Positions 1 through 64,000 of a stretch of 64,000 nucleotides of DNA are shown here, piece after piece. The stretch is taken from the IMG/VR virus record IMGVR_UViG_3300042691_053485, positions 64,001 to 128,000 of that record; one strand, given 5' to 3'. Positions within the stretch are counted from its first letter, which is position 1, and the number at the start of each line of letters is the position of its first letter. A program made the position numbers and the translations under genes. This stretch comes from a virus. The notes below the pieces were generated by a model. That model had not been told where the DNA came from. It did not search any database and saw only the letters and a list, made by a program, of their open reading frames with translations.

Positions 1-1405
1 TCGTAAATTTGTCAAGCCTGATTAGGAGTTCTGAGTCTGACGAAAATTTAGAGTTCACATACCCTCCTGCCTTATCAAAAATGCTTTTCTTCATAAAAAG
101 CACACCAACAGCCGGGAAAATCTTTTGTTGGACAATATTATTTATGCTACCCTCAAATGGAGTAAATTTAAATCTAATGAAATCATATTTTCCATCAATT
201 TTCATAATTTCAGAAACCATTTGTGGTTTCATAATATCATCACTATCAAATCTAATAAGGTTTGGATATTTTGTCAATGGAACAAGGGTATTCATTACAA
301 CATAAGTACCAAAATTTTTTTCCATCATAGCGATAGTAAGATTTCGATACTTATTTTTAATGGTTAAGAGTTTTTTAAATGTGTCAGTACAGCCATCAAC
401 CCCAACAATTACTTCAAAATTGTTATTACCTTTAAAATATGTTTGAGATTCAATTGAATCCAAACATTGTTCGATATATGCTGAAGTTTTATATGCAGTT
501 ATAAGAATACTAATGCCACCGCTTATTGTAATGCTTTGAGTGTCCGCAGTATCAATTACTTTTGATTCGAACTTCTTTTGAAATTGTTTTAAAATATTTT
601 GATTCTCATTTAGCATAGGCTCTTTTTGTACACTTACATTTATAGCTTGTTGTTGGTCATTTCTCAATCCTAAACCTACACCACCGAGATGAATTAATGA
701 TTCTTTTACAATTTGCTTTTTAGTTGTTGCAGCCCAAACTTTCTGAATAAATCGGAAATCACCACACTTCCATCCATCCCATCTGATACCCTTGGCGATT
801 GATTGGTGAACCATAAAACAAGGTGCACCTATTCTTGCAATTTTTGGTGGAAGGCCAAGCTCTTGAATTGATGGCAACGTCATTCCATTGGGGTATCTCA
901 TTTGCCAGAGGATAAGGTCTGTATTATTTTTGATTTGATTAACCATTTTCTGAACTGCGTTATTATCAGCTAAGTAATCATCATCATCTAAAAATAAAAT
1001 CCAACCATCTTCGACCTTGTTTATAAGAATATTGAAATACAAATTGAAAATAAATCTTTTACCTGTTTTAGGGTCAGGTATGTCAATCTCAGAAGAAACT
1101 TTATCCTTATCGATGAAAATATATTCAACACCCAATGATTTTACATACTCTTCATCTTTAACATCATCAATTGAAACAATATGTCGTATCTTCTTATATG
1201 TCTGATTCTTGACCGATTCTACACATCTCTTGAAGCTATTAGGTCGATTTGAAGTTCGTGTGAGAATATTAATTGTTGGGGTTGGTGTTTCAATCTTCTT
1301 GATAACAATTTTATTTTGCTCAACAACCTCTTGTTTTGGTTTAGAGTTTTGAATAACCGTACCTTTATTTCCTGTTCGAGTTGGAAGTCTCTTTATATGC
1401 CTCAT
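1..1405 (-). CDS. Tandem two-domain GT2 glycosyltransferase (runs off the left edge of the window; missing from the ORF track)
   Basis: Manual translation from ATG 1405, which overlaps the TGA of the upstream gene (ATGA): MRHIKRLPTRTG...INILTRTSNRP...WILFLDDDDYL...ISILITAYKTSAYIEQCLDSIESQ...IVGVDGC...LIRFDSDD. Two DxD motifs; no stop before base 1. Confidence 0.85.
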   Translation of the reverse strand, partial: MRHIKRLPTRTGNKGTVIQNSKPKQEVVEQNKIVIKKIETPTPTINILTRTSNRPNSFKRCVESVKNQTYKKIRHIVSIDDVKDEEYVKSLGVEYIFIDKDKVSSEIDIPDPKTGKRFIFNLYFNILINKVEDGWILFLDDDDYLADNNAVQKMVNQIKNNTDLILWQMRYPNGMTLPSIQELGLPPKIARIGAPCFMVHQSIAKGIRWDGWKCGDFRFIQKVWAATTKKQIVKESLIHLGGVGLGLRNDQQQAINVSVQKEPMLNENQNILKQFQKKFESKVIDTADTQSITISGGISILITAYKTSAYIEQCLDSIESQTYFKGNNNFEVIVGVDGCTDTFKKLLTIKNKYRNLTIAMMEKNFGTYVVMNTLVPLTKYPNLIRFDSDDIMKPQMVSEIMKIDGKYDFIRFKFTPFEGSINNIVQQKIFPAVGVLFMKKSIFDKAGGYVNSKFSSDSELLIRLDKFT

Positions 1406-2895
1406 CTAATAACCTGAATATATTTTTTCAACTTGTTAATGTTTTTTGATATTTTAGGAAGAACATGCTCATTCATATCCTTTACCTCTAATTCCACCTT
1501 CTTAGGATTTTTACTCCTTGTTGTTGACTCAAAGTGATAGCACATTGCACTCCCAACATAAATATTTTTATAGTTTCTAATGATACACTCTAAATTTAAA
1601 ATGACATCCTCCATACAGTCATAGGTTTTTTCTTCAAACCCTTTGATGCCATCAAAAAGCACCTTTCGAATCATCAAAAATGCCCCGGTACTTCCCAAAA
1701 CATCATTTTTAGTCTTAAATCCGTGATAGAAGGTTTGAATGCCGTGGTGTGAAAGCCCTATCCTTCCCTTATTTACATAACAAACAATCCCTGCATGCTG
1801 TATTTTATTGTTGAGATAGTGTAGTCTGCAACCAATAGTACCAGTGGTTTTTGGCGATTTTAAATATTCTGCAACCATAATTGAAATTGCATCATTCATC
1901 ATCAAAATGTCATCATTAACAAACAATAACAGCTCGGTATCGGACTCGACATGATTTTTTACAACATCATTATTTATTTTTGCAAAATGGTAAAAGTCAT
2001 ATTCAATCAACTTGTCAATCACTCTTTCACCATTGAGTTGCCTAAGTTTAGAAATAGTATCAGATTCGCTGCCAGTATCCGCGACATAAATTTTATAGTT
2101 CCTGTATTGAGTTGTAAATCGAATAGATTCAATACAACTCTTCAGAAGCTCAAAATTATCCTTTGAAGGGATTATTATCGCAAGTTTGGGTTCTCGGGGT
2201 AACTCAACAATTTTATTCTCTATATGTGGCTGGGGGAAGAGTTCTAAGGGTAATTTATTCTTATAAGTCTCCGCAAATTTTCGTCTGCTATATTCCCACT
2301 CCTTTGAAACATTTCCAATAGAGGCGTGTCGGACTTTAAAATCGCTGACAACACCAATTTTAACACCTCGTAAATGATTCTCAACACAAAAAGGAATGTC
2401 ATAAAAGTGGAATCCTTCAAATTCTTCAACAAAATTTGCCTTGATTCTATCCTTTTTGATTGCGATAAAAAGTCCATCTACTGCAAGAACTTCTTGAATT
2501 GTGCTTGGGATTGATTCAGAATATTCGCTGTCTTTCCAAGCCCCCTTTTCGTCCCGATGATGAACCGACCCTACCATCAGATGTCGGTCTTGCCACCACA
2601 TTCCTGTTTCGGGTAATCTTGTTGTACCCGCAACGCCAAGTATTCCATAATTACTTTTTTGGAAGGCATCAAAAATTATTTTATCCCAGCCTTTACTTAA
2701 AAAAACATCGTCATGGATGCAAACCAAAATATCATTTGAACTTTCTAAAATCGCTTGATTATAAGCTTTTGCAAGCGAAGTTTGCCCATTATTTTCAAAT
2801 GGGATTATTTCCACATTCTCCAATACACAAGTCCCACGTAAATATGTTAAATGTTCATTGTCAATCTTTCGCGTCGAATAAAAAACAGAAATCAT
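1402..2895 (-). CDS. Two-domain GT2-fold glycosyltransferase
   Basis: N-domain LAKAYNQAI...VCIHDDV...YGILGVAG...LAVDGLFIA...FHFYD; C-domain AIIIPSKD...VADTGS...LLFVNDD...GAFLMIRK...DVILNL...HFES. Confidence 0.85.
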   Translation of the reverse strand: MISVFYSTRKIDNEHLTYLRGTCVLENVEIIPFENNGQTSLAKAYNQAILESSNDILVCIHDDVFLSKGWDKIIFDAFQKSNYGILGVAGTTRLPETGMWWQDRHLMVGSVHHRDEKGAWKDSEYSESIPSTIQEVLAVDGLFIAIKKDRIKANFVEEFEGFHFYDIPFCVENHLRGVKIGVVSDFKVRHASIGNVSKEWEYSRRKFAETYKNKLPLELFPQPHIENKIVELPREPKLAIIIPSKDNFELLKSCIESIRFTTQYRNYKIYVADTGSESDTISKLRQLNGERVIDKLIEYDFYHFAKINNDVVKNHVESDTELLLFVNDDILMMNDAISIMVAEYLKSPKTTGTIGCRLHYLNNKIQHAGIVCYVNKGRIGLSHHGIQTFYHGFKTKNDVLGSTGAFLMIRKVLFDGIKGFEEKTYDCMEDVILNLECIIRNYKNIYVGSAMCYHFESTTRSKNPKKVELEVKDMNEHVLPKISKNINKLKKYIQVIR

Positions 2896-2927
2896 TTTTA
2901 TTTTAATTTGGAATTCAAAGGAATAAA

Positions 2928-3941
2928 TTAAATTTCATTAGCTTTATCTCCGATTTCAATGATTTCATCAAATAGTTTATCAGAAAATAAATCTGTCACA
3001 AAAACCGTACTCTTTCCTGAAGACATTTCAAGATTGTAGTAAACAATGCTGCCTGAATCCCCTGCACCCAACTGTCCAATTGGATTGTCTTGGTCGTCAA
3101 ACCACTCTTTTAATAGCTTTACACTAATAATTCTACCCGCAAGCAGCGCTTTAGAAAATAAATGTAAATCCGTAACTGTCGTATAAATCAGTCCCTTGGA
3201 CAAAGAATTAGTCCATAGGTTGCCTCTCTCCATATTACCCGTTTCGTCAATTATAAATCCTATCATTTTTCTAACTTCAGGCTTTCTATAGTCAACTCGA
3301 CCGCTATTTCGACATCCCGCAGGAGCGAAAATATATTCTTCTAACAATTGATACCAACGTTTTTTCATCGTTAGCTCAGCAATCGTTGTGAGGATATAGA
3401 AATTTGAATTACTGTAAAGTTCCTCTTTTCCTGCTTCAAAATAAAGGGGGTACTGACTCAATGCACGCATAACATCGACCCATCCGAAAGATTTTGGGGC
3501 ATCTGGGTTGTACGATGCGAAATCGTCGATTTCATTCATGAAATCAGGAATACCACTCTTATGCAATAAGCAGTCTCTAACTGTTATATTACTCCACGCA
3601 TTCCAATCGTAGTAGTTGATAACATTCTTTCCATCTTTTGTAGGGTCTAGCCAATCGAGAATTGGGGCATCAAGGTCAATTTTACCTAGTTCTACAAGTT
3701 TAAGAATGAGAACTTTTACATGAGTTTTACTAACACTTTGAGCTAGGAACGGAGTGTTATTTTTGATTTTGCCTCGATTCCATTGAAACTTAACAACTCC
3801 CTTTGAACCGTCTTTTTCAAAGTCAACGACCTGTAAATTCAAACTTGGAATTCTGTACTCCTCTTTGAATTGTGCTAACTCTTTTATAATATTAATCCTC
3901 TTTCGATGTTTTGTTTCCGAAAGAATTGATTTAAACTTCAT
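2928..3941 (-). CDS. Serine hydrolase, beta-lactamase/PBP-like family
   Basis: SxxK (QSVSKT), LLHKSGI, YxN (LYSNSNFYIL). Start moved to ATG 3941 (MKFKSILSE), 13 nt downstream of a TATTTATA motif. No signal peptide. Confidence 0.8.
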   Translation of the reverse strand: MKFKSILSETKHRKRINIIKELAQFKEEYRIPSLNLQVVDFEKDGSKGVVKFQWNRGKIKNNTPFLAQSVSKTHVKVLILKLVELGKIDLDAPILDWLDPTKDGKNVINYYDWNAWSNITVRDCLLHKSGIPDFMNEIDDFASYNPDAPKSFGWVDVMRALSQYPLYFEAGKEELYSNSNFYILTTIAELTMKKRWYQLLEEYIFAPAGCRNSGRVDYRKPEVRKMIGFIIDETGNMERGNLWTNSLSKGLIYTTVTDLHLFSKALLAGRIISVKLLKEWFDDQDNPIGQLGAGDSGSIVYYNLEMSSGKSTVFVTDLFSDKLFDEIIEIGDKANEI

Positions 3942-3953
3942 AGGATGTTTTCC

Positions 3954-3961
3954 TATAAATA
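3954..3961 (-). promoter_or_regulatory. TATTTATA putative late promoter
   Basis: Exact motif upstream of the serine hydrolase. Confidence 0.6.
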
Positions 3962-4008
3962 TCAAACTTCGCTGGAACTTTTTTCACCGCCGTTAAGTTG
4001 TATGAACT

Positions 4009-4890
4009 ATGACAGAAAATATAAAATTGCTTATTGAAAGTGGACTAAAACAAAATCTGTTATTAGCAGAGCAGCTTGCAATTAGTGAAGAACTTAATTT
4101 TAATAATCTATTGGAGGAAGTTTGGGATTTGGATTTTTGGATGACCAACTTAAATAAGCTTGACATTATAGTAAATTTACATAACCCTATCGATATTGGT
4201 AAGATTGACCTTGTAAATTTTCTATTTACACAGGAAGAATTAATTTTTCGTGGAGTCGAACTTTTAATGTTCTCCAAAAATATCAGAAATTTTACAAATT
4301 TACAACGTTTATATTTAAATTGTAACAAATTAATTAGCATCCCTAGCAGTATCGGTAACTTACAGGATTTACGTGTCTTAGATTTATCCAACAACAAGCT
4401 GAGCAGCCTTCCTGAATCCATCGGCAACTTGCAGAATTTGAAAGAGTTATATTTGTATGGCAACCACTTGAGTAGCCTGCCTGAATCGATTGGCAACTTG
4501 CATAATTTGGAAAGATTGTATTTAGATGGCAACAACCTAAACAGTTTGCCTGAATCCATCAGTAATTTACAGAATTTACAAGTCTTAGATTTATCCAACA
4601 ACAAGTTGAGCAGCCTGTCTGAATCAATTAATCACTTACAAAATTTGCGAGTATTATGCTTGAGTGAATCAAATGTTAATGCAATTTTAGATTGTATTGG
4701 TAATTTGCCAAATTTGGAGTCTCTAAGGTTATATCTTGAAAATCCTAGTTTGATATCTGGTGATATAACCAGTATAAAAAAATTAAAATATATACTATTT
4801 TATGACAGCAACATCCCTATCAAACATATTAAAGCCTTCAAAAGAAAGTTAAAAGGGGTGCTAATCCATGACTGTATTAATAGATGTTGA
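4009..4890 (+). CDS. Leucine-rich repeat protein, paralogue A
   Basis: 23-aa repeats LSSLPESIGNLQNLKELYLYGN; N-domain LIESG..NLLLA...EEVWDLDFW. Confidence 0.9.
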   Translation: MTENIKLLIESGLKQNLLLAEQLAISEELNFNNLLEEVWDLDFWMTNLNKLDIIVNLHNPIDIGKIDLVNFLFTQEELIFRGVELLMFSKNIRNFTNLQRLYLNCNKLISIPSSIGNLQDLRVLDLSNNKLSSLPESIGNLQNLKELYLYGNHLSSLPESIGNLHNLERLYLDGNNLNSLPESISNLQNLQVLDLSNNKLSSLSESINHLQNLRVLCLSESNVNAILDCIGNLPNLESLRLYLENPSLISGDITSIKKLKYILFYDSNIPIKHIKAFKRKLKGVLIHDCINRC

Positions 4891-4931
4891 TAGAAAATTT
4901 TCTTTTTTGATTAAGTAGAAATCTTTATTTG

Positions 4932-5561
4932 ATGGAAGCAATAAAAGGATTAATAGCAAGCGGACAAAAATCAAACCTCTTGTTAGCACAGCAATTCTGT
5001 ATCTGTGAAGGGTTAGATTTCGATGTTTTAGTAGAAGAAATTTGGGATTTAGATTTTTGGCGGACTCACTTATTTAAGCTCCGCAAAATTACTAATATCG
5101 AGGCTATAAATTTATTGTTTACCCAGAAAGAAATACACCTTTCTTTTAGGAAACTTTCAAAGGTTTCCAATAGTATTGGACTTTTAAATAATTTAAAGTT
5201 TTTGTTTTTGGATAATAATAAGTTGGTAGACATTCCAAAAAGTATTTCTAACTTGCAAAACTTACAAGTATTATTTTTAAATAATAATATTTTTGATACG
5301 ATACCTGAAAGTATTGCATATTTACAGGGTTTAAAAATATTAGGTTTAAGTGAAGCTAATGTTCAAGATATTTCAGATTGTATTACAAATTTACATAAAT
5401 TGGAGGATTTGAGATTATTTTATAATAAAATTCCTTATATTCCACAAAATATTGATACGTTGAGGTGTTTAAAATATTTATACTTTTCTGAAAACCTAAT
5501 TCCTATAGAGGAGCTTGAAGATTTGAAAAAACATCTACCTGAAACAAAAATTCTTTATTAG
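4932..5561 (+). CDS. Leucine-rich repeat protein, paralogue B
   Basis: LIASG..NLLLA...EEIWDLDFW followed by LRRs (IPKSISNLQNLQVLFLNNN). ATG at 4932. Confidence 0.88.
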   Translation: MEAIKGLIASGQKSNLLLAQQFCICEGLDFDVLVEEIWDLDFWRTHLFKLRKITNIEAINLLFTQKEIHLSFRKLSKVSNSIGLLNNLKFLFLDNNKLVDIPKSISNLQNLQVLFLNNNIFDTIPESIAYLQGLKILGLSEANVQDISDCITNLHKLEDLRLFYNKIPYIPQNIDTLRCLKYLYFSENLIPIEELEDLKKHLPETKILY

Positions 5562-5775
5562 ACAGTAAATGTCAATGTACCGATGTTTATGATAATTTTA
5601 AAAGTTATATGCTAGCTTACTGTAAGAGCTTTTTCAACTTTTTAAACTCTTTCCTTCCTTCGATTAGTGTCCTACAACTTGGATATACTCGTATCGTGTT
5701 TCCACCAAGATTATCAATCTCTTTTAGACTAATAAGCTTCTTTTGTTATTAAAACTTCAATTGAATTGCACTCAA

Positions 5776-6183
5776 TCAAGATGAGATTGAAATAAGATAG
5801 GACATGAAATTTCCACAATTTTCAGATTGAATTATTTTGTCAATTTCAGATTCTAAATTATTGATTGTTAATAGTGATGATTTTTGATTACTTACAAACT
5901 TTGCACTTAACTTTATTTGCCCATCATCTCCAACAATTTCAATATCAAATATTTCTGTGTCAAATGTTTTCTTGCTATTTAATATACGGTATATAAAATG
6001 AGCTTTTCCATGTCTCAATTCTTGCCGAATACGACCAATCAAAAGTCCATTAGAACCTTCAAAAAGACCCTTTGAGTATTCATTAAATATTCTTTTGATT
6101 TTATCCTTTGTATATTTTATTGATTTGATATTATGATTCATAAAGCTTATGTTATTGAATTTTAATGTAATCTGATGGAGCAA
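5776..6183 (-). CDS. Hypothetical protein
   Basis: 135-aa ORF, no recognisable motif; start uncertain. Confidence 0.5.
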   Translation of the reverse strand: MLHQITLKFNNISFMNHNIKSIKYTKDKIKRIFNEYSKGLFEGSNGLLIGRIRQELRHGKAHFIYRILNSKKTFDTEIFDIEIVGDDGQIKLSAKFVSNQKSSLLTINNLESEIDKIIQSENCGNFMSYLISISS

Positions 6184-6256
6184 TAATCATATAGGGATTT
6201 TGAATTGATTCATTTTTATAATCCAATGTTCAAAACATATAGGCTAATCTTTTTCC

Positions 6257-6430
6257 AAAAAATCGATATAAGCATACCGTTCTCAAAAACTTGCACAAAG
6301 TTGAACATGTCAAACATGTGCAGTTTTTGTTCCCAATTCATCGACAGGCTGAGTGCTGAAAAGCACCGAACTCCCATCTCCAAGGGCTGACACGGTGGAA
6401 CTCACCGCCAAATTTTTCAGGTTGATGCTT
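6257..6430 (-). ncRNA. Predicted omegaRNA scaffold plus guide
   Basis: Overlaps the tnpB 3' end (GCGGTGAGTTCCACCGT hairpin ... GAGAACGG). Guide predicted as the flanking TATGCTTATATCGATTTTTT (6276-6257). 5' boundary approximate. Confidence 0.5.
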
Positions 6431-7674
6431 GCATTCAAATCCCTGTCAATTTCGAGGTGACAGAAATTGCAAGCATATTTTCTCTCAGAAAGTTTCAAAC
6501 TTTGTTTTTTGTTGCCACAACTTGAGCACAACTTGCTGCTGGCAAAGAAGGTGTTCGCCAAAATGACTTCTCCCCCATACCATGCTTTTTTGTACAACAG
6601 TTGTCTTTTGAACTCAAAAAATCCACCGTCAAGGATTGCTGATGCAAGCTTTTTGTTTTTCACCATGTTCTTGACCTTCAAATCCTCTATCACCACCACT
6701 TCAAAGTTTTTGGCGAGATAGGTTGTCAGTTTGTGAAGACAGTCCTTTCTTACATTTGCAACTGCGGCATGAATCTTTGCAAGCTTTTGAACAGATTGTT
6801 TGTAGTTGTTGCTTTGGCTTTCAGCTCCTCTAACAAATCTTCTGCTCACCTCTTTTTGTTGCCTTCTGAGTTTCTCCTTTGCCTTTTTGTAAGGCTTGAT
6901 ATTTTCGAATGTTTCTCCATTACTGAGTGTTGCCAAGGTTTTAACACCTAAGTCAACACCAACGACAAGTTCTTTCTTTTTTGTGATAGCCGGAATGTGT
7001 TCGACTCTGAATGAGATGAACCAGTGGTCAGCAGTCCTGCTGATTGTGCAGTTCTTTATGGACTTAACATCTAGTGTTTCGGATAATTTTACCCATCCAA
7101 TTTTTGGTAGTTTGACTTTATTCCCTTCTATCCTTATGCCATGTTTGTTACTATTTTCCAGATAGAATGAATCGCCTCTTCCTTTCTTCTTGTATCTTGG
7201 TAGTCCTTGCAGACCTGTTGAGGTCTTAACACCATTTACAATTTTATAGTGAAGAAGCTTGTATCCTGATTGCTTTTGCAGGCGGTGAAAGTTCTTGTAT
7301 GCTGTCTCAAGATTCCTCAGTGCTTGTTGTGGGGCGCATTTTGACACCTCATAATACCAAGCATGTTCCTTTTTCACCGTTGCTACAAGCCACTTATGAA
7401 GTGTGATGGCTGATGGGGTTGATTTCCCGTCTTTAAATAAGTCATTGCAATAGCTCAAAGCCTGATTGTAGGCATGACGAGCTGTGCCTGCATGTTTTGC
7501 AAACATCTGCTCCTGCAACCTTGTAGGCTCTAACCTTATCTTCAATGACTTGTATTGCATTTTCTGCTTATTTCAATCTGCTATAACCCGAAAAACTTAT
7601 ACACCATGTGGCAATTAATATACCAATGTTTAGAAATGTTACACTTTGTTCAAATATTTTTTAACTGCTGTCAG
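6277..7674 (-). mobile_element. Non-autonomous tnpB-only IS607/IS200-605-like element
   Basis: tnpB with no tnpA nearby. Right end ...AAGTTTTTGAGAACGG at 6277. Left end inferred at GG|CTGA (7675/7674); left boundary tentative. Confidence 0.6.
6310..7560 (-). CDS. tnpB: TnpB RNA-guided endonuclease
   Basis: HTH (KIRLEPTRLQEQMFAKHAGTARHAYN), RuvC I VGVDLGVK, RuvC II VIEDLKV, Zn ribbon CSSCG...CNFC, RuvC III DRDLNA; the D-E-D triad is intact. Confidence 0.95.
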   Translation of the reverse strand: MQYKSLKIRLEPTRLQEQMFAKHAGTARHAYNQALSYCNDLFKDGKSTPSAITLHKWLVATVKKEHAWYYEVSKCAPQQALRNLETAYKNFHRLQKQSGYKLLHYKIVNGVKTSTGLQGLPRYKKKGRGDSFYLENSNKHGIRIEGNKVKLPKIGWVKLSETLDVKSIKNCTISRTADHWFISFRVEHIPAITKKKELVVGVDLGVKTLATLSNGETFENIKPYKKAKEKLRRQQKEVSRRFVRGAESQSNNYKQSVQKLAKIHAAVANVRKDCLHKLTTYLAKNFEVVVIEDLKVKNMVKNKKLASAILDGGFFEFKRQLLYKKAWYGGEVILANTFFASSKLCSSCGNKKQSLKLSERKYACNFCHLEIDRDLNASINLKNLAVSSTVSALGDGSSVLFSTQPVDELGTKTAHV

Positions 7675-8219
7675 CCTTTTATTTTGTCTATTTCCTCATT
7701 TGAAACTTCTTCACTCAAATGAAGCTTCAAATTTTTCATTTGGGCTTCTGTTATCACAAGAACCTTTCGTTTTTCAAATGATTCATAGTTCACATTGTTT
7801 GTTGAGAGGTCATTTGAGGACATTGACTTATACAGTTTTGGTGTCCTCACTTTTGGAGTCTCTGAACCGTCTTTTGTATGGCTTCTTATGTAGGCATTGG
7901 ATTCGCCGGATTCCTTTTTTGCCTTTTTTGAGCTTTCGACTCGATTTCTTGCCGAACCCAATGTGGAATTTATCCAGCTTTCTAAGGAGCTTCCGCCATT
8001 CAAGAGATATAACGTCTTATTTCCTTTGTTTTTTTCCAAAATATGTTTGATGTTTTTCATATTTTGGTAGGATAACTTACCTACCGAAATGAGATTCTTC
8101 AAACGGACATATCCTTCCGAATGCTTGTCTCCTTTGTAGTTGTTAAGAATCTCTTGAAGATTTTTCAACAGTTCTTCGGGAAGGGAAAATGTTTTTCCTT
8201 GGAGGTTACTATTTGCCAT
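7671..8219 (-). CDS. Hypothetical phage protein, probably C-terminally clipped by the IS insertion
   Basis: 182 aa, coupled to the upstream LRR gene; C-terminal VITE..LSEE motifs; its stop lies at the inferred IS left end. Confidence 0.75.
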   Translation of the reverse strand: MANSNLQGKTFSLPEELLKNLQEILNNYKGDKHSEGYVRLKNLISVGKLSYQNMKNIKHILEKNKGNKTLYLLNGGSSLESWINSTLGSARNRVESSKKAKKESGESNAYIRSHTKDGSETPKVRTPKLYKSMSSNDLSTNNVNYESFEKRKVLVITEAQMKNLKLHLSEEVSNEEIDKIKG

Positions 8220-8976
8220 GTATTTCTCTTATTACTCTTTGTTCATTGTATAATAAACGACATCCACTTGGGATTAGTGTTTCAAGCGTTTTAGCTTCTT
8301 CAGTTGTTGCTTCGCCAATTTCAATGGTTCTCAGTGTAGGGGGTAGTTTTGGAAGGGATTTTTGTAAATCTTCTATTGGTATTTTAGAATCTCTTAAATC
8401 TATCCTATTCAGATTCATACCTTCAAGTGCTACCGGGAATTTCGTAAGCCTGACTCCTGTTATACTTAAAGTTTTAAGATTATGAAGTTGTTTAATTTTA
8501 GGTGAGATGGTTGTAATATCACTACAAGCCTTAATATACAGGTGCTTTAAAGATTCAATGGCAAAAATTTCATCAGGTATTTCCTTTAGATATAAGTTGA
8601 AAAGAGTTATATCTGAGATTTTTTTCAAGTGAAGTAGTTGGGCATAATCAATTTTTGGGGAGGTATAACTTATTTCTATTCTTGGGGAATTTAAAAGTCT
8701 CATAATAAAATCTACATAATCACCATTTCTATATGGCATCATAGGCGGTCGAACAACGTATGTTAATAGTTCTACAGGCTTAACTAGTTCTCTATAGTTA
8801 ATTCCCATCCCATCTGCAATCTCTATTGCAAGCCTTATGTTATCCTCTTGACCTGACAAAATCAATCGTTTGATATTTTCTTCAGGATTGAAGTCATCTT
8901 CATTTTCATTTATTAAAACTTCTTTGGCAGATTTTAACTGCTTTTCGGTTATTATGACCTTTATATTTTTGACCAT
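8209..8976 (-). CDS. Divergent LRR protein, paralogue C
   Basis: Leader IITEKQL..LINENE, N-domain LILSGQEDNIRLA, LRRs EIPDEIFAIESLKHLYI and ISPKIKQLHNLKTLSI. Confidence 0.85.
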   Translation of the reverse strand: MVKNIKVIITEKQLKSAKEVLINENEDDFNPEENIKRLILSGQEDNIRLAIEIADGMGINYRELVKPVELLTYVVRPPMMPYRNGDYVDFIMRLLNSPRIEISYTSPKIDYAQLLHLKKISDITLFNLYLKEIPDEIFAIESLKHLYIKACSDITTISPKIKQLHNLKTLSITGVRLTKFPVALEGMNLNRIDLRDSKIPIEDLQKSLPKLPPTLRTIEIGEATTEEAKTLETLIPSGCRLLYNEQRVIREIHGK

Positions 8977-9718
8977 TGTTTAAAATTATTTAAATCGCTT
9001 CTGATTTGTTTTTCTTCACAAAATTCAAATAGACGGTTTATCGTTTCTTGAGTTAAGGGGTTTCCCTTTATGAAAAGCCACTCAAGTGTTGATAGTTTGA
9101 AGAGTGATTCCGGCACGGATGTTAGCTTATTATTTTCAAAATCTAATGGGTTAAATTTTCCATTAAGTGAATATTTTCTGGAATTGACGTTAACTTATTT
9201 CTACCTAATCCCAATTGCTGTAAAGATTTTAATTTAACAATTGAAGTAGGTAGAGATACAATATCATTAGATTCTAATAATAGTGACTTTAAATCGTTTA
9301 AGTCGCCAATTGATTCCGGCAGTTTAGAAATTGCATTAGCACGCAAATCAATACTATTCAAGTGTGGTAAATATCCAATACTATTTGGGATTTTAGATAT
9401 TCCCTTGTCCGCAAGGTCTATTGTTTTAAATCCTTTTAGCTTATAAAGAATATCAGTGGTAGTTTTTGCAGTTATGTCATACATGAAAAAATGTTTTATC
9501 CAGAATTTTAATTCCCAGACTTCAGAAAATAGTGTGTCAAAATCAAAACCAAGTCCTTGGGCGACAGATTTTGCAAGTTCAATATTGTCCGGTGTTCCGG
9601 ATTTTAGAAGGCTAGTGAGCTTTGATTTTATATCAAACTCTTCCTCCTCTTGTATGTTCCAAAAGAAGCCCTCATCCAAACGCTTCTTCATTATTTTATT
9701 TATTTTGCTTATGTCCAT
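8961..9718 (-). pseudogene. LRR paralogue D with a 1-nt frameshift
   Basis: ORF stops at CAT-TAG (9143-9145). The -1 frame continues LDFENNKLTSVPESLFKLSTLEWLFIKGNPL...QWSKI to TAA at 8961. Confidence 0.8.
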
Positions 9719-9733
9719 TTTTTTAATTGATTT

Positions 9734-10519
9734 TTAAAATTCCACTTCACAATTTGGAAGCATAACCTTCAACCTCTTTATTACATTTGTGGGTATCGTA
9801 TTGCCGGACAAATACAACCCTTTCAAATTCTGCAAGTTGACGATAGATTCCGGAAGGCTGCTCAGGTTGTTGTTATACAAGCGCAACCATTCCAAATTCT
9901 GCAAGTTGCCGATGGACTCAGGAAGGCTGCTCAGGTTGTTGTCTTCCAAATACAACTCTTGCAAATTCTGCAAGTTGCCGATGGATTCCGGAAGGCTGCT
10001 CAGGTTGTTGTTAGTCAAGCGCAACGCTTGCAAATTCTGCAAGTTGCCGATGGATTCAGGAAGGCTGCTCAGCTTGTTGTTACCCAAATTCAACCCTTGC
10101 AAATTCTGCAAGTTGCCGATGGGTTCTGGAAGACTGCTCAGGCTGTTGTTATACAAGCGCAACACTTGCAAATTCTGCAAGTTGCCGATGGATTCAGAAA
10201 GTTCCGACAATCCTTTGCTGTAAAGGTTTATGCTAGTTTTTGACAGCAAAAAACGGAGTGCTTCCACCTTGCTTGTCCGGGGAATACCATCAAGATTATC
10301 CATCCAAAACTGCAAGTCAAAAAGCTCATTTAGCAAAGCATCAATGTCAAACTCCTGACCCTGTGCTACCATGATGGCAAGTTCAATATTATCAGGTATT
10401 CCGGATTTTAGAAGGCTGGTGAGCTTTGATTTTATATCAAACTCCTCCTCTTGTATATTCCCAAAGAAGCCTTCATTTAAACGCTTCTTCATTATTTTAT
10501 TTATTTTGCTTATGTCCAT
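9734..10519 (-). CDS. LRR protein, paralogue E
   Basis: About six near-identical 69-bp/23-aa repeats LSSLPESIGNLQNLxxLxLxxN. Confidence 0.92.
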   Translation of the reverse strand: MDISKINKIMKKRLNEGFFGNIQEEEFDIKSKLTSLLKSGIPDNIELAIMVAQGQEFDIDALLNELFDLQFWMDNLDGIPRTSKVEALRFLLSKTSINLYSKGLSELSESIGNLQNLQVLRLYNNSLSSLPEPIGNLQNLQGLNLGNNKLSSLPESIGNLQNLQALRLTNNNLSSLPESIGNLQNLQELYLEDNNLSSLPESIGNLQNLEWLRLYNNNLSSLPESIVNLQNLKGLYLSGNTIPTNVIKRLKVMLPNCEVEF

Positions 10520-10534
10520 TTTTTTTATGTATTT

Positions 10535-11323
10535 TTAAAATTCCACTTCACAATTTGGAAGTATAGCCTTCAACCTCTTTATTACATTTGTTGGTATCGT
10601 ATTGCCGGACAAATTCAACTCTTCCAAATTCTGCAAGTTGCCGATGGATTCCGGAAGGTTGCTCAGCTTGTTGTTACCCAAATTCAACAATTCCAAATTC
10701 TGCAAGTTGACGATGGATTCAGGAAGGCTGCTCAATAGGTTATTAAACAAATACAACCCTTGCAAATTCTGCAAGTTGCCAATGGATTCAGGCAGGCTGC
10801 TCAGCTTGTTGCCACTCAAATCCAACTCTTTCAAATTCTGCAAGTTACCGATAGATTCCGGAAGATGGCTTAGGCTATTGTGATTCAAATTCACAGATTT
10901 CAAATTCTGCAAGTTTCCAATCGATTCAGGCAGGCTGCTCAGGTTGTTGTTATCCAAATACAACACTTTCAGCTTCTGCAAGTTGCCGATAGATTCAGGC
11001 AGTGCTGACAATCCTTTGCGGGAAAGGTCTATGATAGCTCTTGACAACAAAAAACGGAGAGCTTCAGATTTGCTTGTTTGGGGAATGTTATCAAGATTTT
11101 TCATCCAAAACTTCAAGTTATAAATCTCTTCTGCCAAGGCATCAATATCAAAATCTTGCCCTTGAGCTATCATGAACGCAAGCTCAATGTTATCAGGTGT
11201 TCCGGATTTTAGAAGGCTGGTGAGTTTTGACTTTATATCAAACTCATCTTCCTCTTGTATGTTCCCAAAGAAGCCTTCATTCAAACGCTTCTTCATTATT
11301 TCGTTAAGTTTATTTAAATTCAT
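10535..11323 (-). CDS. LRR protein, paralogue F
   Basis: Same architecture as E; shared C-cap SGNTIPTNVIKRLK..LPNCEVEF. Confidence 0.92.
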   Translation of the reverse strand: MNLNKLNEIMKKRLNEGFFGNIQEEDEFDIKSKLTSLLKSGTPDNIELAFMIAQGQDFDIDALAEEIYNLKFWMKNLDNIPQTSKSEALRFLLSRAIIDLSRKGLSALPESIGNLQKLKVLYLDNNNLSSLPESIGNLQNLKSVNLNHNSLSHLPESIGNLQNLKELDLSGNKLSSLPESIGNLQNLQGLYLFNNLLSSLPESIVNLQNLELLNLGNNKLSNLPESIGNLQNLEELNLSGNTIPTNVIKRLKAILPNCEVEF

Positions 11324-13116
11324 TTGCAGTTAAAAATTTCTCTGTCTCTATTGTATTTTTGTTGTTCAAGTTGGAAATTGCAACGAATTTCGTGTAGGCA
11401 AAGTGCTCTATTGTGAAGTCTGAAATCTGCAATTCCACCAATAAAAGAACCTGCAAAGGCATCTTCAATGTATCCACATCGACCATTGTGAGGTGGGATA
11501 TTAATACAATTAGTTACACACCAAGAACTTACGCCGTTACCAATCAAAACTGCATCAAGTTTGTCGAGAGACGCAAGAACTTCAATTTTTAGTCCTTGCC
11601 CACATCCCTTTGTGTATGGTGTCAGCTTTATTTGCCCATGTCTTCTAGGTATAACCATCTCTAAAAATGTTTCAATAAGTTCGGGTTCGGAAATCGAAAG
11701 CGGCGGACTCTTAAATTCGATGCCATTTACAATAACACCGTTGAAAACACATGGATTCACAAATGATGTCACATAATTACAGGCTGTGTAACCTGTTAAT
11801 CCATACCCCTCAGTTAAACCGGAAAATGTGTAGCTTTCGAGAAGTCCCTGTGTGCCCCCACCTATTGAGATATTGAATGGCACTCCAAGTTGTTTATCCG
11901 GATGTTCATCAAGTTCGTATGGAATGAATTCGGGGAATCCATCAAGCTTCACTTTTAAGAAACCATCTACAAATATAGATAGTTCCCCAAAAGCAATTCT
12001 ATATCCTATACATTCTGTAGTTTCGTATGGTTTGAATCTATAGGCTACATGATGCCACTTATCATCTTCGATAATACCCGGCTTGCTATAAAATTCTTCA
12101 ACAATAGGAGTTCCCGAAAACATAATCGACTCGCCAACTAACTTGCATTCTCCTGTCGTTGTTAGGATTCTAACACCTATTTCACCTTCATCTGTCACTC
12201 GAAATCCCATTGCATTGTTTATAACACCCTCACAACAATCTGAAAAATCACCTGTGGAATTTGTGCTTCCTGTCGAACAAAAAACATTTCTTCTTGTATA
12301 GTATAGGAATGAGTTTCCGCTTGGTTGGAAGGCTTCTTCTGTGACAGGGGTTGCAAGAGGTATTCCTGTACAAGTAGTGAGTCCTGAAATGGCAGGAAAC
12401 ATACAAAACTTATTTTCAGCCCTTGTTCCCCAAAAATAAAAAATACCCTTATTGTCAGGATATACTTCGTTTAATTGGTACTTATCAGGACATGTTGATT
12501 TTTGTGTAACTTCAGTTTCCCAAATTTCAGTAATAATGATGTCTTCACCTGAAATATTGACAATTTCGGTTGTTTCCCCTGTTACAATTACTGTTTCACC
12601 TGTTGGGCAATTAGACTTCTTCAGCCAAAACTCTTTAGTCCAACCGAACTGATAAAAATTCGGAAGAACATTATATTCATACCCATGAAGCCTATAAAAC
12701 CCTTGGAAAAATCCCCCACAAAATTGGATGTGTTCAGGTTCTACCCCATAAGCAGGTATGTATTCCATTTCATAGCAATAGACATCACCTGAAACGCGCG
12801 GCAAACAAAATGTTGTATCCCCTGAAGGGTTGAAAGTTTCTCCGGTCCAAGCATCAACAAATCTGTTATCGTAGCCATTTAGCCCAATATCACAAATATC
12901 ACCATCAAAAGAAGTTGCGTCACTCCATTTGAAGTTGTCACTACAAATTCTTTCGAGGTTATTGAAGTCAAATTGGGCAATAACATCTCCTGTTATAAGG
13001 ACATTACAATTGAAACAATCTGTTTGTTTGTCCATTGAAAGATAAAAATCCCAATAGTTACACCCTAAAAGCTTCAAATCGAAGTGATTGTTTATGTTCT
13101 TTTGAATATTACTCAC
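11320..13116 (-). CDS. Cys-rich LamG/concanavalin-like protein, probably virion-associated
   Basis: DDKWHHVAYRF, FVDGFL, GSFIGGIADFRLHNRALC; GTG start after a TATTTATA motif. Confidence 0.7.
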   Translation of the reverse strand: MSNIQKNINNHFDLKLLGCNYWDFYLSMDKQTDCFNCNVLITGDVIAQFDFNNLERICSDNFKWSDATSFDGDICDIGLNGYDNRFVDAWTGETFNPSGDTTFCLPRVSGDVYCYEMEYIPAYGVEPEHIQFCGGFFQGFYRLHGYEYNVLPNFYQFGWTKEFWLKKSNCPTGETVIVTGETTEIVNISGEDIIITEIWETEVTQKSTCPDKYQLNEVYPDNKGIFYFWGTRAENKFCMFPAISGLTTCTGIPLATPVTEEAFQPSGNSFLYYTRRNVFCSTGSTNSTGDFSDCCEGVINNAMGFRVTDEGEIGVRILTTTGECKLVGESIMFSGTPIVEEFYSKPGIIEDDKWHHVAYRFKPYETTECIGYRIAFGELSIFVDGFLKVKLDGFPEFIPYELDEHPDKQLGVPFNISIGGGTQGLLESYTFSGLTEGYGLTGYTACNYVTSFVNPCVFNGVIVNGIEFKSPPLSISEPELIETFLEMVIPRRHGQIKLTPYTKGCGQGLKIEVLASLDKLDAVLIGNGVSSWCVTNCINIPPHNGRCGYIEDAFAGSFIGGIADFRLHNRALCLHEIRCNFQLEQQKYNRDREIFNCK

Positions 13117-13133
13117 ACTTTTAAATATTTAAT

Positions 13134-13141
13134 TATAAATA
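13134..13141 (-). promoter_or_regulatory. TATTTATA putative late promoter (LamG-LRR operon)
   Basis: Exact motif 18 nt upstream of 13116. Confidence 0.6.
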
Positions 13142-13191
13142 GCTACAAAAAGCTGTGAAATTCGATGAATTTCAAGATTAGTGTTTTACAG

Positions 13192-13314
13192 TTAGACTGC
13201 CGGCGTGCTACACACCTCTATCGAGTACTGAAATTCCCCGACTTCTTGTGATATGACATATTTACATTGTTGCAGCTGCTTTTTAGTTTTTTTGACCTCT
13301 TGTTTCTCTGTCAT
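13192..13314 (-). CDS. Possible 40-aa small protein
   Basis: MTEKQEVKKTKKQLQQCKYVISQEVGEFQYSIEVCSTPAV; a TATTTATA motif at 13401-13408 lies on the same strand. Confidence 0.35.
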   Translation of the reverse strand: MTEKQEVKKTKKQLQQCKYVISQEVGEFQYSIEVCSTPAV

Positions 13315-13443
13315 GATTGCCAAATAATGCCGTACAGGAAACTTAATTAATTCGCCTAAGTTTAAAAACTAGCAATGTAACTGCCTTTTTAGATTACTAT
13401 TATAAATATATTACTTTGCACAACGATTACACCAATTTTCAAC

Positions 13444-13451
13444 TATTTATA
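13444..13451 (+). promoter_or_regulatory. TATTTATA putative late promoter
   Basis: Exact motif upstream of 13475. Confidence 0.6.
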
Positions 13452-13474
13452 TAAACATATTCAATACAATAATT

Positions 13475-13993
13475 ATGAGCAAGATTTTAAAAATTTCCGA
13501 AGAAATGGGTAATAAACTAATGAAAGAGATTATCGATGCCGATGGCTCAATCATTAATGGTGATAAGAACGACAGCGACACCGAAATTCGGACAAATTAT
13601 TATAAGAAAAGTGGAAGACCACAAACTTCTGATGATTTCGCAAAAGAGGCAGGGCAAGATAGCAAATGGTACTATTATCATCGTGGGTATTCCTATGGTG
13701 TTGCAGAGAGTGAGATAAAGGAAGAGGAAATTATCAGTGGTAAGAATGATACAGATATTTTGAATAAAGATATAACTGTTATACCAAACCTTAAAGAACT
13801 TACTAAAAGCTATCAAAAGCCCGATTTGGAGGCGATTGTGAAGAAAATGATAAATCTTGTGAATAGTTTTGCTTCAGATGATATTGAAGGGCAAGATATA
13901 CAGGCAATTGTTTTAAAGGAGATAATTAAGAAATTGCCGTTAAATGGGTTGAGACCCGAACAGAAGCGCGAGCTAAAATCGTTATTCAAATAA
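13475..13993 (+). CDS. Hypothetical protein with ISEE leader
   Basis: 172 aa, begins MSKILKISEE. Confidence 0.75.
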   Translation: MSKILKISEEMGNKLMKEIIDADGSIINGDKNDSDTEIRTNYYKKSGRPQTSDDFAKEAGQDSKWYYYHRGYSYGVAESEIKEEEIISGKNDTDILNKDITVIPNLKELTKSYQKPDLEAIVKKMINLVNSFASDDIEGQDIQAIVLKEIIKKLPLNGLRPEQKRELKSLFK

Positions 13994-14355
13994 TGGAATT
14001 TTTTATCAGACAAAAAGCCACAATGCCTAAACTAGAGCTTGAATTGGTAGAGGACGGTTTTGGCAAAAACTCCAACTATGAGGAGAAAATACAAAATGCA
14101 GTCGTCACATTTTCTATGGAAAATGTTGAAAACTGCCAAAGGGTGATTATTTGCCGTCCGATGGATGTAATTGAAGACGATTGCGGTTCACCTTGTGGTA
14201 ATTGTAATCGAAAATTCAAGTTGGTTTATCCTTGGAGGGAACGTGACACAAAAAATGCAGGTAGGTTCATTGGTAAGGTCGAGATAGACTTTTTAGATGG
14301 CTGTGGTAAACTGATTGTACCAATCAAAGAAGATTTATTTATCAATATTATATGA
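13993..14355 (+). CDS. BppU-like Ig-fold virion protein
   Basis: FFIRQKAT.P.LEL...AVVTFSM...YPW..RDT..AGRFIGKVEIDF pattern. Confidence 0.55.
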   Translation: MEFFIRQKATMPKLELELVEDGFGKNSNYEEKIQNAVVTFSMENVENCQRVIICRPMDVIEDDCGSPCGNCNRKFKLVYPWRERDTKNAGRFIGKVEIDFLDGCGKLIVPIKEDLFINII

Positions 14356-15344
14356 TTCAAAAGAAGTTTTTAATTTCTGAGGAAATGTCCAAAAGAATTT
14401 TTGAAGGTTCTTTGGATTTTCAGAAACAGCGAATTGCAACAAATGTTTACCATGAGATTCTCGATTTCCTTATAGAGGTCAATCAAACAATTGATATGTC
14501 AAAAGATGGGACATCTCATGAGATAGTATTTCGATTGGATTCATACAATGGGTTTGTGCTTAGTTTAGACTTTGTTTTAAGTAACAGTAGTGCAAACGGC
14601 TCATTTACCCCACCTGATACTATCACACTTTATTTAAAACCATTAGCAGAAACTGAAACATCGACATATCGTTATCGAACTCTTCATAACTTATTTTCAA
14701 ATTCTGATATAAGGTCAACTTTTATCCATGAGTTTACACACCTTATGGATGAAACACGTGCCAATAATAAAATTTTTGACTTGGGGTATCTAAAATTTTA
14801 TAGAAGTTTAGAACAACTAGCTGAAGAATCTGAAACGGCTTATGAAGGATTCTATGTAGAATATTTAGATTTATTAAAACAGGTTGAGAGAATTTATAAA
14901 AAATATAAAAAGGGTGGGAGGATTAAAAGTAATATTTATCTTCCAATGGTGGAAAAACCGAATCGTGAGGATTATGAAGATGAGGAAGAATTTAACTATG
15001 TTAGAGAAAGATATATTGACTCATTTAAAATCTACCTTTTTCATAATGCAGAAGTAAATGCTAGATTTCATTCGGTTGTCAATGAGATTATTTTTAGTTT
15101 AATTTCAGGCTTAAACGATTACAAAAAGAGAGGTGATAGTGAGGAATTAGAATTATGGGCGGAGTTTTTTGTCCATAAAGACTTGAAGTCAGTAATGTCT
15201 GATTTTAAATCTAAAATCAGACGTAAATTTAATAATCTTCTTCCAAGTCCCGAAATCATGAAAAAGCTTTATGGCCGATTCTATGTTATTCTGAGTAAAT
15301 TATCAAAGGCGTATAAAGATTCAGGAGTTGAACTTTTCAAATAA
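14352..15344 (+). CDS. Zincin-like metallopeptidase
   Basis: FIHEFTH with downstream AEVNAR; leader KKFLISEE. Confidence 0.7.
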   Translation: MIQKKFLISEEMSKRIFEGSLDFQKQRIATNVYHEILDFLIEVNQTIDMSKDGTSHEIVFRLDSYNGFVLSLDFVLSNSSANGSFTPPDTITLYLKPLAETETSTYRYRTLHNLFSNSDIRSTFIHEFTHLMDETRANNKIFDLGYLKFYRSLEQLAEESETAYEGFYVEYLDLLKQVERIYKKYKKGGRIKSNIYLPMVEKPNREDYEDEEEFNYVRERYIDSFKIYLFHNAEVNARFHSVVNEIIFSLISGLNDYKKRGDSEELELWAEFFVHKDLKSVMSDFKSKIRRKFNNLLPSPEIMKKLYGRFYVILSKLSKAYKDSGVELFK

Positions 15345-15369
15345 AAAAGGCGGCTTTTAGCCGCCTTTT
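15345..15369. terminator. Bidirectional intrinsic terminator
   Basis: AAAAGGCGGC-TTTTA-GCCGCCTTTT between convergent genes. Confidence 0.85.
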
Positions 15370-15372
15370 GTC

Positions 15373-18300
15373 TTATCCAAATCTGTAGGGTGGGTTCTCG
15401 GGGTCTAAAATGACCATCCCACCAATTTCTCTCAATACTTGTTTTCCAATGATACTTCGTTCTCCTTCAGATGGTTCATTTCCTTTGCGATATGAATTTT
15501 CTTTGGGATTAAAAATATACATTTCTTCAATGTTAACGTCTTGATAGTCAAATGGTGAATTAGGGGACATATTAGCGAGTTCCCAAAATTCGTATTCATC
15601 TTCCGTGATAATCATCAATTCGTTGATGTCCTGCTGTTTATCCTCTTTCTTATCAAGCGGATATCCGTGAACAAGTTGTATTTCTTCATCAAGAAAGTAG
15701 GCACGTTCGTTTGCACTTCTTTTGTACTTTTTGTTTGGGGATGGAATTTTATCCCTAACATCCGGGTGGAAGATAATCCATAAGTTTGAAATTGACTTGT
15801 TAAATAAGTCTAGGTATTTCTTTGGATTGTACTTGATTTTAGAATCCAATTTTTCAACCGGAACATAACTACAGTAGAGTTTATCAGACTTTAAAACTAC
15901 ATCAATTGCATACCTCTCAGCTTCTTTTTTTGTTGCTTTAATTGTCCGAAATGAGAACTCTATCTTATCCGCTGTATCAATTTCATCAATTTCATCTTCT
16001 TTTGAAGTTTTCACCCTTTTTGTACCATCTGTAGTTTCGGTATGTACCATTTTATTATTAAAATTGAAGTAACCTGCTTCATAACCTTTGATGACCTCTT
16101 TCTTAAACTCCTCACGGCTAGTTTCAATTTTCGATTTAAATTCCTTGACTTTCGTGTCAAAGTGGTCTTTATCGTTTAGAATAAAGTGACCAATTACATT
16201 TTTAACCGTTTCTCTGTCTTTTCCACCACTTGTATCGTCATCGTTGATGTAGTGTATCCAGTCCCCAACCTGAACATCTAAGTTAAGTTTTACGGCTAAC
16301 TCCATGTGTGCTTGCTTTGCATATCGACCCTCTTTAACTCCTTTTTGGTAATCACCAACAGGATTATGAATATCGTAAGATTTAGATACCCTTTTCTTGT
16401 TCGTAATATGCCTTGCAAGAATTTCCCCATTATTAATCTTACTTATATGAGTATAGTACGCATCGAGTAGCTCTTCAGGTTTATTTAAGAATGCTTTAAT
16501 GATATGATTGTCGTAAAAGTCCACAATGTAGGCATTTTTACCCTTATTTACAAGTGCCCCTCCAACATGTGAGATGCTATATTTTCCATCTTTATCCTTT
16601 TTAAGGGATGAGAAATTGCCCTTTGCAAGATTAATACAAGACTCTGCATATTCATCGATAGCAACCCCGGTGTAACCAATCATAAACTTATCATTATACT
16701 CCGCCACAAATGCTTCAACACCTTCATAATGCTTATCCTTTTCCGTAAGCCAACTTTTTCCTGTACCGCGATATTGATATGTCTCGATACCATCAGGAAT
16801 TACAAAGTTTGCACCATCGGTATGAAAATATACAATTTTAAAGCCTGCTTTACCGAAATATTCAATCATGTGGCGCATGTTCTGACGACTTGCACAAGTA
16901 ATATGCCAGGCACTTTGAATATGGCAGAACGGGGAAACGTCAGGTGCACCCAACATTCCATAGAAGCTATTAATAAGAATCTTTAGCGGAAGCTGCTTTT
17001 TGTCATAAAGCTGCTCATTCGCTCTATCACCCTTCTTTTTAGCTGCATTTTTCATGTCTTTATACATGAGTCGGCTTCGAAGTGCATATTCTAGAACCGC
17101 CTTATATACATTTGTAGTGTCTATATCCGGACGCTTACAGTGTGCTAAGAATGTCGCTGGGTATTGTGAAGAAAAGTCAATCTTTACAATACGTTGATGG
17201 AACCCTGAATCGACCATTCCAAGCAAACCCCCTGTATATTTTCTTGGTTTCTCATAATCGGGGATTGCAGCACAGTTCAAATATGACCATGCAGATAATA
17301 TCAACTTCCATACCGTTGCATTTCCGGTTGTTGCAACCTTTTCATAACTTGTCGGCAACCATTTCGACAGCGAAAATGTTGCTTGAGAATATAATTTGTC
17401 TAAAAGGTATGGCTCTTCCAAGTCATCCTCCAAATATCTTTGAATTATATATGACCCGGTAACTATTGCATACTTGTCAAAATTTGCATTTTTGTAGATG
17501 TTTCTAACATCCTTAACATTTTCAGCAAATTCAAGACGTTTTTGTACAAAATAGTCCCAAATTCTCTTATTAGACCTTAGATACCACCCCATGCCATCTA
17601 TAGGCACAACTATCTCATCAAAGTCTGCACACTTTGTGTATAATAATTCAAATTGCTCATCCAAATGTTTTTTAGCGGCATCAAAGGAAACTTCTGAAAT
17701 CGCTACAGATTTACCATTCACATCTAAATGTAAATTGATGGTGAAGACGTTGGTGCATAAATTCAAAGGAAGTTCATTAAACTCATTGGAACACTTCACA
17801 TACAACTTTGATAAGTTTCCATAGTATAATCCTGATAAACCATCATGAATTTTACCTGCATCAAAAAGTTTCTCCTTTTGAATTTTTTTTGACATCAAAA
17901 GATATGACCCATCTTCATCTGAAAAGTAATATGGATTTGTTTCAGCCGCAATTTTACCAATACTATCACCCGAAACATAAACCCTATTCTTCTTAGCAAG
18001 TTTTGCATGGATGATATTATCCTTCAGTTTGGAATTCGGAAGCGATTTATCTTGTTCTGCTGCACGCTTTACGGCATACATAACATCACAGATGTTTCGC
18101 CCAAACATTTTTGTTTGGGTATATTGCTCTGTTCCATTTCCAATCTTTACAACAGAGTTTTCTCGTTTCTGATAGAGGAAAACCGGAAAGACATTTCCAT
18201 ATTTTTCAAAGTAGGGAGCAATAATCTCTCGGATGAATTGTACAGCCGTGCTTTTCTTACTCCCATCTTGAGATTTCTCTTCAGCAACACAACCAAGAAG

Positions 18301-19770
18301 CTCAAGCCTTCTTTCCAAGAACGGAAAATCAAACCCTTCACCATTAAAAGTCAAAGTCAAATCGGGGTCTTGCTCTGCAATTATTTTGTATGCTTCAATA
18401 ATAATTGCCTTTTCGCTGTCATAATCATTTGCTTCGAGCAACTTTGTATACCCATCGGTAGTTTTAATACCTATTTGAAAAATCCGACCTGTTTCCGGGC
18501 TAAGTGCAGCTCTATCATAATCCTCTTTTCCAAATTGGGCTGTTGTCTCAATATCAATAACTAAAGTATCAAGCTCCTCATAGTTTTCAATTCCCTTGAA
18601 CAGTCTTCGACCTGTTTGAATCATATATTGTTCAAGAGGTTGAAGACCATAAACTTGTTGGTCAATCGTGTAATAAAAACAGTATCCGGTTGAATCAAGA
18701 TATGCTTTTAAGTCTTTCTTGTCAAGACTATCATCAAATGTGAAGCAGTTTATTATATAGTCCATAAGCTTTTTATCATCAATCTTCAAGTTGAAAATTG
18801 ACCTCAAATCAGCATTTGAACTATTAATAATCTTTAAAAACACATCAGGGGTCTTATCAATAAGGTCATTTATATAGGTCTTATTGATTTTATATGCGAC
18901 AGAAGCTTGTTTTGCCTTAAAAATCTTTATTAAGGCATTGAAGTCGACAGAATCCTTAGTGTAAGGGAAGAAGAAATCCCGGTATTTATATGTTTTTACA
19001 AAAAAGTCAATCGAAGCATCAACATTTTTAGATATAAATTCGATAAATTCTTTGAATCGTCGCTCATCAATATAAGCTGTGCCACGTAATGATACTCCCG
19101 CCTCCTTAAAAAAGGTTGTTAAGTTGTGGTATGAGCCCACAATACGGTCTTCAAAGTAGGGATTATCGCTGAACTTGGGATTATCCCTTTGGGATTTAAT
19201 AGTTATTTTCCACTTAAAGCCGCTATCAATTCGATTAACGCCTGATTGACCAAACAAGGCATAGCCTTGTTCGTCAAATCCTGTTATTTGACTTTCTTTT
19301 TGAATTCCGTAAAGCTTTTGCTTTTCGGATACTAGCTTTTTCCACTCCTCGAAATCTGTAATATCATATCTGACGATAGCAGAGTTTTCATCTGTTGAGA
19401 TGATTTTTACAGTGTCACCTATTTCTCGTATCTTACCATTTGGAAGTCTGACATGGGTTTCTGATACATTGCTAAGAGGTATTTTAACAATGTTATTTCT
19501 GAAGAATATTGATGTCTTCCACTCTTTACTCCACATAAAGGGGTTCAGACCATTTTTATGGGTTATTCTTGGAGAATCCCCTTGGAACTTTTTACAAAAA
19601 ATGATATCAACATCATTATTTTTACGAGAAACTTCAATAGCCCGGATACCTAAAAGCTCCTTTCCGAAAATATCTTTTTCGTAAGCCCCATTGAAAAAGT
19701 CTACAATTACCTTTTCATCGATTTTAGGTTGAACCCAGCTTTCTTTTGGGGTTAGGATGTTGTATTTCAT
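15373..19770 (-). CDS. polB: Family B DNA polymerase
   Basis: ExoI IDIETT, ExoII FNGEGFDFPFL, motif A IDFSSQYP, motif B KILINSFYG, motif C YFHTDG. Confidence 0.93.
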   Translation of the reverse strand: MKYNILTPKESWVQPKIDEKVIVDFFNGAYEKDIFGKELLGIRAIEVSRKNNDVDIIFCKKFQGDSPRITHKNGLNPFMWSKEWKTSIFFRNNIVKIPLSNVSETHVRLPNGKIREIGDTVKIISTDENSAIVRYDITDFEEWKKLVSEKQKLYGIQKESQITGFDEQGYALFGQSGVNRIDSGFKWKITIKSQRDNPKFSDNPYFEDRIVGSYHNLTTFFKEAGVSLRGTAYIDERRFKEFIEFISKNVDASIDFFVKTYKYRDFFFPYTKDSVDFNALIKIFKAKQASVAYKINKTYINDLIDKTPDVFLKIINSSNADLRSIFNLKIDDKKLMDYIINCFTFDDSLDKKDLKAYLDSTGYCFYYTIDQQVYGLQPLEQYMIQTGRRLFKGIENYEELDTLVIDIETTAQFGKEDYDRAALSPETGRIFQIGIKTTDGYTKLLEANDYDSEKAIIIEAYKIIAEQDPDLTLTFNGEGFDFPFLERRLELLGCVAEEKSQDGSKKSTAVQFIREIIAPYFEKYGNVFPVFLYQKRENSVVKIGNGTEQYTQTKMFGRNICDVMYAVKRAAEQDKSLPNSKLKDNIIHAKLAKKNRVYVSGDSIGKIAAETNPYYFSDEDGSYLLMSKKIQKEKLFDAGKIHDGLSGLYYGNLSKLYVKCSNEFNELPLNLCTNVFTINLHLDVNGKSVAISEVSFDAAKKHLDEQFELLYTKCADFDEIVVPIDGMGWYLRSNKRIWDYFVQKRLEFAENVKDVRNIYKNANFDKYAIVTGSYIIQRYLEDDLEEPYLLDKLYSQATFSLSKWLPTSYEKVATTGNATVWKLILSAWSYLNCAAIPDYEKPRKYTGGLLGMVDSGFHQRIVKIDFSSQYPATFLAHCKRPDIDTTNVYKAVLEYALRSRLMYKDMKNAAKKKGDRANEQLYDKKQLPLKILINSFYGMLGAPDVSPFCHIQSAWHITCASRQNMRHMIEYFGKAGFKIVYFHTDGANFVIPDGIETYQYRGTGKSWLTEKDKHYEGVEAFVAEYNDKFMIGYTGVAIDEYAESCINLAKGNFSSLKKDKDGKYSISHVGGALVNKGKNAYIVDFYDNHIIKAFLNKPEELLDAYYTHISKINNGEILARHITNKKRVSKSYDIHNPVGDYQKGVKEGRYAKQAHMELAVKLNLDVQVGDWIHYINDDDTSGGKDRETVKNVIGHFILNDKDHFDTKVKEFKSKIETSREEFKKEVIKGYEAGYFNFNNKMVHTETTDGTKRVKTSKEDEIDEIDTADKIEFSFRTIKATKKEAERYAIDVVLKSDKLYCSYVPVEKLDSKIKYNPKKYLDLFNKSISNLWIIFHPDVRDKIPSPNKKYKRSANERAYFLDEEIQLVHGYPLDKKEDKQQDINELMIITEDEYEFWELANMSPNSPFDYQDVNIEEMYIFNPKENSYRKGNEPSEGERSIIGKQVLREIGGMVILDPENPPYRFG

Positions 19771-19828
19771 TATTTTTTTTTTAATAGTTATAACACCTAA
19801 AACTTCAAAAGAAAGCTAAAAGTTCAAA

Positions 19829-21025
19829 TTATATCACAAAAATTCCATTTGGATTTTTTCCTAGAATTCTATTGAGGTTATCCGACTCATTTGCTTTACG
19901 TTCAAGAACTTTATCACTAGACATTTTATCAAGCCATTCCTTTAATTCTGTACGTAGTGCATCTTTCTCTTCCTTTCCTTCTGCAAGGAATGACTCATAA
20001 TCCAACTGACCTTCCGCATCCGGAACAGGTATTTTACCTGAGAATTTTCCCCTTGCTCGACCAATTGCCTCTTTTGCGAGGGCTGTTAGAAACTTCCTAA
20101 CCCAAATTTTTGAAGGGTTATTCAAATCGCAGAAGTCAGTCATCGTCATAGGTACATCAGAAGGATACTTGATAATATCTGCACACTCTTCAAGGCACTT
20201 ATTTTTTGCTTCAGCATCCATATCGATAGTGTCATAATAGTGATACCAGACTTTTAAACCGTACAGCTCCTTACGAATCCCGATTTTATTTCCTGCATTT
20301 GGTGTTGAATACAAATGCACAAGTCGAGTTCCATTTGGTCCGGCTGTGACCTTATAGGTTAGGTCAGACTTCAAAATTCTATTTTTAAGACCGTAGTCTG
20401 CCGCCCTTAAAACAATATCATAGGCAGGTGCGATGTAGTAAGCCCCGTTCATTATATTGTAACCTGAGCCACCCCATCCGATTCCACCTGAAATACCAAC
20501 ACCACCAATCATTGTACCGTAACCAAGGGACGAGAATGTCGCATGGGTAATATCCGATGGGGTTAGCCACATCACAGCGTTTATCTCTCTTCCTGCCGGA
20601 ACTTCATAGACCATTTTTCCTTCTTCAATTACGAAATAGTCTTTTTTTAGCTCGTATGGTCCGTTAGTTTGATGCCCAACTTGCTTCGAGTATGCTTGAG
20701 CAAATTGTCGTTCGTAATCAAATGAACGCTGTGTTAGGGCAAAACAAATGTCATTTTCTGTTAGACTTTTTCCGTTTAACGAAGACCATTGATTTTCAAT
20801 AAGCCACATTTGAATAGCACTGACATATTCTTCAACTGCAAACTTCATGAGTGAACACCAAGCTTGAGGTGTGATTTCAATTTTAACAATTCCACCACTC
20901 AATAAATTTGAAATATCTGTTATTAAGCAGGCTTTTTCAGGATTTTGTATGCAATCTGCTGCATTATAATTTTGATGGAATTCAGATGGTGTTTTCTTAT
21001 GATTTGCATTTGCAAAATTATCCAT
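19829..21025 (-). CDS. Neck/head-tail adaptor-like protein
   Basis: ALAKEAIGRARGKFSG..P..DAEGQLDYE..LAEGKEEK C-terminus typical of gp13-like proteins; TATTTATG upstream. Confidence 0.6.
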   Translation of the reverse strand: MDNFANANHKKTPSEFHQNYNAADCIQNPEKACLITDISNLLSGGIVKIEITPQAWCSLMKFAVEEYVSAIQMWLIENQWSSLNGKSLTENDICFALTQRSFDYERQFAQAYSKQVGHQTNGPYELKKDYFVIEEGKMVYEVPAGREINAVMWLTPSDITHATFSSLGYGTMIGGVGISGGIGWGGSGYNIMNGAYYIAPAYDIVLRAADYGLKNRILKSDLTYKVTAGPNGTRLVHLYSTPNAGNKIGIRKELYGLKVWYHYYDTIDMDAEAKNKCLEECADIIKYPSDVPMTMTDFCDLNNPSKIWVRKFLTALAKEAIGRARGKFSGKIPVPDAEGQLDYESFLAEGKEEKDALRTELKEWLDKMSSDKVLERKANESDNLNRILGKNPNGIFVI

Positions 21026-21046
21026 AGTCGTTTTTGCATAAATATC

Positions 21047-21445
21047 TTATTCATCTGATATTGAGCCACCATTTTCATATTCATCGGAATCTTCGGAATC
21101 TTCTTTTGAGATGGAATCTTTTGGTGGCATTATTTTCCAAAATGCGTATGGAAAAAGGTGTATTTCATCCCGACTTTCAGATTTAACCAAAAACCATTCA
21201 ACATTCTTATGATTTGGGGTTACGATTTTTCCTAAAGACTGGTAAAAGGCATCTTTATCAGGAAGGATGGCATCCGGAATGGATTCATAGGTTTTAAACA
21301 TAAATTGTATTGTGCCGATAATTCCAAAATGTATATCAACTACTCGTTTACCTAAAGTGTAACTATGGTAATATTCAAGCTCTTCGATATACTCCACAAG
21401 CTCTTGGGCAAGGTCATAAACTTTGTTATTGATTATTTTCTTCAT
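21047..21445 (-). CDS. Hypothetical protein
   Basis: Start reassigned to ATG 21445 (MKKIINNKVY), overlapping the helicase stop. Confidence 0.65.
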   Translation of the reverse strand: MKKIINNKVYDLAQELVEYIEELEYYHSYTLGKRVVDIHFGIIGTIQFMFKTYESIPDAILPDKDAFYQSLGKIVTPNHKNVEWFLVKSESRDEIHLFPYAFWKIMPPKDSISKEDSEDSDEYENGGSISDE

Positions 21446-23231
21446 GATTGTATATTTGTTCTCCGTAAAAAATGTTTCTGTTCTTCTGTTTTTCCCATGC
21501 ACATTGGTATACATCAATTTCGATACTATCATCAAACATTACATAGAATACTTCAACATCTCCAACTCTACCAAGCCTCCAAGTCCTCCCCTCAGCTTGC
21601 TCGTGTTCATCTGAAGACCATGAAGGGCTATTGAAATATACACAATCTGCCTTTGTGATGTTTAACCCTGTTCCAATCGATTTTATATTCCCGACAAGAA
21701 TTTTCTTTTTAGGGTCTGTCATAAAATCATCGATACATTTTTGTCTTCGTGTTCCATCCATTCCGGAATCAACACATACAGCATGTTTACCAAATTTCTT
21801 TTTAAATATTTCATACTCTTCAACAAAATTTGTAAATACAAGACAGTTATAGCCGTCTTCGACATTTGACATTACCGACCTAACAGTATGTTCAGCTTTT
21901 TGTATTGCATAGAACTGTCGAAGCAAAATTGTTTCTGTTAAATCTTTAACTTCCTCTAATTTTTTATTGCCTTTTTTTGCCACATAATCATCAAATAAGA
22001 CTGAGGCTTTCTTTTTTTGTGCCAGAGTAAGCTCAAAGAAAAGTTGATTGACAATTTTTTGGGGGAAGTTAGAAGTTGTTGTTTCCGTCCTTCTTCTCCT
22101 TTGAATGTGTTTCAATCGCTGTGCCAATTCGTAACTATTTGTATTTCCGGTTGTCATTAATATTGATTTTCCGGTTTTCAATGTCCGCCTAACTGCTCCG
22201 CAATATCTCCGCATATAATCATCATATTTACTATACCATTCATTATAATGGTATCCATACGCTGTAAAAATAATATCACTTACATTTATATTGAGGTTAA
22301 AACAAAGATTATACATATCTTCATTTTTTTCAATAGCTGTTGCTGTCATTGCCCATACATATTTAACACTAATATGTGACGTTAAATCTTTAAGAATTTT
22401 ACTCTTTTTGGCATCCCTCTTTCTAAATTTTTGGGCTTCATCGATAATAACGCAGTCATAATTTTCTGCTATAAGGGGTCTAAATAGGGTCGACTTATCT
22501 TTACCCTTCTTGCCTTCCTCGTGATATGCGTGTAAAACGTCACACCCTATAATCGTATATTTATGTGAATCTTCTATCCATCCCTTTTCACCCCAAATTA
22601 TTTTTGAATCTTCACCCCAAAGCTTTAATTCTTTTTTCCAGTCCAACTGCTTTCCTGCAATACAAATAATTAACACTTTTTTACATTCACCGGCAATTGT
22701 TGCTGCAATTGATGTGTGGGTTTTACCTGCACCGACAGTATCCATCAAGTAACAACGTTGGTGGAAAAGTAAAAATTGTACGGCTGATTCTTGGTGTTTT
22801 AATAGATTACTTGTGGTAAATTTACTATTTAGTTCCTCGAAGTTTATTTCTAGACGAATATAGTTCTGTTCGTATAAGTCCCCAACTTCGTCTTTATAAA
22901 GCCAGAAGTCCATATTTCGGCTTCCTGTATAGTAAGAAACATGGTAGAACTCATCAGTTTCACCAAGAATTTGGTTTATTTTTACTTCAGAAACTTCCCT
23001 ATCTAAAGAAAAGTCGGATTTCAATTTCTTGGCTGTTTTTTCGCCAACCTTTACCACCAAAGTTTCAACATCGTAGGGGCTGAATTTCAAATTCTTTAGA
23101 AGATATTCATTTTCAAAGGGGGTTAATTCTTTCAAAAGACCTCTTCGATATTTGTTTTCTAAATTCAAAATGAAGGGATTATTACCTCCATAGGTTTGGA
23201 GTTGATTTATCTTAAATGCTGGATATTCCAT
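21426..23231 (-). CDS. SNF2-family helicase
   Basis: LMDTVGAGKT, IIDEAQ, MTAT, GTGLNITKAD, EQAEGRTWRLG. Confidence 0.9.
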   Translation of the reverse strand: MEYPAFKINQLQTYGGNNPFILNLENKYRRGLLKELTPFENEYLLKNLKFSPYDVETLVVKVGEKTAKKLKSDFSLDREVSEVKINQILGETDEFYHVSYYTGSRNMDFWLYKDEVGDLYEQNYIRLEINFEELNSKFTTSNLLKHQESAVQFLLFHQRCYLMDTVGAGKTHTSIAATIAGECKKVLIICIAGKQLDWKKELKLWGEDSKIIWGEKGWIEDSHKYTIIGCDVLHAYHEEGKKGKDKSTLFRPLIAENYDCVIIDEAQKFRKRDAKKSKILKDLTSHISVKYVWAMTATAIEKNEDMYNLCFNLNINVSDIIFTAYGYHYNEWYSKYDDYMRRYCGAVRRTLKTGKSILMTTGNTNSYELAQRLKHIQRRRRTETTTSNFPQKIVNQLFFELTLAQKKKASVLFDDYVAKKGNKKLEEVKDLTETILLRQFYAIQKAEHTVRSVMSNVEDGYNCLVFTNFVEEYEIFKKKFGKHAVCVDSGMDGTRRQKCIDDFMTDPKKKILVGNIKSIGTGLNITKADCVYFNSPSWSSDEHEQAEGRTWRLGRVGDVEVFYVMFDDSIEIDVYQCAWEKQKNRNIFYGEQIYNHEENNQ

Positions 23232-23240
23232 TATTTTTTA

Positions 23241-23248
23241 TATTTATA
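23241..23248 (+). promoter_or_regulatory. TATTTATA putative late promoter
   Basis: Exact motif upstream of 23283. Confidence 0.55.
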
Positions 23249-23282
23249 AAATATAACATAAAAGCAGTTCAAAAAATTCCTT

Positions 23283-23798
23283 ATGAACATCGGTCCTTTA
23301 AATCATGTCAATAAATTTTTCTCTCAGGAGGAGTATGATTACTATGTTAGCGCATCTCGAGAACATCTCACTTCTGTTGACACAAAAATAATTTTTTATA
23401 AGGTTGATAAGGAGAAGTCTGTTATTGATGACTTATATGGAGAGGCTTATGAGGAAGAAGTTAAAACTATGAGTCCAGTTGAAATTCCTGCACTTATCAA
23501 GTTCGAAGAACCAAAAAATAAGGCTTATATCGAGGATAAGGGGATGTTGAGATATGAAGAATATGGAAATTTGGTTGTTCACTTACTTTTAGCGGATTTA
23601 GATGCTTTAAAGGTAGAAATAACGTATGGGGATTATGTTGGGTACAGAGTATCTGAAACTAAAGTCATTTATTTTCAGGTAGCAAATGATGCTCAAAAAC
23701 ATTATGAAAACAGTAAAACATTTATGGGTTACAGGGCGTTTTGGAAAACAATTGTTTGTACCCCAACAACAAGAGGTGAAGAATTTTTTAGAGAATGA
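23283..23798 (+). CDS. Head completion/neck protein (gp14-like)
   Basis: VDKEKSVIDDLYGEA...GDYVGY; lies upstream of the terminator and sheath genes. Confidence 0.55.
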   Translation: MNIGPLNHVNKFFSQEEYDYYVSASREHLTSVDTKIIFYKVDKEKSVIDDLYGEAYEEEVKTMSPVEIPALIKFEEPKNKAYIEDKGMLRYEEYGNLVVHLLLADLDALKVEITYGDYVGYRVSETKVIYFQVANDAQKHYENSKTFMGYRAFWKTIVCTPTTRGEEFFRE

Positions 23799-24805
23799 AA
23801 AATAGCATAAATGATAATCCGAAATTAGCAGGAAAGGAATCCCAGTTAAAATTTTACACAGATGCCGTTATCAATGACACATTTTTCCCAAGAGGTGTCC
23901 ATATCGTTGATATTGACCGCTCTGTTAGGGATGAAATCCTAGAGAAATTTCAAATAGTTTCACAAGGTAATAAAATACCATTTTTGGATATTTTTTCCAT
24001 TGAGCGATACTCTGAGTTTATAAAAACTTGGAAAAGTGTTGATTCAGAACGGGTAATTAAGATGCCATTTATGGTACTTGTAAAAGAACCTACTCAAAAG
24101 GGTACAAATATGGGTGGGACATATAATATTCCCGCTTTGCCGACATTCCCGCTTTGGAAAAGAAATGTCGTCCGAAACGGTAGGGCAACTGTTGACTATT
24201 ATCAAATCCCACAACCTGTCAATATCGATGTGCCTTATACTTTACATATTTTTACAACTCATCTTCGCGAGCTCAATATGGTGGATGAAATGATGCTCCA
24301 CAAGTTCAGAGAGAGTCAATACTATATCGTTGTGAATGGACATCACATGCCGCTGAAGTTTGAAGGGATGGATGACCAATCAGAAATAGGCGATATTGAG
24401 TCAAGAAGATATTATCACAAAGCCTATTCACTGAATCTAAGAGGGTACTTACTAAATGAAGAGGAATTTAAAAAGCTACCATCAATAGATTCAATAAAAA
24501 TAAAGGTGGAAAACTCAGTTGTTAAAAATAGCTCACTTTGTGAAGTGAAAAATGTTGATTTGGATTGTGACTTATGCTTACACTTCAAGTTTAATCGTAA
24601 GTCACCATCAACGCAAACTGTAAGAGTGCCTGCTGATTTAGAATTTTATTATGATAATCAGGGAGTCGGTGATTATTCATATTTTTTGAATAATAATCTT
24701 GTTAATTTGCCTTTTGTTGCAGAAAAAGGAGATGAATTAACTGTTGCTCATAATATGGGTAATGCAAAAGTTATCAACATTAATGTTTGCGGTCGTAAGC
24801 TATGA
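23795..24805 (+). CDS. Tail terminator/sheath stabiliser (gp15-like)
   Basis: IPQPVNIDVPYTL...RRYYHKAYSLNLRGYL; position upstream of the sheath. Confidence 0.55.
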   Translation: MKNSINDNPKLAGKESQLKFYTDAVINDTFFPRGVHIVDIDRSVRDEILEKFQIVSQGNKIPFLDIFSIERYSEFIKTWKSVDSERVIKMPFMVLVKEPTQKGTNMGGTYNIPALPTFPLWKRNVVRNGRATVDYYQIPQPVNIDVPYTLHIFTTHLRELNMVDEMMLHKFRESQYYIVVNGHHMPLKFEGMDDQSEIGDIESRRYYHKAYSLNLRGYLLNEEEFKKLPSIDSIKIKVENSVVKNSSLCEVKNVDLDCDLCLHFKFNRKSPSTQTVRVPADLEFYYDNQGVGDYSYFLNNNLVNLPFVAEKGDELTVAHNMGNAKVININVCGRKL

Positions 24806-24950
24806 TAGAATTTCCTTTTGAAGTTTTAGCTTCAATAGAATTATATCTCGGTTTTCTTGATAAAATCAGAATTTTTTAAAACATATACTATTGAAAATCA
24901 ATTGTTTTCATTTGAATTTCCTGATTTTCTTTTGATATTTAAAAGAAAAC

Positions 24951-25319
24951 ATGAAAAATTTATTCTTACTAATCTTCTTTCTATTACCTTTATTCACTTC
25001 AGCTCAAATAAGTTTTTCTGATAAAGGTGACAAGCAAATACCGGTTAGAGTTATTATTCAGCAAGATAATAGTAATTTATTCGTCTCTTTTTTGGAAGTA
25101 CAAGACCTCGAAGTTAGTAAATATGAAGTACAATACAGTAATGAGGGTGATGTTTTTTTCACTCTCTCAAAAATAACCCCTGTTAGTGGAAAGTTTCGAC
25201 ACAATCTTTGTTTTGGTGGGGTTGAGAAATCTGCTTATGTGAGAATAAAAATTGTCTTGAAAGATGGTGAAGTCTTATTTTCAAGAGTTATAGTTTCAAA
25301 TAGTGTTATCAATGGTTAA
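24951..25319 (+). CDS. Secreted Ig-like protein resembling the Bacteroidota pre-CTD domain
   Basis: Signal peptide MKNLFLLIFFLLPLFTSAQ; IPVR...YEVQYSNEG..F...YVRIKIV.KDGEVLFSRVI. Confidence 0.6.
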   Translation: MKNLFLLIFFLLPLFTSAQISFSDKGDKQIPVRVIIQQDNSNLFVSFLEVQDLEVSKYEVQYSNEGDVFFTLSKITPVSGKFRHNLCFGGVEKSAYVRIKIVLKDGEVLFSRVIVSNSVING

Positions 25320-25346
25320 ATTAAATATGTTTTCGACTTTGCTTTA

Positions 25347-25354
25347 TATTTATA
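25347..25354 (+). promoter_or_regulatory. TATTTATA putative late promoter (sheath)
   Basis: Exact motif 11 nt upstream of the ATG. Confidence 0.65.
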
Positions 25355-25364
25355 AATAAAAAAA

Positions 25365-28300
25365 ATGGCTGTTAATAAACCTAACCTTGCTCCCGCAATT
25401 AAGTTCACCGAAACTGACAATACTTTTACCACAAGGAATTTTGGGGTAACTTCATTGGGTATTGCAGGTGAATTCCCTAAAGGTCGTGCATTTACACCAA
25501 TCGCAATAGATACAACAACCTTACTGAAACAGGTTTTCGGTGATTCAAATCCTTGTAAGTTTGAGGGAACTCAACAACCAATTTATGAAGGGGTTTACAT
25601 CGCAAAACAATTTTTGAAAGAATCTGACCAATTGTTTGTATCAAGAATCTTAGGCTTAACCGGATATGATGCCGGAGATGCTTGGGGTATTAGCTTTGGT
25701 GCGGCATTAGACCCAGCAACAGTTGCCACTACTGCAACTCAAACTTTTTCTGCATCAATTACTTATGTTAATGGTCAGGCAGGAAGTGTTACCTTTAGTA
25801 ACACGATTTTGCAAGATTTATATGATGCGGGTGAAATCACAGATGCAATGTTGGGTGGAGTTTCCCTTACCACGGGGGAGACAGTCGCTGTTGGAAATAA
25901 ATTCATTGGAAATTGTGAGTACTTCGTTGGAGCTAGATTCACAATGGATGTCACTGCAAGAACAGAGCAATTCATTTGTATCACAGGTGAAACATCAATA
26001 ACTGATACTTACGAAGTTATAACAGAAACCCAAGACTGCATAGTTATTTACTCTGGCGGTACTGTCACTTATGATAGCACATTTGTTATCACAATTACTA
26101 ATCCGATTGTGCTACAAAATGAGGGGAATAATGAACTCACAATTATACCAAGTGGTGTTTTAACTATAATTGGTGGAACAATCACCCATACCACTGATGG
26201 GTTGACTGTAGTTAACGGTACAATTTATCTGCCAAATGGAGATATTATCACTGGTGGTGAATATAAAATCTGTGATTTAGAAGGAAATACTGCTGTTTAC
26301 GATTGCGATACTATTGATGGTATAAATTTTACAATTACAACCGGAACAACACTTATCCCAACAACTGTAACATCTGGTGTTACTCAGCAAGTTGTATCGC
26401 AAATCCCTAGTGGACTTGTCCAGCTTGATTTTACAGGTACTGTAATTGAATTGTCAGGTGTACCTTATGCACAATATGACAATATGGTTGTAGCACTTCT
26501 CCGCTCTTATGCACAATACAACGGAGATGAAATCTTAAACTTCAACGTTTTTGGTAATCAAATTCAAATCGAGTCTATTGATGGTGGTGTTATTAAGCCA
26601 TTAGATGATTTCATTATTAAAGGTACAGATTCTTCTAATAATTCATTTGAATACAATGTTTCTTTGGATAAATCCAAATCTAACTTCATTGGACGAGTAT
26701 TCGGTAATTTTATACCTTGCTGCAAATCTAATTTGCCACTGTATTTAGAAGAGTTATGGACAAGTATGTTTGATTACCTCTACAGCAATGAGCTTATCTA
26801 TTGTATCAAACCTTCGGTATGCTACATTAATACATTGAAAGATTATAAAGAGCCATATCAAGGCGCAATGACTCCTTGGCTTGTCTCAGAATTGAGGGGT
26901 AACCGTGTTTTCCGCCTATTTAGATTCCATACATTTTCAGATGGAAATGCTGCTAACCAAGATGTAAAAATATCAATCACGAATATTAGACCTGATGCAA
27001 AAACATTTGATGTTCAAGTGCGTGCATTTAATGACACTGATAAAAAGCCTGTGATTTTAGAATCATTCGCAAGAGTGACACTTCGTGAGCAAGATAATAA
27101 CTTCATTGGAAGACGTATCGGTACTGTTGATGGAAACCATGTTTTGCAAAGTAAATATATTATGGTCGAATTGGCAGCAGAATGCTTAGATGAGTCATTC
27201 CCTGCGGGATTTGAAGGCTATCCAGTTAGAGATTATGATTGTATGTTGCCTCCAACGATTGTTTACAAAACTCAATATAACATCACTGATAGAGTTCGAC
27301 AAGTTTACCTCGGTCTAAATGATACTCTCGGCTATGACATTGATATGTTTGAGTATAAAGGTAAGCCTAATGACCCTGATTTGAATTTTTGGACTGGCAC
27401 AACAAAGGGATTCCACTTGGATTCTAGTGCAGCATCTGTACAGATTGATGGTGTAGGTACTGTAGAGTTTGAAACAGGTCCGGCTGCATTCAAAAATGAG
27501 AATGATTTAGTAGGGACTCAATATGAGCAAATTATTGCGAGAAAATTCACATTGATGCCATTTGGTGGGTTTGATGGATGGGATATTCATAGAAAAACAA
27601 GAACGAATACTGACTTATATGCAATAAGTGGGACTTTGGGGCAAAAAGGTTTAACGTCCGGGGCTTTTGATGTTTATTCTTCTGAAAATATCAATAACGG
27701 TCAAGCGGTTATTAACTCTGACTTTTATGCCTACCTCGAAGGTATCAAAAGCTTATCAAATCGATTAGAGTTCCGCATTAATTTGCTTGCAGTACCAAAC
27801 GTTAACACTGCTGAAAACTCAAATTTGGTTGAAGAAACAATTGAAATGTGTGAACAAGAAAGATGTGATACATTCTATGTTCCAACGACCTTGGACACAG
27901 ATGTTGCAGGTCAAGTTTTAAGAGTTCAAGATGTGGTAGGTGCAATCGATGGTTTGTTTGACTCATCTTATGCGGGTACATATTTCCCTTGGGGTCAATT
28001 CTTGGATGAAGTAAACAACGTTTATGTGTGGTTGCCACCGACAGCTGAGGTAATGCGTACATTTGCCCTGACTGATAAGGTTAGAAGACCTTGGTTTGCA
28101 GGTGCAGGTTTTGAAAGAGGTGTGACGGAGTTTAAACAGGCTCGTAAAAAGCTCACTCAAAATGAGATGGATACTCTTTATGAGGGTCGTGTCAACCCAA
28201 TCTCAACATTTAAGCAAGCTGATGGAACAAGTCCTGTTGTAATTTTTGGTAACAAAACCCTTCAAATTGCGGATAGTGCGCTAAATCGTATAAACGTTCG

Positions 28301-28595
28301 AAGAATGTTACTTTATGCACAACGCTTAATCGAAGATGTAGGATTGCCATTATTGTTTGACCAAAATGATGAAACAGTTCGCCGTAAATTCGAAAGTAAA
28401 GTTAATCCGATTTTGGCTAACATTAGAAATGAGAGAGGTATTTTCGCATTCGAAGTCCAACTCGACCGTTCAAATGAATCATTCAATTCAAATGAAATGA
28501 AGGGTAAAATTGGATTGCAACCGATAAGAACTCTTGAGTATATCAACATAGAATTCGTGCTAACTCCGGCTGGAGCTTCTTTCTCTGAAATTTAA
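25365..28595 (+). CDS. Tail sheath protein
   Basis: PAIKFTETD..T...LGIAGEFPKGRAF; WFAGAGFERG, LYEGRVNPI, GNKTLQ..SALNRINVRRML, LQPIRTLEYINIEFVLTPAG. Confidence 0.95.
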   Translation: MAVNKPNLAPAIKFTETDNTFTTRNFGVTSLGIAGEFPKGRAFTPIAIDTTTLLKQVFGDSNPCKFEGTQQPIYEGVYIAKQFLKESDQLFVSRILGLTGYDAGDAWGISFGAALDPATVATTATQTFSASITYVNGQAGSVTFSNTILQDLYDAGEITDAMLGGVSLTTGETVAVGNKFIGNCEYFVGARFTMDVTARTEQFICITGETSITDTYEVITETQDCIVIYSGGTVTYDSTFVITITNPIVLQNEGNNELTIIPSGVLTIIGGTITHTTDGLTVVNGTIYLPNGDIITGGEYKICDLEGNTAVYDCDTIDGINFTITTGTTLIPTTVTSGVTQQVVSQIPSGLVQLDFTGTVIELSGVPYAQYDNMVVALLRSYAQYNGDEILNFNVFGNQIQIESIDGGVIKPLDDFIIKGTDSSNNSFEYNVSLDKSKSNFIGRVFGNFIPCCKSNLPLYLEELWTSMFDYLYSNELIYCIKPSVCYINTLKDYKEPYQGAMTPWLVSELRGNRVFRLFRFHTFSDGNAANQDVKISITNIRPDAKTFDVQVRAFNDTDKKPVILESFARVTLREQDNNFIGRRIGTVDGNHVLQSKYIMVELAAECLDESFPAGFEGYPVRDYDCMLPPTIVYKTQYNITDRVRQVYLGLNDTLGYDIDMFEYKGKPNDPDLNFWTGTTKGFHLDSSAASVQIDGVGTVEFETGPAAFKNENDLVGTQYEQIIARKFTLMPFGGFDGWDIHRKTRTNTDLYAISGTLGQKGLTSGAFDVYSSENINNGQAVINSDFYAYLEGIKSLSNRLEFRINLLAVPNVNTAENSNLVEETIEMCEQERCDTFYVPTTLDTDVAGQVLRVQDVVGAIDGLFDSSYAGTYFPWGQFLDEVNNVYVWLPPTAEVMRTFALTDKVRRPWFAGAGFERGVTEFKQARKKLTQNEMDTLYEGRVNPISTFKQADGTSPVVIFGNKTLQIADSALNRINVRRMLLYAQRLIEDVGLPLLFDQNDETVRRKFESKVNPILANIRNERGIFAFEVQLDRSNESFNSNEMKGKIGLQPIRTLEYINIEFVLTPAGASFSEI

Positions 28596-29686
28596 TGAAA
28601 CAATTTATAATTGAACAATTACGGTCTATTGAGAAAAATCAAATGAATGAAGATTCTTTTGATTTTTCTCAGGTCGACCAATGGATAGATAGTATGCCCA
28701 AAAGCGAGTTGAATAAGACTCGTAAAGAATTTGCATCTCTTGTAAGTAGTAAATTCGAAGGAGGGTTCAGAAAATATCTCCAAGCGAAGTTGATGAAATC
28801 TAATAAATATGTAGAGGTCATTAAGCTCGTTATCAATTATATGCAAAATAAATCCAAGGAAAATTATAATGCCATCTTTGAATTGATTGGTATTCCAATG
28901 CTTGACTATTTTGTACAAAAAACATTCGGAAAGGATAGTTTTCTTGGGAGAATTAAGCAGATAACACCATTCCTTAAAAAGGTTTCAACAGGTAACGGGA
29001 AATTGGATATGGCAATTTATAATGCCATGGCAGAGGCACTAGAATTGAAAACTGTCAGAGATACATTCGAAAGAGATATGAAGAATGTATTGGATGATAA
29101 AATGGATTCTCTTGAAACTGACCAAGCATTTTGGGACTTTTTTGAGCCAACTCAACAACCGCAACTACCTTCAGGTGATACCAATGAATCGATAAATGAG
29201 GTTTTTGGGATTAATACTGCAATAAAACAAGGAATATCTAATCGACTTGATAGATTGAAAGCGGTCTTTAGTAGCCGAGAAACTAAGAATAAGTTCAAAA
29301 TTTTGGATAGTATTACCAAGTTTATGCCAAACATAAAAACCGACTTGAAAAGAAAGATAAAGGAGCGGTTATTTGACTTAAACTACGATGATATTTCAGA
29401 CATGGTTGAACGCCTCAATGTATCAAAAGCCGCAAAAATTGTGACTCTTCCAGTTATGCAAAATATCATCAAGAATTCTCAGGAATTATACTTTGGAGAA
29501 CCTTCTTTTAATGATTTTATTGATATCGTAAAGGGCGTATTCACAGATAAAGTGGTGTTAGCATCAGTTCAAAAGGGAATTGAAAACTTCCTAAGAGAAA
29601 TGGTTAAAAAGGCGAGAGAAGAACAGCAGAAAAAGGGAGGCTTTAAAACTTCAAAATCAAAATCTTACGACTATGATAGATTGTAG
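28595..29686 (+). CDS. Hypothetical helical protein between sheath and tube
   Basis: 363 aa; QMNEDS and SINEV motifs. Confidence 0.75.
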   Translation: MKQFIIEQLRSIEKNQMNEDSFDFSQVDQWIDSMPKSELNKTRKEFASLVSSKFEGGFRKYLQAKLMKSNKYVEVIKLVINYMQNKSKENYNAIFELIGIPMLDYFVQKTFGKDSFLGRIKQITPFLKKVSTGNGKLDMAIYNAMAEALELKTVRDTFERDMKNVLDDKMDSLETDQAFWDFFEPTQQPQLPSGDTNESINEVFGINTAIKQGISNRLDRLKAVFSSRETKNKFKILDSITKFMPNIKTDLKRKIKERLFDLNYDDISDMVERLNVSKAAKIVTLPVMQNIIKNSQELYFGEPSFNDFIDIVKGVFTDKVVLASVQKGIENFLREMVKKAREEQQKKGGFKTSKSKSYDYDRL

Positions 29687-29855
29687 CAAAATAAGAAAAA
29701 TTACGATTAATGTCATGCTCCCGAATGGTGACATGGTTAAATCGGTAATTTATTTTAACATTGAGACAGGTGACCAATTAACGGAACGCCAAGTCGCAAC
29801 TTGTAACAGTATTGAAGCATTAGACTTCTCTTGTGTGACTATTTGTAATGAATAA
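29673..29855 (+). CDS. Small Cys protein, DCSKIRK family, copy 1
   Basis: Tandem paralogue of the next gene. Confidence 0.7.
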   Translation: MIDCSKIRKITINVMLPNGDMVKSVIYFNIETGDQLTERQVATCNSIEALDFSCVTICNE

Positions 29856-30123
29856 CATGGATTGTAGCAAAATTCGAAAGATAAAAATAAACATCATTGG
29901 AAGTGATGGGGCTATTACAGAATCCAACATTTTTTTTAATGTTGAGACTGGCCTCCAAATTTCTGAAAAGGATGCAGCCAAGTGTACGAATATCCAACCA
30001 ATAGATATTCAATGTGCGACACTTTGTATTCCTGTTGAACCTGTTATCATAGAAAATTGCTGGCAACTACCTGATGAAACCTGTTGGCTTTTACCTGATG
30101 GAGGTGTATGGCTACTTCCGTAA
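29848..30123 (+). CDS. Small Cys protein, DCSKIRK family, copy 2, with WxxP tail
   Basis: DCSKIRKIKIN...FNVETG; C-terminal CWQLPDETCWLLPDGGVWLLP. Confidence 0.7.
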   Translation: MNNMDCSKIRKIKINIIGSDGAITESNIFFNVETGLQISEKDAAKCTNIQPIDIQCATLCIPVEPVIIENCWQLPDETCWLLPDGGVWLLP

Positions 30124-30165
30124 AAAAAAAAACACATGTTTGATATTTATTTTTAAAAAAGAGAT

Positions 30166-30660
30166 ATGGCTAACTTACTTTTAAATGCGCCTTTAAAATA
30201 CGAACCTAAAACTAAGAATAGGTGGCTTTTAGTTTTTCCCGAAGATGTCGGAATTCAATCATGGGCAGTAAAATCTGTTGATGCACCGAAGGTGACTATT
30301 AATAAAAAGGAAATGTCTTTTGTCAATACAAAAACTTACGTAAATACTTCGTATGAGTGGGGTGAAATGAACTGCACAATTAGGGACTTTATTGCACCTT
30401 CACAATCCGAAGCTCTTATGGAGTGGTTTCGCCTACATGCAGAAAGTGTCACAGGTCGTATGGGATACAATGTAGGGTGTGCAAAAGATATTATTTTGGA
30501 GAGTTTAGACCCAACAGGGGTTGTCACTTCGCAATGGCTTTTGAAAAATACAATTATTGTCGGTACGGTGGAATTTGGACAATTAGATTATGGGGATGAT
30601 GAGATTAGAGAAATTTCATTCACAATGCAACCACAATATTGTGTCTTGTTATTTGGATAA
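30166..30660 (+). CDS. Tail tube protein (gp19-like)
   Basis: YEPKTKNRW...W.EM..TIRDFIAPSQSEALMEW.RLHAESVTGRMGY...LDPTG..FG.LDYG. Confidence 0.9.
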   Translation: MANLLLNAPLKYEPKTKNRWLLVFPEDVGIQSWAVKSVDAPKVTINKKEMSFVNTKTYVNTSYEWGEMNCTIRDFIAPSQSEALMEWFRLHAESVTGRMGYNVGCAKDIILESLDPTGVVTSQWLLKNTIIVGTVEFGQLDYGDDEIREISFTMQPQYCVLLFG

Positions 30661-30685
30661 TTTTGAAATACTTAGGCAACATAAT

Positions 30686-30715
30686 AATAAACCTATCGAA
30701 ATCGGTAGGTTTATT
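30686..30715 (+). terminator. Intrinsic terminator
   Basis: AATAAACCTATCGA-AA-TCGGTAGGTTTATT. Confidence 0.75.
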
Positions 30716-30752
30716 TTATTTATATTCAATAGCAAATCATATTAAAATAAAA

Positions 30753-30768
30753 TGTTCCACGTGGAACA
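30753..30768. other. parS: parS centromere-like site
   Basis: Perfect 16-bp palindrome TGTTCCACGTGGAACA, intergenic. Confidence 0.8.
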
Positions 30769-30786
30769 ATAGAAAAAATAATCATT

Positions 30787-31566
30787 ATGCAAATACAAAA
30801 TAACAATCCCTACGAACAATTCGAAGTAAACAGTGAACTAGTTACACTCTCTTCGCGGGGATATTATTATCCTGAAATTGAAGGTAAGCCATTGACAGAA
30901 GTCGAAGTTTTCGACCTTGTCACCCAAGACGAAAATATTCTCCTTTCACCGAAATTAATTGAATCCGGAGAATTGATTAATGTTCTTTTGAAGAAGAAAG
31001 TAAAAACTCCTTATCCAATAGAAAAATTCACGATTGGTGATAGGCTGCAACTTTTGATTTATATCCGGTCAACAATGGATAATATGTACAATGTAGAATT
31101 GATTGACCCCCAAACAAAAAAGCCATTCCCCTATTCAATAAATTTACATGAGTTGAATGAGAAGGAATTGAAAGATTATCCAGACAAAAATACAAAGTTA
31201 TTCGAATATAAGCTTCCAAAGTCTGGAAGACTTGTGAAATTCAGATTGATGACTGGTGAAGATGAAAAAATAATCCAAATGCGGGAGCAACGCGAACAGC
31301 AGCTTCGAAATACCGATGAATCATTTTATAATATTTTCAAAATGGAGCAAGTAATTGTTTCTATTGAGGGTATTGATGAGAAGGATTCTATTGCAAAGAG
31401 TAAGTTCATTCGTGGAATGAATATGAAAGATGGGAGGTTGTTAAACGCTTATATGGATGAGGTTATGCCAAGTATTGATTTGAATGTTGAGGTGACCACT
31501 CCGAGTGGGGAGCGATTTCAAACAAAACTTCCTTTCACCAAAGAGTTTTTTTATCCAACATTATAA
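30787..31566 (+). CDS. Tail assembly chaperone/baseplate hub protein (gp26-like)
   Basis: LSSRGYYY, T.DENILLS, IGDR.QLLIYIR, LPKSGR.VKFRL.TG.D; lies between the tube and tape measure genes. Confidence 0.8.
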   Translation: MQIQNNNPYEQFEVNSELVTLSSRGYYYPEIEGKPLTEVEVFDLVTQDENILLSPKLIESGELINVLLKKKVKTPYPIEKFTIGDRLQLLIYIRSTMDNMYNVELIDPQTKKPFPYSINLHELNEKELKDYPDKNTKLFEYKLPKSGRLVKFRLMTGEDEKIIQMREQREQQLRNTDESFYNIFKMEQVIVSIEGIDEKDSIAKSKFIRGMNMKDGRLLNAYMDEVMPSIDLNVEVTTPSGERFQTKLPFTKEFFYPTL

Positions 31567-31735
31567 TAATGAAAGTGTAGAATTTTATCTTTTACAGCGA
31601 TTATTCCTAGTCAATAAAGGAAAATTTTCCCATAGTGATATTATGCGGATGCCGATTTGGGAGAAAAACTACTATTATGATAAACTGATGGAAATTGAAG
31701 CTAAGCGAACTTCGACTCCTGACGAAAGTGAATAG
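31546..31735 (+). CDS. Chaperone extension ORF (gp51/GT-like), probably reached by frameshift
   Basis: FSHSDIMRMPIWEKNYYYDKL motif; overlaps the upstream gene across a T7 run; no convincing start of its own. Confidence 0.6.
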
Positions 31736-31740
31736 AATTG

Positions 31741-31764
31741 AAAGCCACTTAAAAAAGTGGCTTT
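31741..31764 (+). terminator. Intrinsic terminator
   Basis: AAAGCCACTT-AAAA-AAGTGGCTTT. Confidence 0.75.
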
Positions 31765-31767
31765 TTA

Positions 31768-31775
31768 TATTTATA
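31768..31775 (+). promoter_or_regulatory. TATTTATA putative late promoter (tape measure)
   Basis: Exact motif. Confidence 0.6.
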
Positions 31776-31799
31776 AATGAATTATAAAATATTTTTGAT

Positions 31800-33941
31800 A
31801 TGGATTGGACAGGTTATGGGACCGCGTTTTTAAACACATTATTTAAGGGGGCGGCAGATGGAACAGCAGGCACAGTTCAGCGATTCATTGCCGACAATAT
31901 TATTGGGGGTATTGATGGGGCATTTAAGAAAATCGGATTTGATGTAGATGTTAATCAAAGTGATTTTTATCCGCTTGGTGCAGTAGCTTATTGGGATAAG
32001 ATAATAAAATCTGTTAAAGATGTTAATCAAAATTTAGGTATTTCTGGTACTTTAAGTAAAACTCTTGAGGAAAATTTTAAATTGGCATATTCAGATGCTG
32101 TCGAGATTGGGGCAAATCAAGAGGATGTTGCCAAAAATTACCAGCAATATGTTTCTGAAACAGGTAGGGCAATTGCGATGACATCTAATCAAATGTATAA
32201 TTTGACTGAAATGTCTAAAGTTTTTGGAATGGAATCAACTAAAGTTATTTCAACGTATAATGGGGTCGGTCTTGGAATTTCAGAAAGTACAAAAAGAATG
32301 AAGAGACTTGTAATTGAATCTAATAAAATGGGGCTTGTACCATCTGAAGTGATGAAAGAGCTTAATGCAAATTTAGATGCAATTGATAAATATTCGTTTA
32401 AAAACGGTGTAAAGGCAATGGAAAAAATGGCAAAAAACGCCATTTTAACAAAGGTTTCAATGAAATCTGCACTTGCCCTTTCAGAAAAATTATGGGAAGG
32501 TGGGGTTGAAGGTGCAATTCAGATGGGCGCAGAGCTGCAATTGTTAGGAGGTGAATTTGCGGCGATGGGTGACCCATTTGAACTTTTCTATACCGCAAGA
32601 AATGAGCCTGAAAAGTTCCAAGCCCAGTTAGCAAAAATTGCTTCGACGTATGCAGTTATAAATAAAGAGTCGGGAGAGGTTGAAATAAATGCTCAAGGAA
32701 TGCAAGTACTCAGGGAGGCTGCAAAAGCAACTGGGCAAGACTTTACTGAATTAGCAAAGGCAGGTAAGAATATGCGGAAAGTCATGAATATTGAAGGGCT
32801 TTTTGACGCATCAATTAAAGGGAAGAATGATTTTGATGACATTTTAAATAAGGTTGCAGGCGTTGCAGAGTATGACAAAACCATGAATCAATGGGTTGTT
32901 AGAATGCAACAGGGGGGAAAAGAAGTTGTTAAATCTATTTCGGCATTAACAGAAGGTGATATTGCAAAATTAGACTTAGTTGGCGAGGTGTCTGAGCAGG
33001 ATGTGTTTAAAAGTATAATAAAGTCTAATGAAACCTTATCAGAAACATTACAGCGACTTATTAATACACTTAAAGTGGATATGCTCAGTTCCGCTGATTA
33101 TACTGAGTTTTATTCAATGGCTCAACAGGCTGCCTCAAATATAAAAGAGACCCTTGCACCAATTATTGAGGCATTCAAGACTTTAAATGCTCAGTCTATT
33201 GAAAATATAAAGAAATGGGCAAATCCATTATCTGAAGGAGAATTGGCTAAAACGTTTCAAGGGTTATGGAGTAATGTTACAGATACATTTAATGGTATTT
33301 TTGTTACTGCGGGTAAAATATTTTTAAATATAATTGCAGAATTGGGGAAAACACTTTTAGCAACAATGAAGTATGCTTGGGATTATGGCATATCTAGTTT
33401 ATATAATTCAATTGTTTTACCAATCCTAAAAATTTTTAACAGTTCTGCTGAACCTATGTTAGCACCTGACGCTAGCGAGATTTATAAAGGAATAAGTTTT
33501 TCCGAAGCCATAACAAAGGCATTGCCAGATGTTGCAAAAAGCCTTGTTGGAGAGTTATATTCCGCTAGTGAACGTCAAATGAAATATGAATTTGGTCAAA
33601 TTTTTTCTGGGGAAAGTGAGACAGATAAAAAAAATAAGGAAATTTTACAGCGAAATATTGGTGGATTAGATACAAAAATCCAAGAGAGATTAATCAGCGA
33701 ATATATCAGTGACGATGTAAAAAATCCAACGAAGGGTCCAAAAATCTTAGGAACTGAAAGATTTTACGTGGAAATTAATGGTGAAATTAAAATGGTTTCC
33801 CCTGATGGAAGTGTTAAAAGTATTGGTGCGGCAGAACTTGAAGAGGTTAAAAAGTTTGTGGTAGACGCAATTCAAAAAAATATATCAAGTGGTGGAAAAT
33901 CAACTTCCCCAACAAATGTAACTAAATTACAAACAAGATAG
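31800..33941 (+). CDS. Tape measure protein
   Basis: Helical Ala/Gly-rich sequence, AELQLLGGEFAAMGDPFEL.Y.ARNEPE; follows the chaperones. Confidence 0.8.
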   Translation: MDWTGYGTAFLNTLFKGAADGTAGTVQRFIADNIIGGIDGAFKKIGFDVDVNQSDFYPLGAVAYWDKIIKSVKDVNQNLGISGTLSKTLEENFKLAYSDAVEIGANQEDVAKNYQQYVSETGRAIAMTSNQMYNLTEMSKVFGMESTKVISTYNGVGLGISESTKRMKRLVIESNKMGLVPSEVMKELNANLDAIDKYSFKNGVKAMEKMAKNAILTKVSMKSALALSEKLWEGGVEGAIQMGAELQLLGGEFAAMGDPFELFYTARNEPEKFQAQLAKIASTYAVINKESGEVEINAQGMQVLREAAKATGQDFTELAKAGKNMRKVMNIEGLFDASIKGKNDFDDILNKVAGVAEYDKTMNQWVVRMQQGGKEVVKSISALTEGDIAKLDLVGEVSEQDVFKSIIKSNETLSETLQRLINTLKVDMLSSADYTEFYSMAQQAASNIKETLAPIIEAFKTLNAQSIENIKKWANPLSEGELAKTFQGLWSNVTDTFNGIFVTAGKIFLNIIAELGKTLLATMKYAWDYGISSLYNSIVLPILKIFNSSAEPMLAPDASEIYKGISFSEAITKALPDVAKSLVGELYSASERQMKYEFGQIFSGESETDKKNKEILQRNIGGLDTKIQERLISEYISDDVKNPTKGPKILGTERFYVEINGEIKMVSPDGSVKSIGAAELEEVKKFVVDAIQKNISSGGKSTSPTNVTKLQTR

Positions 33942-36900
33942 ATGGGAACTTTACTATCATTAATTGGAAAAAATAAAAGAGATGACCAGCAAGCTAAAAA
34001 CTTGCCGCCAACTGACGATGTCACTGAAAATGGATTTAGCAGTTACTTAGATAATTATGGTCGCTCAGGTGCTATCGATTATTCAGATGATACAAATATT
34101 GAATCTCCATCAGTGACTGATGTTGGTGATATAGCTTTAAGAGATTTAAAGGAGTTGAATTTAAATCCACCTGACGTTTATGAGCGGGTTGATTTCACTT
34201 ACAATGATGTTTCTGTCATTGACATGCCTGAAATCGATGAGATTTCAGAAGAAATTTATTTAGGATTATCAGTATATAATAAATACGCTACACAGGATTA
34301 TACACCCATAGAAATTTCAAATGCTATTGGGGTTCAGAATCAGTCTGAAAATTATTTAGATTCTATGAATCAGGTGCTTTCAGATTTGGATTCTCGGGGT
34401 AATACTCTTGCTGATATTTTCATTGGGACTTGGAATAAGAATGATTCAAAAATTGGAGTGATAGGTGGGGAAGCTTTGAATAGGGCATTAAATGTTCAAT
34501 TTGCAGATGGTGTCAACAGAAAAATTTTAGGGGTTTTAAACACTAATTTATCGTCACTTTTAAGTGGTGCGAATTTAACGAGGGAAGATTTCAGTATAAC
34601 TGTTCCCAAAAATGCTGTTGCGAGAGCGGCAGAATTTGCAATAAAATTACAAGGAGTTGAACTTCCTTTTTCTTATTTACCACAAGATGCTTTTGGATTA
34701 GAAAGAATTCGAAAGGAAGAACGAGGAAAGGCGACTTATGTTGGTTCTGATTTGAGTATTTCAGAAAGAGTAAATTTGCTTTTAGAATATACAGGAAAAG
34801 CTCAACAGAAGCATCTGTTCAATCTTTTGAAGCTTAACACATATCATTCAAGGATTGAAGGTAGAACCGAGACTCTCGAAGATACAAGCTATATCGGGTA
34901 TGTCGAAGGATTCCAAGATTCTTTAAATGCAAAAGATTTTATTGCCACATACGATAAAATCGTAACAACTGAATATGGTTATTATGAGCCGTATGGAGTT
35001 GTTAGTATTCACAAGAGGGATGTTGTTGGGGAGATGTTTAGTGATGGGTTTAGATGGGTATGGATTGACGACATCAAGGATAGAAATGCTATCGGATGGG
35101 TTAATAAACGAGGTGATTCAGTAAGCCAAGCCATTGATTCAAATCTTGGTAACAATTTTGAACCTAAAAGCTTATTGTGGAAAACACAAGAAATTTTGAA
35201 CGGCTCTTCAGATGTAGGAGCATTTCTTGACTTATCAAAAAAAGAATTTTATGAAGTTATAGATGGCGAAACTTATGTAATCTCAAGAGGAGATAGTACA
35301 ACTGCGTCAGGAGACTATACAGATGATGATGGTACAGAAATCAAGAAGGGTGAATTCTTTAGAGTTTTCACAAAACAAAGGGGGTATAATAAACTCAATA
35401 GAACCTTAAAACATCGAGGGTTAGATAATGGTGACACAAGGAGTGTTTTAAATGATAATGGTCTTGTGAATATTGCCCCTACACGTAGGGTATTAACCGA
35501 TGATGTCATAAAAAGGTATATGTTTTCTTTGGAAAATCTTGCATGGGCAGACCATTTGAATGACCTTCCAGAATGTGAGCAGGGTCCAGGCGACCCTGTA
35601 ACAGGGAATAGAGGTCGGATTATGTGGTTTCCACCTTATAATCTTGAGATAACAGAAAGTGTAAGTGCAAATTATAATGATACTACACTTATTGGTAGAG
35701 GCGAGCCGATATGGACATATAACAATACCACAAGAAGTGCGTCATTATCATTTACAATCATCGTTGACCATCCAGACATAATCCATAATTTAGTTGGTCA
35801 AAAAACGCAATATTGGGAGCGATATTTTAAAGGTGATAAGCTCATTGAGGCTGATGCCAAAGCTAAACAGCAAATATCTAAAAGGCTTTCCCCAAATGAA
35901 ATTGAGGAGATTGAAAAGCGTAAAAAGATTGTTCCTGTAAAAGAGAAGGTAGTCGACAATGTAAAGGTAACTCCTAATGAAAAAAACAATGAAGTAACAA
36001 AAAAAACAAATGAGGATGTAAATGAGAATAAGTATGGAAAACTGATTCTTTCGGTTTATTTTCCGAATTCAGAGTCGATTGTTCCACGTTCCATTTTCAC
36101 TCCAAATAGGACATCCGTTGCCTCGGATTCTGTGCCTGATTTATCGATTAGTTCTAGTGAATTATTCTATAAAAATGTTGGGTACGAAGATGGTGGTATC
36201 GCAAGTGATTTTATTGATAGGTTTACCACCAATGATGGGTATAAAATCCAAACAAGGAGTGGTATAAGGTACTTTAATAAGGCAGGTGTAATTGTAAATA
36301 AAGGTTATACCTATGCAACTTATGGAAATGCTAGGAAACTTATTGACAATAGTTTTCTAGTCTGTAAAGGTGATGTCGATAATGGTCCGATTTATGGTTA
36401 TAAGGATAGGAATAATCTAGGATTAAATAATAAGTTTTACTACGAGTGGCAAAAAGTTTTCAATGATGAGATGGTTCAAAAACTTAAAGATGGAAAAAAA
36501 TTGAAGGTTTCATTTATAGGTAATGCTTCTGCTGCAACTCGTAAATCTCAAAGTACTGAAACTCAATATACAAATAATGAATTATTGTCGAAACAACGTG
36601 CCGATGCAACTAGGAAGTGGTATGAGGAAAATGTTAATAGTCTTTTTAGTGCATTAGGTGTTCCTACCGATGGAGTTTTCATTGATACAAGCTTCCAAGG
36701 TGATTTTCTCGATAGGGTACAGAATATTCTTGGCATCGATGCTTGTGATGAATGTGATGAAACGGACAAGCCTGCATGTAAACAAAGTAGAAGGGTTGAC
36801 ATCTACATAAAGGATATAACTGATGAACTTAACCCTCCTCAACCTATTATACCTTCCGGACAAACCATTGATGATGTGATTGGTGATGAAGAGTATACAC

Positions 36901-38147
36901 CTGATGAAGATGAAACAAATACTGACCCAAATTCTGATGAACCTTCGGAAATTGACCCTAATATTTTAAAGAAGTTAGTATATACAGAATGTGACTTCTT
37001 TGAATACTTAGAGACTAATTATCCTATTGCATATCAAACCATTAGTGAACGGATAAAATTCTTTTCACCTGCTTATCATTCTATAACACCACAGGGGTTT
37101 AATTCTAGATTAACATTCTTACACCAATGTACAAGGCAAGGTGACTCTATTGGTATGGATGGTGTTGATAATACAAAAAATTTGGCATTTGGTAGGCCAC
37201 CTGTTTGTATTTTAAGGATTGGTGATTTTTACCATACCCGTGTAATTGTAAAAAGTTTAAATATCCAATATTCAGAAAAAATGAATTGGGATTTAAACCC
37301 CGAAGGGATTGGAGTTCAACCAATGTACGCTGATATCACAATGGAATTAGAACTTATTGGTGGTAGTTCTATGACAGCCCCTATAAATAGGCTTCAAAAT
37401 GCTATGAGCTTCAACTTTTATGCAAATACTGAGATGTATGATGCAAGGGCAGATAGTGTTGTCTTAATTGAGCGTTATAATAAAGATGGAACAGTAAACG
37501 AGAAATCTACATTTGGTACGCCGAAGTCCGGGAGAATTGTTGATGGGGTAAAACTTTCATCAATTACTAATTATAGCAAATCGCAACAAGAAGCCCAATT
37601 AGCTAGGATTCGTAAGCAGAGTCGAATTACTTTGGATAATTCTACAACTTCGCTTGTACCAACCAATCAAATTTCAAATTTAGGAGAAGTCGAGTCTTTA
37701 CTTGAAATGAAAAAGCGTTTAGGGTTATCAATGACTAGTGAGGAGAGGATAAAACAATTGACATCTGATTCAACCAAGGGTAAATTTACAAATAGTTCAG
37801 TGAATCCGCAAACTCAAAAGAAGGTTACTGATGGATTAAAGTTATCTCTTGAAGAGGAACGCTCACCTATCAATTTTGCTACAGCCCAATTGATTGAGCG
37901 TGGTGAAGAAAACGATGTCACAAGTTATATCGAAATACTTGACAGTCTTGTTAGTGCAGAAGTTGTTGACCCAAACACTCAAAGCAATGTCACAGTTAAT
38001 ACATCATATAGTGATGTTTTTAATCAATATTTATTTGGGACTATTGGTAATATTCAAGAATATAATGCCCTAAGTGAGGAATATAAACAGCAATTACAAT
38101 TAGAATACATAGATTCTTACAACGCAATTTGGTTAAACGCAGACTAA
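33942..38147 (+). CDS. Baseplate/tube-initiator protein with an OmpA-like insertion
   Basis: MWFPPYNLEI.ESVSANY...GRGEPI.TY and FGRPPVCILRIGDFYHT flank LSKQRADA...SRRVDI. Confidence 0.7.
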   Translation: MGTLLSLIGKNKRDDQQAKNLPPTDDVTENGFSSYLDNYGRSGAIDYSDDTNIESPSVTDVGDIALRDLKELNLNPPDVYERVDFTYNDVSVIDMPEIDEISEEIYLGLSVYNKYATQDYTPIEISNAIGVQNQSENYLDSMNQVLSDLDSRGNTLADIFIGTWNKNDSKIGVIGGEALNRALNVQFADGVNRKILGVLNTNLSSLLSGANLTREDFSITVPKNAVARAAEFAIKLQGVELPFSYLPQDAFGLERIRKEERGKATYVGSDLSISERVNLLLEYTGKAQQKHLFNLLKLNTYHSRIEGRTETLEDTSYIGYVEGFQDSLNAKDFIATYDKIVTTEYGYYEPYGVVSIHKRDVVGEMFSDGFRWVWIDDIKDRNAIGWVNKRGDSVSQAIDSNLGNNFEPKSLLWKTQEILNGSSDVGAFLDLSKKEFYEVIDGETYVISRGDSTTASGDYTDDDGTEIKKGEFFRVFTKQRGYNKLNRTLKHRGLDNGDTRSVLNDNGLVNIAPTRRVLTDDVIKRYMFSLENLAWADHLNDLPECEQGPGDPVTGNRGRIMWFPPYNLEITESVSANYNDTTLIGRGEPIWTYNNTTRSASLSFTIIVDHPDIIHNLVGQKTQYWERYFKGDKLIEADAKAKQQISKRLSPNEIEEIEKRKKIVPVKEKVVDNVKVTPNEKNNEVTKKTNEDVNENKYGKLILSVYFPNSESIVPRSIFTPNRTSVASDSVPDLSISSSELFYKNVGYEDGGIASDFIDRFTTNDGYKIQTRSGIRYFNKAGVIVNKGYTYATYGNARKLIDNSFLVCKGDVDNGPIYGYKDRNNLGLNNKFYYEWQKVFNDEMVQKLKDGKKLKVSFIGNASAATRKSQSTETQYTNNELLSKQRADATRKWYEENVNSLFSALGVPTDGVFIDTSFQGDFLDRVQNILGIDACDECDETDKPACKQSRRVDIYIKDITDELNPPQPIIPSGQTIDDVIGDEEYTPDEDETNTDPNSDEPSEIDPNILKKLVYTECDFFEYLETNYPIAYQTISERIKFFSPAYHSITPQGFNSRLTFLHQCTRQGDSIGMDGVDNTKNLAFGRPPVCILRIGDFYHTRVIVKSLNIQYSEKMNWDLNPEGIGVQPMYADITMELELIGGSSMTAPINRLQNAMSFNFYANTEMYDARADSVVLIERYNKDGTVNEKSTFGTPKSGRIVDGVKLSSITNYSKSQQEAQLARIRKQSRITLDNSTTSLVPTNQISNLGEVESLLEMKKRLGLSMTSEERIKQLTSDSTKGKFTNSSVNPQTQKKVTDGLKLSLEEERSPINFATAQLIERGEENDVTSYIEILDSLVSAEVVDPNTQSNVTVNTSYSDVFNQYLFGTIGNIQEYNALSEEYKQQLQLEYIDSYNAIWLNAD

Positions 38148-38148
38148 T

Positions 38149-38466
38149 ATGGAATACTATAATCGATATACAAAGTTATCCGGAAATGGGGGAATGAAAC
38201 TAATGCCGGGTATCCAAATACCTGAAAAAGCAACCGATAAAATGATTGCATGGAATAAGCAGTTGCATAGGATGGATATTTTAAGTCAGAAATATTATCA
38301 AACTCCAACTGAGGGATATTTGATTATGATGGCAAACATGCAATACGGTACAGATGAATTTGATATACCGGATGGTGCATTGATAAGAATACCATATCCT
38401 TACAAAGCTTCCTTACAAAGCTTTATTGACGAGATGAATAAATACGAATCAAAATTTGGTTTGTAG
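38149..38466 (+). CDS. LysM-like baseplate wedge protein (gp53-like)
   Basis: RMDILSQKYY..P..GYLIMMAN......IPDGALIRIPYP. Confidence 0.75.
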   Translation: MEYYNRYTKLSGNGGMKLMPGIQIPEKATDKMIAWNKQLHRMDILSQKYYQTPTEGYLIMMANMQYGTDEFDIPDGALIRIPYPYKASLQSFIDEMNKYESKFGL

Positions 38467-38491
38467 ATTATGGACTTAAATTAGAATAAAA

Positions 38492-41400
38492 ATGGCTGAT
38501 AATATAGAGGTTATCTCAAATGAGAATTTTTTTACGGTTGTTGTTGACCCAAATGGTATAAATAAGGATAATGTTACACCTGAAGACTTGTTTATATATG
38601 TAGATTTTAGAGCTTTACCAAAAAGTCGTTCTGTAATCGAAACAGATGGCACGTACTATTCAGAATTTTTTGAAAAGAAAGGTATTAGCTTTATCGCTAG
38701 CACTGAGCAAAATGGCAAAGGGTACTTGACAACCAATTATACAAATATTGGTGGGACAAGCCCAACAGAAAAGGAAGCTTTTGGTATAGAAAGTATCTCA
38801 ATGGAATATGGAGCATCATTAGCACCAACATTTAAGATAAAATTCATCGATGTTCGTGGGGCGGGGCTTTTTAATGGTTATGAAAGAGTTGATGCCGAAG
38901 GTAACTTATACAACAATTCTGAATTTGCGGTTTTCTTTAGCTTACCTTATCCATTATTCCAATTGACAATCAAAGGATATTATGGAAAAGCTGTAACTTA
39001 CTGTTTACATCTAATGAACTATAATGCTTCTTTTGATTCTGAAACCGGGAATTTTGTGATTGATGCAACATTCCAAGGTTATACATTTGCTTTTTTAACA
39101 GATATCCTGTTAGGTTATGTTATGGCGTTAAATTCTACGGAAATTGGCACAAAACAATTAGAAAGTAGAAATATCCCAAGCATTTCAAAATTCATTGGAA
39201 GTTTAGGTCAACTCACAAGAATAACTGAAAAGTTCAAAAGTGATGACAAATCTTATTTGGAGCTAAAATATATCAACTCTCTCCTATTCCAAGTTGATAA
39301 AATAATAAAGGTTATCGGATTGCCGATGACTAAATCTAACTATTCATCTTTTGGAAACCCATTGCTAATTCCACAATTAAAACAAAATGTTGACCAAGCA
39401 TTTGTAAGGGATGTTGGTATCTTTTCGGAGGAGAGGAGGGCAACTCATATCCAAATTGTCGAAGATATTGAAAAATTTATAAAGGAGTACAATGACTTTA
39501 TTGCTAAGAATTTGTCTACTTATGCTTATTCAAATGAGTATAAAATAGATAAATTCGATGTGAAAACACCTCAATTAGCATATTCAATTGATTCAAACTT
39601 TGCAACGATTATTACCAATGAAGCCTTAAAGGATGGGCTTTCAAATGACCCGAATATCATAACAGCAGATGCACTTCGAAGTAGATTAAATTTGCCGGTA
39701 AACACCGCTAAAAAGTTCTTTTTGGTTAATTATCACGAATTTAGAAAAGAAATTTCGGAATTGTTTGAGGATTTAAAAAAGAAGAAAGCAGATGTTGAAG
39801 TAGTTGTAAATCAAAATCTAAATAAGGAGCTTGCTAAGGAGCTTGGGTTTGACCTTAGTATTCAAAATGTTTTTAATATTCTTATTGGGAATGTTGAATC
39901 TTTTTTAGAAATTGTATATGCAATTTCTGTTGCTGCTGACAACCCGGATATTCAAAGTGGAAGGTTAGTTGGACTTAGAAATACGAGGAGCGATATTCCC
40001 AATTCTATTAATCGGATATATCCCTTCCCTGCGGTATTCAATGCTGTTGGTGAGGAAATATGGTTAGGCGATTTGGTTGGAGAGGAAAATCCTAATTTTC
40101 CGGAGTTGCAATTAGTGAAGCAGGTATTAAACTCAATGCTTGCATCTAATAACCAAGTCACGAATTCCAACGAACAAAAAGTTTATCAAAATACAGTTGG
40201 TATTAGTGGTGATAGTTGGGTGCCTGTTAGTCCGACCGATATATCTGCCCCTTATGTAAATATAAATAATGTTTCAAGTGCCGGAACAGTTTTACCTGAA
40301 TCATTTTATATTGAGATAATTGATAGAATTTTGAAGGCTTATAATAGTAATAATTACAGTAATTCGACTATCAATTACATTAGCCAATTTGAGGCTGCCT
40401 ACGCATTTTTTAAAACAAATGAAGCTACGATTAAAAATGTTTTAAATAATGTTGATAAGGCAGTATTTGTCTCATCTGCCCTTTCAGCGGTGAATTCAAA
40501 TAATGGGTATATTGTTGACGGGGCTGGCATCAGAAAGACTTCAAATGAATCAGTGTTGATTGGCTCTAGTGAAGGGTTTGGAGATGATTCAGAAATTAAG
40601 AAATTATTAACAAGCGGTAAAAGGAATTTAGTACAAACGGTATCAAAATCAATTGAATCTACGAAACTTTCAATTGAAGATATTTTAATTCCTACGAATT
40701 TAAAGGATTTACATCGCCAAGTTGATAAGAATTCTTATACGGTCAAGGGGGATTTATCACCAATTCTTTGGGATGGCAATGTGCTAAAGAATATTTCTAA
40801 ATTCTATAAAAGTAAAACTAGTAACGACCTCGATAAAAAGAAGTCTTATTATGCACCAATCATTAGTATTATTACAGATTTAGCGATTTTTGATGGAAGA
40901 TTAAACAGCAGTACAGACTTTACAGAAACTGATGCAAAATATTCCAATTTAAGTAGGGATAATATTGCCTTTGGGTTACTTTCTTTTGATGGTAAGAAGT
41001 TTCTTTTGGATACTCCATACTATACATTTGCAGAATCTGAGGAAGCAGCATACTTGTTTTTACACTCTCTACCATTTAGTAATATTTCTAGCTTTTATAA
41101 AGCTTTTGATGTAGGCGGGTCTGTAAAAATTGGTGAATTGCAAATGGCTTGGGTTGCTGCACAATTTTGGTTAGCAGTTTATAAAAAAAGTAATAATTCA
41201 GATTTTTTAAGTGGTCTTTTGAATCGTATGATTTCAAATGGAGCGATAGCTTCTAATGAAATTGCAATATATTCTTCTGAATTTTCAAAACTTTCTTTGG
41301 AATTTAATAAGGATTTACCATTTTTAGAAGATTTCGAGCCTTCATTTGTACAAAAAATGGTGAAGTGGTATCAAGATTGGGTTTCAAAAGTATACATTCC

Positions 41401-43852
41401 TATTCCGGATATCACCCTTAGTGAAGAGAGTATTAACAATGCGGTTGAAAGCCGAATCGGAAACTACAACAAGTTTTACGGATTGGGGGGAGGGAGCTCA
41501 ACATCTGCATATCATCAAGCATTCAGGGCTTCCTATGATGAAATATTGGAACTTTTTACAACCACAATAGACTTGGTTATTATCGATAGAAATTCAATCT
41601 TCTCTCAGAAAAAATACATGAGTGAGGCAACATTGGAGGAGTCGATTATAAAGTGGATAGCAACATATAAGAAAATTATTCTTGAGAATGGAAATGGAGG
41701 ATACTCAACAAATATTAATATCAACGATTTTCCTGCACAACCATACAATACGAATGACAAAGATTTGAAAATTGCGACATATCGACATTTAAAAACACTT
41801 TATGATAAATGGATTGCAGGCAGCCGTGATGGTAAAGTGTTTAACGCATGCTCTTTTGGTGGAACATTAAATAACGGGAAGAGTTTAATTGACAGATTCC
41901 ACTTTGTGGACAAGGCTTTTAGACCAATCGGTAATGAAGCAATTATCAATCCTAAGCCACTAATGGTTTTATCTGAGCAACCTGATATTAATCTATATAC
42001 ATTAATAGGTTCATTAACCAGAGATTCAGGATTTGACTTTCATGTTTTACCGTCTTGGGTAAATTATAAAAATCCTGTGGAAGCCTCTGAAATGTGGAAG
42101 CCGCAAACTACAATAGATAATAGTAACTCCGGGGCTTCTTACATCTGTATGTATGTCGGTGGTTCTTCAAAAGTGTTAGACTTAGGTAAAAATTCTTTGT
42201 ACGCAAATGATGGCTTTGATTTAAGAACTTATGATTTCGAAAGTATCCCTGAAGGATTCAAAAATCGAATCCCGATTAACACTCAAAATGTCCCAACTGA
42301 TAAGGATAAGTACAATATGGTGGCATTCAGGGTTGGGTATGCAGACCAAAATCAAGGGATTTTTAAAGGGATTGCCTTAAATCAAGAAGAACACCGAGAA
42401 ACTGCTGAGTCAATACAAGCTACCACAGATGCTATCGATAACCGTGGAGGTACAAAACGAATGTACAAGGGGGTAAACTTGTACAATATTTATGCGATAA
42501 GGAGTTATAAGTGTACAGTTAGGTCAATGGGTAATATGATGGTTCATCCTTTGAATTATTTCCAATTGGATAATGTTCCATTTTTCCACGGAGCTTATCT
42601 GATAACTTCTGTAAAGCATGATATTACAGCACATAATGTGGAAACTGAATTTTCAGGGTTACGAATGCCGAGATTTAACTTTCCAATAGTGAATAGTGCA
42701 ACGACTTATGTCAATATTCCTCTTTCAGACACGCTGTTTAGTATCGAGGAGCAAAATCGCTCGATATTAAGACCGTTAGGAGGGGAAAGTTATTCAGAGC
42801 CGGAAATCAATGAGAAGAAAAAGCCTGCTAAAAATGGGGGTATCATTGGTGGGGCTTTAGATTACATAGGCGGTTTGTTTGGTAACAGCTCAACTTCAGT
42901 GCCTTCTACTGTAACAGAAATCGTAACAGATTTGAATAATAAAGAAATCATACTTGATTCAGAATTGAGTGGACTTTCAAACAATCAAATGTCATTGATT
43001 CCGGGCTATGTACCATTTATATCTAAATCAAACTTGGATAGAGGTGGGCTGTGGGCAACTGCACCTATAAGTAAAGTACTCGCACTTGACATTAACATCT
43101 CTGATACTGAATATACCAAGTTAATACAGAAGAATAAGAATCCTGATACCTCTGCTTCGAATATTCAAATTGCAACTAGACAAGTCGTTGCATCATCAAA
43201 GTTTAATGTTTTTGATAAGTATATTTCGACAAAACGCGGAACAGGGTATCTAAGAGGTAAATCGAGAGTCGCAAGACCATTGGGGACAAAGACTGAGATG
43301 GATAAAGTATACGGATTCGTAGACGCAAGCAAAATGCCTGAGTGGCCGTTAAAGAGTGGAGTATCTTTAGACCCCAACGACCCAACAAGGATTGCATTTA
43401 TGAATCAAAACATTGCGATTTTTAACAGCCCTTATGAACTTAAAATACCTCTCGGAAACTTAAAAAACGGTAGATTTCAATACACTCAAGGTTCTAAAAA
43501 GATGTATCTCCATAGAAGTGTTGGTGATTCTTTAGTTGTTGCACTAAAGGAGGTTTTAGATTTCTATGGAATTGATAATATAAAGGCATTAGGATTAGAT
43601 ATTTGGGCTGGTTCGTTTGTTTGGAGACAGCAAACAAGGTCAAAGGGTGTTCCATCGACACACGCCTATGGAGTTGCAGTTGACTTTGGTTCGATATCAA
43701 ATGCTTATGAGTGGACTGGCAAAAATAATGATGCACTGTTTAGTCAAGACATTTATATTCCATTTTTGGATATTTTGGAAAAATATGGATGGTACAATAA
43801 TGGAAGATATTACGGATTAGACTGGATGCACTTCCAAGCAGTTTGCTATTAA
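38492..43852 (+). CDS. Baseplate hub protein with a C-terminal M15 peptidase (tail lysin)
   Basis: N-terminal hub motifs (FGIESISM..IKFIDVRG...LTIKGYYGKAV); C-terminal R..PSTHAYGVAVDF...DWMHFQ. Confidence 0.8.
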   Translation: MADNIEVISNENFFTVVVDPNGINKDNVTPEDLFIYVDFRALPKSRSVIETDGTYYSEFFEKKGISFIASTEQNGKGYLTTNYTNIGGTSPTEKEAFGIESISMEYGASLAPTFKIKFIDVRGAGLFNGYERVDAEGNLYNNSEFAVFFSLPYPLFQLTIKGYYGKAVTYCLHLMNYNASFDSETGNFVIDATFQGYTFAFLTDILLGYVMALNSTEIGTKQLESRNIPSISKFIGSLGQLTRITEKFKSDDKSYLELKYINSLLFQVDKIIKVIGLPMTKSNYSSFGNPLLIPQLKQNVDQAFVRDVGIFSEERRATHIQIVEDIEKFIKEYNDFIAKNLSTYAYSNEYKIDKFDVKTPQLAYSIDSNFATIITNEALKDGLSNDPNIITADALRSRLNLPVNTAKKFFLVNYHEFRKEISELFEDLKKKKADVEVVVNQNLNKELAKELGFDLSIQNVFNILIGNVESFLEIVYAISVAADNPDIQSGRLVGLRNTRSDIPNSINRIYPFPAVFNAVGEEIWLGDLVGEENPNFPELQLVKQVLNSMLASNNQVTNSNEQKVYQNTVGISGDSWVPVSPTDISAPYVNINNVSSAGTVLPESFYIEIIDRILKAYNSNNYSNSTINYISQFEAAYAFFKTNEATIKNVLNNVDKAVFVSSALSAVNSNNGYIVDGAGIRKTSNESVLIGSSEGFGDDSEIKKLLTSGKRNLVQTVSKSIESTKLSIEDILIPTNLKDLHRQVDKNSYTVKGDLSPILWDGNVLKNISKFYKSKTSNDLDKKKSYYAPIISIITDLAIFDGRLNSSTDFTETDAKYSNLSRDNIAFGLLSFDGKKFLLDTPYYTFAESEEAAYLFLHSLPFSNISSFYKAFDVGGSVKIGELQMAWVAAQFWLAVYKKSNNSDFLSGLLNRMISNGAIASNEIAIYSSEFSKLSLEFNKDLPFLEDFEPSFVQKMVKWYQDWVSKVYIPIPDITLSEESINNAVESRIGNYNKFYGLGGGSSTSAYHQAFRASYDEILELFTTTIDLVIIDRNSIFSQKKYMSEATLEESIIKWIATYKKIILENGNGGYSTNININDFPAQPYNTNDKDLKIATYRHLKTLYDKWIAGSRDGKVFNACSFGGTLNNGKSLIDRFHFVDKAFRPIGNEAIINPKPLMVLSEQPDINLYTLIGSLTRDSGFDFHVLPSWVNYKNPVEASEMWKPQTTIDNSNSGASYICMYVGGSSKVLDLGKNSLYANDGFDLRTYDFESIPEGFKNRIPINTQNVPTDKDKYNMVAFRVGYADQNQGIFKGIALNQEEHRETAESIQATTDAIDNRGGTKRMYKGVNLYNIYAIRSYKCTVRSMGNMMVHPLNYFQLDNVPFFHGAYLITSVKHDITAHNVETEFSGLRMPRFNFPIVNSATTYVNIPLSDTLFSIEEQNRSILRPLGGESYSEPEINEKKKPAKNGGIIGGALDYIGGLFGNSSTSVPSTVTEIVTDLNNKEIILDSELSGLSNNQMSLIPGYVPFISKSNLDRGGLWATAPISKVLALDINISDTEYTKLIQKNKNPDTSASNIQIATRQVVASSKFNVFDKYISTKRGTGYLRGKSRVARPLGTKTEMDKVYGFVDASKMPEWPLKSGVSLDPNDPTRIAFMNQNIAIFNSPYELKIPLGNLKNGRFQYTQGSKKMYLHRSVGDSLVVALKEVLDFYGIDNIKALGLDIWAGSFVWRQQTRSKGVPSTHAYGVAVDFGSISNAYEWTGKNNDALFSQDIYIPFLDILEKYGWYNNGRYYGLDWMHFQAVCY

Positions 43853-43864
43853 ACAAAATCAAAT

Positions 43865-44620
43865 ATGTTTACCTATACTCTATCAAAAGAAAGTTTTGAT
43901 TCTCAATTGAAAACGTCATTTTCACCAAATGTGTTGAACTTATTCGGAACTCCACCATATCAATCTTATCTTTGGGTTAAAAATGCACTTAATCAATTGG
44001 GAATCAATTTCGATGACCAACTAAATTCTGTCTATCGTATGTTCTCTGCAATACCTGACACTAAAATAAGGTTTTTAAAAGAGGATGTCTTCCGTAATGC
44101 TTTAAATTCATCATTTGAAAATATAAAACTTTCAAATGAAATTCCTGAGTTTTCTTTGGTTTTTGGTTATTTCCCGGGAACTGCAACCGTATTCCGTGCA
44201 ATAGATGAAATGATTTTTTGGCAAACATCTCCATTCAAACAGCAGATGCTTAAAAAATACCTTTCATTTGAAACTATGCCAATTTCAATTGATAATCAAT
44301 ATGATTGGAGTGATTCAACACCTTTGAATAATCTTAAATTTTCAGAAGAAGGTTATAAAACTCGTTGGGATTTTGTAAAAAATAAGGATTTGATTGGTAA
44401 AAAAATTCCTTTTGTGCCAATCAACCACATTGGAATTTTTAAGGAAAAACATTTGTTTCATCTATGTTCAACGCTAAATACTACTCCAACTAAAAATCTT
44501 CGAGTAGTTGCATTTTTGCCGCTTTATGATTATTATGATAAATCGCCAAGCACAATTATGTTGAATAATAGTAATAATATTTCTAACGTGGGAAACATAC
44601 TTAACCAATTCAACCTATGA
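43865..44620 (+). CDS. Hypothetical protein
   Basis: 251-aa ORF in operon. Confidence 0.7.
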   Translation: MFTYTLSKESFDSQLKTSFSPNVLNLFGTPPYQSYLWVKNALNQLGINFDDQLNSVYRMFSAIPDTKIRFLKEDVFRNALNSSFENIKLSNEIPEFSLVFGYFPGTATVFRAIDEMIFWQTSPFKQQMLKKYLSFETMPISIDNQYDWSDSTPLNNLKFSEEGYKTRWDFVKNKDLIGKKIPFVPINHIGIFKEKHLFHLCSTLNTTPTKNLRVVAFLPLYDYYDKSPSTIMLNNSNNISNVGNILNQFNL

Positions 44621-45144
44621 TTATTGGACACATTGTTTGTGATAGTGAAATTAAAATGACAGGCTTTTCACATAGTTTTGATTTTCAATTTAAAAAAGGA
44701 ATTCCAACAATAATAGTGGGTTGGAAAGTTGCAAAACTGATAGGTGGTGGAACATTTAACATCAATAATATGCAAATCGACGATGATTTGTTTTGGTCTG
44801 TTGAGGAGAGTGTAAATCGAGACCTTTATCTTTCAAATATTGAACAGTTTAAGGCAATGTGTATTAACAAAGTCATTTCAAGTTATAAAATAGAGTACTT
44901 TGATTTATGGCTTAAAGAGGCATCTGAACTAGATTTCAGTGACGTGAAACTTGTACTTTCGAGAGCTAATAATTACTATATGAGGAAAATGAAAAGTATA
45001 GTAATAGTATCAAAAGATTTAGATGAGAAGTTCGGTAAGCTCATTATTTCACAAATCAATTCTTCGGGGGTAAGAGTTATAAAAAATACTTTGAACCCGT
45101 TTAAGGTAGAAGACAGGCATTTACTGTGTTTTTTCGAACTTTGA
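44617..45144 (+). CDS. Hypothetical protein
   Basis: 175 aa, ATGA-coupled; GIPTIIVGW. Confidence 0.7.
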   Translation: MIIGHIVCDSEIKMTGFSHSFDFQFKKGIPTIIVGWKVAKLIGGGTFNINNMQIDDDLFWSVEESVNRDLYLSNIEQFKAMCINKVISSYKIEYFDLWLKEASELDFSDVKLVLSRANNYYMRKMKSIVIVSKDLDEKFGKLIISQINSSGVRVIKNTLNPFKVEDRHLLCFFEL

Positions 45145-45145
45145 A

Positions 45146-45153
45146 TATTTATA
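45146..45153 (+). promoter_or_regulatory. TATTTATA putative late promoter
   Basis: Exact motif upstream of 45170. Confidence 0.6.
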
Positions 45154-45169
45154 TAAAAACTATAAAACT

Positions 45170-45301
45170 ATGTGCAACCCTAATTTCAAAGACCAATGCT
45201 TTCAAGGCGGATACACTGCCACAACAAAAACAAATTACACAAAAGAACAAGATGTTTATCCAAATATCTTATCTTTCTTCTTTGCAAAATTCACAGTATA
45301 A
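45170..45301 (+). CDS. Unannotated 43-aa CNPNxKDxCF protein
   Basis: MCNPNFKDQCFQGGYTATTKTNYTKEQDVYPNILSFFFAKFTV; TAATG-coupled to the next gene; paralogue at 59763. Confidence 0.75.
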   Translation: MCNPNFKDQCFQGGYTATTKTNYTKEQDVYPNILSFFFAKFTV

Positions 45302-45474
45302 TGGAACTCGAAAAGAAATTCAATTCCTTTCTGAATAAGGATGAAGCCAACAGCGGCGAAAAAAAAGACGTTAAGAACGTCGAGAAAAAAGTAAAACAAG
45401 ATAAAGATTCCGAAATCGTTGAACAAGTAAATAAAAAGCTTGTTATGGAGGACGGAAGACAACTCTTAATGTAA
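45301..45474 (+). CDS. 57-aa hypothetical protein
   Basis: MELEKKFNSFLNK...KKLVMEDGRQLLM; TAATG coupling at both ends. Confidence 0.7.
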   Translation: MELEKKFNSFLNKDEANSGEKKDVKNVEKKVKQDKDSEIVEQVNKKLVMEDGRQLLM

Positions 45475-46169
45475 TGGACTTAAAAAAAATATCTGAAAGG
45501 CTCAGACTAATTTCTGAGTACTCATACTATTTCCCTAAACTCAATGAGGAGGGTGAAGAGGATGCAACAACTTCTGATGCTAGCGGGGAAACTCAAACCC
45601 TAGAAGCCGGAGATGATTTGGAACTATCCGATGAATCACTTCCCGGACTTGACGATTTGGAAAGCGCAGATGTGACAGACGAAGTTGTTCCTGGTGATGA
45701 CATTGAATCAAGCGATGAAGAAGTCGAAATTGATGTGAGTGAAATTGTCGACTCTGTCGAACAGGGTAATGAAGCAGTAGGCGAAGTTGATGCAAAGGTT
45801 TCCAATATGGGAACAGAGTTTTCGAACTTTGTTGCATCAATGCAGCAACAAAACCAACAATTGGCAAACCAACTTGCTGCACTAGAAAAGGAAATGAAAC
45901 AAGAACTTGTCAAGCGTAACCCTACACCTCATGAACAATTGATGCTCAGGTCGATGTCTTCTTACCCATACAATGTTCCATTGTCAGACTATTGGAAACC
46001 AACACCAAGTCAACCTACAGGTTATGAGATTATGAATCCCAACAAAACTGAGGACAAATTTGATGTAAAAGTCACTAAAACACCTGATAATCAAGAGGAT
46101 GAATTTATCTTAACCGACGATGACATTGATGACAACTATAACGAGTGGGACATTAAAAAATCAATTTAA
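45474..46169 (+). CDS. Acidic coiled-coil protein (prohead core/scaffold-like)
   Basis: RLISEY..LNEEGEE, Asp/Glu-rich, coiled coil QQQNQQLANQLAALEKE. Confidence 0.5.
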   Translation: MDLKKISERLRLISEYSYYFPKLNEEGEEDATTSDASGETQTLEAGDDLELSDESLPGLDDLESADVTDEVVPGDDIESSDEEVEIDVSEIVDSVEQGNEAVGEVDAKVSNMGTEFSNFVASMQQQNQQLANQLAALEKEMKQELVKRNPTPHEQLMLRSMSSYPYNVPLSDYWKPTPSQPTGYEIMNPNKTEDKFDVKVTKTPDNQEDEFILTDDDIDDNYNEWDIKKSI

Positions 46170-46261
46170 TCTGCATTTAAATGAACTTTTAATCAACATC
46201 TTTTGTTATATAAGCAACTTATAATAACATTTATAATAACAACTAAAAATTAACAACTATT

Positions 46262-47314
46262 ATGGCATTAGGAAATCCTAACGGCGGGACACAAAAAGTC
46301 GAGTCCCCATTTATTGGCTTTAAAACCTTTCAGGTTCAAGTTCAAACAAAAAGCTCACATTGCTTTATTGCAAAGCAAATTTTTTATGCACAAGAACCAG
46401 TGATTGAATCATTTTCGAACGTCGAAGAATATAACGATGCTTTAAAATTGTATTCCTCCTGTTTGGAAGAGTTTAATAAGCAGTTGGCTGAAGCACAGTC
46501 AAAACGAGGCACACCCCTTGCAGACGAGTTTTTGAAAAACTATTCACGGACAGAATCCGACATTCGTGAGGGCAAAAATGCTGTCTATACGTTAAAGCCT
46601 ATCGAAGTGATGGAACTCGATGGACATCTAATTAATATGTACCGGAAGGTAGATAAGGGTCCTACTTTCTCAACGGAGAAAGTTTACTTCACAATTGCGG
46701 ATTTTAGGAATAAAGAAATTTACCACATAAATTCGTCTTATTCGGAATTCATGAGGATGTCGCTTGATATGCTTCTGAACATTGATTCATTTAACCGACC
46801 TATCCAAATGAAAATGAATTTGGTTATGGACCCAAGCAAAGAGTTTAAAGAACCTAAGTTAGATGCTAAGGGTAATAAGCAATATAACGCAAAGATTCTT
46901 ATTGATTTCTCCCCAGAACGTGGCTTTTACACTACAATGGTTAAGCCACTTTACCACAATTACAGTAAGAAACTCGATGAGCATGGAAAACAAATTTTTG
47001 AGGAAAATAAACCCATGTTTATCCATGATTGTTCAGAAGCAGATGCAAATGAGTACCATTTAGGAATGGAAGCTATCTTTGAAGATAAGAATTTCGCAAA
47101 GATTACAAGATTCTTTATCAAAAAGATAAACAACATCCTAATTCCAAAGATACAAGCAGATTCAAAAGAATTTTTCAAATCAATTGGATTTTTAGCTTCT
47201 TATGAATACAATGATGAGCGTTCGATATGGAAGATGCAGTTTAAGAAGCACTCTCCAACCCTTCTTGTCGAAGAAACTGTAGCACCGGACGATAAAGAAG
47301 ATATGCCATTCTAA
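46262..47314 (+). CDS. Single-stranded DNA-binding protein (probable)
   Basis: Acidic C-tail PDDKEDMPF; heads the replication cluster. Confidence 0.55.
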   Translation: MALGNPNGGTQKVESPFIGFKTFQVQVQTKSSHCFIAKQIFYAQEPVIESFSNVEEYNDALKLYSSCLEEFNKQLAEAQSKRGTPLADEFLKNYSRTESDIREGKNAVYTLKPIEVMELDGHLINMYRKVDKGPTFSTEKVYFTIADFRNKEIYHINSSYSEFMRMSLDMLLNIDSFNRPIQMKMNLVMDPSKEFKEPKLDAKGNKQYNAKILIDFSPERGFYTTMVKPLYHNYSKKLDEHGKQIFEENKPMFIHDCSEADANEYHLGMEAIFEDKNFAKITRFFIKKINNILIPKIQADSKEFFKSIGFLASYEYNDERSIWKMQFKKHSPTLLVEETVAPDDKEDMPF

Positions 47315-47318
47315 AAAC

Positions 47319-47336
47319 AGCCCCCTCTCGGGGGCT
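47319..47336 (+). terminator. Hairpin terminator
   Basis: AGCCCCC-TCTC-GGGGGCT. Confidence 0.65.
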
Positions 47337-47351
47337 TAATTTTTTAAGCCC

Positions 47352-47855
47352 ATGAAATCATTAGCAGCAATAAACAAGGAATTGTTATCAGGACGGTCAC
47401 TTGACGATGAATCATTTAAAGTAGAAGTTTTGGAAACTCTGATAAGCATTTTTGAGGATGCTTCCAACTTCAACGAAACTGTTTTAAATAACTCGGACAC
47501 AGATTTAGATTATATATCCGAGGATGAAATGAAAATTGCCTCATATATCACAACACTTGGTATGGCAAAATCTATAGCTAAAGTGGCATTAGAAAATAAA
47601 ATGTCAGTAGCAGACGAGCGTTGGCGTAAAACCAATCTTTCAGATTATAAGCAATCCTCCAAGTCCTCAACCATTCACCTATCAAATTTGAAGGGATTAG
47701 CAGAAGTTATGCCCTTTAATCAAATTGCCTCCCTTTTAGAGACACTTTACTACGATTTTAACCGAAAGTTCGAAGCGTTGCGAGCAGTCGCTTCAAACCG
47801 AAAATTTGAGATTGAGAAAGGGCTTATCGATTACACAATTAGAAAGAAAAAATGA
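47352..47855 (+). CDS. Hypothetical protein
   Basis: 167-aa helical ORF. Confidence 0.7.
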   Translation: MKSLAAINKELLSGRSLDDESFKVEVLETLISIFEDASNFNETVLNNSDTDLDYISEDEMKIASYITTLGMAKSIAKVALENKMSVADERWRKTNLSDYKQSSKSSTIHLSNLKGLAEVMPFNQIASLLETLYYDFNRKFEALRAVASNRKFEIEKGLIDYTIRKKK

Positions 47856-48880
47856 AAACATTATTAGTTGACGGTAATAGTCTGCTGAAGAATTCATTTG
47901 AAGCTACAATTTCAACTGAAGAATATCAGCTTGGAATCAATGGTATTTATTGGTTCTTGTACAGAGTTAGATTTCTGTTGGATACAGAGAAATATCACAG
48001 ATTCAAAGTCGTCTTTGACGGTAAGGATAGTGGAAGGTTACGCAAGGATGTTTTTGCAGGTTATAAAGCAAGTCGAAAAGATAAGAAAGATGAAGATGTA
48101 GACAAATATGAATCTTTCAAGTCCCAAAAAACGGCATTAAAGGCAATATTAAGTCACTTATGCCCGGTCATCGAAGATGATATTGTAGAAGCTGACGATA
48201 TTATTGCCTATTACGTTACAAATAAGCAATCTGAAGAAAAAGTTACAATTGTAACAGGAGACTTCGATTTAACACAGTTGATAAGTCCAACCGTAAATGT
48301 TTATTACTTAAATCGAAAATTCAAGAATAAGACACGAACAGTTGAAAGATATGAGAAAAATGACGACCGAAGGAGCATGATTATTGACCATAAAAATTTC
48401 TTAAAACTTTTCGGTCATCCGTACCAAAATATACCAATCATAAAATCAATTTGTGGAGATGCTTCAGATGAAATTCCAAATATCAAAGGAATTAAGGAAA
48501 CATCTCTTTTCAATCTTTTTCCATCCCTTCTAAAGGAAGAAGGTTCAATCGAGTCTATACTATCTGAATGTGGGAACTTTTTGGAAGAGAAAAATGTTAC
48601 AAAAAGTAAGCAAAAAAGGTTCATATTTGAAGGTGTGGTTAAGGATACTTCTGACCCGGATGTAATAAAACGAAATATGCGATTAGTTAAACTCCCAAAT
48701 AATGAGTTTATGACTGATAGTTGTAAGGAAGCTTCATCCATTTTCTTAGCCGCAAAAAATGAATTAAATGATGCTATTGGATTGAAATTAAAATTAGACT
48801 CAACAGGTCTATCAAAATTTATTTCCAAAAAATTAAAAAACTCAAAAACATTTTTTAAACCTTTTAACTTAAAATCTTAA
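47852..48880 (+). CDS. 5'-3' exonuclease / T4 RNase H-like FEN nuclease
   Basis: LLVDGNSL, VVFDG, R.....YKASR, EADDIIA, IVTGDFDLTQL, GDASDEIPNIKGI. Confidence 0.92.
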   Translation: MKTLLVDGNSLLKNSFEATISTEEYQLGINGIYWFLYRVRFLLDTEKYHRFKVVFDGKDSGRLRKDVFAGYKASRKDKKDEDVDKYESFKSQKTALKAILSHLCPVIEDDIVEADDIIAYYVTNKQSEEKVTIVTGDFDLTQLISPTVNVYYLNRKFKNKTRTVERYEKNDDRRSMIIDHKNFLKLFGHPYQNIPIIKSICGDASDEIPNIKGIKETSLFNLFPSLLKEEGSIESILSECGNFLEEKNVTKSKQKRFIFEGVVKDTSDPDVIKRNMRLVKLPNNEFMTDSCKEASSIFLAAKNELNDAIGLKLKLDSTGLSKFISKKLKNSKTFFKPFNLKS

Positions 48881-49965
48881 TGAAAGATTTTTCAAAGCGA
48901 GAACGCGATTACAATCGTTTTCCAAACAGGTTCACGTTTAAAGTGTTCCACAATAATCGGCACATTGTGGAGTGTGACCGTCATTTTGATGCCTCGTTTT
49001 TTGATGTCGAGGACAATTTTGACATTACGCCTGCGAAATTCAAAAGAAATGCAATCTCCAATGAAAGATTTGCAAATTCATTTGAGAATTCTTTGGAGGC
49101 AGTTACGCTAGGTGAAGAGATTTCAAAACTCTTCAGATACATCTTAAAGAGAAGTACTGAAGAATATCTTTGGACACTTCACACTTCTGAAAGAAGCGTT
49201 ATGCTTGGCAAGACCGGGACTATCAAAGAATCTCAAAAACGAGTGAAAACAAAGGAGGATGCAACCCAAGAAATCCGACAATTCCAAGAAGAGTTGCAGG
49301 ATTGGGACAAGTCAAGGAGGGGAACACTAAAGTTCCAAATTGTTGACAAACAACATCCATTGAGGACAGATGGTGTACTTGAAGACAAGGCAAAAATTAC
49401 ACACAGACTAGACCATCTGAGAGAGAAAAAAGAATTTGACGGGCTGACGGCGATTGAGAGGGCAGAATATGAAGCGCTTAACGCTAAATTCGCCACTTTG
49501 GTTTCAGAGCGTGTCATTTTTGAAACTGTTATATCAACAGATGAATTTGCCCTTCGAAATGATTTCTCATTACCCATCCACGCAATCTGGAAGGACTTTA
49601 ACATTAACTTAACGCCGCAAGACCGCTCTGAAGATGCGTTAGAGTTTTCCGAAAGTTATGTAAATGCTAGAGTATCAGAAGTTTTCAGGTTAAAGAATGC
49701 AATCGCCAACTTGAGGGAAAAGGGGGAGGAGTTCGAAAAACTCAGCGGACATATTGAAGCCGCTGCGATAAACAAGGAAATCAGCAAACTTGAAGACAGA
49801 ATATCCAAAATCGAAAATATGTCATTTAAGGGAATCAGACACCTTATTCAAGACGCATTTCGGTCAGATTTCACCAATAGATTTACTGAACCAATTCTAG
49901 TAAATTGCAACTTTTCCACAAATCAAGCCCAAATAGTGGAAAAGAGTTATTACACTGTTATGTAA
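48880..49965 (+). CDS. Hypothetical protein
   Basis: 361-aa ORF, coupled start. Confidence 0.7.
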   Translation: MKDFSKRERDYNRFPNRFTFKVFHNNRHIVECDRHFDASFFDVEDNFDITPAKFKRNAISNERFANSFENSLEAVTLGEEISKLFRYILKRSTEEYLWTLHTSERSVMLGKTGTIKESQKRVKTKEDATQEIRQFQEELQDWDKSRRGTLKFQIVDKQHPLRTDGVLEDKAKITHRLDHLREKKEFDGLTAIERAEYEALNAKFATLVSERVIFETVISTDEFALRNDFSLPIHAIWKDFNINLTPQDRSEDALEFSESYVNARVSEVFRLKNAIANLREKGEEFEKLSGHIEAAAINKEISKLEDRISKIENMSFKGIRHLIQDAFRSDFTNRFTEPILVNCNFSTNQAQIVEKSYYTVM

Positions 49966-49986
49966 GTTGCAAAAGATTTTATAATT

Positions 49987-50010
49987 AAGCCGCCTTCTTG
50001 GCGGCTTTTT
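49987..50010 (+). terminator. Intrinsic terminator
   Basis: AAGCCGCC-TTCTT-GGCGGCTTTTT. Confidence 0.8.
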
Positions 50011-50023
50011 TAAATCCTCAAAA

Positions 50024-50344
50024 ATGGAAACTTTTAAAATTCCCTTCACGCAAAAATTCTTTACAGGTTTACAAGATTGGCGGTGTAAAGCAAAATCGGT
50101 CATCCTTGTTAAAGATGAGCGAGATATAGAATCTCTTTGGAATCTTTTATGTGAGCAAGATGAAGATTGGCTCAATTATAAAGAGGTAATTAGGGTCGCA
50201 CCAAAGGTCTTAGAATCAGAATTACAGTTACACAATATCAGCGTTTATTGCGGAAAAGCTTCAATATTCAACGTTGAACAATTACAAGCCAAAATTCCTT
50301 TCCTAATATATCAAGAGCCTGAAACATTTGAATGGCAATGGTAA
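50024..50344 (+). CDS. Hypothetical protein
   Basis: 106-aa ORF. Confidence 0.6.
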   Translation: METFKIPFTQKFFTGLQDWRCKAKSVILVKDERDIESLWNLLCEQDEDWLNYKEVIRVAPKVLESELQLHNISVYCGKASIFNVEQLQAKIPFLIYQEPETFEWQW

Positions 50345-50358
50345 AAAAAACAAATGAT

Positions 50359-50688
50359 ATGAAATCTTTAATATTCCTCCTTTTTCCGGTTATCGGCTTC
50401 GCACAACAGCAATTCCCAAAAGAAGCTTTTGATTCTCTTTCGACAATTACTTATAAAGTTCAAGTGCGGTCATCAAATATGATGGATGAAGAATTATTCA
50501 AAGGACTTTGCAATATTTTCGAATGTGAAATCGAAAAGCGAACAATTGAAGGCCGAGACTTCTTTAGATATTTATTAATTCCAAAAGAAAAAACTAAACA
50601 ATCTGCAAATGAATGTTTAGAAACTTCTAAAGAGATTTATCCTGACGCATTTATCGTCAAATTTCATAACCATAAAAGGATTAATTAG
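50359..50688 (+). CDS. Secreted SPOR-like protein
   Basis: Signal-like MKSLIFLLFPVIGFAQ; YKVQV...FFRYL...A...YPDAFIVKF..KRI. Confidence 0.6.
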   Translation: MKSLIFLLFPVIGFAQQQFPKEAFDSLSTITYKVQVRSSNMMDEELFKGLCNIFECEIEKRTIEGRDFFRYLLIPKEKTKQSANECLETSKEIYPDAFIVKFHNHKRIN

Positions 50689-50689
50689 T

Positions 50690-52120
50690 ATGAAACAAGA
50701 ACAAACATTAGCCATTTTTGGCAAGGATTATGAAATTAAAGTCCTTAAACAAATCATTGGTGAATTACACAATCGAGGAAATGGAATAGTCAGAGATGAT
50801 AAATTTGGTAGAAAACTTATTACTAAAATAGGAGTTGAGCATTTTGAACATAAAATTGCACAGTCAATTATTGTTTTCATTAAACAGTACTTTCAGAAAT
50901 ACACTAAGATACCATTTTTTGACACACTGAAGGGCATTTTCCAACAAAATTTTGGAAATGACAAGCGAATATCCAATGAGTTTGAATTAGAGCTTTATAT
51001 CCAATATTTGAAAGATATAGAGTCAGTCTCCCAAGATGACAAAGAATGGGTCAGAGAGAATGCTGTCAACTTCATCAATACAAAAAATCTTGAAAGAGCA
51101 ATTCTAAAATCATACAATGAAACTATCCTAAAGGGAAAATTCGAAGATTACCCTAAGATTGCTGAAGAACTAATGAAAGCAATTGTTCAAGCTAATGACC
51201 TTTCAGACATTGAAGCCTTTGTTAGTGGGGATTATCGACACTTGGACGAAAAAGAACGGATTCCTATACCAACAGGAATTGAGGGTCTTGATACAGTATT
51301 GAATGGAGGGTTAGCCAGAAAGGAATTTGCATTATTTATTGCACCATCAGGTGTTGGAAAGACTACATTTGCGACATATATCGCTAATAATGCTGCTAGA
51401 TTAGGTCTAAATGTACTACAAATATTCTTTGAAGACACAGAAGAGCAAATTAAAATGAAGCATATTGCGAAAATGATTTCAAAACCTATTAACTTTTCTT
51501 CAAATAAAAAGAATCGGAAAGTTGTTGTTTCTGAATCCGATAAAAAGCTTCAAAAAATAAGAGACCAAGGTGGCTGCTTAGTTTTGCAACCTATGGATTC
51601 GACAGAAACAACCGTTAGCGATATCCGCAACTTGATTATCCGCGCAAAAGAGGATGGAGTATATTTCCCCGACACAGGTGAAAAGAAAAGTGTTGAATTT
51701 GACCTTGTACTGATTGACTATATTGACTGTATCAAGCCAAAACAACGCTACCAACAAACCTGGGAGGGACAAACTGAAGTTACAAGAGAACTTGAAAAAC
51801 TTGCTAAAGAACTAAACTATGCTTCTTGGAATTTCACGCAAGGAACAAAGGCATCGTTAAATGCAAAAGTTGTAACAGGTGAACAAATGGGTGGTGACTA
51901 TGGAAAGTACAAGGTTGCACACTTCGTTATGTCTGTTGCAAAGGGGTTAGGGGAATTTAATAACAAGGCTAACATCGCGATTTTGAAAAATCGCATGGGT
52001 TCTTCAGGATTACTTTTTGAAGACTGTCTTTTCGACAATGCAAATATGATTATCGAATTCAATGACCAAGTTCAACTTTCTAAAGAAGCAGTAAATGATG
52101 TTTATGCTACAAATGGATAA
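50690..52120 (+). CDS. dnaB: DnaB/gp41-like replicative helicase
   Basis: PTGIEGLD..LNGGL....APSGVGKTT, LIDYIDC, ILKNRMG. Confidence 0.9.
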   Translation: MKQEQTLAIFGKDYEIKVLKQIIGELHNRGNGIVRDDKFGRKLITKIGVEHFEHKIAQSIIVFIKQYFQKYTKIPFFDTLKGIFQQNFGNDKRISNEFELELYIQYLKDIESVSQDDKEWVRENAVNFINTKNLERAILKSYNETILKGKFEDYPKIAEELMKAIVQANDLSDIEAFVSGDYRHLDEKERIPIPTGIEGLDTVLNGGLARKEFALFIAPSGVGKTTFATYIANNAARLGLNVLQIFFEDTEEQIKMKHIAKMISKPINFSSNKKNRKVVVSESDKKLQKIRDQGGCLVLQPMDSTETTVSDIRNLIIRAKEDGVYFPDTGEKKSVEFDLVLIDYIDCIKPKQRYQQTWEGQTEVTRELEKLAKELNYASWNFTQGTKASLNAKVVTGEQMGGDYGKYKVAHFVMSVAKGLGEFNNKANIAILKNRMGSSGLLFEDCLFDNANMIIEFNDQVQLSKEAVNDVYATNG

Positions 52121-52184
52121 TTGAAAGAAATGTGATAATTATATAAACCCATATTTGGGAACAAAAAAAAATAAATGAAAAAAA

Positions 52185-54047
52185 ATGGATACATCACAAA
52201 AAATTTTATCAGAAATTACGGTTTTCATGAAGTACTCTAAGTACTTGCCTGAATTGAACAGACGAGAAACATGGGAAGAACTCGTTTATCGGAATGCAGA
52301 AATGCACAAAAAGAAATATCCCGAACTTTCAAAAGAAATTTCCAAAGTCTATGAAGATTTCGTTATTACAAAGAAAGTTTTACCATCTATGCGTTCGATG
52401 CAGTTTGGAGGTAAACCTATCGAAGTGAGCCCAAACAGAATCTACAATTGCTGCTTCTTACCAATTGACCACATATCATCGTTTTCTGAAACAATGTTTC
52501 TATTACTTGGTGGAACAGGAGTTGGTTATTCAGTTCAAAAACATTCTGTCGAAAAATTACCAACTATCAAAAAGCCAAATTCTAATAGAAAGAGAAGATT
52601 TTTAATCTCTGATAGTATTGAGGGTTGGGCTGATGCGATTAAAATGCTAATGAAAAGCTATTTTGGTGTTGTTTCATCTACAATTGATTTTGACTATTCG
52701 GACATCCGACCTAAAGGGGCTAGGCTTGTAACTTCAGGCGGAAAAGCACCTGGACCGCAACCATTGAAAGATTGTATCCATAACATAAAAAAAATCCTCG
52801 ACGCAAAGGAAGATGGTCAAAAGCTTTCAACAATAGAGGTACATGATATTATCTGCTTCATCGCAGATTCAGTACTTGCAGGTGGTATCCGAAGAGCTGC
52901 GCTAATTTCGCTGTTTAGTGCAGATGATGAGGATATGATTTCTTGTAAATCCGGAAATTGGTGGGAATTAAACCCCCAAAGAGGTCGTGCAAATAACTCA
53001 GCAGTTCTCTTGAGAGATAGAATTTCTAAAGAATTTTTTATGAATCTTTGGAATCGTATTGAAAGCTCAAAAGCAGGAGAGCCTGGTATCTACTTTTCAA
53101 ATGATAAAACCCTCGGCACAAACCCTTGTTGTGAAATTTCTTTGCGACCATACCAATTTTGCAACCTTTGTGAGGTAAATGTTTCGGATGTGACCTCACA
53201 AGAAGAATTAAATGAGCGAGTTAAAGCTGCGGCATTTATAGGAACTCTTCAAGCTGGATATACAGACTTCCACTATCTTAGAGAAATTTGGAAAAAAACA
53301 ACAGAAGAGGAAGCATTGATTGGCATCGGTATGACAGGTATCGCTTCAGGAGCAGTCTTGAATCTTTCATTAAGTGAAGCTGCTGAAGAAGTAAAGAAAG
53401 AAAACCAAAGAATTGCAAGCTTCATTGGAATAAATTCTGCGGCACGAATGACTTGCGTAAAACCCGCAGGGACAACATCCGCAACATTAGGCGTAAGTTC
53501 AGGTATTCACGCGTGGCATGCCCCTTACTATATTCGTAGAATTCGTGTTGGCAAGAATGAATCGATTTACAAATATCTTGTGGAAAATCATCCATCTTTA
53601 ATTGAAGATGAATATTTCCGCCCTCATGATACAGCGGTAATATCTATCCCTCAACGAGCTCCACAAAATGCAATTTTAAGAACAGAAAGTGCCATTGAAC
53701 TTTTAGAAAGGGTTAAACGCTTTTCTTTGGAATGGATAAAACCAGGTCATGTAAGTGGTAAAAATACACATAACGTATCTGCTACCATTACTATAAAAGA
53801 TGGAGAATGGGAAGAAGTTGGCGAATGGATGTGGGAAAATAAAGAACACTATAATGGGCTATCCGTCCTCCCATTCGCAGACCACACTTACAAACAAGCA
53901 CCATTTGAAGATTGCACGGAAGAGCAATATAACAATCTTGCAAGCAACCTGCATGAAATAGACCTATCAAATGTCATAGAATTTGATGATGATACAAATT
54001 TGATGGGTGAAATTGCATGTTCAGGCGGAAATTGTGAGGTAAAATAG
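52185..54047 (+). CDS. nrdJ: Class II (B12-dependent) monomeric ribonucleotide reductase
   Basis: PSMRSMQFGG, YNCCF, GGIRRAA, TNPCCEI, CVKPAGTTS, C-terminal CSGGNC; no NrdB in the window. Confidence 0.92.
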   Translation: MDTSQKILSEITVFMKYSKYLPELNRRETWEELVYRNAEMHKKKYPELSKEISKVYEDFVITKKVLPSMRSMQFGGKPIEVSPNRIYNCCFLPIDHISSFSETMFLLLGGTGVGYSVQKHSVEKLPTIKKPNSNRKRRFLISDSIEGWADAIKMLMKSYFGVVSSTIDFDYSDIRPKGARLVTSGGKAPGPQPLKDCIHNIKKILDAKEDGQKLSTIEVHDIICFIADSVLAGGIRRAALISLFSADDEDMISCKSGNWWELNPQRGRANNSAVLLRDRISKEFFMNLWNRIESSKAGEPGIYFSNDKTLGTNPCCEISLRPYQFCNLCEVNVSDVTSQEELNERVKAAAFIGTLQAGYTDFHYLREIWKKTTEEEALIGIGMTGIASGAVLNLSLSEAAEEVKKENQRIASFIGINSAARMTCVKPAGTTSATLGVSSGIHAWHAPYYIRRIRVGKNESIYKYLVENHPSLIEDEYFRPHDTAVISIPQRAPQNAILRTESAIELLERVKRFSLEWIKPGHVSGKNTHNVSATITIKDGEWEEVGEWMWENKEHYNGLSVLPFADHTYKQAPFEDCTEEQYNNLASNLHEIDLSNVIEFDDDTNLMGEIACSGGNCEVK

Positions 54048-54374
<327 letters not shown>

Positions 54375-54380
54375 AAAAAA

Positions 54381-54400
54381 AGCCTACCAAATGGTAGGCT
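54381..54400 (+). terminator. Hairpin terminator
   Basis: AGCCTACCA-AA-TGGTAGGCT. Confidence 0.65.
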
Positions 54401-54405
54401 CTCTA

Positions 54406-54413
54406 TATTTATA
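54406..54413 (+). promoter_or_regulatory. TATTTATA putative late promoter
   Basis: Exact motif. Confidence 0.6.
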
Positions 54414-54424
54414 GAGAAAAAACT

Positions 54425-55051
54425 ATGGCAGGTTCAAAACCAAACAATTTCCCTTTAAAAACCCCAATTGATGGGACAGAAGAAGTTTATACGCAAACTT
54501 CAAATGTTAATAATAAATTTACAGTGAATCAAATCGCAGAGTTCGTCGTGTCTCAAATCTCTGGCGATACGGATGCTATTTACACTGAAACTATAACACA
54601 AATATCATCTACGGAAATTAGCTTTCTTGGGTCGAATCCAGTCTCATCATCCCTTGTACTATCAGGTAATAATTTTTTAGAGGGACAATATGAAGTTATA
54701 TATCAAGCCGGAAATTTGGGATTTGATATTTTAAGTGGTGGTGCAAATCCAAACGGTATTATTCATTTAATTGCATATACTGCCAATACATTTTCGGGGA
54801 ATGCACTTTTAGATGGTTTTTTATTCATTGCCACTATGAGTTGTATGGCATTTACAGCTAAAGCAGTAGTTAACTCAAATATTGGAGTAAATCTTTTTGC
54901 ATCAAATGTAATATCTGATGTCGCAAGACATTTCCCAAATGGAACTGTAAAGTTCATCATGGTTGACGAAACATTTACACCGATTGATATTTTGGGTGGA
55001 AATGGGGAGTTAAAGGTAACATTGAAAACCCAAGTGAAGTCCTATAATTAG
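54425..55051 (+). CDS. Probable virion fibre/decoration protein
   Basis: Late motif upstream; fibre-anchor-like N-terminus (NFP.KTPIDGTEE), beta-rich. Confidence 0.45.
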   Translation: MAGSKPNNFPLKTPIDGTEEVYTQTSNVNNKFTVNQIAEFVVSQISGDTDAIYTETITQISSTEISFLGSNPVSSSLVLSGNNFLEGQYEVIYQAGNLGFDILSGGANPNGIIHLIAYTANTFSGNALLDGFLFIATMSCMAFTAKAVVNSNIGVNLFASNVISDVARHFPNGTVKFIMVDETFTPIDILGGNGELKVTLKTQVKSYN

Positions 55052-55073
55052 TGAATGAAACTTTGTAAACTTC

Positions 55074-55116
55074 AAAAGAGGCTTATCTATCTAAAGAAGA
55101 TGGATAAGCCTCTTTT
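55074..55116. terminator. Bidirectional terminator
   Basis: AAAAGAGGCTTATC...GATAAGCCTCTTTT. Confidence 0.8.
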
Positions 55117-55143
55117 TATGGCGGTTAGCAGATAGTTATATGC
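55117..55143 (+). other. attC-like half site (array left boundary)
   Basis: Ends in GTTATATGC (55135-55143), the exact complement of GCATATAAC at 55929. Confidence 0.55.
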
Positions 55144-55218
55144 AATGCTACGTTTGTGCTTCGTATTAAGTTTTATTATAATATTCTTTTTGTTTTATTT
55201 TTTTCCCACCACACAAAT

Positions 55219-55812
55219 TTAATTATCTTTAATTTCACCAGTTATAATAATTGAATTGGGATTTATAACAACAAATTCTTCTGTGTATCTATTTTCATCT
55301 ACCAAAATAATATCGTAACCTTTTGATTTCACTTCATTAGATAAATATGGGTCAGTCATACCACTACTCGAATTATATCTATAAATTTTAGCATTTGGTT
55401 TTATTTTAGCTGTGACTAAACGACCTTCTTTTGTTGAGTTTAACTGTTTACCGACATTCTGAAAATCTTTTAATTTTACAAATGTCAAATCATATAAATC
55501 TTTATGTTCTTGTGTTCCGTATTTACTATTTTTAAACTTTTTTTCAGTTTTTTCATATTCTTCATAAGCATCATTATATTCCTTATTTAATTTTTTAACC
55601 GCATCTATTCTATATTGATGTGCTTGTGATTTTGAACGTGTAAAATATATACCCTTACCCCAATCGGAATATTGAATCAAACCTGATTTTTCAATATCAA
55701 ATTCATCAAAATTGTTATTTGTTCCGTGATATAATGTTATATTTGTAAAATTATCAACTTGTTCATTAAAATATTCACGTATAGTAGTTGCTATGAATTT
55801 TCTTAGTTCCAT
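55219..55812 (-). CDS. ADP-ribosyltransferase-like protein (H-Y-E type)
   Basis: LYHGT..FDEFD, GKGIYFT, GYDII..., EEFVVINP; leader MELRKFIATTIREYFNE. Confidence 0.7.
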   Translation of the reverse strand: MELRKFIATTIREYFNEQVDNFTNITLYHGTNNNFDEFDIEKSGLIQYSDWGKGIYFTRSKSQAHQYRIDAVKKLNKEYNDAYEEYEKTEKKFKNSKYGTQEHKDLYDLTFVKLKDFQNVGKQLNSTKEGRLVTAKIKPNAKIYRYNSSSGMTDPYLSNEVKSKGYDIILVDENRYTEEFVVINPNSIIITGEIKDN

Positions 55813-55836
55813 ATTATTAAATAGTTTTATTCTATA

Positions 55837-55844
55837 TATAAATA
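55837..55844 (-). promoter_or_regulatory. TATTTATA motif inside the ART cassette
   Basis: Exact motif 25 nt upstream of 55812. Confidence 0.55.
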
Positions 55845-55928
55845 TTCAAATTTTAAATTTCCATCCCACAAAAAATAAAACAAAAAGGCTCATCTCTCGT
55901 ATTAAAGTTTGTAGGTTAAATCCGCACA

Positions 55929-56028
55929 GCATATAACAAGGTGTATAAGAAAGTTTGCTATAAAGTTATACGTATAATTTGAAAATTTGTTACAAGCAAA
56001 CCTTCTCATACACCCATCCGTTACCTGC
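55929..56028 (+). other. attC-like site A (100 bp)
   Basis: GCATATAAC-AA-GGTGTATAAGAAAGTTTGC ... GCAAACCTTCTCATACACC-CATCC-GTTACCTGC. Confidence 0.75.
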
Positions 56029-56047
56029 AAGTGCTACGATACTGCTA

Positions 56048-56758
56048 CTATTGAACATTTGTGGGAGAAAATTTAAAAAGTTTTTCAGTCTTATTAACTT
56101 TCTGTTTTGGATTTGTTTTACTTATCTCTTTTTGCCAAATACACTCAAAATCACTTGGGGCGTTATATTCGCTAATAAAAACATTATGCCCTTCTTTGCT
56201 TTTTTTCCTACACCAATCCCAAAAAATGTCACTATTAAAATGTTCTTTATATCTTTTATTTTTTAATTGATATGGTGGGTCGCAATAAATAATACATCTA
56301 CCTTCTGTTTTAATATCCAAGTAATCAGAAAATATAAATGTAATATCGGATATATCTTGTTTTAAAAACCCTCTTATACCTTCATCAAAATAATTTCTAT
56401 AATTACCTCCTTTTGTTTCGCTTCCTCCACCATAGGCACTAAACCAATTACCATTATAAGAACCTAAAACACCTATCAAACCAACATACCATTTAGGGTA
56501 ATCGTTTTTATTAGCTTTTACATCTTGCCAATGTTCTTTTGTAATATCTCTATTGTCTATCAATCCACCATTTTGGATATAGTGATACAACTCTATTATG
56601 TATTCATTATTATCATAGCCTATTCTTTTACCATCAACTTTGTCAATAGTGTTTGCACCCCCAACAAAAGGTTCAACCCAAGTTTCTTCAGTCCTACCGT
56701 TTAACATTATAGGTAATATATATTTTGCTATTCTGTTTTTACTTCCTGTATATTTCAT
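56048..56758 (-). CDS. Dam-like N6-adenine DNA methyltransferase
   Basis: MKYTGSKNRIAK, VEPFVGGAN, IYCDPPY. Confidence 0.9.
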   Translation of the reverse strand: MKYTGSKNRIAKYILPIMLNGRTEETWVEPFVGGANTIDKVDGKRIGYDNNEYIIELYHYIQNGGLIDNRDITKEHWQDVKANKNDYPKWYVGLIGVLGSYNGNWFSAYGGGSETKGGNYRNYFDEGIRGFLKQDISDITFIFSDYLDIKTEGRCIIYCDPPYQLKNKRYKEHFNSDIFWDWCRKKSKEGHNVFISEYNAPSDFECIWQKEISKTNPKQKVNKTEKLFKFSPTNVQ

Positions 56759-56821
56759 ACTAAAACTTTTTAAATTTTCTATTCGTTTTCAAATCAAAAT
56801 CCTGCTAAATAAACCGCACCA

Positions 56822-56879
56822 GCAGGTAACACGTGCTATACGGCATTAAAACGACCGCATAGCACCATACGTTATATGT
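56822..56879 (+). other. attC-like site B (58 bp)
   Basis: GCAGGTAAC-AC-GTGCTATACGG ... CCGCATAGCAC-CATAC-GTTATATGT. Confidence 0.78.
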
Positions 56880-56898
56880 AAGTGTTCCATAGTTTGAA

Positions 56899-56926
56899 CT
56901 GCGTTTATCTGCGAACCGTTATAGGT
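56899..56926 (+). other. attC-like half site C
   Basis: CTGCGTTTATCTGCGAACC-GTTATAGGT; partner arm absent. Confidence 0.45.
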
Positions 56927-56930
56927 AATG

Positions 56931-57197
56931 CTAACTTTTATTTAAGTTGAGCCAAAGCGCGATAAATGTTTCGCGTTCCATTTGACACACTTCATTACCA
57001 TCAATATGTTTTCGATTTTCGAATATTTCCATCACTCCGCCCCCAGTAAAATACACCGAATATCGTTTCCAAGCACTATCGCCGTGAATTTTTCCAACTC
57101 TTTCAACCTTTCGTAAATCAATTATGTCCCCACAAATGTTCACAATTGGGTTTGATTTGTTCACTTCCTCAATGTTTTTTAATTTTTCAGCTTCCAT
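56931..57197 (-). CDS. Hypothetical protein
   Basis: 88 aa; its stop abuts half site C. Confidence 0.7.
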   Translation of the reverse strand: MEAEKLKNIEEVNKSNPIVNICGDIIDLRKVERVGKIHGDSAWKRYSVYFTGGGVMEIFENRKHIDGNEVCQMERETFIALWLNLNKS

Positions 57198-57214
57198 ATT
57201 TTTTCAATATTTTT

Positions 57215-58031
57215 TCATTTGAATTTATTCTCAAACTCCTTCTGCTCAGCTAACAATACCTTGTGTAACTTTAGAAGTTCATCAAACAATAAATTTGATA
57301 TCTCTTGTTTTTATAAATTGAATCCGTCGACATCAAAATTAATAAAGTATTTCTCACAACCATCCTCAGCCACTTCTTTTGTTAGAACAATGGGCTTAGA
57401 GTAGTTTTTTTTATCTGATAAAAAGTAACCTCGCTCATATTTATAAATTGTTTTGTCATCATGTGAATAATAACAGTCCTCAATAATAACAGTCCTCAAT
57501 AATAATAGATTCTGATTGGAATACTGTTCTGCCTTCCTTCCCAATAATAAATGGATAATCAAAATTTAAATCTTCAAAAGACCCAACTATCTCCCTGACG
57601 TATATTTTTTCCTGTCCATTATTAATAATCCAATATGGACAAACCATAACTTGATATTTTGCAGTTATGATTTCTTTATACAACTCAAGTTGTTGTGTAT
57701 TTAGTTTGACGTAAGGGTTAAACGTTTTTCGAGTTCGACTATCCCAATAAAGTCTGTTATCTTTTATTTCTTGAGATTGATAAACTTCAATACAACCGCT
57801 TTTATCGTACCAATGGTCTCCATATTTTCGGTCTCTGTATTCAATGACTGGAAGCCCTGACAACTTGAAATTGTCGTCAAGTCTTAAAATTTCAACTATT
57901 TGAGCTTCACTCAATGTATTTTTATAAAATGCTAACTCCACAATAATATGCTTAAAACTTATTAAAAAATCTTCCCATGTTTTCATGAGCTGTCCAGCAT
58001 TCTTCACAAACTCCATATAATGTTGAGCCAC
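57215..58031 (-). pseudogene. Hypothetical gene broken by a 16-bp tandem duplication
   Basis: AATAATAACAGTCCTC x2 (57466-57497); IIEDCYY appears in both resulting ORFs. An in-frame TAA at 57311-57313 is followed by 31 more open codons. Start uncertain. Confidence 0.7.
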
Positions 58032-58176
58032 CCCAAGGCGTTTTAATAGTGCTTGTCTTAAATCGGAGATGATTCAAAACCTTTTTACCGCAATTGGGAC
58101 AATTCTTGCAACAATTATGCTCTTCTATAGTAGATTTGAGACCTAATAGATGTCTTAGATAATTAATTTCACACAT
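57952..58176 (-). CDS. Small Zn-finger protein
   Basis: CPNC...CEEC. Confidence 0.55.
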   Translation of the reverse strand: MCEINYLRHLLGLKSTIEEHNCCKNCPNCGKKVLNHLRFKTSTIKTPWGGSTLYGVCEECWTAHENMGRFFNKF

Positions 58177-58181
58177 AGCTA

Positions 58182-58514
58182 TTAAAAGTTATAGAATTTA
58201 TTGTTGTCCCATTTAAGAGACTTTGACATATTTACCAATATTTCAATATTATCTTGTAGTTCTGATAAGGCTGCTAATTCCTCATTACATTCTTCAAAAT
58301 GTTCAGTATACTCCCCATCGAATTCCTCATCATACTTATTGAGTAAACTTTCAAGATAGTCATTAATTAATGTCTTATACTTTTCGATAACTTCTTCAAT
58401 TTTGAAGTTGTCAAGAGTTGCTTCTAACAATTTAACTTGTTCGTCTGACAAATTCATTTTCTCAAAAAGTTCATCAAACAACATATTCCTTGTAGTAATT
58501 ATTAGATTTTTCAT
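58182..58514 (-). CDS. Acidic hypothetical protein
   Basis: 110-aa ORF. Confidence 0.65.
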   Translation of the reverse strand: MKNLIITTRNMLFDELFEKMNLSDEQVKLLEATLDNFKIEEVIEKYKTLINDYLESLLNKYDEEFDGEYTEHFEECNEELAALSELQDNIEILVNMSKSLKWDNNKFYNF

Positions 58515-58618
58515 ATCGCTTATTTTAAGTGATTAAATACAAGCTGAATCAATTAGATTAACAATCAACTTATATATCAATTTGAAGTAAACAAATTATA
58601 TTAAAGGAAAGTTCAAAA

Positions 58619-58626
58619 TATTTATA
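58619..58626 (+). promoter_or_regulatory. TATTTATA putative late promoter (gp25)
   Basis: Exact motif 8 nt upstream of the ATG. Confidence 0.6.
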
Positions 58627-58633
58627 GGAAAAT

Positions 58634-59008
58634 ATGAAATTCAAGGGTATAAAATTTCCATACGAATCGGACTTATCAGGAAAGTTTTTAAAACTAAACT
58701 CAATTGACAAGGATGAAGTTAAAAGTAAAATTTCATTTCTGATGACCACTGAAAGGGGAGAAAGATTGTATAAGCCGGATTTTGGGGTAAATATTCGGCA
58801 ATTTTTGTTTGATGTGATTGACGATGAAACAATAAATGCAGTTAAAACAGAAATTACGAATGCAATTACCAAGTATATAAATGGAGTTAAGATTGAATCT
58901 GTTAAAGTTAATGTTGATGAACAATCCCACTTTTTAGGATTGTATGTTTCATATTCAATCAGCGATGGATTTTTTAAAGAAACCGATGAAATTTCACTTC
59001 TCTTTTGA
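58634..59008 (+). CDS. Baseplate wedge protein gp25-like
   Basis: LMTTERGERLYKPDFGVNI..FLFD. Confidence 0.9.
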   Translation: MKFKGIKFPYESDLSGKFLKLNSIDKDEVKSKISFLMTTERGERLYKPDFGVNIRQFLFDVIDDETINAVKTEITNAITKYINGVKIESVKVNVDEQSHFLGLYVSYSISDGFFKETDEISLLF

Positions 59009-59710
59009 GTAATAGAATTTTGCGGGGCGGCTTTGGATATATTCCTTTGATTTCACATCCATCAACGTTAATTTCCCATCGTTTTTAATCCCTGTATCTA
59101 AATTAATTAGATTTGCTCTAAAGACAGGTTTATGAGTATTTGTCGTTGAGTGCCCTATAAATATCTCCTTTATTTTATGGTCTTCATTTTTAAAGGTGAC
59201 ATTAACTTTACGCTTTTGCTCCTCTAGCGTTTTTGAGGTTTGAAACAGTTTTCGATTGCTTGCAAACCTCTTGTTATTTTGCATATCTATTGGGCGGTCA
59301 GGATTAAATCCGCCGTGCATAAAAATTTTATCCTCCTCAACATGGTAATATTTTGCCTTTGAAAAGTAGGATTCTAGTTTTGCTGCTAATTCTGAAGATT
59401 TTTTAATTTTTTCTATTGTACCCTTCCCCCCAAACTTCTCCCAGTTTTTATTTATTTTATTTGTTTTTAGGTATTCGATGATAAAAAAGTCGTGGTTACC
59501 AATTATTGGTACAAAGTTTTGAATTGAAAGGAAGAAATCAACACATAAGTCAAAGTCATCCCATCCATCCGCCAAATCTCCAAGGAAGATTAATTTATCT
59601 TCAAATGGGTTGAAGTTAACTCTTGTGATTAATTCTGCTAGAGGCGTAAATGCTCCGTGTAAATCCCCTAATACAAATGTCCTTGGTCTTCTACAACTTT
59701 TCTTAGCCAC
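58994..59710 (-). CDS. Metallophosphoesterase (Ser/Thr protein phosphatase-like)
   Basis: GDLHG, GDLADG, GNHD, HGG, GHS, DTG. Confidence 0.9.
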   Translation of the reverse strand: MAKKSCRRPRTFVLGDLHGAFTPLAELITRVNFNPFEDKLIFLGDLADGWDDFDLCVDFFLSIQNFVPIIGNHDFFIIEYLKTNKINKNWEKFGGKGTIEKIKKSSELAAKLESYFSKAKYYHVEEDKIFMHGGFNPDRPIDMQNNKRFASNRKLFQTSKTLEEQKRKVNVTFKNEDHKIKEIFIGHSTTNTHKPVFRANLINLDTGIKNDGKLTLMDVKSKEYIQSRPAKFYYSKEK

Positions 59711-59719
59711 ATCTTTTTA

Positions 59720-59751
59720 TATAAATAGTTAGCCACAAAGATATATTTATA
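59720..59751. promoter_or_regulatory. Divergent pair of TATTTATA motifs
   Basis: 59720-59727 on the - strand and 59744-59751 on the + strand. Confidence 0.6.
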
Positions 59752-59762
59752 TAAAAAAAACA

Positions 59763-59975
59763 ATGAAATGTAACCCAAATAAAAAGGATAGATGTTTCCC
59801 ATCCTCAAAAATGCTATTTAAAGCAGAAGAGTATAAGGATGGAGATGTAAATACAATTCTGACCGCTTTTTCAAATAGATTTGGACAAGCAGAACCTTCG
59901 GGGCTATTTTGGCTAACCCCTGAAGGTAACTACTGGTCTCTTCCAAATAACGAACCTTGGCTTATTGAGCCATAA
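59763..59975 (+). CDS. Small CNPNxKDxCF protein with WxxP tail
   Basis: MKCNPNKKDRCF...FWLTPEGNYWSLPNNEPWLIEP. Confidence 0.75.
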   Translation: MKCNPNKKDRCFPSSKMLFKAEEYKDGDVNTILTAFSNRFGQAEPSGLFWLTPEGNYWSLPNNEPWLIEP

Positions 59976-62900
59976 TGCCGTCTAGCGACATTGTTGCATG
60001 ATAGTTTAAGTCAGAAAATATCTCCGTAGCATATTTTTCATAGATTTCACTATCCGTTAAATCATCATCATGCTTTTCAAGTAGATTAATTCTACGTAAG
60101 GGAGTTATTGTAATTTCTGATAACTCTTCCGGGGATAGAGCTGTAATTGAATAAGTGTTTGTTTTTTTACCCTTTACACTCTTTGCCCCAACTCTCACAA
60201 AAGTGAAGTAATCGTGAATCAACCGCATTGCATTCCTTGTTGAAAGTGGATAGGATGACAAAATTGGGAGCTTCGAGCGGATTTTATTAATCTTCTTCGC
60301 AAGTTCCTCATTTGTTACTGCACGTTTCGATTCAAGCATTTCTGCACCCCACTTCATTATGTGATTGGTAAATGTTGATATCTCATTGACAATTTTTATA
60401 CCTGCCATTCGATAATGGATGCTATCGCCCTCAAGTCGCTCTTCCAAGTCAAAATATTCCTTTAATACGCCTATCGGATTTTCAGTTTCCCCGGTAATTG
60501 ATGAAACTCTTGATGAAAGTTCCTTTGGAGAAAGATAAATGTTAGTTTCGGCTTTTACTTCTTGTTTTCTAAGCTCTTTATACCAATCAAACATCTTTTT
60601 AGCAAACTTACTTGAACTATCTTTATTCTTTTTGTTTACCCCTAGTGCAAGCGAGACTTGAACGGTAATTTGCCTTGCAATTTTAGTCCAAATTCTATCA
60701 GATAGTTTGTGATTTGAAACCCAGTCGCGCATCAAAGTGAGTGCATCTTCAAAAGACATACTATTTACAAGATACTTAACCTTTGCCCGAAGAGTAACTT
60801 GTAATTGCGGCTTTTCTAAAGATTCGACCTCTTTAAGGTTTGAATCCTCGACTTTACTCACACAAGTGTCTTCACCCTCAACTTCAATATCATCCAATAT
60901 AGACAAGGCAAAAGCAATATTTTGCTCTTTCCGCTCAGCTTTAGACGTATCAAGGTAAGACTTGTCGTCAACATCTAACTTTTCAGCAATAACGATTTCA
61001 TCTTTAAAAACCCAATTATACTCATTCAAAAGAATCTTCATAAATTCAAGATTCTTTGCAGCATAATTTTTTTCCTCTTGATATGCCATATTTGCAATTG
61101 AAAGATAATCTACCTCCCAAATACCATTATTATTGCGGTATAATGCACTTTTACCGAAAATCTGCTGAGAGAACATTTTCATTGATGATTTCAGGCTTAT
61201 ACTATCACCGGATGTATAAGCTCTTGAGAACAATTCCAAACCCTCTTTTGCAGTTTTTATAAGCTTCTTTTGAATTTCAATAACATCAACATGGTCAGTA
61301 TCAACTTCTTCAGGCTTATCAATTGGCTTGTAGATGTAAATCATACTTTCCACCTTGTTCCCCTTTGTATAAACATCACGAAGTCGGTTCACAAATTGTT
61401 CCATATTAATTGCACTTTCGGGGGTAAGGAAGTGAACAGTTTTAAAGTCGCTGTTGTAGATGTTTACCCCCTCAACAACAACAGAAGTGCAGATTACAAT
61501 ATCATAAGAATCTTGAACAAGTTCATTTTCGATGAGATAATTGAAACCTTCACTTTCTTTTTGGTCTGCATTAAGTAACAAAATACGCTCCTTATTCCAA
61601 CCTTTTAACTCTAAAAAGTCGATAAGCGAACCTAATTGACCATCCTCTTTTTTATTTTGCAGGTAAATCATGTTCTTACCATTCCTTGACAGTAACTGCT
61701 CTACTGCTACAAAAAGATTGTCATATCGTATAGGTGTGCAAATCTTTTCCGGAGTTTGCTTCCAATTAGTCCTCACAATCTCAAAATTTGAAAGTGCCGG
61801 GTGTAAAACAGGAAACATTGTCCCGGTTAAAAAATTAACGGTTTTAAAAAGGTGGATATTATCTAATATGTAATTCAGTTCAAATCCACGGAACTCAGGG
61901 TTTGAGCTTACGGCAAGATTATGTTCCTCGTCAAAGAAAAGGTCATAATCTTCGATTTTTACATTTTCCCACTTCTTCATTATTTTTAAGAGATTAGGAA
62001 AACTACTATATGTACAAACAATCAGGTCATCCCCTTCTTGAACATTCTTTTTGTCCCGATAAAAAACTGATGCTTTGTATCCGATTTGAATACCCTTCAA
62101 CAATGGAATAATTGGGACTAAAATAATGCTTCTCGAACCTTGCTGAGGTTCACAAATCCAAGTAGTTTTCCCTTGACCTGTGTTACCCCAAACAATTTGA
62201 TTGTTTGCTCGCTCAAGCCCAATTTGATTGATATATTGCCCACGTTCCAAGAAATATTCCTTCTTAATGTTATATCGTTCGCGTATTTTTTCAGGGGTTA
62301 AAATCTTTACAATTCTTACGCCAAACCGCCAAGCATCTAATGTGTACACGTATTTGGCTATATCATCAAGATATTCATAGAACATATCTTCAACCCCTTG
62401 TCGCTGTTTATAAGCTACGGTATTTGAGAATTCGAAGTATTGGTCGAACTCATCTTTCAAAGACTTTAAAAACTCACATGAAGCCTCCTTTATAATCCCA
62501 AGATGTTTAGAGTTTCTTAGGATGTAGATTAAAGTTTCAATAAAGTTTGCTTGGCTTAGTCCACCAAATATACTTTGGCTATTCGAGATAATCTCTGCCA
62601 TGGTCTCATTCATTTTTCCAACAAAGGAGTCCACTCTTATCAATTTATAAGAGTTTTCAATTGCCCAAGATTCGAAACTCGACAATCTGTTTTTTACTCC
62701 CGTTTCTGTTATAGCCCTTAAAATTCCAAAGTGATAGTAGGTATCTCCATAAATCTCTTTAGCAATTTTGTAAACTTCTTTGGAAGTTTCTTGACCTTTC
62801 GAAAGAAAATCTAAAAGCTCATTTCGCAAAATACCTGCCTCTTTGGCTTTTATTGCAATCTTCTTCACTTTGTCTTGCTCACTGATGTTTGGATAGCCAA

Positions 62901-63999
62901 ATATATCTGCATACAATATTGAAAGGTACATTTTTACATTTCCGGAGAATTTTCTACCTACGGAATAAATTGTATAGTCACCAAAAGAGTTGTCGATATT
63001 TTGACACCCGAATTGCTCACCGTAATAGCTCTCAACAACATCAATGATTTCATGCTGAACAATATCAACGGTCTTGTGAGTGAAGATTGGATATGACGCA
63101 TCCTTTCCAATAAGATATTCTAATCCATATTGGAGATTTATTCCCATTTTGTTGCAAAATGTGAAGAAGTTAAAAAAGAATTTATAACCTAATCCACCAA
63201 ACCCATACTTTCCATCACGCCAAGATGAATCATTTCGATAAAATGATTCAAAGAAGTAGTCAAGTAAATCGGCGGCTATTTCAGTAGGAATAGCATCACT
63301 TTTAACCGAAGTAGTTTGAACTTCTTTATATTCTGAAGCTTCAATGGGGCTGACATCTTTATCATCACGAATAAAAATATCGGGGTCTGACGGTAAAACA
63401 TTACATCTTGTAATATCTTTCGTTTGAGGGTCAATAGTTATACCCCAATCTTTAAACATCAGATTAATTTTCTCCCAAGTTGCCTTGAAATTTTCCAGCG
63501 TCAAGTTATTTACCTTGACTAAAAAACCAAGACCATCACCACCAAAGGAGTCCCAAACTGCTTTTACAAACGGTAAACTTTTGCCACTTAGGATTTTTTT
63601 CACATAGAGCTTAGCACTTGTTATATCGGAAGCCTTCCCCCTCTCAATCAGAGAGGAAAATGTATCTACGTCAAAATAGATATATCCCGATGGAAACTGG
63701 ACTTTTTTCAGCTCTCGTTTTTCTTCAACAAAGCAATTCCATGTTACAACCCGGCATTGTGTGCTTTTGACGTGGTTATATTCATTTCTTTCAACAAATT
63801 CAAAAGCATTATGCCTCCAAACCCTGTCTTTGTGGACAAGGTTGGAGTTTTGTTTTCCCCCGAGTTTGGGGTCTGACTTAGCAAACTGTATTTTTTTTTC
63901 TTGGGGATTGTTTTGGATGTATTGTAATGCCTCCTCAATAGTGAAACTTCCGGATGGCTTAGACGACCTGTCTAGGGATGAAAAGTGGCTTATACGCAT
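59962..63999 (-). CDS. VirE-N/BT4734-like domain fused to an SF2 helicase (primase/origin-binding-like); may extend beyond the window
   Basis: YIYFDVD, WDSFGGDGLGFLVKV, IDPQTKDITRC; GNTGQGKTT, FFDEEHN, LTGT, CTSVVVEGVNI. Confidence 0.75.
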   Translation of the reverse strand: MRISHFSSLDRSSKPSGSFTIEEALQYIQNNPQEKKIQFAKSDPKLGGKQNSNLVHKDRVWRHNAFEFVERNEYNHVKSTQCRVVTWNCFVEEKRELKKVQFPSGYIYFDVDTFSSLIERGKASDITSAKLYVKKILSGKSLPFVKAVWDSFGGDGLGFLVKVNNLTLENFKATWEKINLMFKDWGITIDPQTKDITRCNVLPSDPDIFIRDDKDVSPIEASEYKEVQTTSVKSDAIPTEIAADLLDYFFESFYRNDSSWRDGKYGFGGLGYKFFFNFFTFCNKMGINLQYGLEYLIGKDASYPIFTHKTVDIVQHEIIDVVESYYGEQFGCQNIDNSFGDYTIYSVGRKFSGNVKMYLSILYADIFGYPNISEQDKVKKIAIKAKEAGILRNELLDFLSKGQETSKEVYKIAKEIYGDTYYHFGILRAITETGVKNRLSSFESWAIENSYKLIRVDSFVGKMNETMAEIISNSQSIFGGLSQANFIETLIYILRNSKHLGIIKEASCEFLKSLKDEFDQYFEFSNTVAYKQRQGVEDMFYEYLDDIAKYVYTLDAWRFGVRIVKILTPEKIRERYNIKKEYFLERGQYINQIGLERANNQIVWGNTGQGKTTWICEPQQGSRSIILVPIIPLLKGIQIGYKASVFYRDKKNVQEGDDLIVCTYSSFPNLLKIMKKWENVKIEDYDLFFDEEHNLAVSSNPEFRGFELNYILDNIHLFKTVNFLTGTMFPVLHPALSNFEIVRTNWKQTPEKICTPIRYDNLFVAVEQLLSRNGKNMIYLQNKKEDGQLGSLIDFLELKGWNKERILLLNADQKESEGFNYLIENELVQDSYDIVICTSVVVEGVNIYNSDFKTVHFLTPESAINMEQFVNRLRDVYTKGNKVESMIYIYKPIDKPEEVDTDHVDVIEIQKKLIKTAKEGLELFSRAYTSGDSISLKSSMKMFSQQIFGKSALYRNNNGIWEVDYLSIANMAYQEEKNYAAKNLEFMKILLNEYNWVFKDEIVIAEKLDVDDKSYLDTSKAERKEQNIAFALSILDDIEVEGEDTCVSKVEDSNLKEVESLEKPQLQVTLRAKVKYLVNSMSFEDALTLMRDWVSNHKLSDRIWTKIARQITVQVSLALGVNKKNKDSSSKFAKKMFDWYKELRKQEVKAETNIYLSPKELSSRVSSITGETENPIGVLKEYFDLEERLEGDSIHYRMAGIKIVNEISTFTNHIMKWGAEMLESKRAVTNEELAKKINKIRSKLPILSSYPLSTRNAMRLIHDYFTFVRVGAKSVKGKKTNTYSITALSPEELSEITITPLRRINLLEKHDDDLTDSEIYEKYATEIFSDLNYHATMSLDGIMAQ

Positions 64000-64000
64000 G

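What the first reader, a model, noticed from the sequence alone, without database searches (positions are those of the whole stretch)
4009..11323. Six-member phage LRR family with a shared N-terminal module: an expanding binder repertoire
Seen: six LRR genes all contain L..SG...N..LA...(E..W.L.FW) before 23-aa LRRs, with different repeat numbers. Four are in a tandem array co-oriented with a LamG gene behind a TATTTATA motif and carry an acidic (L/I)NE leader. Two on the opposite strand lack the leader. Established: LRR solenoids are protein-binding scaffolds and are uncommon in tailed phages. Inference: a gene accordion of adaptors (constant docking module plus variable binder) in packaged and cytoplasmic versions, perhaps inhibitors of host defence proteins or eukaryote-facing effectors analogous to phage ankyrins.
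Basis: partly seen in the sequence, partly recalled or inferred. Interest (0 to 1): 0.8.

Follow-up and report, generated by a model that had tools for sequence, protein, structure and literature searches.

The report
Phage LRR binder family with bacterial cousins
An uncultured T4-like jumbo phage carries at least 17 related genes (six in this window) for small leucine-rich-repeat binding proteins that share an undescribed helical head; the same design occurs as tandem gene arrays in a few Cytophagales bacteria, and most phage copies have a leader that looks like a signal for packaging into the capsid.

Summary
All six ORFs are real members of one family: a helical N-module with L..SG...N..LA, then 23-residue LRRs, then a C-cap. 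The 184.5-kb contig holds 17 such genes, plus three non-LRR proteins with the same module.

The scan had already reported this family on this genome (e1-5820204). New here:
- **Not phage-specific.** The module-plus-LRR design is collinear with leaderless chromosomal genes of Cytophagales bacteria. These sit in tandem arrays of up to 11 genes and were found in 8 of 201 genomes sampled.
- **An independent domain.** The module also ends HExxH proteins, stands alone, and forms tandem repeats. It has no Pfam family and no clear PDB match.
- **Support for the packaging idea.** The leader ends in (L/I/V)-x-E, the contig encodes a T4 gp21-type prohead protease, and the LamG-like/LRR block follows the TATTTATA motif that also precedes the terminase, protease and sheath genes.
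- **Two damaged members.** Gene 4 is frameshifted. A seventh member (ORF 7671-8219) appears to be cut by a TnpB insertion element.

Best reading (about 0.5): a diversifying LRR binder repertoire, mostly loaded into the capsid and injected like T4 internal proteins. The targets are unknown. The "constant docking module" idea is only partly supported.

The parts
4009..4890 (+). Leaderless family member, 293 aa: N-module at residue 2, about 7 LRRs, long C-terminal tail
   Evidence: 34% identical over 228 aa, collinear, to Cytophagales protein P0139
4929..5561 (+). Leaderless family member, 210 aa (probable ATG start at 4932); closest paralog of 4009-4890
   Evidence: sister to 4009-4890 in the module tree, support 100/95
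6273..7680 (-). IS200/IS605-type element with TnpB (ORF 6310-7560). Its left end supplies the stop codon of ORF 7671-8219.
   Evidence: Pfam OrfB_IS605, Cas12f1-like TNB and HTH domains; three copies about 90% identical in the contig define its ends
7671..8219 (-). 182-aa ORF: probable N-terminal remnant of a seventh family member. It ends at ...EEIDKIKG, which matches the first helix of an N-module, and contains an internal VLVITE motif.
   Evidence: 55% identical to residues 1-164 of P0202, a 389-aa phage protein that continues into N-module + LRR
8209..8976 (-). Divergent leadered member, 255 aa (leader MVKNIKVIITE, module, degenerate LRRs)
   Evidence: near-identical cluster representative P0122
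8961..9718 (-). Leadered member broken by a frameshift. The ORF stops at 9143; the -1 frame continues with one more LRR and the C-cap down to 8961. The shift site is A_AAT_TTA at 9152-9158.
   Evidence: the related protein P0042 is intact at 247 aa
9734..10519 (-). Leadered member, 261 aa (MDISKINKIMKKRLNE leader, acidic linker, module, 7 LRRs, C-cap)
10535..11323 (-). Leadered member, 262 aa; the protein that was modelled
   Evidence: AF2 pLDDT 91: helix 3-18 and linker at low confidence, helices 30-94 cap seven LRRs, C-cap helix 245-254; LRR matches in PDB
11320..13116 (-). 598-aa LamG-like candidate heading the co-oriented block; overlaps the next gene by 4 nt
   Evidence: No Pfam or PHROG hit; Atlas feature scores 0.93-0.94 to LamG clusters; a 56% identical homolog lies next to LRR genes in phage contig L024
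13134..13141 (-). TATTTATA (gene strand), a late-promoter-like motif 17 nt before the block's first start codon
   Evidence: 25 occurrences in gene orientation within 60 nt of starts, including terminase large subunit, head protease and tail sheath, against 10 for the reverse word

Best explanation
The window holds six intact or damaged members, plus one insertion-truncated remnant, of a family with at least 17 genes in this uncultured T4-like jumbo myophage. Each protein has a helical N-module of about 65 residues that caps a short solenoid of 23-residue LRRs, followed by a C-cap. The repeat scaffold is nearly constant, while five concave-face positions per repeat vary, so the proteins are a repertoire of binders (shown). 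The design is homologous along its whole length to leaderless, signal-peptide-less LRR genes that form tandem arrays in the chromosomes of some Cytophagales bacteria, the probable host lineage. The module was therefore inherited with the scaffold and was not invented for the virion (shown; the direction of transfer is unresolved). Thirteen of the 15 complete phage copies carry an extra N-terminal leader ending in (L/I/V)-x-E, then an acidic linker. Inferred: as with T4 internal proteins and Alt, the leader targets the protein to the prohead core, the gp21-type protease removes it, and the mature binder is injected with the DNA to bind host proteins before any phage gene is expressed. The two leaderless copies would do the same job from inside the cell. 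What they bind is unknown; host defence proteins are one guess.
For: Family and architecture. AF2 model of 10535-11323, pLDDT 91. Foldseek finds Leptospira LRR proteins, SHOC2 and RSU1. Variability is concentrated at repeat positions 5, 6, 8, 10 and 11 (2.6-3.6 bits, against 2.2 bits or less at every other position and under 1.1 bits at the ten conserved core positions). Paralogs are 80-93% identical in nucleotides in the head and 70-88% in the LRR part. Bacterial homologs: P0139 sits in a chromosomal context (PNPase, sigma-70, ComEC); its genome has 15 module hits; 8 of 201 Cytophagales and 1 of 301 Bacteroidota genomes sampled have hits; arrays of 3 to 11 genes; collinear 34% identity. Packaging: Peptidase_S77 (gp21-type) at 73.7 bits and PHROG head maturation protease. 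The capsid protein has ALVE|S 18 residues before PMVRR. The leader pattern occurs at 26 of 189 N-termini against 5.4% at internal Met, p=1.3e-5. TATTTATA precedes the terminase, protease and sheath genes and this block. The genes from 13116 down to 7671 are packed with overlaps or gaps of 15 nt or less. T-even internal proteins are diverse defence-countering proteins that share only a capsid targeting sequence (PMC3012670).
Against: There are no proteomic, transcript or cleavage data. The leader pattern is loose and also matches 5% of internal sites. These leaders are 11-16 residues and share no sequence with the T4 capsid targeting sequence. In P0202 and ORF 7671-8219 the same V-I-T-E element lies about 160 residues inside the protein, which does not fit a purely N-terminal targeting signal. 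No target is known. The bacterial relatives have no consistent neighbours that hint at a function. The contig is an estimated 68% of the genome and the host is not established.
Confidence: 0.5

Rival explanations
1. The proteins are ordinary intracellular accessory binders made during infection and never packaged. The N-terminal extension is just an amphipathic helix plus acidic linker (for regulation, solubility or a partner), and its (L/I/V)-x-E ending is coincidental.
For: The leader pattern is loose (5.4% background). The leader helix and linker are modelled at low confidence. The same element is internal in P0202. Bacterial relatives function without it.
Against: The same leader type heads more than 20 unrelated accessory ORFs. 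A gp21-type protease and an L-x-E site in the capsid protein are present. The block follows the late-gene motif.
Confidence: 0.25
2. Host mimicry: the phage copies use the shared N-module to occupy the partner of the host's own module-LRR proteins (decoy or dominant-negative), or to dock onto other module-bearing phage proteins such as the HExxH protein, so that the LRR part redirects that partner.
For: The module is shared with Cytophagales chromosomal families. It occurs at the C-terminus of leader-bearing HExxH proteins in this and other phages, in stand-alone small proteins, and as about 13 tandem repeats in P0123, so it can stack on copies of itself.
Against: No partner is known. The conserved residues (SG turn, N cap, buried L/A/W) look structural. 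In the model the module packs on the first LRR like a cap.
Confidence: 0.12
3. The proteins are virion surface or adsorption accessories: LRR proteins displayed on the particle together with the LamG-like protein, binding host envelope structures.
For: They neighbour a LamG-like protein in two phages and follow a late-type motif.
Against: There is no attachment domain for tail, fibre or capsid. In L024 the LamG-like gene is divergently oriented. The bacterial homologs lack signal peptides and look cytoplasmic. Seventeen copies are scattered in four or more clusters away from the tail genes.
Confidence: 0.08
4. The proteins are eukaryote-facing effectors, analogous to phage ankyrins of symbionts.
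For: Only the general precedent that LRRs bind eukaryotic proteins; the nearest solved LRRs include SHOC2 and RSU1.
Against: The closest full-length relatives are chromosomal genes of Cytophagales. No secretion signal or effector domain was found by Pfam.
Confidence: 0.02

Closest known systems
T4 internal proteins IPI/IPII/IPIII and Alt (capsid-targeted, gp21-processed, injected)
   Same: Short N-terminal leader ending in L/I-x-E. A gp21-family protease is encoded in the same genome. The cargo is diverse and fast-evolving with only the leader in common. Probable late expression.
   Different: No sequence similarity to the T4 proteins or their targeting sequence. The cargo here is a multigene LRR family with a bacterial counterpart. 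Packaging and cleavage are not shown. The same leader-like element can be internal (P0202).
Leaderless N-module+LRR tandem arrays of Cytophagales bacteria (e.g. MCP4520452.1 in GCA_024232295.1; arrays in G001, G358, G373)
   Same: Same module, same 23-residue LRR type, same order of parts, no signal peptide, tandem paralogs with varying repeat number and some LRR-less short members.
   Different: No leader or acidic linker. The arrays are orthologous one-to-one between two related genomes, so they are stable rather than turning over. Their function is equally unknown.
Leptospira LRR proteins (LIC11098, LIC12234, LIC10831), SHOC2 and RSU1
   Same: Best structural matches to the repeat part (Foldseek E 1e-15 to 1e-9, 41-47% identity in the repeats).
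   Different: The matches cover only the LRR part (158-188 of 262 residues in the best rows). None was seen to cover the N-module, and the module alone finds no clear solved relative.
LRR genes of GenBank phages (Leptospira phages LE1-type, Listeria phages, uncultured 462-kb phage LR756500.1 with 19 LRR places)
   Same: Phage-borne LRR repeats, in one case also in many copies.
   Different: tblastn with the leader plus module found nothing in 50,697 records, so those LRR genes lack this head.

Membership tests
Leucine-rich repeat proteins (Pfam LRR_8, LRR_14, LRR_4) | Profile match above the curated cut-off | tested here: met
   Five of six ORFs pass (e.g. LRR_14 at 54-104 bits against a cut-off of 40). 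8209-8976 stays below all cut-offs.
Leucine-rich repeat proteins (Pfam LRR_8, LRR_14, LRR_4) | Regular LxxLxLxxN repeat forming a curved solenoid | tested here: met
   73 units of 23 residues; AF2 strand/helix periodicity at pLDDT 98; Foldseek matches to solved LRR proteins.
T4-type capsid-targeted, prohead-protease-processed internal proteins | N-terminal leader ending in L/I-x-E | tested here: met
   RLNE, RLDE or IITE at residues 11-16 in four of six window genes and 13 of 15 complete contig genes.
T4-type capsid-targeted, prohead-protease-processed internal proteins | gp21-family prohead protease in the same genome | tested here: met
   PF03420 at 73.7 bits (cut-off 27) at contig 36260-36754; PHROG head maturation protease.
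T4-type capsid-targeted, prohead-protease-processed internal proteins | Actual cleavage and presence inside virions | not testable with these tools
   Uncultured phage; no proteome available.
T4-type capsid-targeted, prohead-protease-processed internal proteins | Late expression | tested here: inconclusive
   The block follows TATTTATA, which it shares with the terminase, protease and sheath genes. No transcript data.
Cytophagales N-module+LRR family | N-module profile match plus collinear LRR domain | tested here: met
   Bacterial hits at 47-57 bits in G001; 34% identity over 228 aa between 4009-4890 and P0139; architecture table.
DGR-diversified or programmed (VLR-like) binder systems | Reverse transcriptase with template repeat | tested here: not met
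   No RVT_1 match in the 184.5-kb contig. The missing third of the genome was not seen.
LRR-NEL (IpaH/SspH) or other LRR-enzyme effectors | C-terminal catalytic domain after the LRRs | tested here: not met
   Pfam finds only LRR families. The proteins end in a 20-residue C-cap.
LamG / concanavalin-like lectin (PF13385) for ORF 11320-13116 | Profile or fold match | tested here: inconclusive
   No Pfam or PHROG hit. Atlas feature scores are 0.93-0.94 to LamG clusters, with structural TM 0.33-0.36 by query on a poor model.

The most novel reading that the evidence does not exclude
The N-module is a homotypic stacking or docking domain shared by host and phage. Injected phage LRR binders would use it either to plug into the pathway served by the host's own module-LRR proteins (molecular mimicry), or to recruit the leader-bearing HExxH metalloprotease-like protein that ends in the same module. 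The second option would give a modular, retargetable system for binding and destroying host proteins.
Probability: 0.1. Interest if true: 0.85.

Novelty: new variant of a known kind. Interest (0 to 1): 0.6.

Why it matters
T4 internal proteins show that phages inject proteins ahead of gene expression to disarm host defences, but only a few small, unrelated examples are known. If this reading holds, one phage would pack a diversifying repertoire of a generic binder scaffold borrowed from, or shared with, its host lineage. That would be a phage-side counterpart to repeat-based recognition families and a source of natural inhibitors of bacterial proteins. Separately, the N-module is an unnamed domain: 87 clusters at 50% identity, no Pfam family and no clear solved relative. 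It links phage and Cytophagales LRR families and deserves a family definition.

Tried and rejected
- **No close cultured relative.** Megablast of 4000-13200 against GenBank phages found nothing. tblastn with leader+module against the same set found nothing.
- **Related 63.7-kb contig not reachable.** Look-ups of P0001 and P0003 returned 'not on record', so full copy-number comparison with the nearest relative was not possible.
- **Module fold not placed.** Modelled alone (pLDDT 88.5), its best VIA Z was 5.2 and Foldseek E was above 3, which is within the noise for helical bundles. Atlas feature search gave no usable hit, and the atlas fold library was not installed.
- **DGR rejected.** No reverse transcriptase in the contig.
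- **Sigma-70 promoter scan uninformative.** 39 sites against 34.9 expected.
- **IS element gives no host link.** Its DNA against 201 Cytophagales genomes gave only short pieces, mostly 64-84% identical (three pieces of about 30-45 nt at 90-95%).
- **Direction of transfer unresolved.** In the module tree (76 columns) the main phage clade has support 94/87, the bacterial grouping only 82/79, and the root is arbitrary. The tree does reject the idea that the leaderless phage copies are closer to bacteria, because they nest in the phage clade.
- **No shared neighbours in bacteria.** The flanks of the bacterial arrays have no partner gene in common.
- **Literature.** A jumbo-phage comparative review and a recent huge-phage preprint contain no mention of LRR.
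Full report
**Setting.** The window is bases 64001-128000 of a 184,534-bp IMG/VR virus record, estimated 68% complete. The record encodes the following:
- a tail sheath, DnaB-type helicase, ribonucleotide reductase and family-B polymerase;
- a large terminase, portal, T4-type major head protein and head maturation protease;
- a Peptidase_S77 (gp21-type) match at 73.7 bits.

It has no close cultured relative. Megablast found nothing, and the polymerase gives only 26% identity to Salinibacter phages.

**The observation.**
- All six ORFs exist as described.
- Five pass Pfam LRR cut-offs. 8209-8976 is a divergent member with sub-threshold LRR hits.
- The residues L, S, G, N, L, A of the motif are invariant in the six-way alignment.
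- The strict motif occurs in 13 ORFs of the contig.
- A 48-position profile finds 15 LRR ORFs, a truncated one at the contig start and three non-LRR ORFs.
- The wider A5 profile plus an LRR-motif count gives 17 LRR members in at least four clusters.
- Both contig ends lie inside different family members, so the assembly probably broke in this repeat family and the true number is higher.
- Only the two + strand window genes lack a leader. A related 63.7-kb contig also has both forms: P0001 and P0003 are leadered, P0006 and P0046 are leaderless.

**Anatomy.**
- The AF2 model of 10535-11323 has pLDDT 91. Helix 3-18 and the acidic stretch 19-29 are at low confidence. Five short helices at 30-94 (pLDDT about 90) pack on the first repeat. 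Seven strand-helix LRR units follow, then a C-cap helix at 245-254.
- Foldseek matches cover the repeats only: Leptospira LRR proteins, SHOC2 and RSU1.
- Across 73 repeats, positions 5, 6, 8, 10 and 11 carry 2.6-3.6 bits of entropy, while the LSSLPESIGN part is nearly fixed. The family therefore has a constant scaffold and a variable concave face.
- Type-A paralogs are 80-93% identical in nucleotides over leader plus module and 70-88% over the LRRs. This fits recent duplication or gene conversion.
- No reverse transcriptase is present, so a DGR does not explain the variation.

**What the module is.**
- It has no Pfam hit.
- Modelled alone (pLDDT 88.5, four helices), it finds nothing convincing in the PDB: Z is at most 5.2 and Foldseek E is above 3.
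- A profile search of 1.84 billion representatives found 87 clusters at E of 0.001 or better. By my pattern counts, 24 have a leader, 55 start with the module, 5 carry it internally or at the C-terminus, and 3 have tandem copies.
- In this contig the module also closes a leader-bearing 444-aa protein with an HEMAH motif (5210-6544) and opens two small non-LRR proteins.
- P0165 and P0146 repeat the architecture of a leader-bearing domain with an HExxH-like motif (HECSH) followed by a C-terminal module in other phages. P0123 has about 13 tandem units of roughly 50 residues built on the module's first helices.
- The module is therefore an autonomous helical unit that can stack on itself, not merely an LRR cap.

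**Bacterial counterpart.**
- P0139 is annotated as an LRR protein of a Cytophagales MAG. It lies among PNPase, sigma-70 and ComEC genes.
- That genome has 15 module hits, some beside SSB, CysS and leuA-like genes.
- Hits occur in 1 of 301 Bacteroidota genomes sampled (the centre genome itself) and in 8 of 201 Cytophagales genomes sampled. Two genomes of 9-10 Mb have 20 and 26 hits.
- The fetched regions show head-to-tail arrays of 3 to 11 leaderless module(+LRR) genes with differing repeat numbers and some short LRR-less members.
- The leaderless phage gene 4009-4890 aligns collinearly with P0139 at 34% identity over 228 residues.
- In a 76-column tree the main phage group, including the leaderless genes, forms a clade with support 94/87. 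The G001 and G358/G373 groups are separate, and the G358 and G373 array members pair one-to-one. The direction of transfer is unresolved.

**Packaging hypothesis.**
- Leaders of the form M + basic/hydrophobic residues + (L/I/V)-x-E head 26 of 189 ORFs, against 5.4% at internal Met positions (p=1.3e-5). They occur on unrelated proteins.
- The capsid protein has ALVE|S shortly before PMVRR. From memory, this corresponds to the T4 gp23 maturation region.
- On the gene strand, TATTTATA lies 3-34 nt (one case at 42 nt) before 25 start codons. These include the terminase, protease, tail sheath and the 598-aa ORF heading the LRR block, and no -35 box is conserved. This resembles the single-element T4 late promoter.
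- The genes from 13116 down to 7671 are tightly packed.
- T-even internal proteins are described as diverse anti-restriction proteins that share only a capsid targeting sequence (PMC3012670).
- These points make injection plausible. Cleavage, packaging, timing and targets are all inferred.

**Damage in the array.**
- Gene 4 stops at 9143. The -1 frame continues in perfect LRR register to the C-cap, ending at 8961. The shift site, A_AAT_TTA, is both a homopolymer-type indel hotspot and a canonical slippery heptamer.
- ORF 7671-8219 is 55% identical to the first 164 residues of P0202, which continues into module plus LRR.
- In the window, the TnpB element (about 6273-7680; three copies about 90% identical in the contig) begins at the last codons of that ORF, at a shared AAAGGC flank. 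The reading frame is cut exactly where the module's first helix would start. No continuation lies beyond the element.

**Comparison and verdict.**
- LRR genes are rare in deposited phages: 6 of 50,697 records, none with this head. Two broad jumbo-phage surveys do not mention them.
- The scan had already described the family on this genome (e1-5820204) and the leader idea (e1-5820207, e1-5820219).
- This report adds the bacterial homologs, the module's independent occurrences, the protease and late-motif context, and the two damaged members.
- I rate it a new variant of a known kind: T4-style leader-tagged accessory proteins whose cargo is a host-related LRR repertoire.

Noticed in passing
window 6273-7680 (-); contig copies at 41936-43186 (+) and 170132-171343 (+): Three copies, about 90% identical, of an IS200/IS605-type TnpB element, all inserted after an AAAGGC flank. 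A fourth, different TnpB lies at contig 11205-12398. Three of the four sit beside LRR clusters.
   Followed up: partly
window 9152-9158 (-): The frameshift in LRR gene 4 falls on A_AAT_TTA, a canonical -1 slippery heptamer. A pseudogene, an assembly error and a programmed shift cannot be told apart here.
   Followed up: partly
L026:5210-6544 (-) = contig 5210-6544: A 444-aa protein with an MNIKNFIKKQLNE leader, an HEMAH motif and a C-terminal N-module, with no Pfam or PHROG hit. P0165 and P0146 show the same layout in other phages.
   Followed up: partly
P0123 (1242 aa, on a 167-kb JGI contig): About 13 tandem repeats of roughly 50 residues resembling the module's first helices (TKDNLPLAE.LCTDKELDF), followed by a large C-terminal region with an HD-like motif.
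   Followed up: no
whole contig; e.g. window 25347-25354, 31768-31775, 54406-54413: (A/C)TATTTATA, without a conserved -35 box, lies 3-34 nt (one case at 42 nt) before 25 start codons, including late structural genes. It is probably this phage's late promoter, and some sites follow terminator-like hairpins.
   Followed up: partly
contig ORFs listed (e.g. window 2928-3965, 13475-13993, 14352-15344, 28595-29686): More than 20 unrelated ORFs begin with a basic/hydrophobic leader ending in (I/L/V)x(S/T/N)E, such as MRILVSE, MKVLISE or MKTFIRKILRE. The same leaders occur on many metagenomic module proteins.
   Followed up: partly
contig 1-414 and 183928-184534: Both contig ends lie inside different LRR family genes, so the assembly probably broke in the repeat family and the copy number is a lower bound.
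   Followed up: no
window 3993-4604 (-), 9789-10223 (+), 9959-10243 (+), 10602-10883 (+): Long repetitive ORFs antisense to the LRR genes (FCKLPMDSGRLL...) are by-products of the repeat periodicity, not genes.
   Followed up: no
GenBank LR756500.1 (uncultured phage, 462 kb): This huge phage has 19 places matching the LRR part of the query but no match to the leader+module, so it may hold an independent LRR expansion.
   Followed up: no
L013 (Logan SRR31655987 contig, 48.6 kb) 7734-12035: A phage-like contig with six LRR genes within 4.3 kb, four of them head to tail, one of which (P0206) carries the N-module.
   Followed up: no

Follow-up and report, generated by a model that had tools for sequence, protein, structure and literature searches.

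An orphan host-type parS site among the tail genes of a T4-like jumbo phage, probably a loading site for host ParB

The closest described system to the locus studied here is that of phage phi29, for which five parS sites are reported to be read by the host Spo0J protein, with the phage genome being segregated into the prespore (PMC2731898; PMC9437464). Host-type parS sites are described for the virulent Bacillus phages phi29 and Nf (Castilla-Llorente et al. 2009, PMC2731898; Meijer et al. 2005, as cited), and another account describes the Spo0A boxes of phi29 together with CtrA boxes and 'lytic deferment' in virulent phages (PMC9437464). The chromosomal parS consensus is given as TGTTTCACGTGAAACA (Livny et al. 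2007, as quoted in PMC10197239). A literature search found no chromosomal-type parS on a ParB-less phage outside phi29 and Nf. The kind of site described below is already known from phi29; what is new is its occurrence in a T4-like phage whose host does not sporulate.

The DNA under study (the window) is a stretch of 64,000 nucleotides comprising bases 64001-128000 of a 184,534-bp virus record, the completeness of which is estimated at 68%. An earlier model-generated reading of the window, made from its letters and termed here the sequence-only reading, had reported a perfect 16-bp palindrome at positions 30753-30768, had noted no second copy, and had matched it to the ParB/Spo0J parS consensus. 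All three observations were confirmed. The palindrome, TGTTCCACGTGGAACA, is a perfect inverted repeat and agrees at 16/16 positions with the degenerate form TGTTNCACGTGNAACA, which we take to be the consensus of the chromosomal parS, the loading site of ParB/Spo0J. Neither the 16-mer nor TGTTNCACGTGNAACA was found a second time at up to two mismatches anywhere in the 184,534 bp, and the sole further match in the window, at positions 50265-50280, carries three mismatches and is at chance level, given that shuffled sequences contained a mean of 0.18 matches per window at three or fewer mismatches. From the record's own composition, the number of exact 16-mers expected by chance was 2.0-2.5e-5, and that of matches to the 14-position consensus was 5.5-6.5e-4. 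Half-sites were not enriched in the record (6, 13, 15, and 11 observed against 6.0, 7.8, 11.6, and 13.9 expected). The record contains eight perfect 16-bp palindromes, of which four have a CAATTG centre and resemble terminator hairpins; the parS palindrome does not belong with these. Three of four public runs, drawn from three studies, contained identical contig pieces that cover the site, and this recurrence indicates that the site is not an assembly artefact. Public contigs over the parS region were either identical or derived from distant relatives. A role as a restriction site was considered and rejected, as the sequence CACGTG is not avoided in the record (9 observed against 11.9 expected), and no extended hairpin or attC-like structure was evident by eye around the site.

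The position of the palindrome among the tail genes is summarized in Table 1. The sequence-only reading had placed it between the terminator of the tube gene and a chaperone gene. The site is indeed intergenic and does follow the tube terminator, which is found at the same place in relatives, but the label given to the downstream gene did not hold: the match to phrog_150, together with the syntenic gene in Flavobacterium phage immuto, which is annotated as a baseplate hub subunit and has the tape measure gene next to it, identifies that gene as encoding a baseplate hub rather than a chaperone. The parS ends 18 nt before the hub ATG.

Table 1. Coordinates, within the 64,000-nucleotide window, of the parS site, its neighbours, and the exonuclease-gene junction at which relatives carry parS.
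Feature	Position	Strand	Basis or remark
Tail tube gene, upstream neighbour	30166..30660	+	phrog_4542 tail tube, E 3.7e-18
Intrinsic terminator after the tube gene	30686..30715	+	13-pair stem, then T run
Promoter-like motif TATTTATA of the hub gene	30713..30720	+	Upstream-motif enrichment
Orphan host-type parS, TGTTCCACGTGGAACA	30753..30768	.	Single copy; parS-family match; recurs in relatives
Baseplate-hub-like gene, downstream neighbour	30787..31566	+	phrog_150 baseplate hub, E 3e-8
Junction of the 167-aa gene and the 5'-3' exonuclease gene	47352..48880	+	PF02739 match; genes overlap at 47852-47855

The hub gene is preceded by an 8-mer, TATTTATA, that occurs upstream of 22 of the 70 genes with an upstream gap of at least 35 nt, a 26-fold excess over background. 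The motif has a median distance of 20.5 nt from the ATG. At the hub gene the spacing reaches 70 nt, more than at any other of the 22 genes, and it is in this extra leader that the parS sits. In most of the 22 genes, structural ones included, TATTTATA (in extended form ATATTTATA) lies 15-33 nt before the ATG, one instance being that at 25347-25354 upstream of the sheath gene, and its core also precedes the tube genes of dozens of related contigs. The motif is probably the late-promoter element of this clade, with very short leaders. When the region was aligned with that of relatives, the right half of the palindrome corresponded to their ATGGAAAT and the left half to a gain of ~10 nt, which suggests that the parS of this phage arose in place.

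The phage is T4-like, encoding a gp20 portal, a gp23 capsid protein, a gp21-type protease, a tail sheath and tube, and gp25, and it is a large freshwater jumbo phage with a genome size estimated at ~ 270 kb. The absence of parA and parB, noted previously for the window, was found to extend beyond it: no member of the ParA or ParB families, and no integrase, was detected with Pfam among the 186 ORFs (136 + 50) of the available 68% of the genome, nor was there an HTH or ParB-type reader among them. The lone match to PF02195 (ParB_N), with a score of 13 bits, was discarded as a candidate phage ParB because Pfam assigns it to a GmrSD_N restriction-endonuclease domain. A phage ParB may still be encoded in the missing 32% of the genome. 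The cognate parA and parB of a self-contained ParABS system of the P1, N15, or plasmid-prophage type are absent from the same 186 ORFs of the 68%-complete record, and a lattice of the phage-encoded ParB/KorB type, with tens of dispersed palindromes and a phage ParB, does not describe the locus either, there being one copy and no ParB in the available 68%. Likewise, nine related or large phage records contained no ParB_N match above the cut-off.

Three phage proteins carry the T9SS Por_Secre_tail domain, and a phage TnpB is closest to the TnpB of a Spirosoma MAG (54%); on these grounds the host is most likely a member of the Bacteroidota. In all, four TnpB (OrfB_IS605) genes are present in the record (L134:11208-12398, L136:7936-9183, window 6313-7560, and L140:10132-11340). 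In the phylum of the Spirosoma MAG, TGTTNCACGTGNAACA was found in 137 of 201 sampled genomes, with 1-5 clustered copies, against 1 of 201 for the letter-reversed control, and the exact variant carried by the phage is present among these genomic sites. The gene mnmG/gidA is a classic origin-region gene, and all six of the sampled loci adjoined it. Bacteroidota parS sites (for example L172-L177) typically flank this gene, often as a pair ~ 1.9 kb apart or as tight clusters with spacings of 40-500 bp. The Spirosoma MAG itself, the genome of which is incomplete, gave no match to TGTTNCACGTGNAACA. The occurrence of the same 16-mers close to the origin in the likely host phylum makes a host ParB the obvious reader, and we infer that this reader would be of canonical specificity.

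The same record also lacks many 6-bp palindromes altogether (ATGCAT, 0 against 75 expected; AGATCT, 0 against 55; CATATG, 0 against 52; GGATCC, 0 against 27; AGGCCT, 0 against 22; CTGCAG, 0 against 20), which is a strong signature of restriction-site avoidance, and the phage encodes C5 and D12-class N6 DNA methylases.

Taken together, the palindrome is probably a genuine orphan host-type parS, and host ParB is the protein most likely to be loaded on it, a reading that we favour while leaving considerable room for error. Upon injection, the phage palindrome would be recognized by a host ParB dimer, which would bind CTP and, once closed as a clamp, move out over the adjoining phage DNA, and such spreading would couple the phage genome to the partition machinery of the host. 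The use that we prefer is that a stalled phage genome would be inherited, or anchored, while a slow-growing infected cell divides, and this would be the non-sporulating counterpart of the Spo0J-dependent spore entrapment of phi29. The next choice is that ParB would be titrated off the host origin once the phage genome had been amplified, followed, in third place, by a local roadblock on the leader of the hub gene. We infer both the binding of ParB and a benefit to the phage. Carrier-state segregation, recruitment of SMC, titration of ParB, and effects on the expression of tail genes, all raised in the sequence-only reading, could each follow from such loading. Note, however, that PMC10197239 has a section headed on the reliance of Bacteroides on unidentified SMC complexes, which renders an SMC-loading role less secure in this phylum.

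The conservation of the site was explored first at the tube-hub position. Five loci representing three lineages (L003/L004/L005, L130, and L131) share the tube-terminator-hub layout of this phage, their hub proteins being 52-56% identical and their tube proteins (L003, L130, and L131) 70-74% identical to those studied here, and in none of the five is a parS present. The tube-hub position is unique to this phage among the relatives compared, and the comparison does not support purifying selection on this copy. Two cultured relatives, Flavobacterium phage immuto and Microcystis phage Mel-JY01, contained no perfect parS, giving only matches with two mismatches, at the level of the control.

Relatives of this phage do, nevertheless, carry perfect sites at other places. 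The 29-kb contig that holds L005 (G001; hub protein 53% identical) has two of them, TGTTCCACGTGGAACA and TGTTCCACGTGAAACA, 286 bp apart. The two sites flank an inserted 79-aa ORF (ORF79) that separates a 166-aa gene from the 5'-3' exonuclease gene, and they precede ORF79 and the exonuclease gene by 9-30 nt. The corresponding junction of this phage (Table 1) has neither a parS nor an insert, and the phage encodes no homologue of ORF79 (best E 0.04), a protein without a Pfam family. A scan seeded with the exonuclease protein yielded 80 loci, in which the close relatives were 46-54% identical. All five of the close relatives with readable upstream DNA carry one or two perfect parS sites within 330 nt upstream of the exonuclease gene, in contrast to none of 74 distant relatives, and the reversed control likewise gave none. 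Two of the five (L265 and L266) are identical and a third (L267) is 90.6% identical to both, while L268 and L269 each form a lineage of their own (69-73% nucleotide identity), so that the five amount to three or four independent lineages. In L269, ORF79 is present and has a parS on one side only. In a further contig, L024, two sites again flank a small ORF, and in this case the pair shares 14 extra upstream bases, giving a direct repeat of ~ 32 bp. The small ORFs flanked in G001 and L024 look unrelated by eye.

A third placement was seen in L083 and L019, whose tube proteins are 49-50% identical to that of this phage and in which the parS lies between the terminator of the sheath gene and the tube gene. 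L083, L019, and L024 were retrieved by means of the exact 16-mer, and no frequency is taken from them. A scan seeded with the tube protein returned at least 581 relatives, and the best 80 loci of these (976 kb) contained no perfect site and four matches with one mismatch. When the upstream regions of the best 80 were combined with those of L083 and L019, a tube subclade comprising 11 of the 82 regions (8 distinct) was apparent, in which every region carries either an intact parS or a decayed one, located 246-285 nt ahead of the tube ATG. There were no mismatches in two of these regions, one in three regions of identical sequence, two in two, three in two, and four, plus two half-sites, in two regions of identical sequence. 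The best matches in the remaining 71 regions had mostly 5-7 mismatches. Among four large relatives (60-93% complete), even a one-mismatch site was found in only one, and none of the four contained a ParB_N match above the cut-off.

The stretch between the parS and the tube gene in this subclade is non-coding over 250-300 nt (L083:590-810 and L019:1250-1500, minus strand; also L200, L205, and L260) and contains repeated CCCAGTATACTAG and ACTGGAAC(T/C)GGT-like motifs together with a conserved GTAAAAAACTACGAAAA box; it possibly serves in regulation or encodes a small RNA. In L019 the sheath region and the parS are separated by an ORF (positions 1517-3016, minus strand) that is at least 402 aa long and contains cysteine-pair motifs. 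This ORF is absent from L083, has no Pfam family at E 1e-5, and resembles a free-standing insert of the homing-endonuclease type.

Alignment of eight phage sites showed 15 of the 16 positions to be invariant in otherwise unrelated flanks, the sole variable position being a G/A at position 12, which is degenerate in the parS consensus. The flanks of the perfect sites of related phages have diverged to ~ 70% identity, and the sites occupy shifting intergenic places. From this alignment it is the sequence, and not a structure, that appears to be conserved; retention of the letters, those of the loop included, without compensatory change argues for recognition by a protein and against an RNA structure. 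The expectation of conservation in relatives, on which the sequence-only reading had let its proposal depend, is borne out for the motif, all examinable close relatives having perfect sites at other places, and not for the position, which lacks a site in three lineages. Within the narrow clade, a site is present somewhere in each phage open to examination, a pattern that fits selection on the possession of a site and not on one place. In view of its absence from most of the wider clade and its decay in the tube subclade, the parS is dispensable in that wider clade, and any benefit that it confers must be conditional.

The occurrence of the site was then considered across IMG/VR. The exact 16-mer was found in at least 121 contigs, against 3 for the reversed palindrome (at least 40-fold), at loci whose local G+C ranged from 21% to 73%. 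Fifty of the 16-mer-bearing records, part of 80 fetched with flanks, were searched whole for ParB_N, which was detected in 2 and not in the other 48; among the records at least 90% complete it was detected in none of seven. The excess over the control, together with the 48 of 50 records without a ParB domain, suggests that the device known from phi29 is common and under-described. Two very large and apparently unrelated phage contigs may be mentioned here: G208 (350 kb, 73% complete) has a perfect orphan parS at C1:323849-323864, and G209, an 84-kb fragment with ~ 21% G+C around the site, has two perfect parS sites 30 kb apart (C1:41085-41100 and 70873-70888), in both cases with no ParB_N.

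Other explanations of the site were weighed against this evidence. The palindrome could be an operator, bound by a phage regulator or by a host regulator other than ParB that controls the downstream gene, in which case its identity with parS would be mimicry or coincidence. Such a role would account for the intergenic placement of all copies, each of which precedes a gene (by 18 nt in the case of the hub ATG, by 9-30 nt in G001), and for the unusually long leader in which the parS lies between TATTTATA and the ATG, and the regulator could be encoded in the 32% of the genome that lies outside the record. However, each genome has just one or two copies. These adjoin unrelated genes (hub, tube, ORF79, a 66-aa ORF, and the exonuclease gene) and may be as close to the ATG as 9 nt or as far from it as 273 nt. 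Such variability in neighbours and in spacing speaks against a dedicated operator. In addition, all copies match the parS family at 16/16 positions, with variation confined to the degenerate parS position, and the 186 ORFs contain no HTH or ParB-type reader. An operator is therefore regarded as unlikely.

To the same degree unlikely, in our judgement, is a neutral or hitch-hiking element, that is, the boundary of a mobile small-gene cassette or a relic of recombination that is competent for ParB by happenstance and brings the phage no benefit. The paired sites around a small ORF in G001 and L024, with the ~ 32-bp direct repeat in L024, are what a cassette boundary might leave behind; the phage studied here lacks both the ORF79 insert and the site at the exonuclease junction, and copies in the tube subclade decay. 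Against this, ORF79 of L269 is accompanied by a single flanking site, the copy in the window flanks no insert and looks to have arisen in place, and neither a recombinase nor an extended hairpin is found nearby. Moreover, a neutral 16-mer would not be expected to remain perfect over lineages at ~ 70% nucleotide identity.

Far less probable than either is a hairpin acting as a terminator on the minus strand or as a stem-loop in the 5' leader that affects the stability or translation of the hub mRNA. A simple scan does class the site as terminator-like on the minus strand, with a 6-pair stem and an ACGT loop followed by TTTTATTTTA, and the parS is probably within the leader of the hub gene. The predicted fold, at -7.1 kcal/mol, is however a weak one (z values of -1.8 and -1.6; 13 and 12 of 200 shuffled sequences were as stable), no minus-strand ORF of at least 90 aa lies within several kb of the site, and the real terminators of the phage have stems of 10-13 pairs. 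The exact letters, loop included, are also kept across phages with neither compensatory changes nor covariation. Finally, a chance match, although many gigabases were covered, so that a few random 16-mers are expected, and the reversed control occurs three times in IMG/VR, is the least credible of all, being effectively refuted by the recurrence of perfect sites in relatives (seven further ones in related phage contigs), with only 2e-5 to 6e-4 expected in this record and an excess of at least 40-fold over the control in IMG/VR.

Loading by host ParB thus remains the preferred reading of the locus. A broader proposition, put forward tentatively and considered rather doubtful as it stands, is that an orphan copy of the host centromere may be a widespread and repeatedly evolved tactic of ParB-less phages, extending far beyond those of spore-formers, which would be gained, moved, and lost as hosts change and which would serve here in the inheritance of a stalled infection or in stripping ParB from the host origin. 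If host ParB does load at this site, a T4-like phage that looks strictly lytic would have a handle on the segregation of the host chromosome. Pseudolysogeny or inheritance in a carrier state would then be directly testable, since a single 16-bp site can be scrambled. On a practical level, a viral contig that carries a perfect host-type parS should not on that account be taken for plasmid or host contamination, and such a site hints at a host with a canonical ParB.

In comparison with the described systems, the feature shared with phi29 and Nf is that a phage without a partition protein of its own bears the parS consensus of the host chromosome; for the present phage this was found within the available 68% of the genome. 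The borrowing of host ParB proposed in the sequence-only reading has its precedent there (PMC2731898), and the exact parS and the lack of phage parA and parB agree with it. In phi29, a homologue of ParB from the host is reported to read the site and to couple the genome to segregation of the host chromosome, and here a host ParB would do so. The two phages differ in most other respects. On the one side, phi29 is described as a protein-primed podovirus of 19 kb that infects a spore-former and carries five sites; its benefit is given as capture of the genome by the prespore, with Spo0A boxes by which the lytic cycle is stalled. On the other side stands a T4-like jumbo phage (~ 270 kb estimated) of a presumed non-sporulating Bacteroidota host, with one site and no known stalling signal. 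The combination of several sites with prespore capture is not seen, there being one site in 184.5 kb. Bacteroidota form no endospores, so prespore capture, the sole benefit demonstrated for sites of this kind, cannot apply here.

The chromosomal ParABS systems, such as Spo0J/parS of B. subtilis, use the same 16-bp family, and in the likely host phylum their sites are clustered beside mnmG/gidA, whereas the phage site is single and not clustered, and no parA or parB belonging to it was detected in the available part of the genome. The clamp palindromes of the RK2 KorB/OB type differ again, the phage having one universal chromosomal site and no ParB in the available 68%. The Spo0A and CtrA boxes share with this parS the principle that a lytic phage carries sites for a conserved cell-cycle protein of its host; those boxes are described as promoter-associated regulator sites present in several copies, whereas parS is a centromere site at which a clamp is loaded.

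Follow-up and report, generated by a model that had tools for sequence, protein, structure and literature searches.

Positions 55117-56926 of the window, the 64,000-nt stretch of viral DNA analysed here (positions 64,001 to 128,000 of IMG/VR record IMGVR_UViG_3300042691_053485), probably hold a small gene-cassette array with two intact cassettes and a third that has decayed, without a recombinase. The array would belong to a large family of integron-like gene-cassette arrays found in Bacteroidota phages and chromosomes. It is predicted to carry two genes, one for an orphan Dam methylase of anti-restriction type and one for an ADP-ribosyltransferase (ART) with a short N-terminal leader. Judging from sequence comparisons, we put the probability of this reading as a whole, cargo included, at about 0.7. 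There is roughly an even chance of something broader, namely that the locus is an orphan outpost of an undescribed phage/Bacteroidota counterpart of the integron. Such a system would use an insert-less Xer/IntI-like recombinase and coding-strand-folded sites that carry invariant G.T marks rather than bulges, with a hairpin placed 5' of each gene. Its cassettes would have their own expression shell, some with a capsid-targeting-type leader, and phages and their hosts would exchange whole units encoding anti-restriction enzymes and perhaps effectors injected from the virion.

Architecture of the array

The two cassettes, one for the ART and one for the DNA methyltransferase (MTase), are bounded by hairpin sites A and B and lie in a contig of 184.5 kb with a completeness of ~68%. 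Features are listed below as we read them, with coordinates in the window; the sense strand of both genes is the minus strand.

55117-55134, minus strand: segment that adjoins the last TAAC core on its downstream side, reading TATCTGCTAACCGCCATA in sense, complementary to 56906-56923; relatives have a recombinase gene at the equivalent place
55135-55143, minus strand: terminal core of the ART cassette, GCATATAAC in sense and GTTATATGC on the plus strand, with crossover point G|TT at 55135/55136
55136-56020, minus strand: ART cassette (site A hairpin, 5' UTR, ORF, 3' UTR), delimited in sense by TAA|C at either end
55186-55203, no strand: ART inner inverted repeat, 3'-UTR arm, pairing 18/18 with 55870-55887; kept in L152, L064 and L097
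55219-55812, minus strand: predicted ADP-ribosyltransferase ORF, 197 aa (PF18760 ART-PolyVal, E 1.2e-9; also PF13151), with N-terminal leader MELRKFIATTIREYFNEQ
55870-55887, no strand: ART inner inverted repeat, 5'-UTR arm, pairing 18/18 with 55186-55203
55929-56028, minus strand: site A, attC-like hairpin of the ~88-nt class, sense GCAGGTAAC-GGATG-20-nt stem (two G.T)-35-nt loop-stem-TT-GTTATATGC
56021-56871, minus strand: MTase cassette (site B hairpin, 5' UTR, ORF, 3' end), by homology to L275 and L009
56048-56758, minus strand: predicted orphan Dam-like N6-adenine DNA methyltransferase ORF, 236 aa (PF02086, E 6e-14)
56066-56084, no strand: MTase inner inverted repeat, arm in the 3' end of the ORF, pairing 19/19 with 56762-56780; kept in L009
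56762-56780, no strand: MTase inner inverted repeat, arm just upstream of the ATG, pairing 19/19 with 56066-56084
56822-56879, minus strand: site B, attC-like hairpin of the 48-nt class, sense ACATATAAC-GTATG-11-nt stem (one G.T)-loop-stem-GT-GTTACCTGC
56872-56918, minus strand: putative decayed third unit, 47 nt, read from family geometry, with a typical 5' spacer C-GGTTC and end core ACATATAAC, no hairpin
56906-56926, minus strand: upstream boundary of the array, core CCTATAAC in sense and GTTATAGG on the plus strand, with an arm complementary to 55117-55134

An earlier note on this DNA, made from the letters alone, had proposed a cassette array here, and the coordinates and sequences it gave are all correct. 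Six 9-nt cores can be read on the plus strand: GTTATATGC (55135-55143), GCATATAAC (55929-55937), GTTACCTGC (56020-56028), GCAGGTAAC (56822-56830), GTTATATGT (56871-56879) and GTTATAGGT (56918-56926). Within one site the cores are unrelated; across the gene they are complementary in nine of nine positions for both cassettes, which is the pairing that the note had described, and the 8/9 match that it gave for the outer cores, which loss of the MTase unit would rejoin, also holds for the left core of site A and the right core of site B. Both sites have the plus-strand geometry TAAC-2 nt-stem...stem-5 nt-GTTA. Site A, 100 nt in all, has 20-nt arms (55940-55959 and 55995-56014) that are 90% complementary around its 35-nt loop, and folds at -17.4 kcal/mol in sense against -12.6 in antisense. 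In site B, of 58 nt, arms of 11 nt with a single mismatch enclose a loop of 11 nt, and the loop sequence TCGTTTTAATG is invariant in the family. As previously noticed, the arm mismatches (3/3) are all A.C on the plus strand, and so G.T on the minus, gene-sense strand.

Sites A and B exceed chance expectation. In a hairpin scan of the whole 184.5-kb contig their geometry and quality were unique to them, while shuffled sequences gave 0-5 weak matches. Of the extended core motif, GTTAYNKGYAA, there are four copies in the 1.8-kb array and two in the remaining 182 kb. A loose TAAC...GTTA pattern, tried over the whole genome, was uninformative (113 matches, against 357 in the reversed control) and was rejected.

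The half sites at the two ends of the array, 55117-55143 and 56906-56926, have mutually complementary arms (18 nt, 83%). The terminator of a convergent gene begins 15 nt beyond the last TAAC, and the segment 55117-55134 may be the remnant of an insertion (attI-like) site. Upstream of 56926 no further cassette was found, there being no plausibly placed core matching ACCTATAAC as far as 60200. Rfam models at the gathering threshold recognize no family anywhere in the window.

The cassettes in other genomes

Alignments show each of the two cassettes in different genomic surroundings elsewhere, and the homology stops exactly at the TAAC/GTTA cores. The ART unit is found in four other phage contigs, where homology (to L152/L122, L064, L097 and L116) spans the site A TAAC to GCATATAAC; these are the limits at G|TT, 55136-56020, that the earlier note had assigned. 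What is shared with L152, again between the site A TAAC and GCATATAAC, is the shell of the cassette. In relatives of the ART cassette the body of the ORF has been exchanged within this conserved UTR shell, and the leader MELRKFIATTIREYFNEQ is found also on unrelated cargo ORFs inside the same shell. An IMG/VR peptide-pattern search for relatives of the ART protein itself found none.

The MTase unit recurs between co-varying cores in L009, L010, LR745206.1 and Polaribacter phage P12002L. At the protein level the methylase is 89% identical to that of L009 and 80% to that of L010; at the DNA level it is 77% identical to the P12002L methylase. In L010 and P12002L the gene is flanked by cores that are different and yet co-vary. 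Homology to L275 runs from 56882 to 56014 and includes a class-B hairpin. L009, by comparison, aligns at 89.7% identity over 56831-56020 only, a core-bounded segment with unrelated neighbours, and has a different hairpin on each side of the module. Hairpin and gene are therefore separable, an observation that counts against the integron-like reading since one point of crossover would not account for it.

No close relatives of the source phage were found, and the flanking 208-aa gene had no match in IMG/VR or in metagenome contigs. An RNR-like gene led to 80 relatives at 70-72% identity, with synteny limited to three genes and no sites within flanks of up to 8 kb on each side. An empty junction should read, in sense, ACCTATAAC joined immediately to TATCTGCTAACCGCC; an exact search of metagenome contigs for it gave no match.

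The site family and its recombinase

Covariance model R1 was trained on 41 sites, all from other contigs. On the minus strand it scores site A at 87.4 bits (E 4e-14) and site B at 33.2 bits (E 9e-4), and gives the plus strand of site A 29.9 bits. Only these two sites are matched in the window, where the next-best score is 16 bits, and elsewhere in the contig of 184.5 kb the best E is only 0.24. The model alignment has covariation in 15 of 23 stem pairs, with G.U at two fixed positions in 40/41 and 39/41 of the sites. Sites A and B are demonstrably members of a hairpin-cassette family of phages and Bacteroidota, with polarity on the sense strand. The bottom strand, which the earlier note took to be the folded one, is the gene-sense strand according to model scores, G.T bias and fold energies alike.

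Elsewhere, IMG/VR phage contigs have arrays with as many as 18 sites of this type, which is also present in chromosomes of Bacteroidota and in Polaribacter phage P12002L. Statistics for the family rest on 227 sites in 70 loci, with 153 neighbouring pairs. In a second set of five contigs, fetched by hairpin pattern, two had real arrays, two had single sites, and one (L046) was a chance match to the pattern. The longest ORF lies on the strand predicted from site geometry in 100 of 102 modules. Where similar hairpins occur in different loci, the downstream flank alone is conserved in 19 pairs and the upstream flank alone in 1; comparison of loci thus shows the hairpin to be linked to its downstream gene.

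Several properties of the family could also be expected of hairpins that act as RNA or expression elements of an operon, in processing, stability or translation, the genes being shuffled by homologous or microhomology recombination between repeats, with no dedicated recombinase, a route proposed for the promoter-stem-loop cassettes of T4-type phages. In the transcribed strand the wobbles become G.U pairs, the fold of the sense strand has the greater stability, and ORFs often begin in the loop (the start is inside the hairpin for 46/102) and end at the TAA of TAAC. Each cassette in the window has long inverted repeats in its 5' and 3' UTRs, the ORF body can be replaced within the conserved UTR shell, and many phages that bear sites have no recombinase. 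We consider this explanation unlikely all the same. Homologous exchange would be expected to break within the long conserved hairpins, whereas the breakpoints observed are at invariant 4-nt cores. The variable 5-mers co-vary across genes, matching at 5/5 in 76 and at 4/5 in 27 of the neighbouring pairs (103/153), while the match within a site is near random. Among 345 stem mismatches in the family, 288 have G in the 5' arm opposite T in the 3' arm of the sense strand and 14 are T.G, a bias that RNA pairing alone does not predict. The sites contain no intrinsic terminator, and sigma-70-like promoter matches in them are no commoner than in shuffles.

The recombinases that accompany these arrays also argue against shuffling without a dedicated enzyme. 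A tyrosine recombinase of 264-268 aa is encoded directly after the last cassette, at the same array end, in four of the five array-rich phage contigs tested. It has domains PF00589 and PF13495, and its best PDB match is XerA. Against TIGR02249 it scores 151 bits as a split match, where the cut-off is 265, and VchIntIA (2a3v) aligns to it only up to residue 181, the IntI-specific insert being absent. Among 201 sampled Bacteroidota genomes, a profile search detected related enzymes in 72, and some of these chromosomal genes are adjoined by arrays with the same geometry. A peptide-pattern scan of genome contigs for the recombinase found two loci only.

The earlier note had proposed an integrase-less cluster, and no recombinase of any class was found in the 184.5-kb contig: there is no tyrosine recombinase (tblastn with array-linked recombinases, best E 0.79), no serine recombinase, and no Y1 transposase (no match to PF01797). 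Since a contig ~68% complete has no recombinase, we treat the array as an orphan. The second set of five pattern-fetched contigs had no recombinase. Besides the present contig, two phage records with at least four sites lack the enzyme, one of them a complete 325-kb genome. Because it is missing here and in those two records, the array at 55117-56926 may be an inert relic.

In the integron-like cassette array that we favour, successive TAA|C cores delimit each cassette on the sense strand. The cassette begins with a 5-nt spacer, a stem with conserved G.T wobbles, a loop, the returning stem, a spacer of 1-3 nt, and GTTA with five variable nucleotides; it ends, after the gene, with five nucleotides that are the reverse complement of its own post-GTTA 5-mer, and then TAA. 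The following mechanism is suggested. The short recombinase may act in trans, supplied by the host chromosome or a co-infecting phage, and would excise the cassette as a circle, where pairing of the two variable 5-mers would make the folded site complete again. The circle could then re-insert at a TAAC core by single-strand exchange, as in integrons, with the G.T wobbles (A.C on the opposite strand) serving in strand selection. Loss of the ART cassette would be expected to yield a circle junction, end to own start, of ...GCATATAA|C-GGATG-site A..., and the predicted deletion junction is GCAGGTAA|C-TATCTGCTAACC.

Relation to integrons and other mobile cassettes

Integrons are the model for the stockpiling and swapping of single genes by bacteria, and are defined by the IntI insert and by bulged attC sites. 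Like sedentary chromosomal integrons (IntI, attI and attC, as in the Vibrio cholerae repeats), the arrays described here have single-gene cassettes between imperfect TAAC...GTTA hairpins, outer core bases that pair across the cassette, near-identical hairpins on unrelated genes, and a tyrosine recombinase at one array end. They differ in several respects. The recombinase here, at ~268 aa, is without the IntI-specific insert, and in the phages is co-directional after the array. Each hairpin precedes its gene on the 5' side, and it is the coding strand that folds. Bulged bases are not the source of strand asymmetry, which is due to an internal loop of 5/2 nt and to the G.T/A.C positions, and the cassettes in the window have long UTRs of their own. 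With a mobile unit composed of hairpin and downstream gene, gene direction is opposite to that of classical integron cassettes.

Phage attC clusters have been published, that of P12002L included, by Qi, Rajabal, Ghaly, Tetu and Gillings in 2023 (PMC9892861), who describe two sites in that phage in 'divergent directions' and treat them as ordinary attC served by bacterial IntI. The P12002L cluster closely resembles the present one as a phage-borne, integrase-less set of attC-type hairpins carrying orphan DNA methyltransferase cassettes, with the same site geometry and co-varying cores, and the loop of P12002L_attC1, TCGTTTTAATG, is that of site B. Large arrays, reversed genes, conserved wobbles and the short recombinase are not described in that paper (PMC9892861). 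We found no published description of, or name for, a non-IntI system of this kind.

The precedent bears on a further rival explanation, that sites A and B form a classical attC cluster, strictly speaking a CALIN, on which a host IntI would act and whose cassettes would come from bacterial integrons. The TAAC/GTTA cores, the swapped core complementarity, the unpaired spacer and the lengths of 58 and 100 nt would all fit, and HattCI called a family member in P12002L as attC (PMC9892861). That member, P12002L_attC1, is of class B, was called by HattCI alone, and was the only tested site without verified IntI1 recombinant junctions (PMC9892861). The stems in the family are free of gaps and extrahelical bases, and have invariant G.T wobbles and the internal loop in their place; the cores agree in part with the attC ends RYYYAAC and GTTRRRY, in that TAAC and GTTA are invariant across sites, and GTTATAT, GTTACCT and GTTATAG do not conform to RRRY. 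Since each hairpin is linked to the gene that follows it, gene direction is the reverse of what site polarity would imply in an integron, and the strand that folds better and conforms to the model is the coding strand, with many ORFs beginning inside the hairpin. The array-adjacent recombinases, far under the integron-integrase cut-off and without the insert, likewise do not suit this explanation, which we judge distinctly improbable. Of the note's attC identification, the cassette reading is supported by other genomes, and canonical attC sites are not; the tyrosine recombinase that adjoins arrays in relatives is a short Xer/IntI-like enzyme and not an IntI.

Non-autonomous single-strand transposons of the IS200/IS605 type, inserting 3' of TAAC and moved by a Y1 HUH transposase, would explain strand-specific hairpins beside a fixed tetranucleotide and an array grown by insertion next to an existing end, but they are a very improbable source of this locus, where no Y1 transposase accompanies the sites, where arrays are adjoined by a tyrosine recombinase instead wherever this was checked, and where the ends have 9-nt inverted complementarity with free covariation, which is not known as a feature of the IS608/ISDra2 family.

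Promoter-early stem-loop (PeSL) elements are promoter and terminator repeats thought to act via homologous recombination. Mobile regulatory cassettes of this kind were reportedly described in T4-type phages by Arbiol et al. in 2010. Our arrays resemble them in having repeated stem-loops on both sides of accessory phage genes, which lie in plastic regions and are shuffled between genomes; PeSLs, in contrast, have no TAAC/GTTA cores, no co-varying ends and no linked recombinase.

Under the integron-like reading the locus would belong to a widespread phage-borne system that keeps the logic of the cassette and changes the enzyme, the strand marks and the orientation of the genes. Should the recombinase be shown to work, the system would bear directly on the origin of integrons from Xer-type recombinases and would explain how Bacteroidota phages exchange methyltransferases and counter-defence or host-takeover genes, and integron finders that require IntI would be missing a whole class of arrays. 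For the source phage, the ART and Dam genes would be marked as recently acquired, exchangeable accessories.

The two-gene locus and its cassettes

This locus represents, as a small orphan, an integron-like system of wide occurrence. The system differs from classical integrons in features that have been defined and tested, and it has only a marginal place in the literature. An integrase-less integron-like array had been proposed at 55117-56926 from sequence alone; every sequence and coordinate in that earlier note was correct on re-check, and the cassette interpretation is supported. The locus comprises the following features.

Features of the locus, in window coordinates
54425-55051, plus strand: convergent flanking gene, with a terminator-like hairpin at its end (55074-55116)
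55136-56020: ART cassette, G|TT to G|TT on the window's plus strand
55186-55203 / 55870-55887: perfect inverted repeat of the ART cassette, 3' end against 5' UTR
55219-55812, minus strand: ADP-ribosyltransferase (ART), 197 aa, PF18760 and PF13151
55929-56028: hairpin site A
56021-56871: MTase cassette, G|TT to G|TT on the window's plus strand
56048-56758, minus strand: Dam-like N6-adenine methyltransferase (MTase), 236 aa, PF02086
56066-56084 / 56762-56780: perfect inverted repeat of the MTase cassette, 3' end against 5' UTR
56822-56879: hairpin site B
56872-56918: unit without a hairpin, 47 nt
56931-57197, minus strand: other flanking gene, bounding the two-gene locus

Each cassette thus listed has one perfect inverted repeat of 18-19 nt, the 3' arm of the MTase repeat lying inside the ORF. 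These repeats are also kept in the homologous cassettes of two other loci, L009 and L152, and could form a long-range stem in mRNA or single-stranded DNA. The array is itself bracketed by an 18-nt inverted repeat, 83% complementary, that abuts the two outermost cores (55117-55134 and 56906-56923) and does not fit the standard half-site geometry. Nearby, window positions 50690-54374 hold a 476-aa gene, an RNR-like 620-aa gene (matches to PF02867 and PF21995) and a 105-aa gene, a block common to 432 IMG/VR contigs, including complete genomes of 246-321 kb, with the RNR-like protein at 70-72%. Synteny with those contigs stops directly after the 105-aa gene.

Site structure and the site family

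On the plus strand, sites A and B share the geometry TAAC, 2 nt, stem, loop, stem, 5 nt, GTTA. All three of their stem mismatches are A.C on this strand, as had been claimed, and so G.T on the minus strand. The proposed pairing of cores across cassettes also holds: the 9-mers around each gene are perfect reverse complements (GTTATATGC/GCATATAAC and GTTACCTGC/GCAGGTAAC), whereas the two 9-mers of any single window site pair only through TAAC/GTTA. A hairpin scan of the whole 184.5-kb contig found no further site of A/B quality, and in a contig-wide search the extended core motif was restricted to this locus.

A search pattern derived from site A and the sites of a related locus matched more than 119 IMG/VR contigs at the least. 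Of the loci fetched, 62 contained arrays according to a hairpin scanner, with up to 17-18 sites over 8 kb in L037 and 12 over 6.2 kb in L032. Read on the gene-sense strand, 227 sites from 70 loci consist of five variable nucleotides, TAAC, a 5-nt spacer (most commonly GGTTG), a stem, a loop, the second stem arm, a spacer of 1-3 nt (most commonly TT), GTTA and five more variable nucleotides; the median length is 88 nt, and most fall within 48-139 nt. The variable 5-mer after GTTA matches the one before the next TAAC at 5/5 positions in 76 of 153 neighbouring pairs and at 4/5 in 27 more, while within one site the two match at chance level.

In an alignment of 41 non-redundant sites of about 88 nt, all from other contigs, 15 of 23 stem pairs show compensatory changes, and two positions are kept as G.U in 40 and 39 of the 41 sequences. 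Of 345 stem mismatches across all sites, 288 set a 5'-arm G against a 3'-arm T, and 14 show the reverse arrangement. The covariance model built from this alignment, with the window left out, recovers site A at 87.4 bits (E 4e-14) and site B at 33.2 bits (E 9e-4), both on the minus strand, and has no other significant match in the rest of the window or contig; one marginal match outside the window (G000:C1:148440-148537; 22 bits, E 0.24) is probably due to chance. DNA folding is more stable for the sense than the antisense strand, at -17.4 versus -12.6 kcal/mol for A and -11.5 versus -9.2 for B. At the level of sequence, these comparisons establish sites that are structured and strand-polar, with co-varying ends.

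Site B belongs to a shorter class (class B), compared here across L028, L037, L048, L097, L119, L122, L275, the phage P12002L and the window. The 11-nt loop, TCGTTTTAATG, never changes in this set, unlike the 11-12-nt stems, which vary by compensatory substitutions; this pattern suggests sequence-specific recognition of the loop. An additional role of the hairpins in the transcript is a possibility.

The unit of mobility

Where similar hairpins from different loci were compared pairwise, the downstream flank alone was conserved in 19 pairs and the upstream flank alone in 1. In 100 of 102 modules, site geometry correctly predicts the strand of the longest ORF; this ORF starts within the upstream hairpin in 46 modules and stops at the TAA of the next TAAC in 19. 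From flank conservation, ORF strand and ORF ends, therefore, we read the mobile unit as the hairpin plus its downstream gene, TAA|C to TAA|C on the sense strand. Classical integron cassettes carry the ORF first and then attC; in window-type cassettes, by contrast, the gene faces the opposite way. The G|TT-to-G|TT cassettes claimed earlier were recovered as 55136-56020 and 56021-56871, and homology with other genomes breaks at their cores.

The MTase cassette is 89.7% identical to a cassette of L009 from 56831 to 56020, T-GTTACCTGC to GCAGGTAAC, and beyond these two limits the similarity is lost, the genes on either side and the two adjacent hairpins being unrelated. L009 is a four-site array in which every neighbouring core pair is 9/9 complementary. 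Hairpin and gene are separable in L009, which a single crossover point does not explain; the separation may stem from homologous exchange or from a less frequent crossover at the second core. The MTase gene also lies between GTTACCCAC and GTGGGTAAC in L010 (80% protein identity), between GTTACCTAT and GTAGGTAAC in Polaribacter phage P12002L, and, as in the window, behind a class-B hairpin in the 635-kb uncultured phage LR745206.1.

The ART cassette matches the last cassette of L152 in two stretches: one runs from site A's TAAC across the hairpin, GTTATATGC and all of the 5' UTR (85% identical), the other from the 3' UTR to GCATATAAC (84% identical). The ORF bodies inside this matching shell are unrelated. 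The shell carries other cargo in L064, L097 and L116, with an N-terminal leader M..LRKFIATTIREYLNEQ in common; four other phage contigs (L064, L097, L116 and L122/L152) combine leader, both UTRs and hairpin with ORF bodies that are unrelated. The window protein begins MELRKFIATTIREYFNEQ (55759-55812, minus strand). The leader's (L/F)NE ending is reminiscent of the signals for capsid targeting and prohead-protease cleavage in T4 internal proteins and in Alt, a packaged ADP-ribosyltransferase.

Recombinase and proposed mechanism

The cluster had been called integrase-less, and the contig (~68% complete) indeed encodes no tyrosine recombinase, serine recombinase, Y1 transposase or recombinase remnant. 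Exactly one tyrosine recombinase gene is present in four of the five array-richest phage contigs tested, each time immediately downstream of the last cassette and in the same orientation. The three intact proteins (264-268 aa, PF00589 and PF13495) have archaeal XerA as best match and score 151 bits as a split match to the integron-integrase model, which requires 265. Their alignment to the Vibrio integron integrase structure ends at residue 181, so the IntI-specific insert is absent. The fourth gene, in L151, seems to start with TTG and has no in-frame ATG there. Other site-bearing phages, including a complete 325-kb genome with four sites, lack the enzyme, as do five site-free relatives of the window phage.

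Related enzymes at E <= 1e-40 occur in 72 of 201 sampled Bacteroidota genomes, too few for housekeeping Xer proteins. At two of eight fetched chromosomal loci (L261 and L263) the recombinase gene adjoins an array of three or four sites that share the geometry described above; it is convergent on the array end there and co-directional after the array in phage contigs L149-L152. Hairpins are shown to be linked to downstream genes, and the recombinase to arrays in relatives. We infer that the recombinase would excise a cassette as a circle, within which the two variable 5-mers would pair and complete the site, and would re-insert it at a TAAC core via a folded single strand, the strand being chosen by the G.T/A.C positions and the 5/2-nt internal loop. 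On this reading the window array was acquired with an enzyme that the host or another phage in the same cell supplied, and could still be mobilised in that way. In this phage it may just as well be an inert leftover.

In their screen of 10,705 phage genomes, Qi et al. 2023 (PMC9892861) list 17 attC clusters that have no integrase; the one in P12002L holds methyltransferase cassettes. P12002L_attC1 in their primer table is a class-B member of the window family with the loop of site B, and was the sole tested site without a verified IntI1 junction. For their integron-like subgroup, Smyshlyaev et al. 2021 go no further than calling the insert "not fully conserved". We found no paper on the large arrays, reversed orientation, conserved wobbles or linked short recombinase.

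Between the last gene cassette and the recombinase, phage contig L150 has on its sense strand an "empty" unit, GTTATGGCA-TCGTTTTAATG-TGCCATAAC, whose two cores form a stem around the class-B loop; it is preceded by a site with a loop of about 200 nt.
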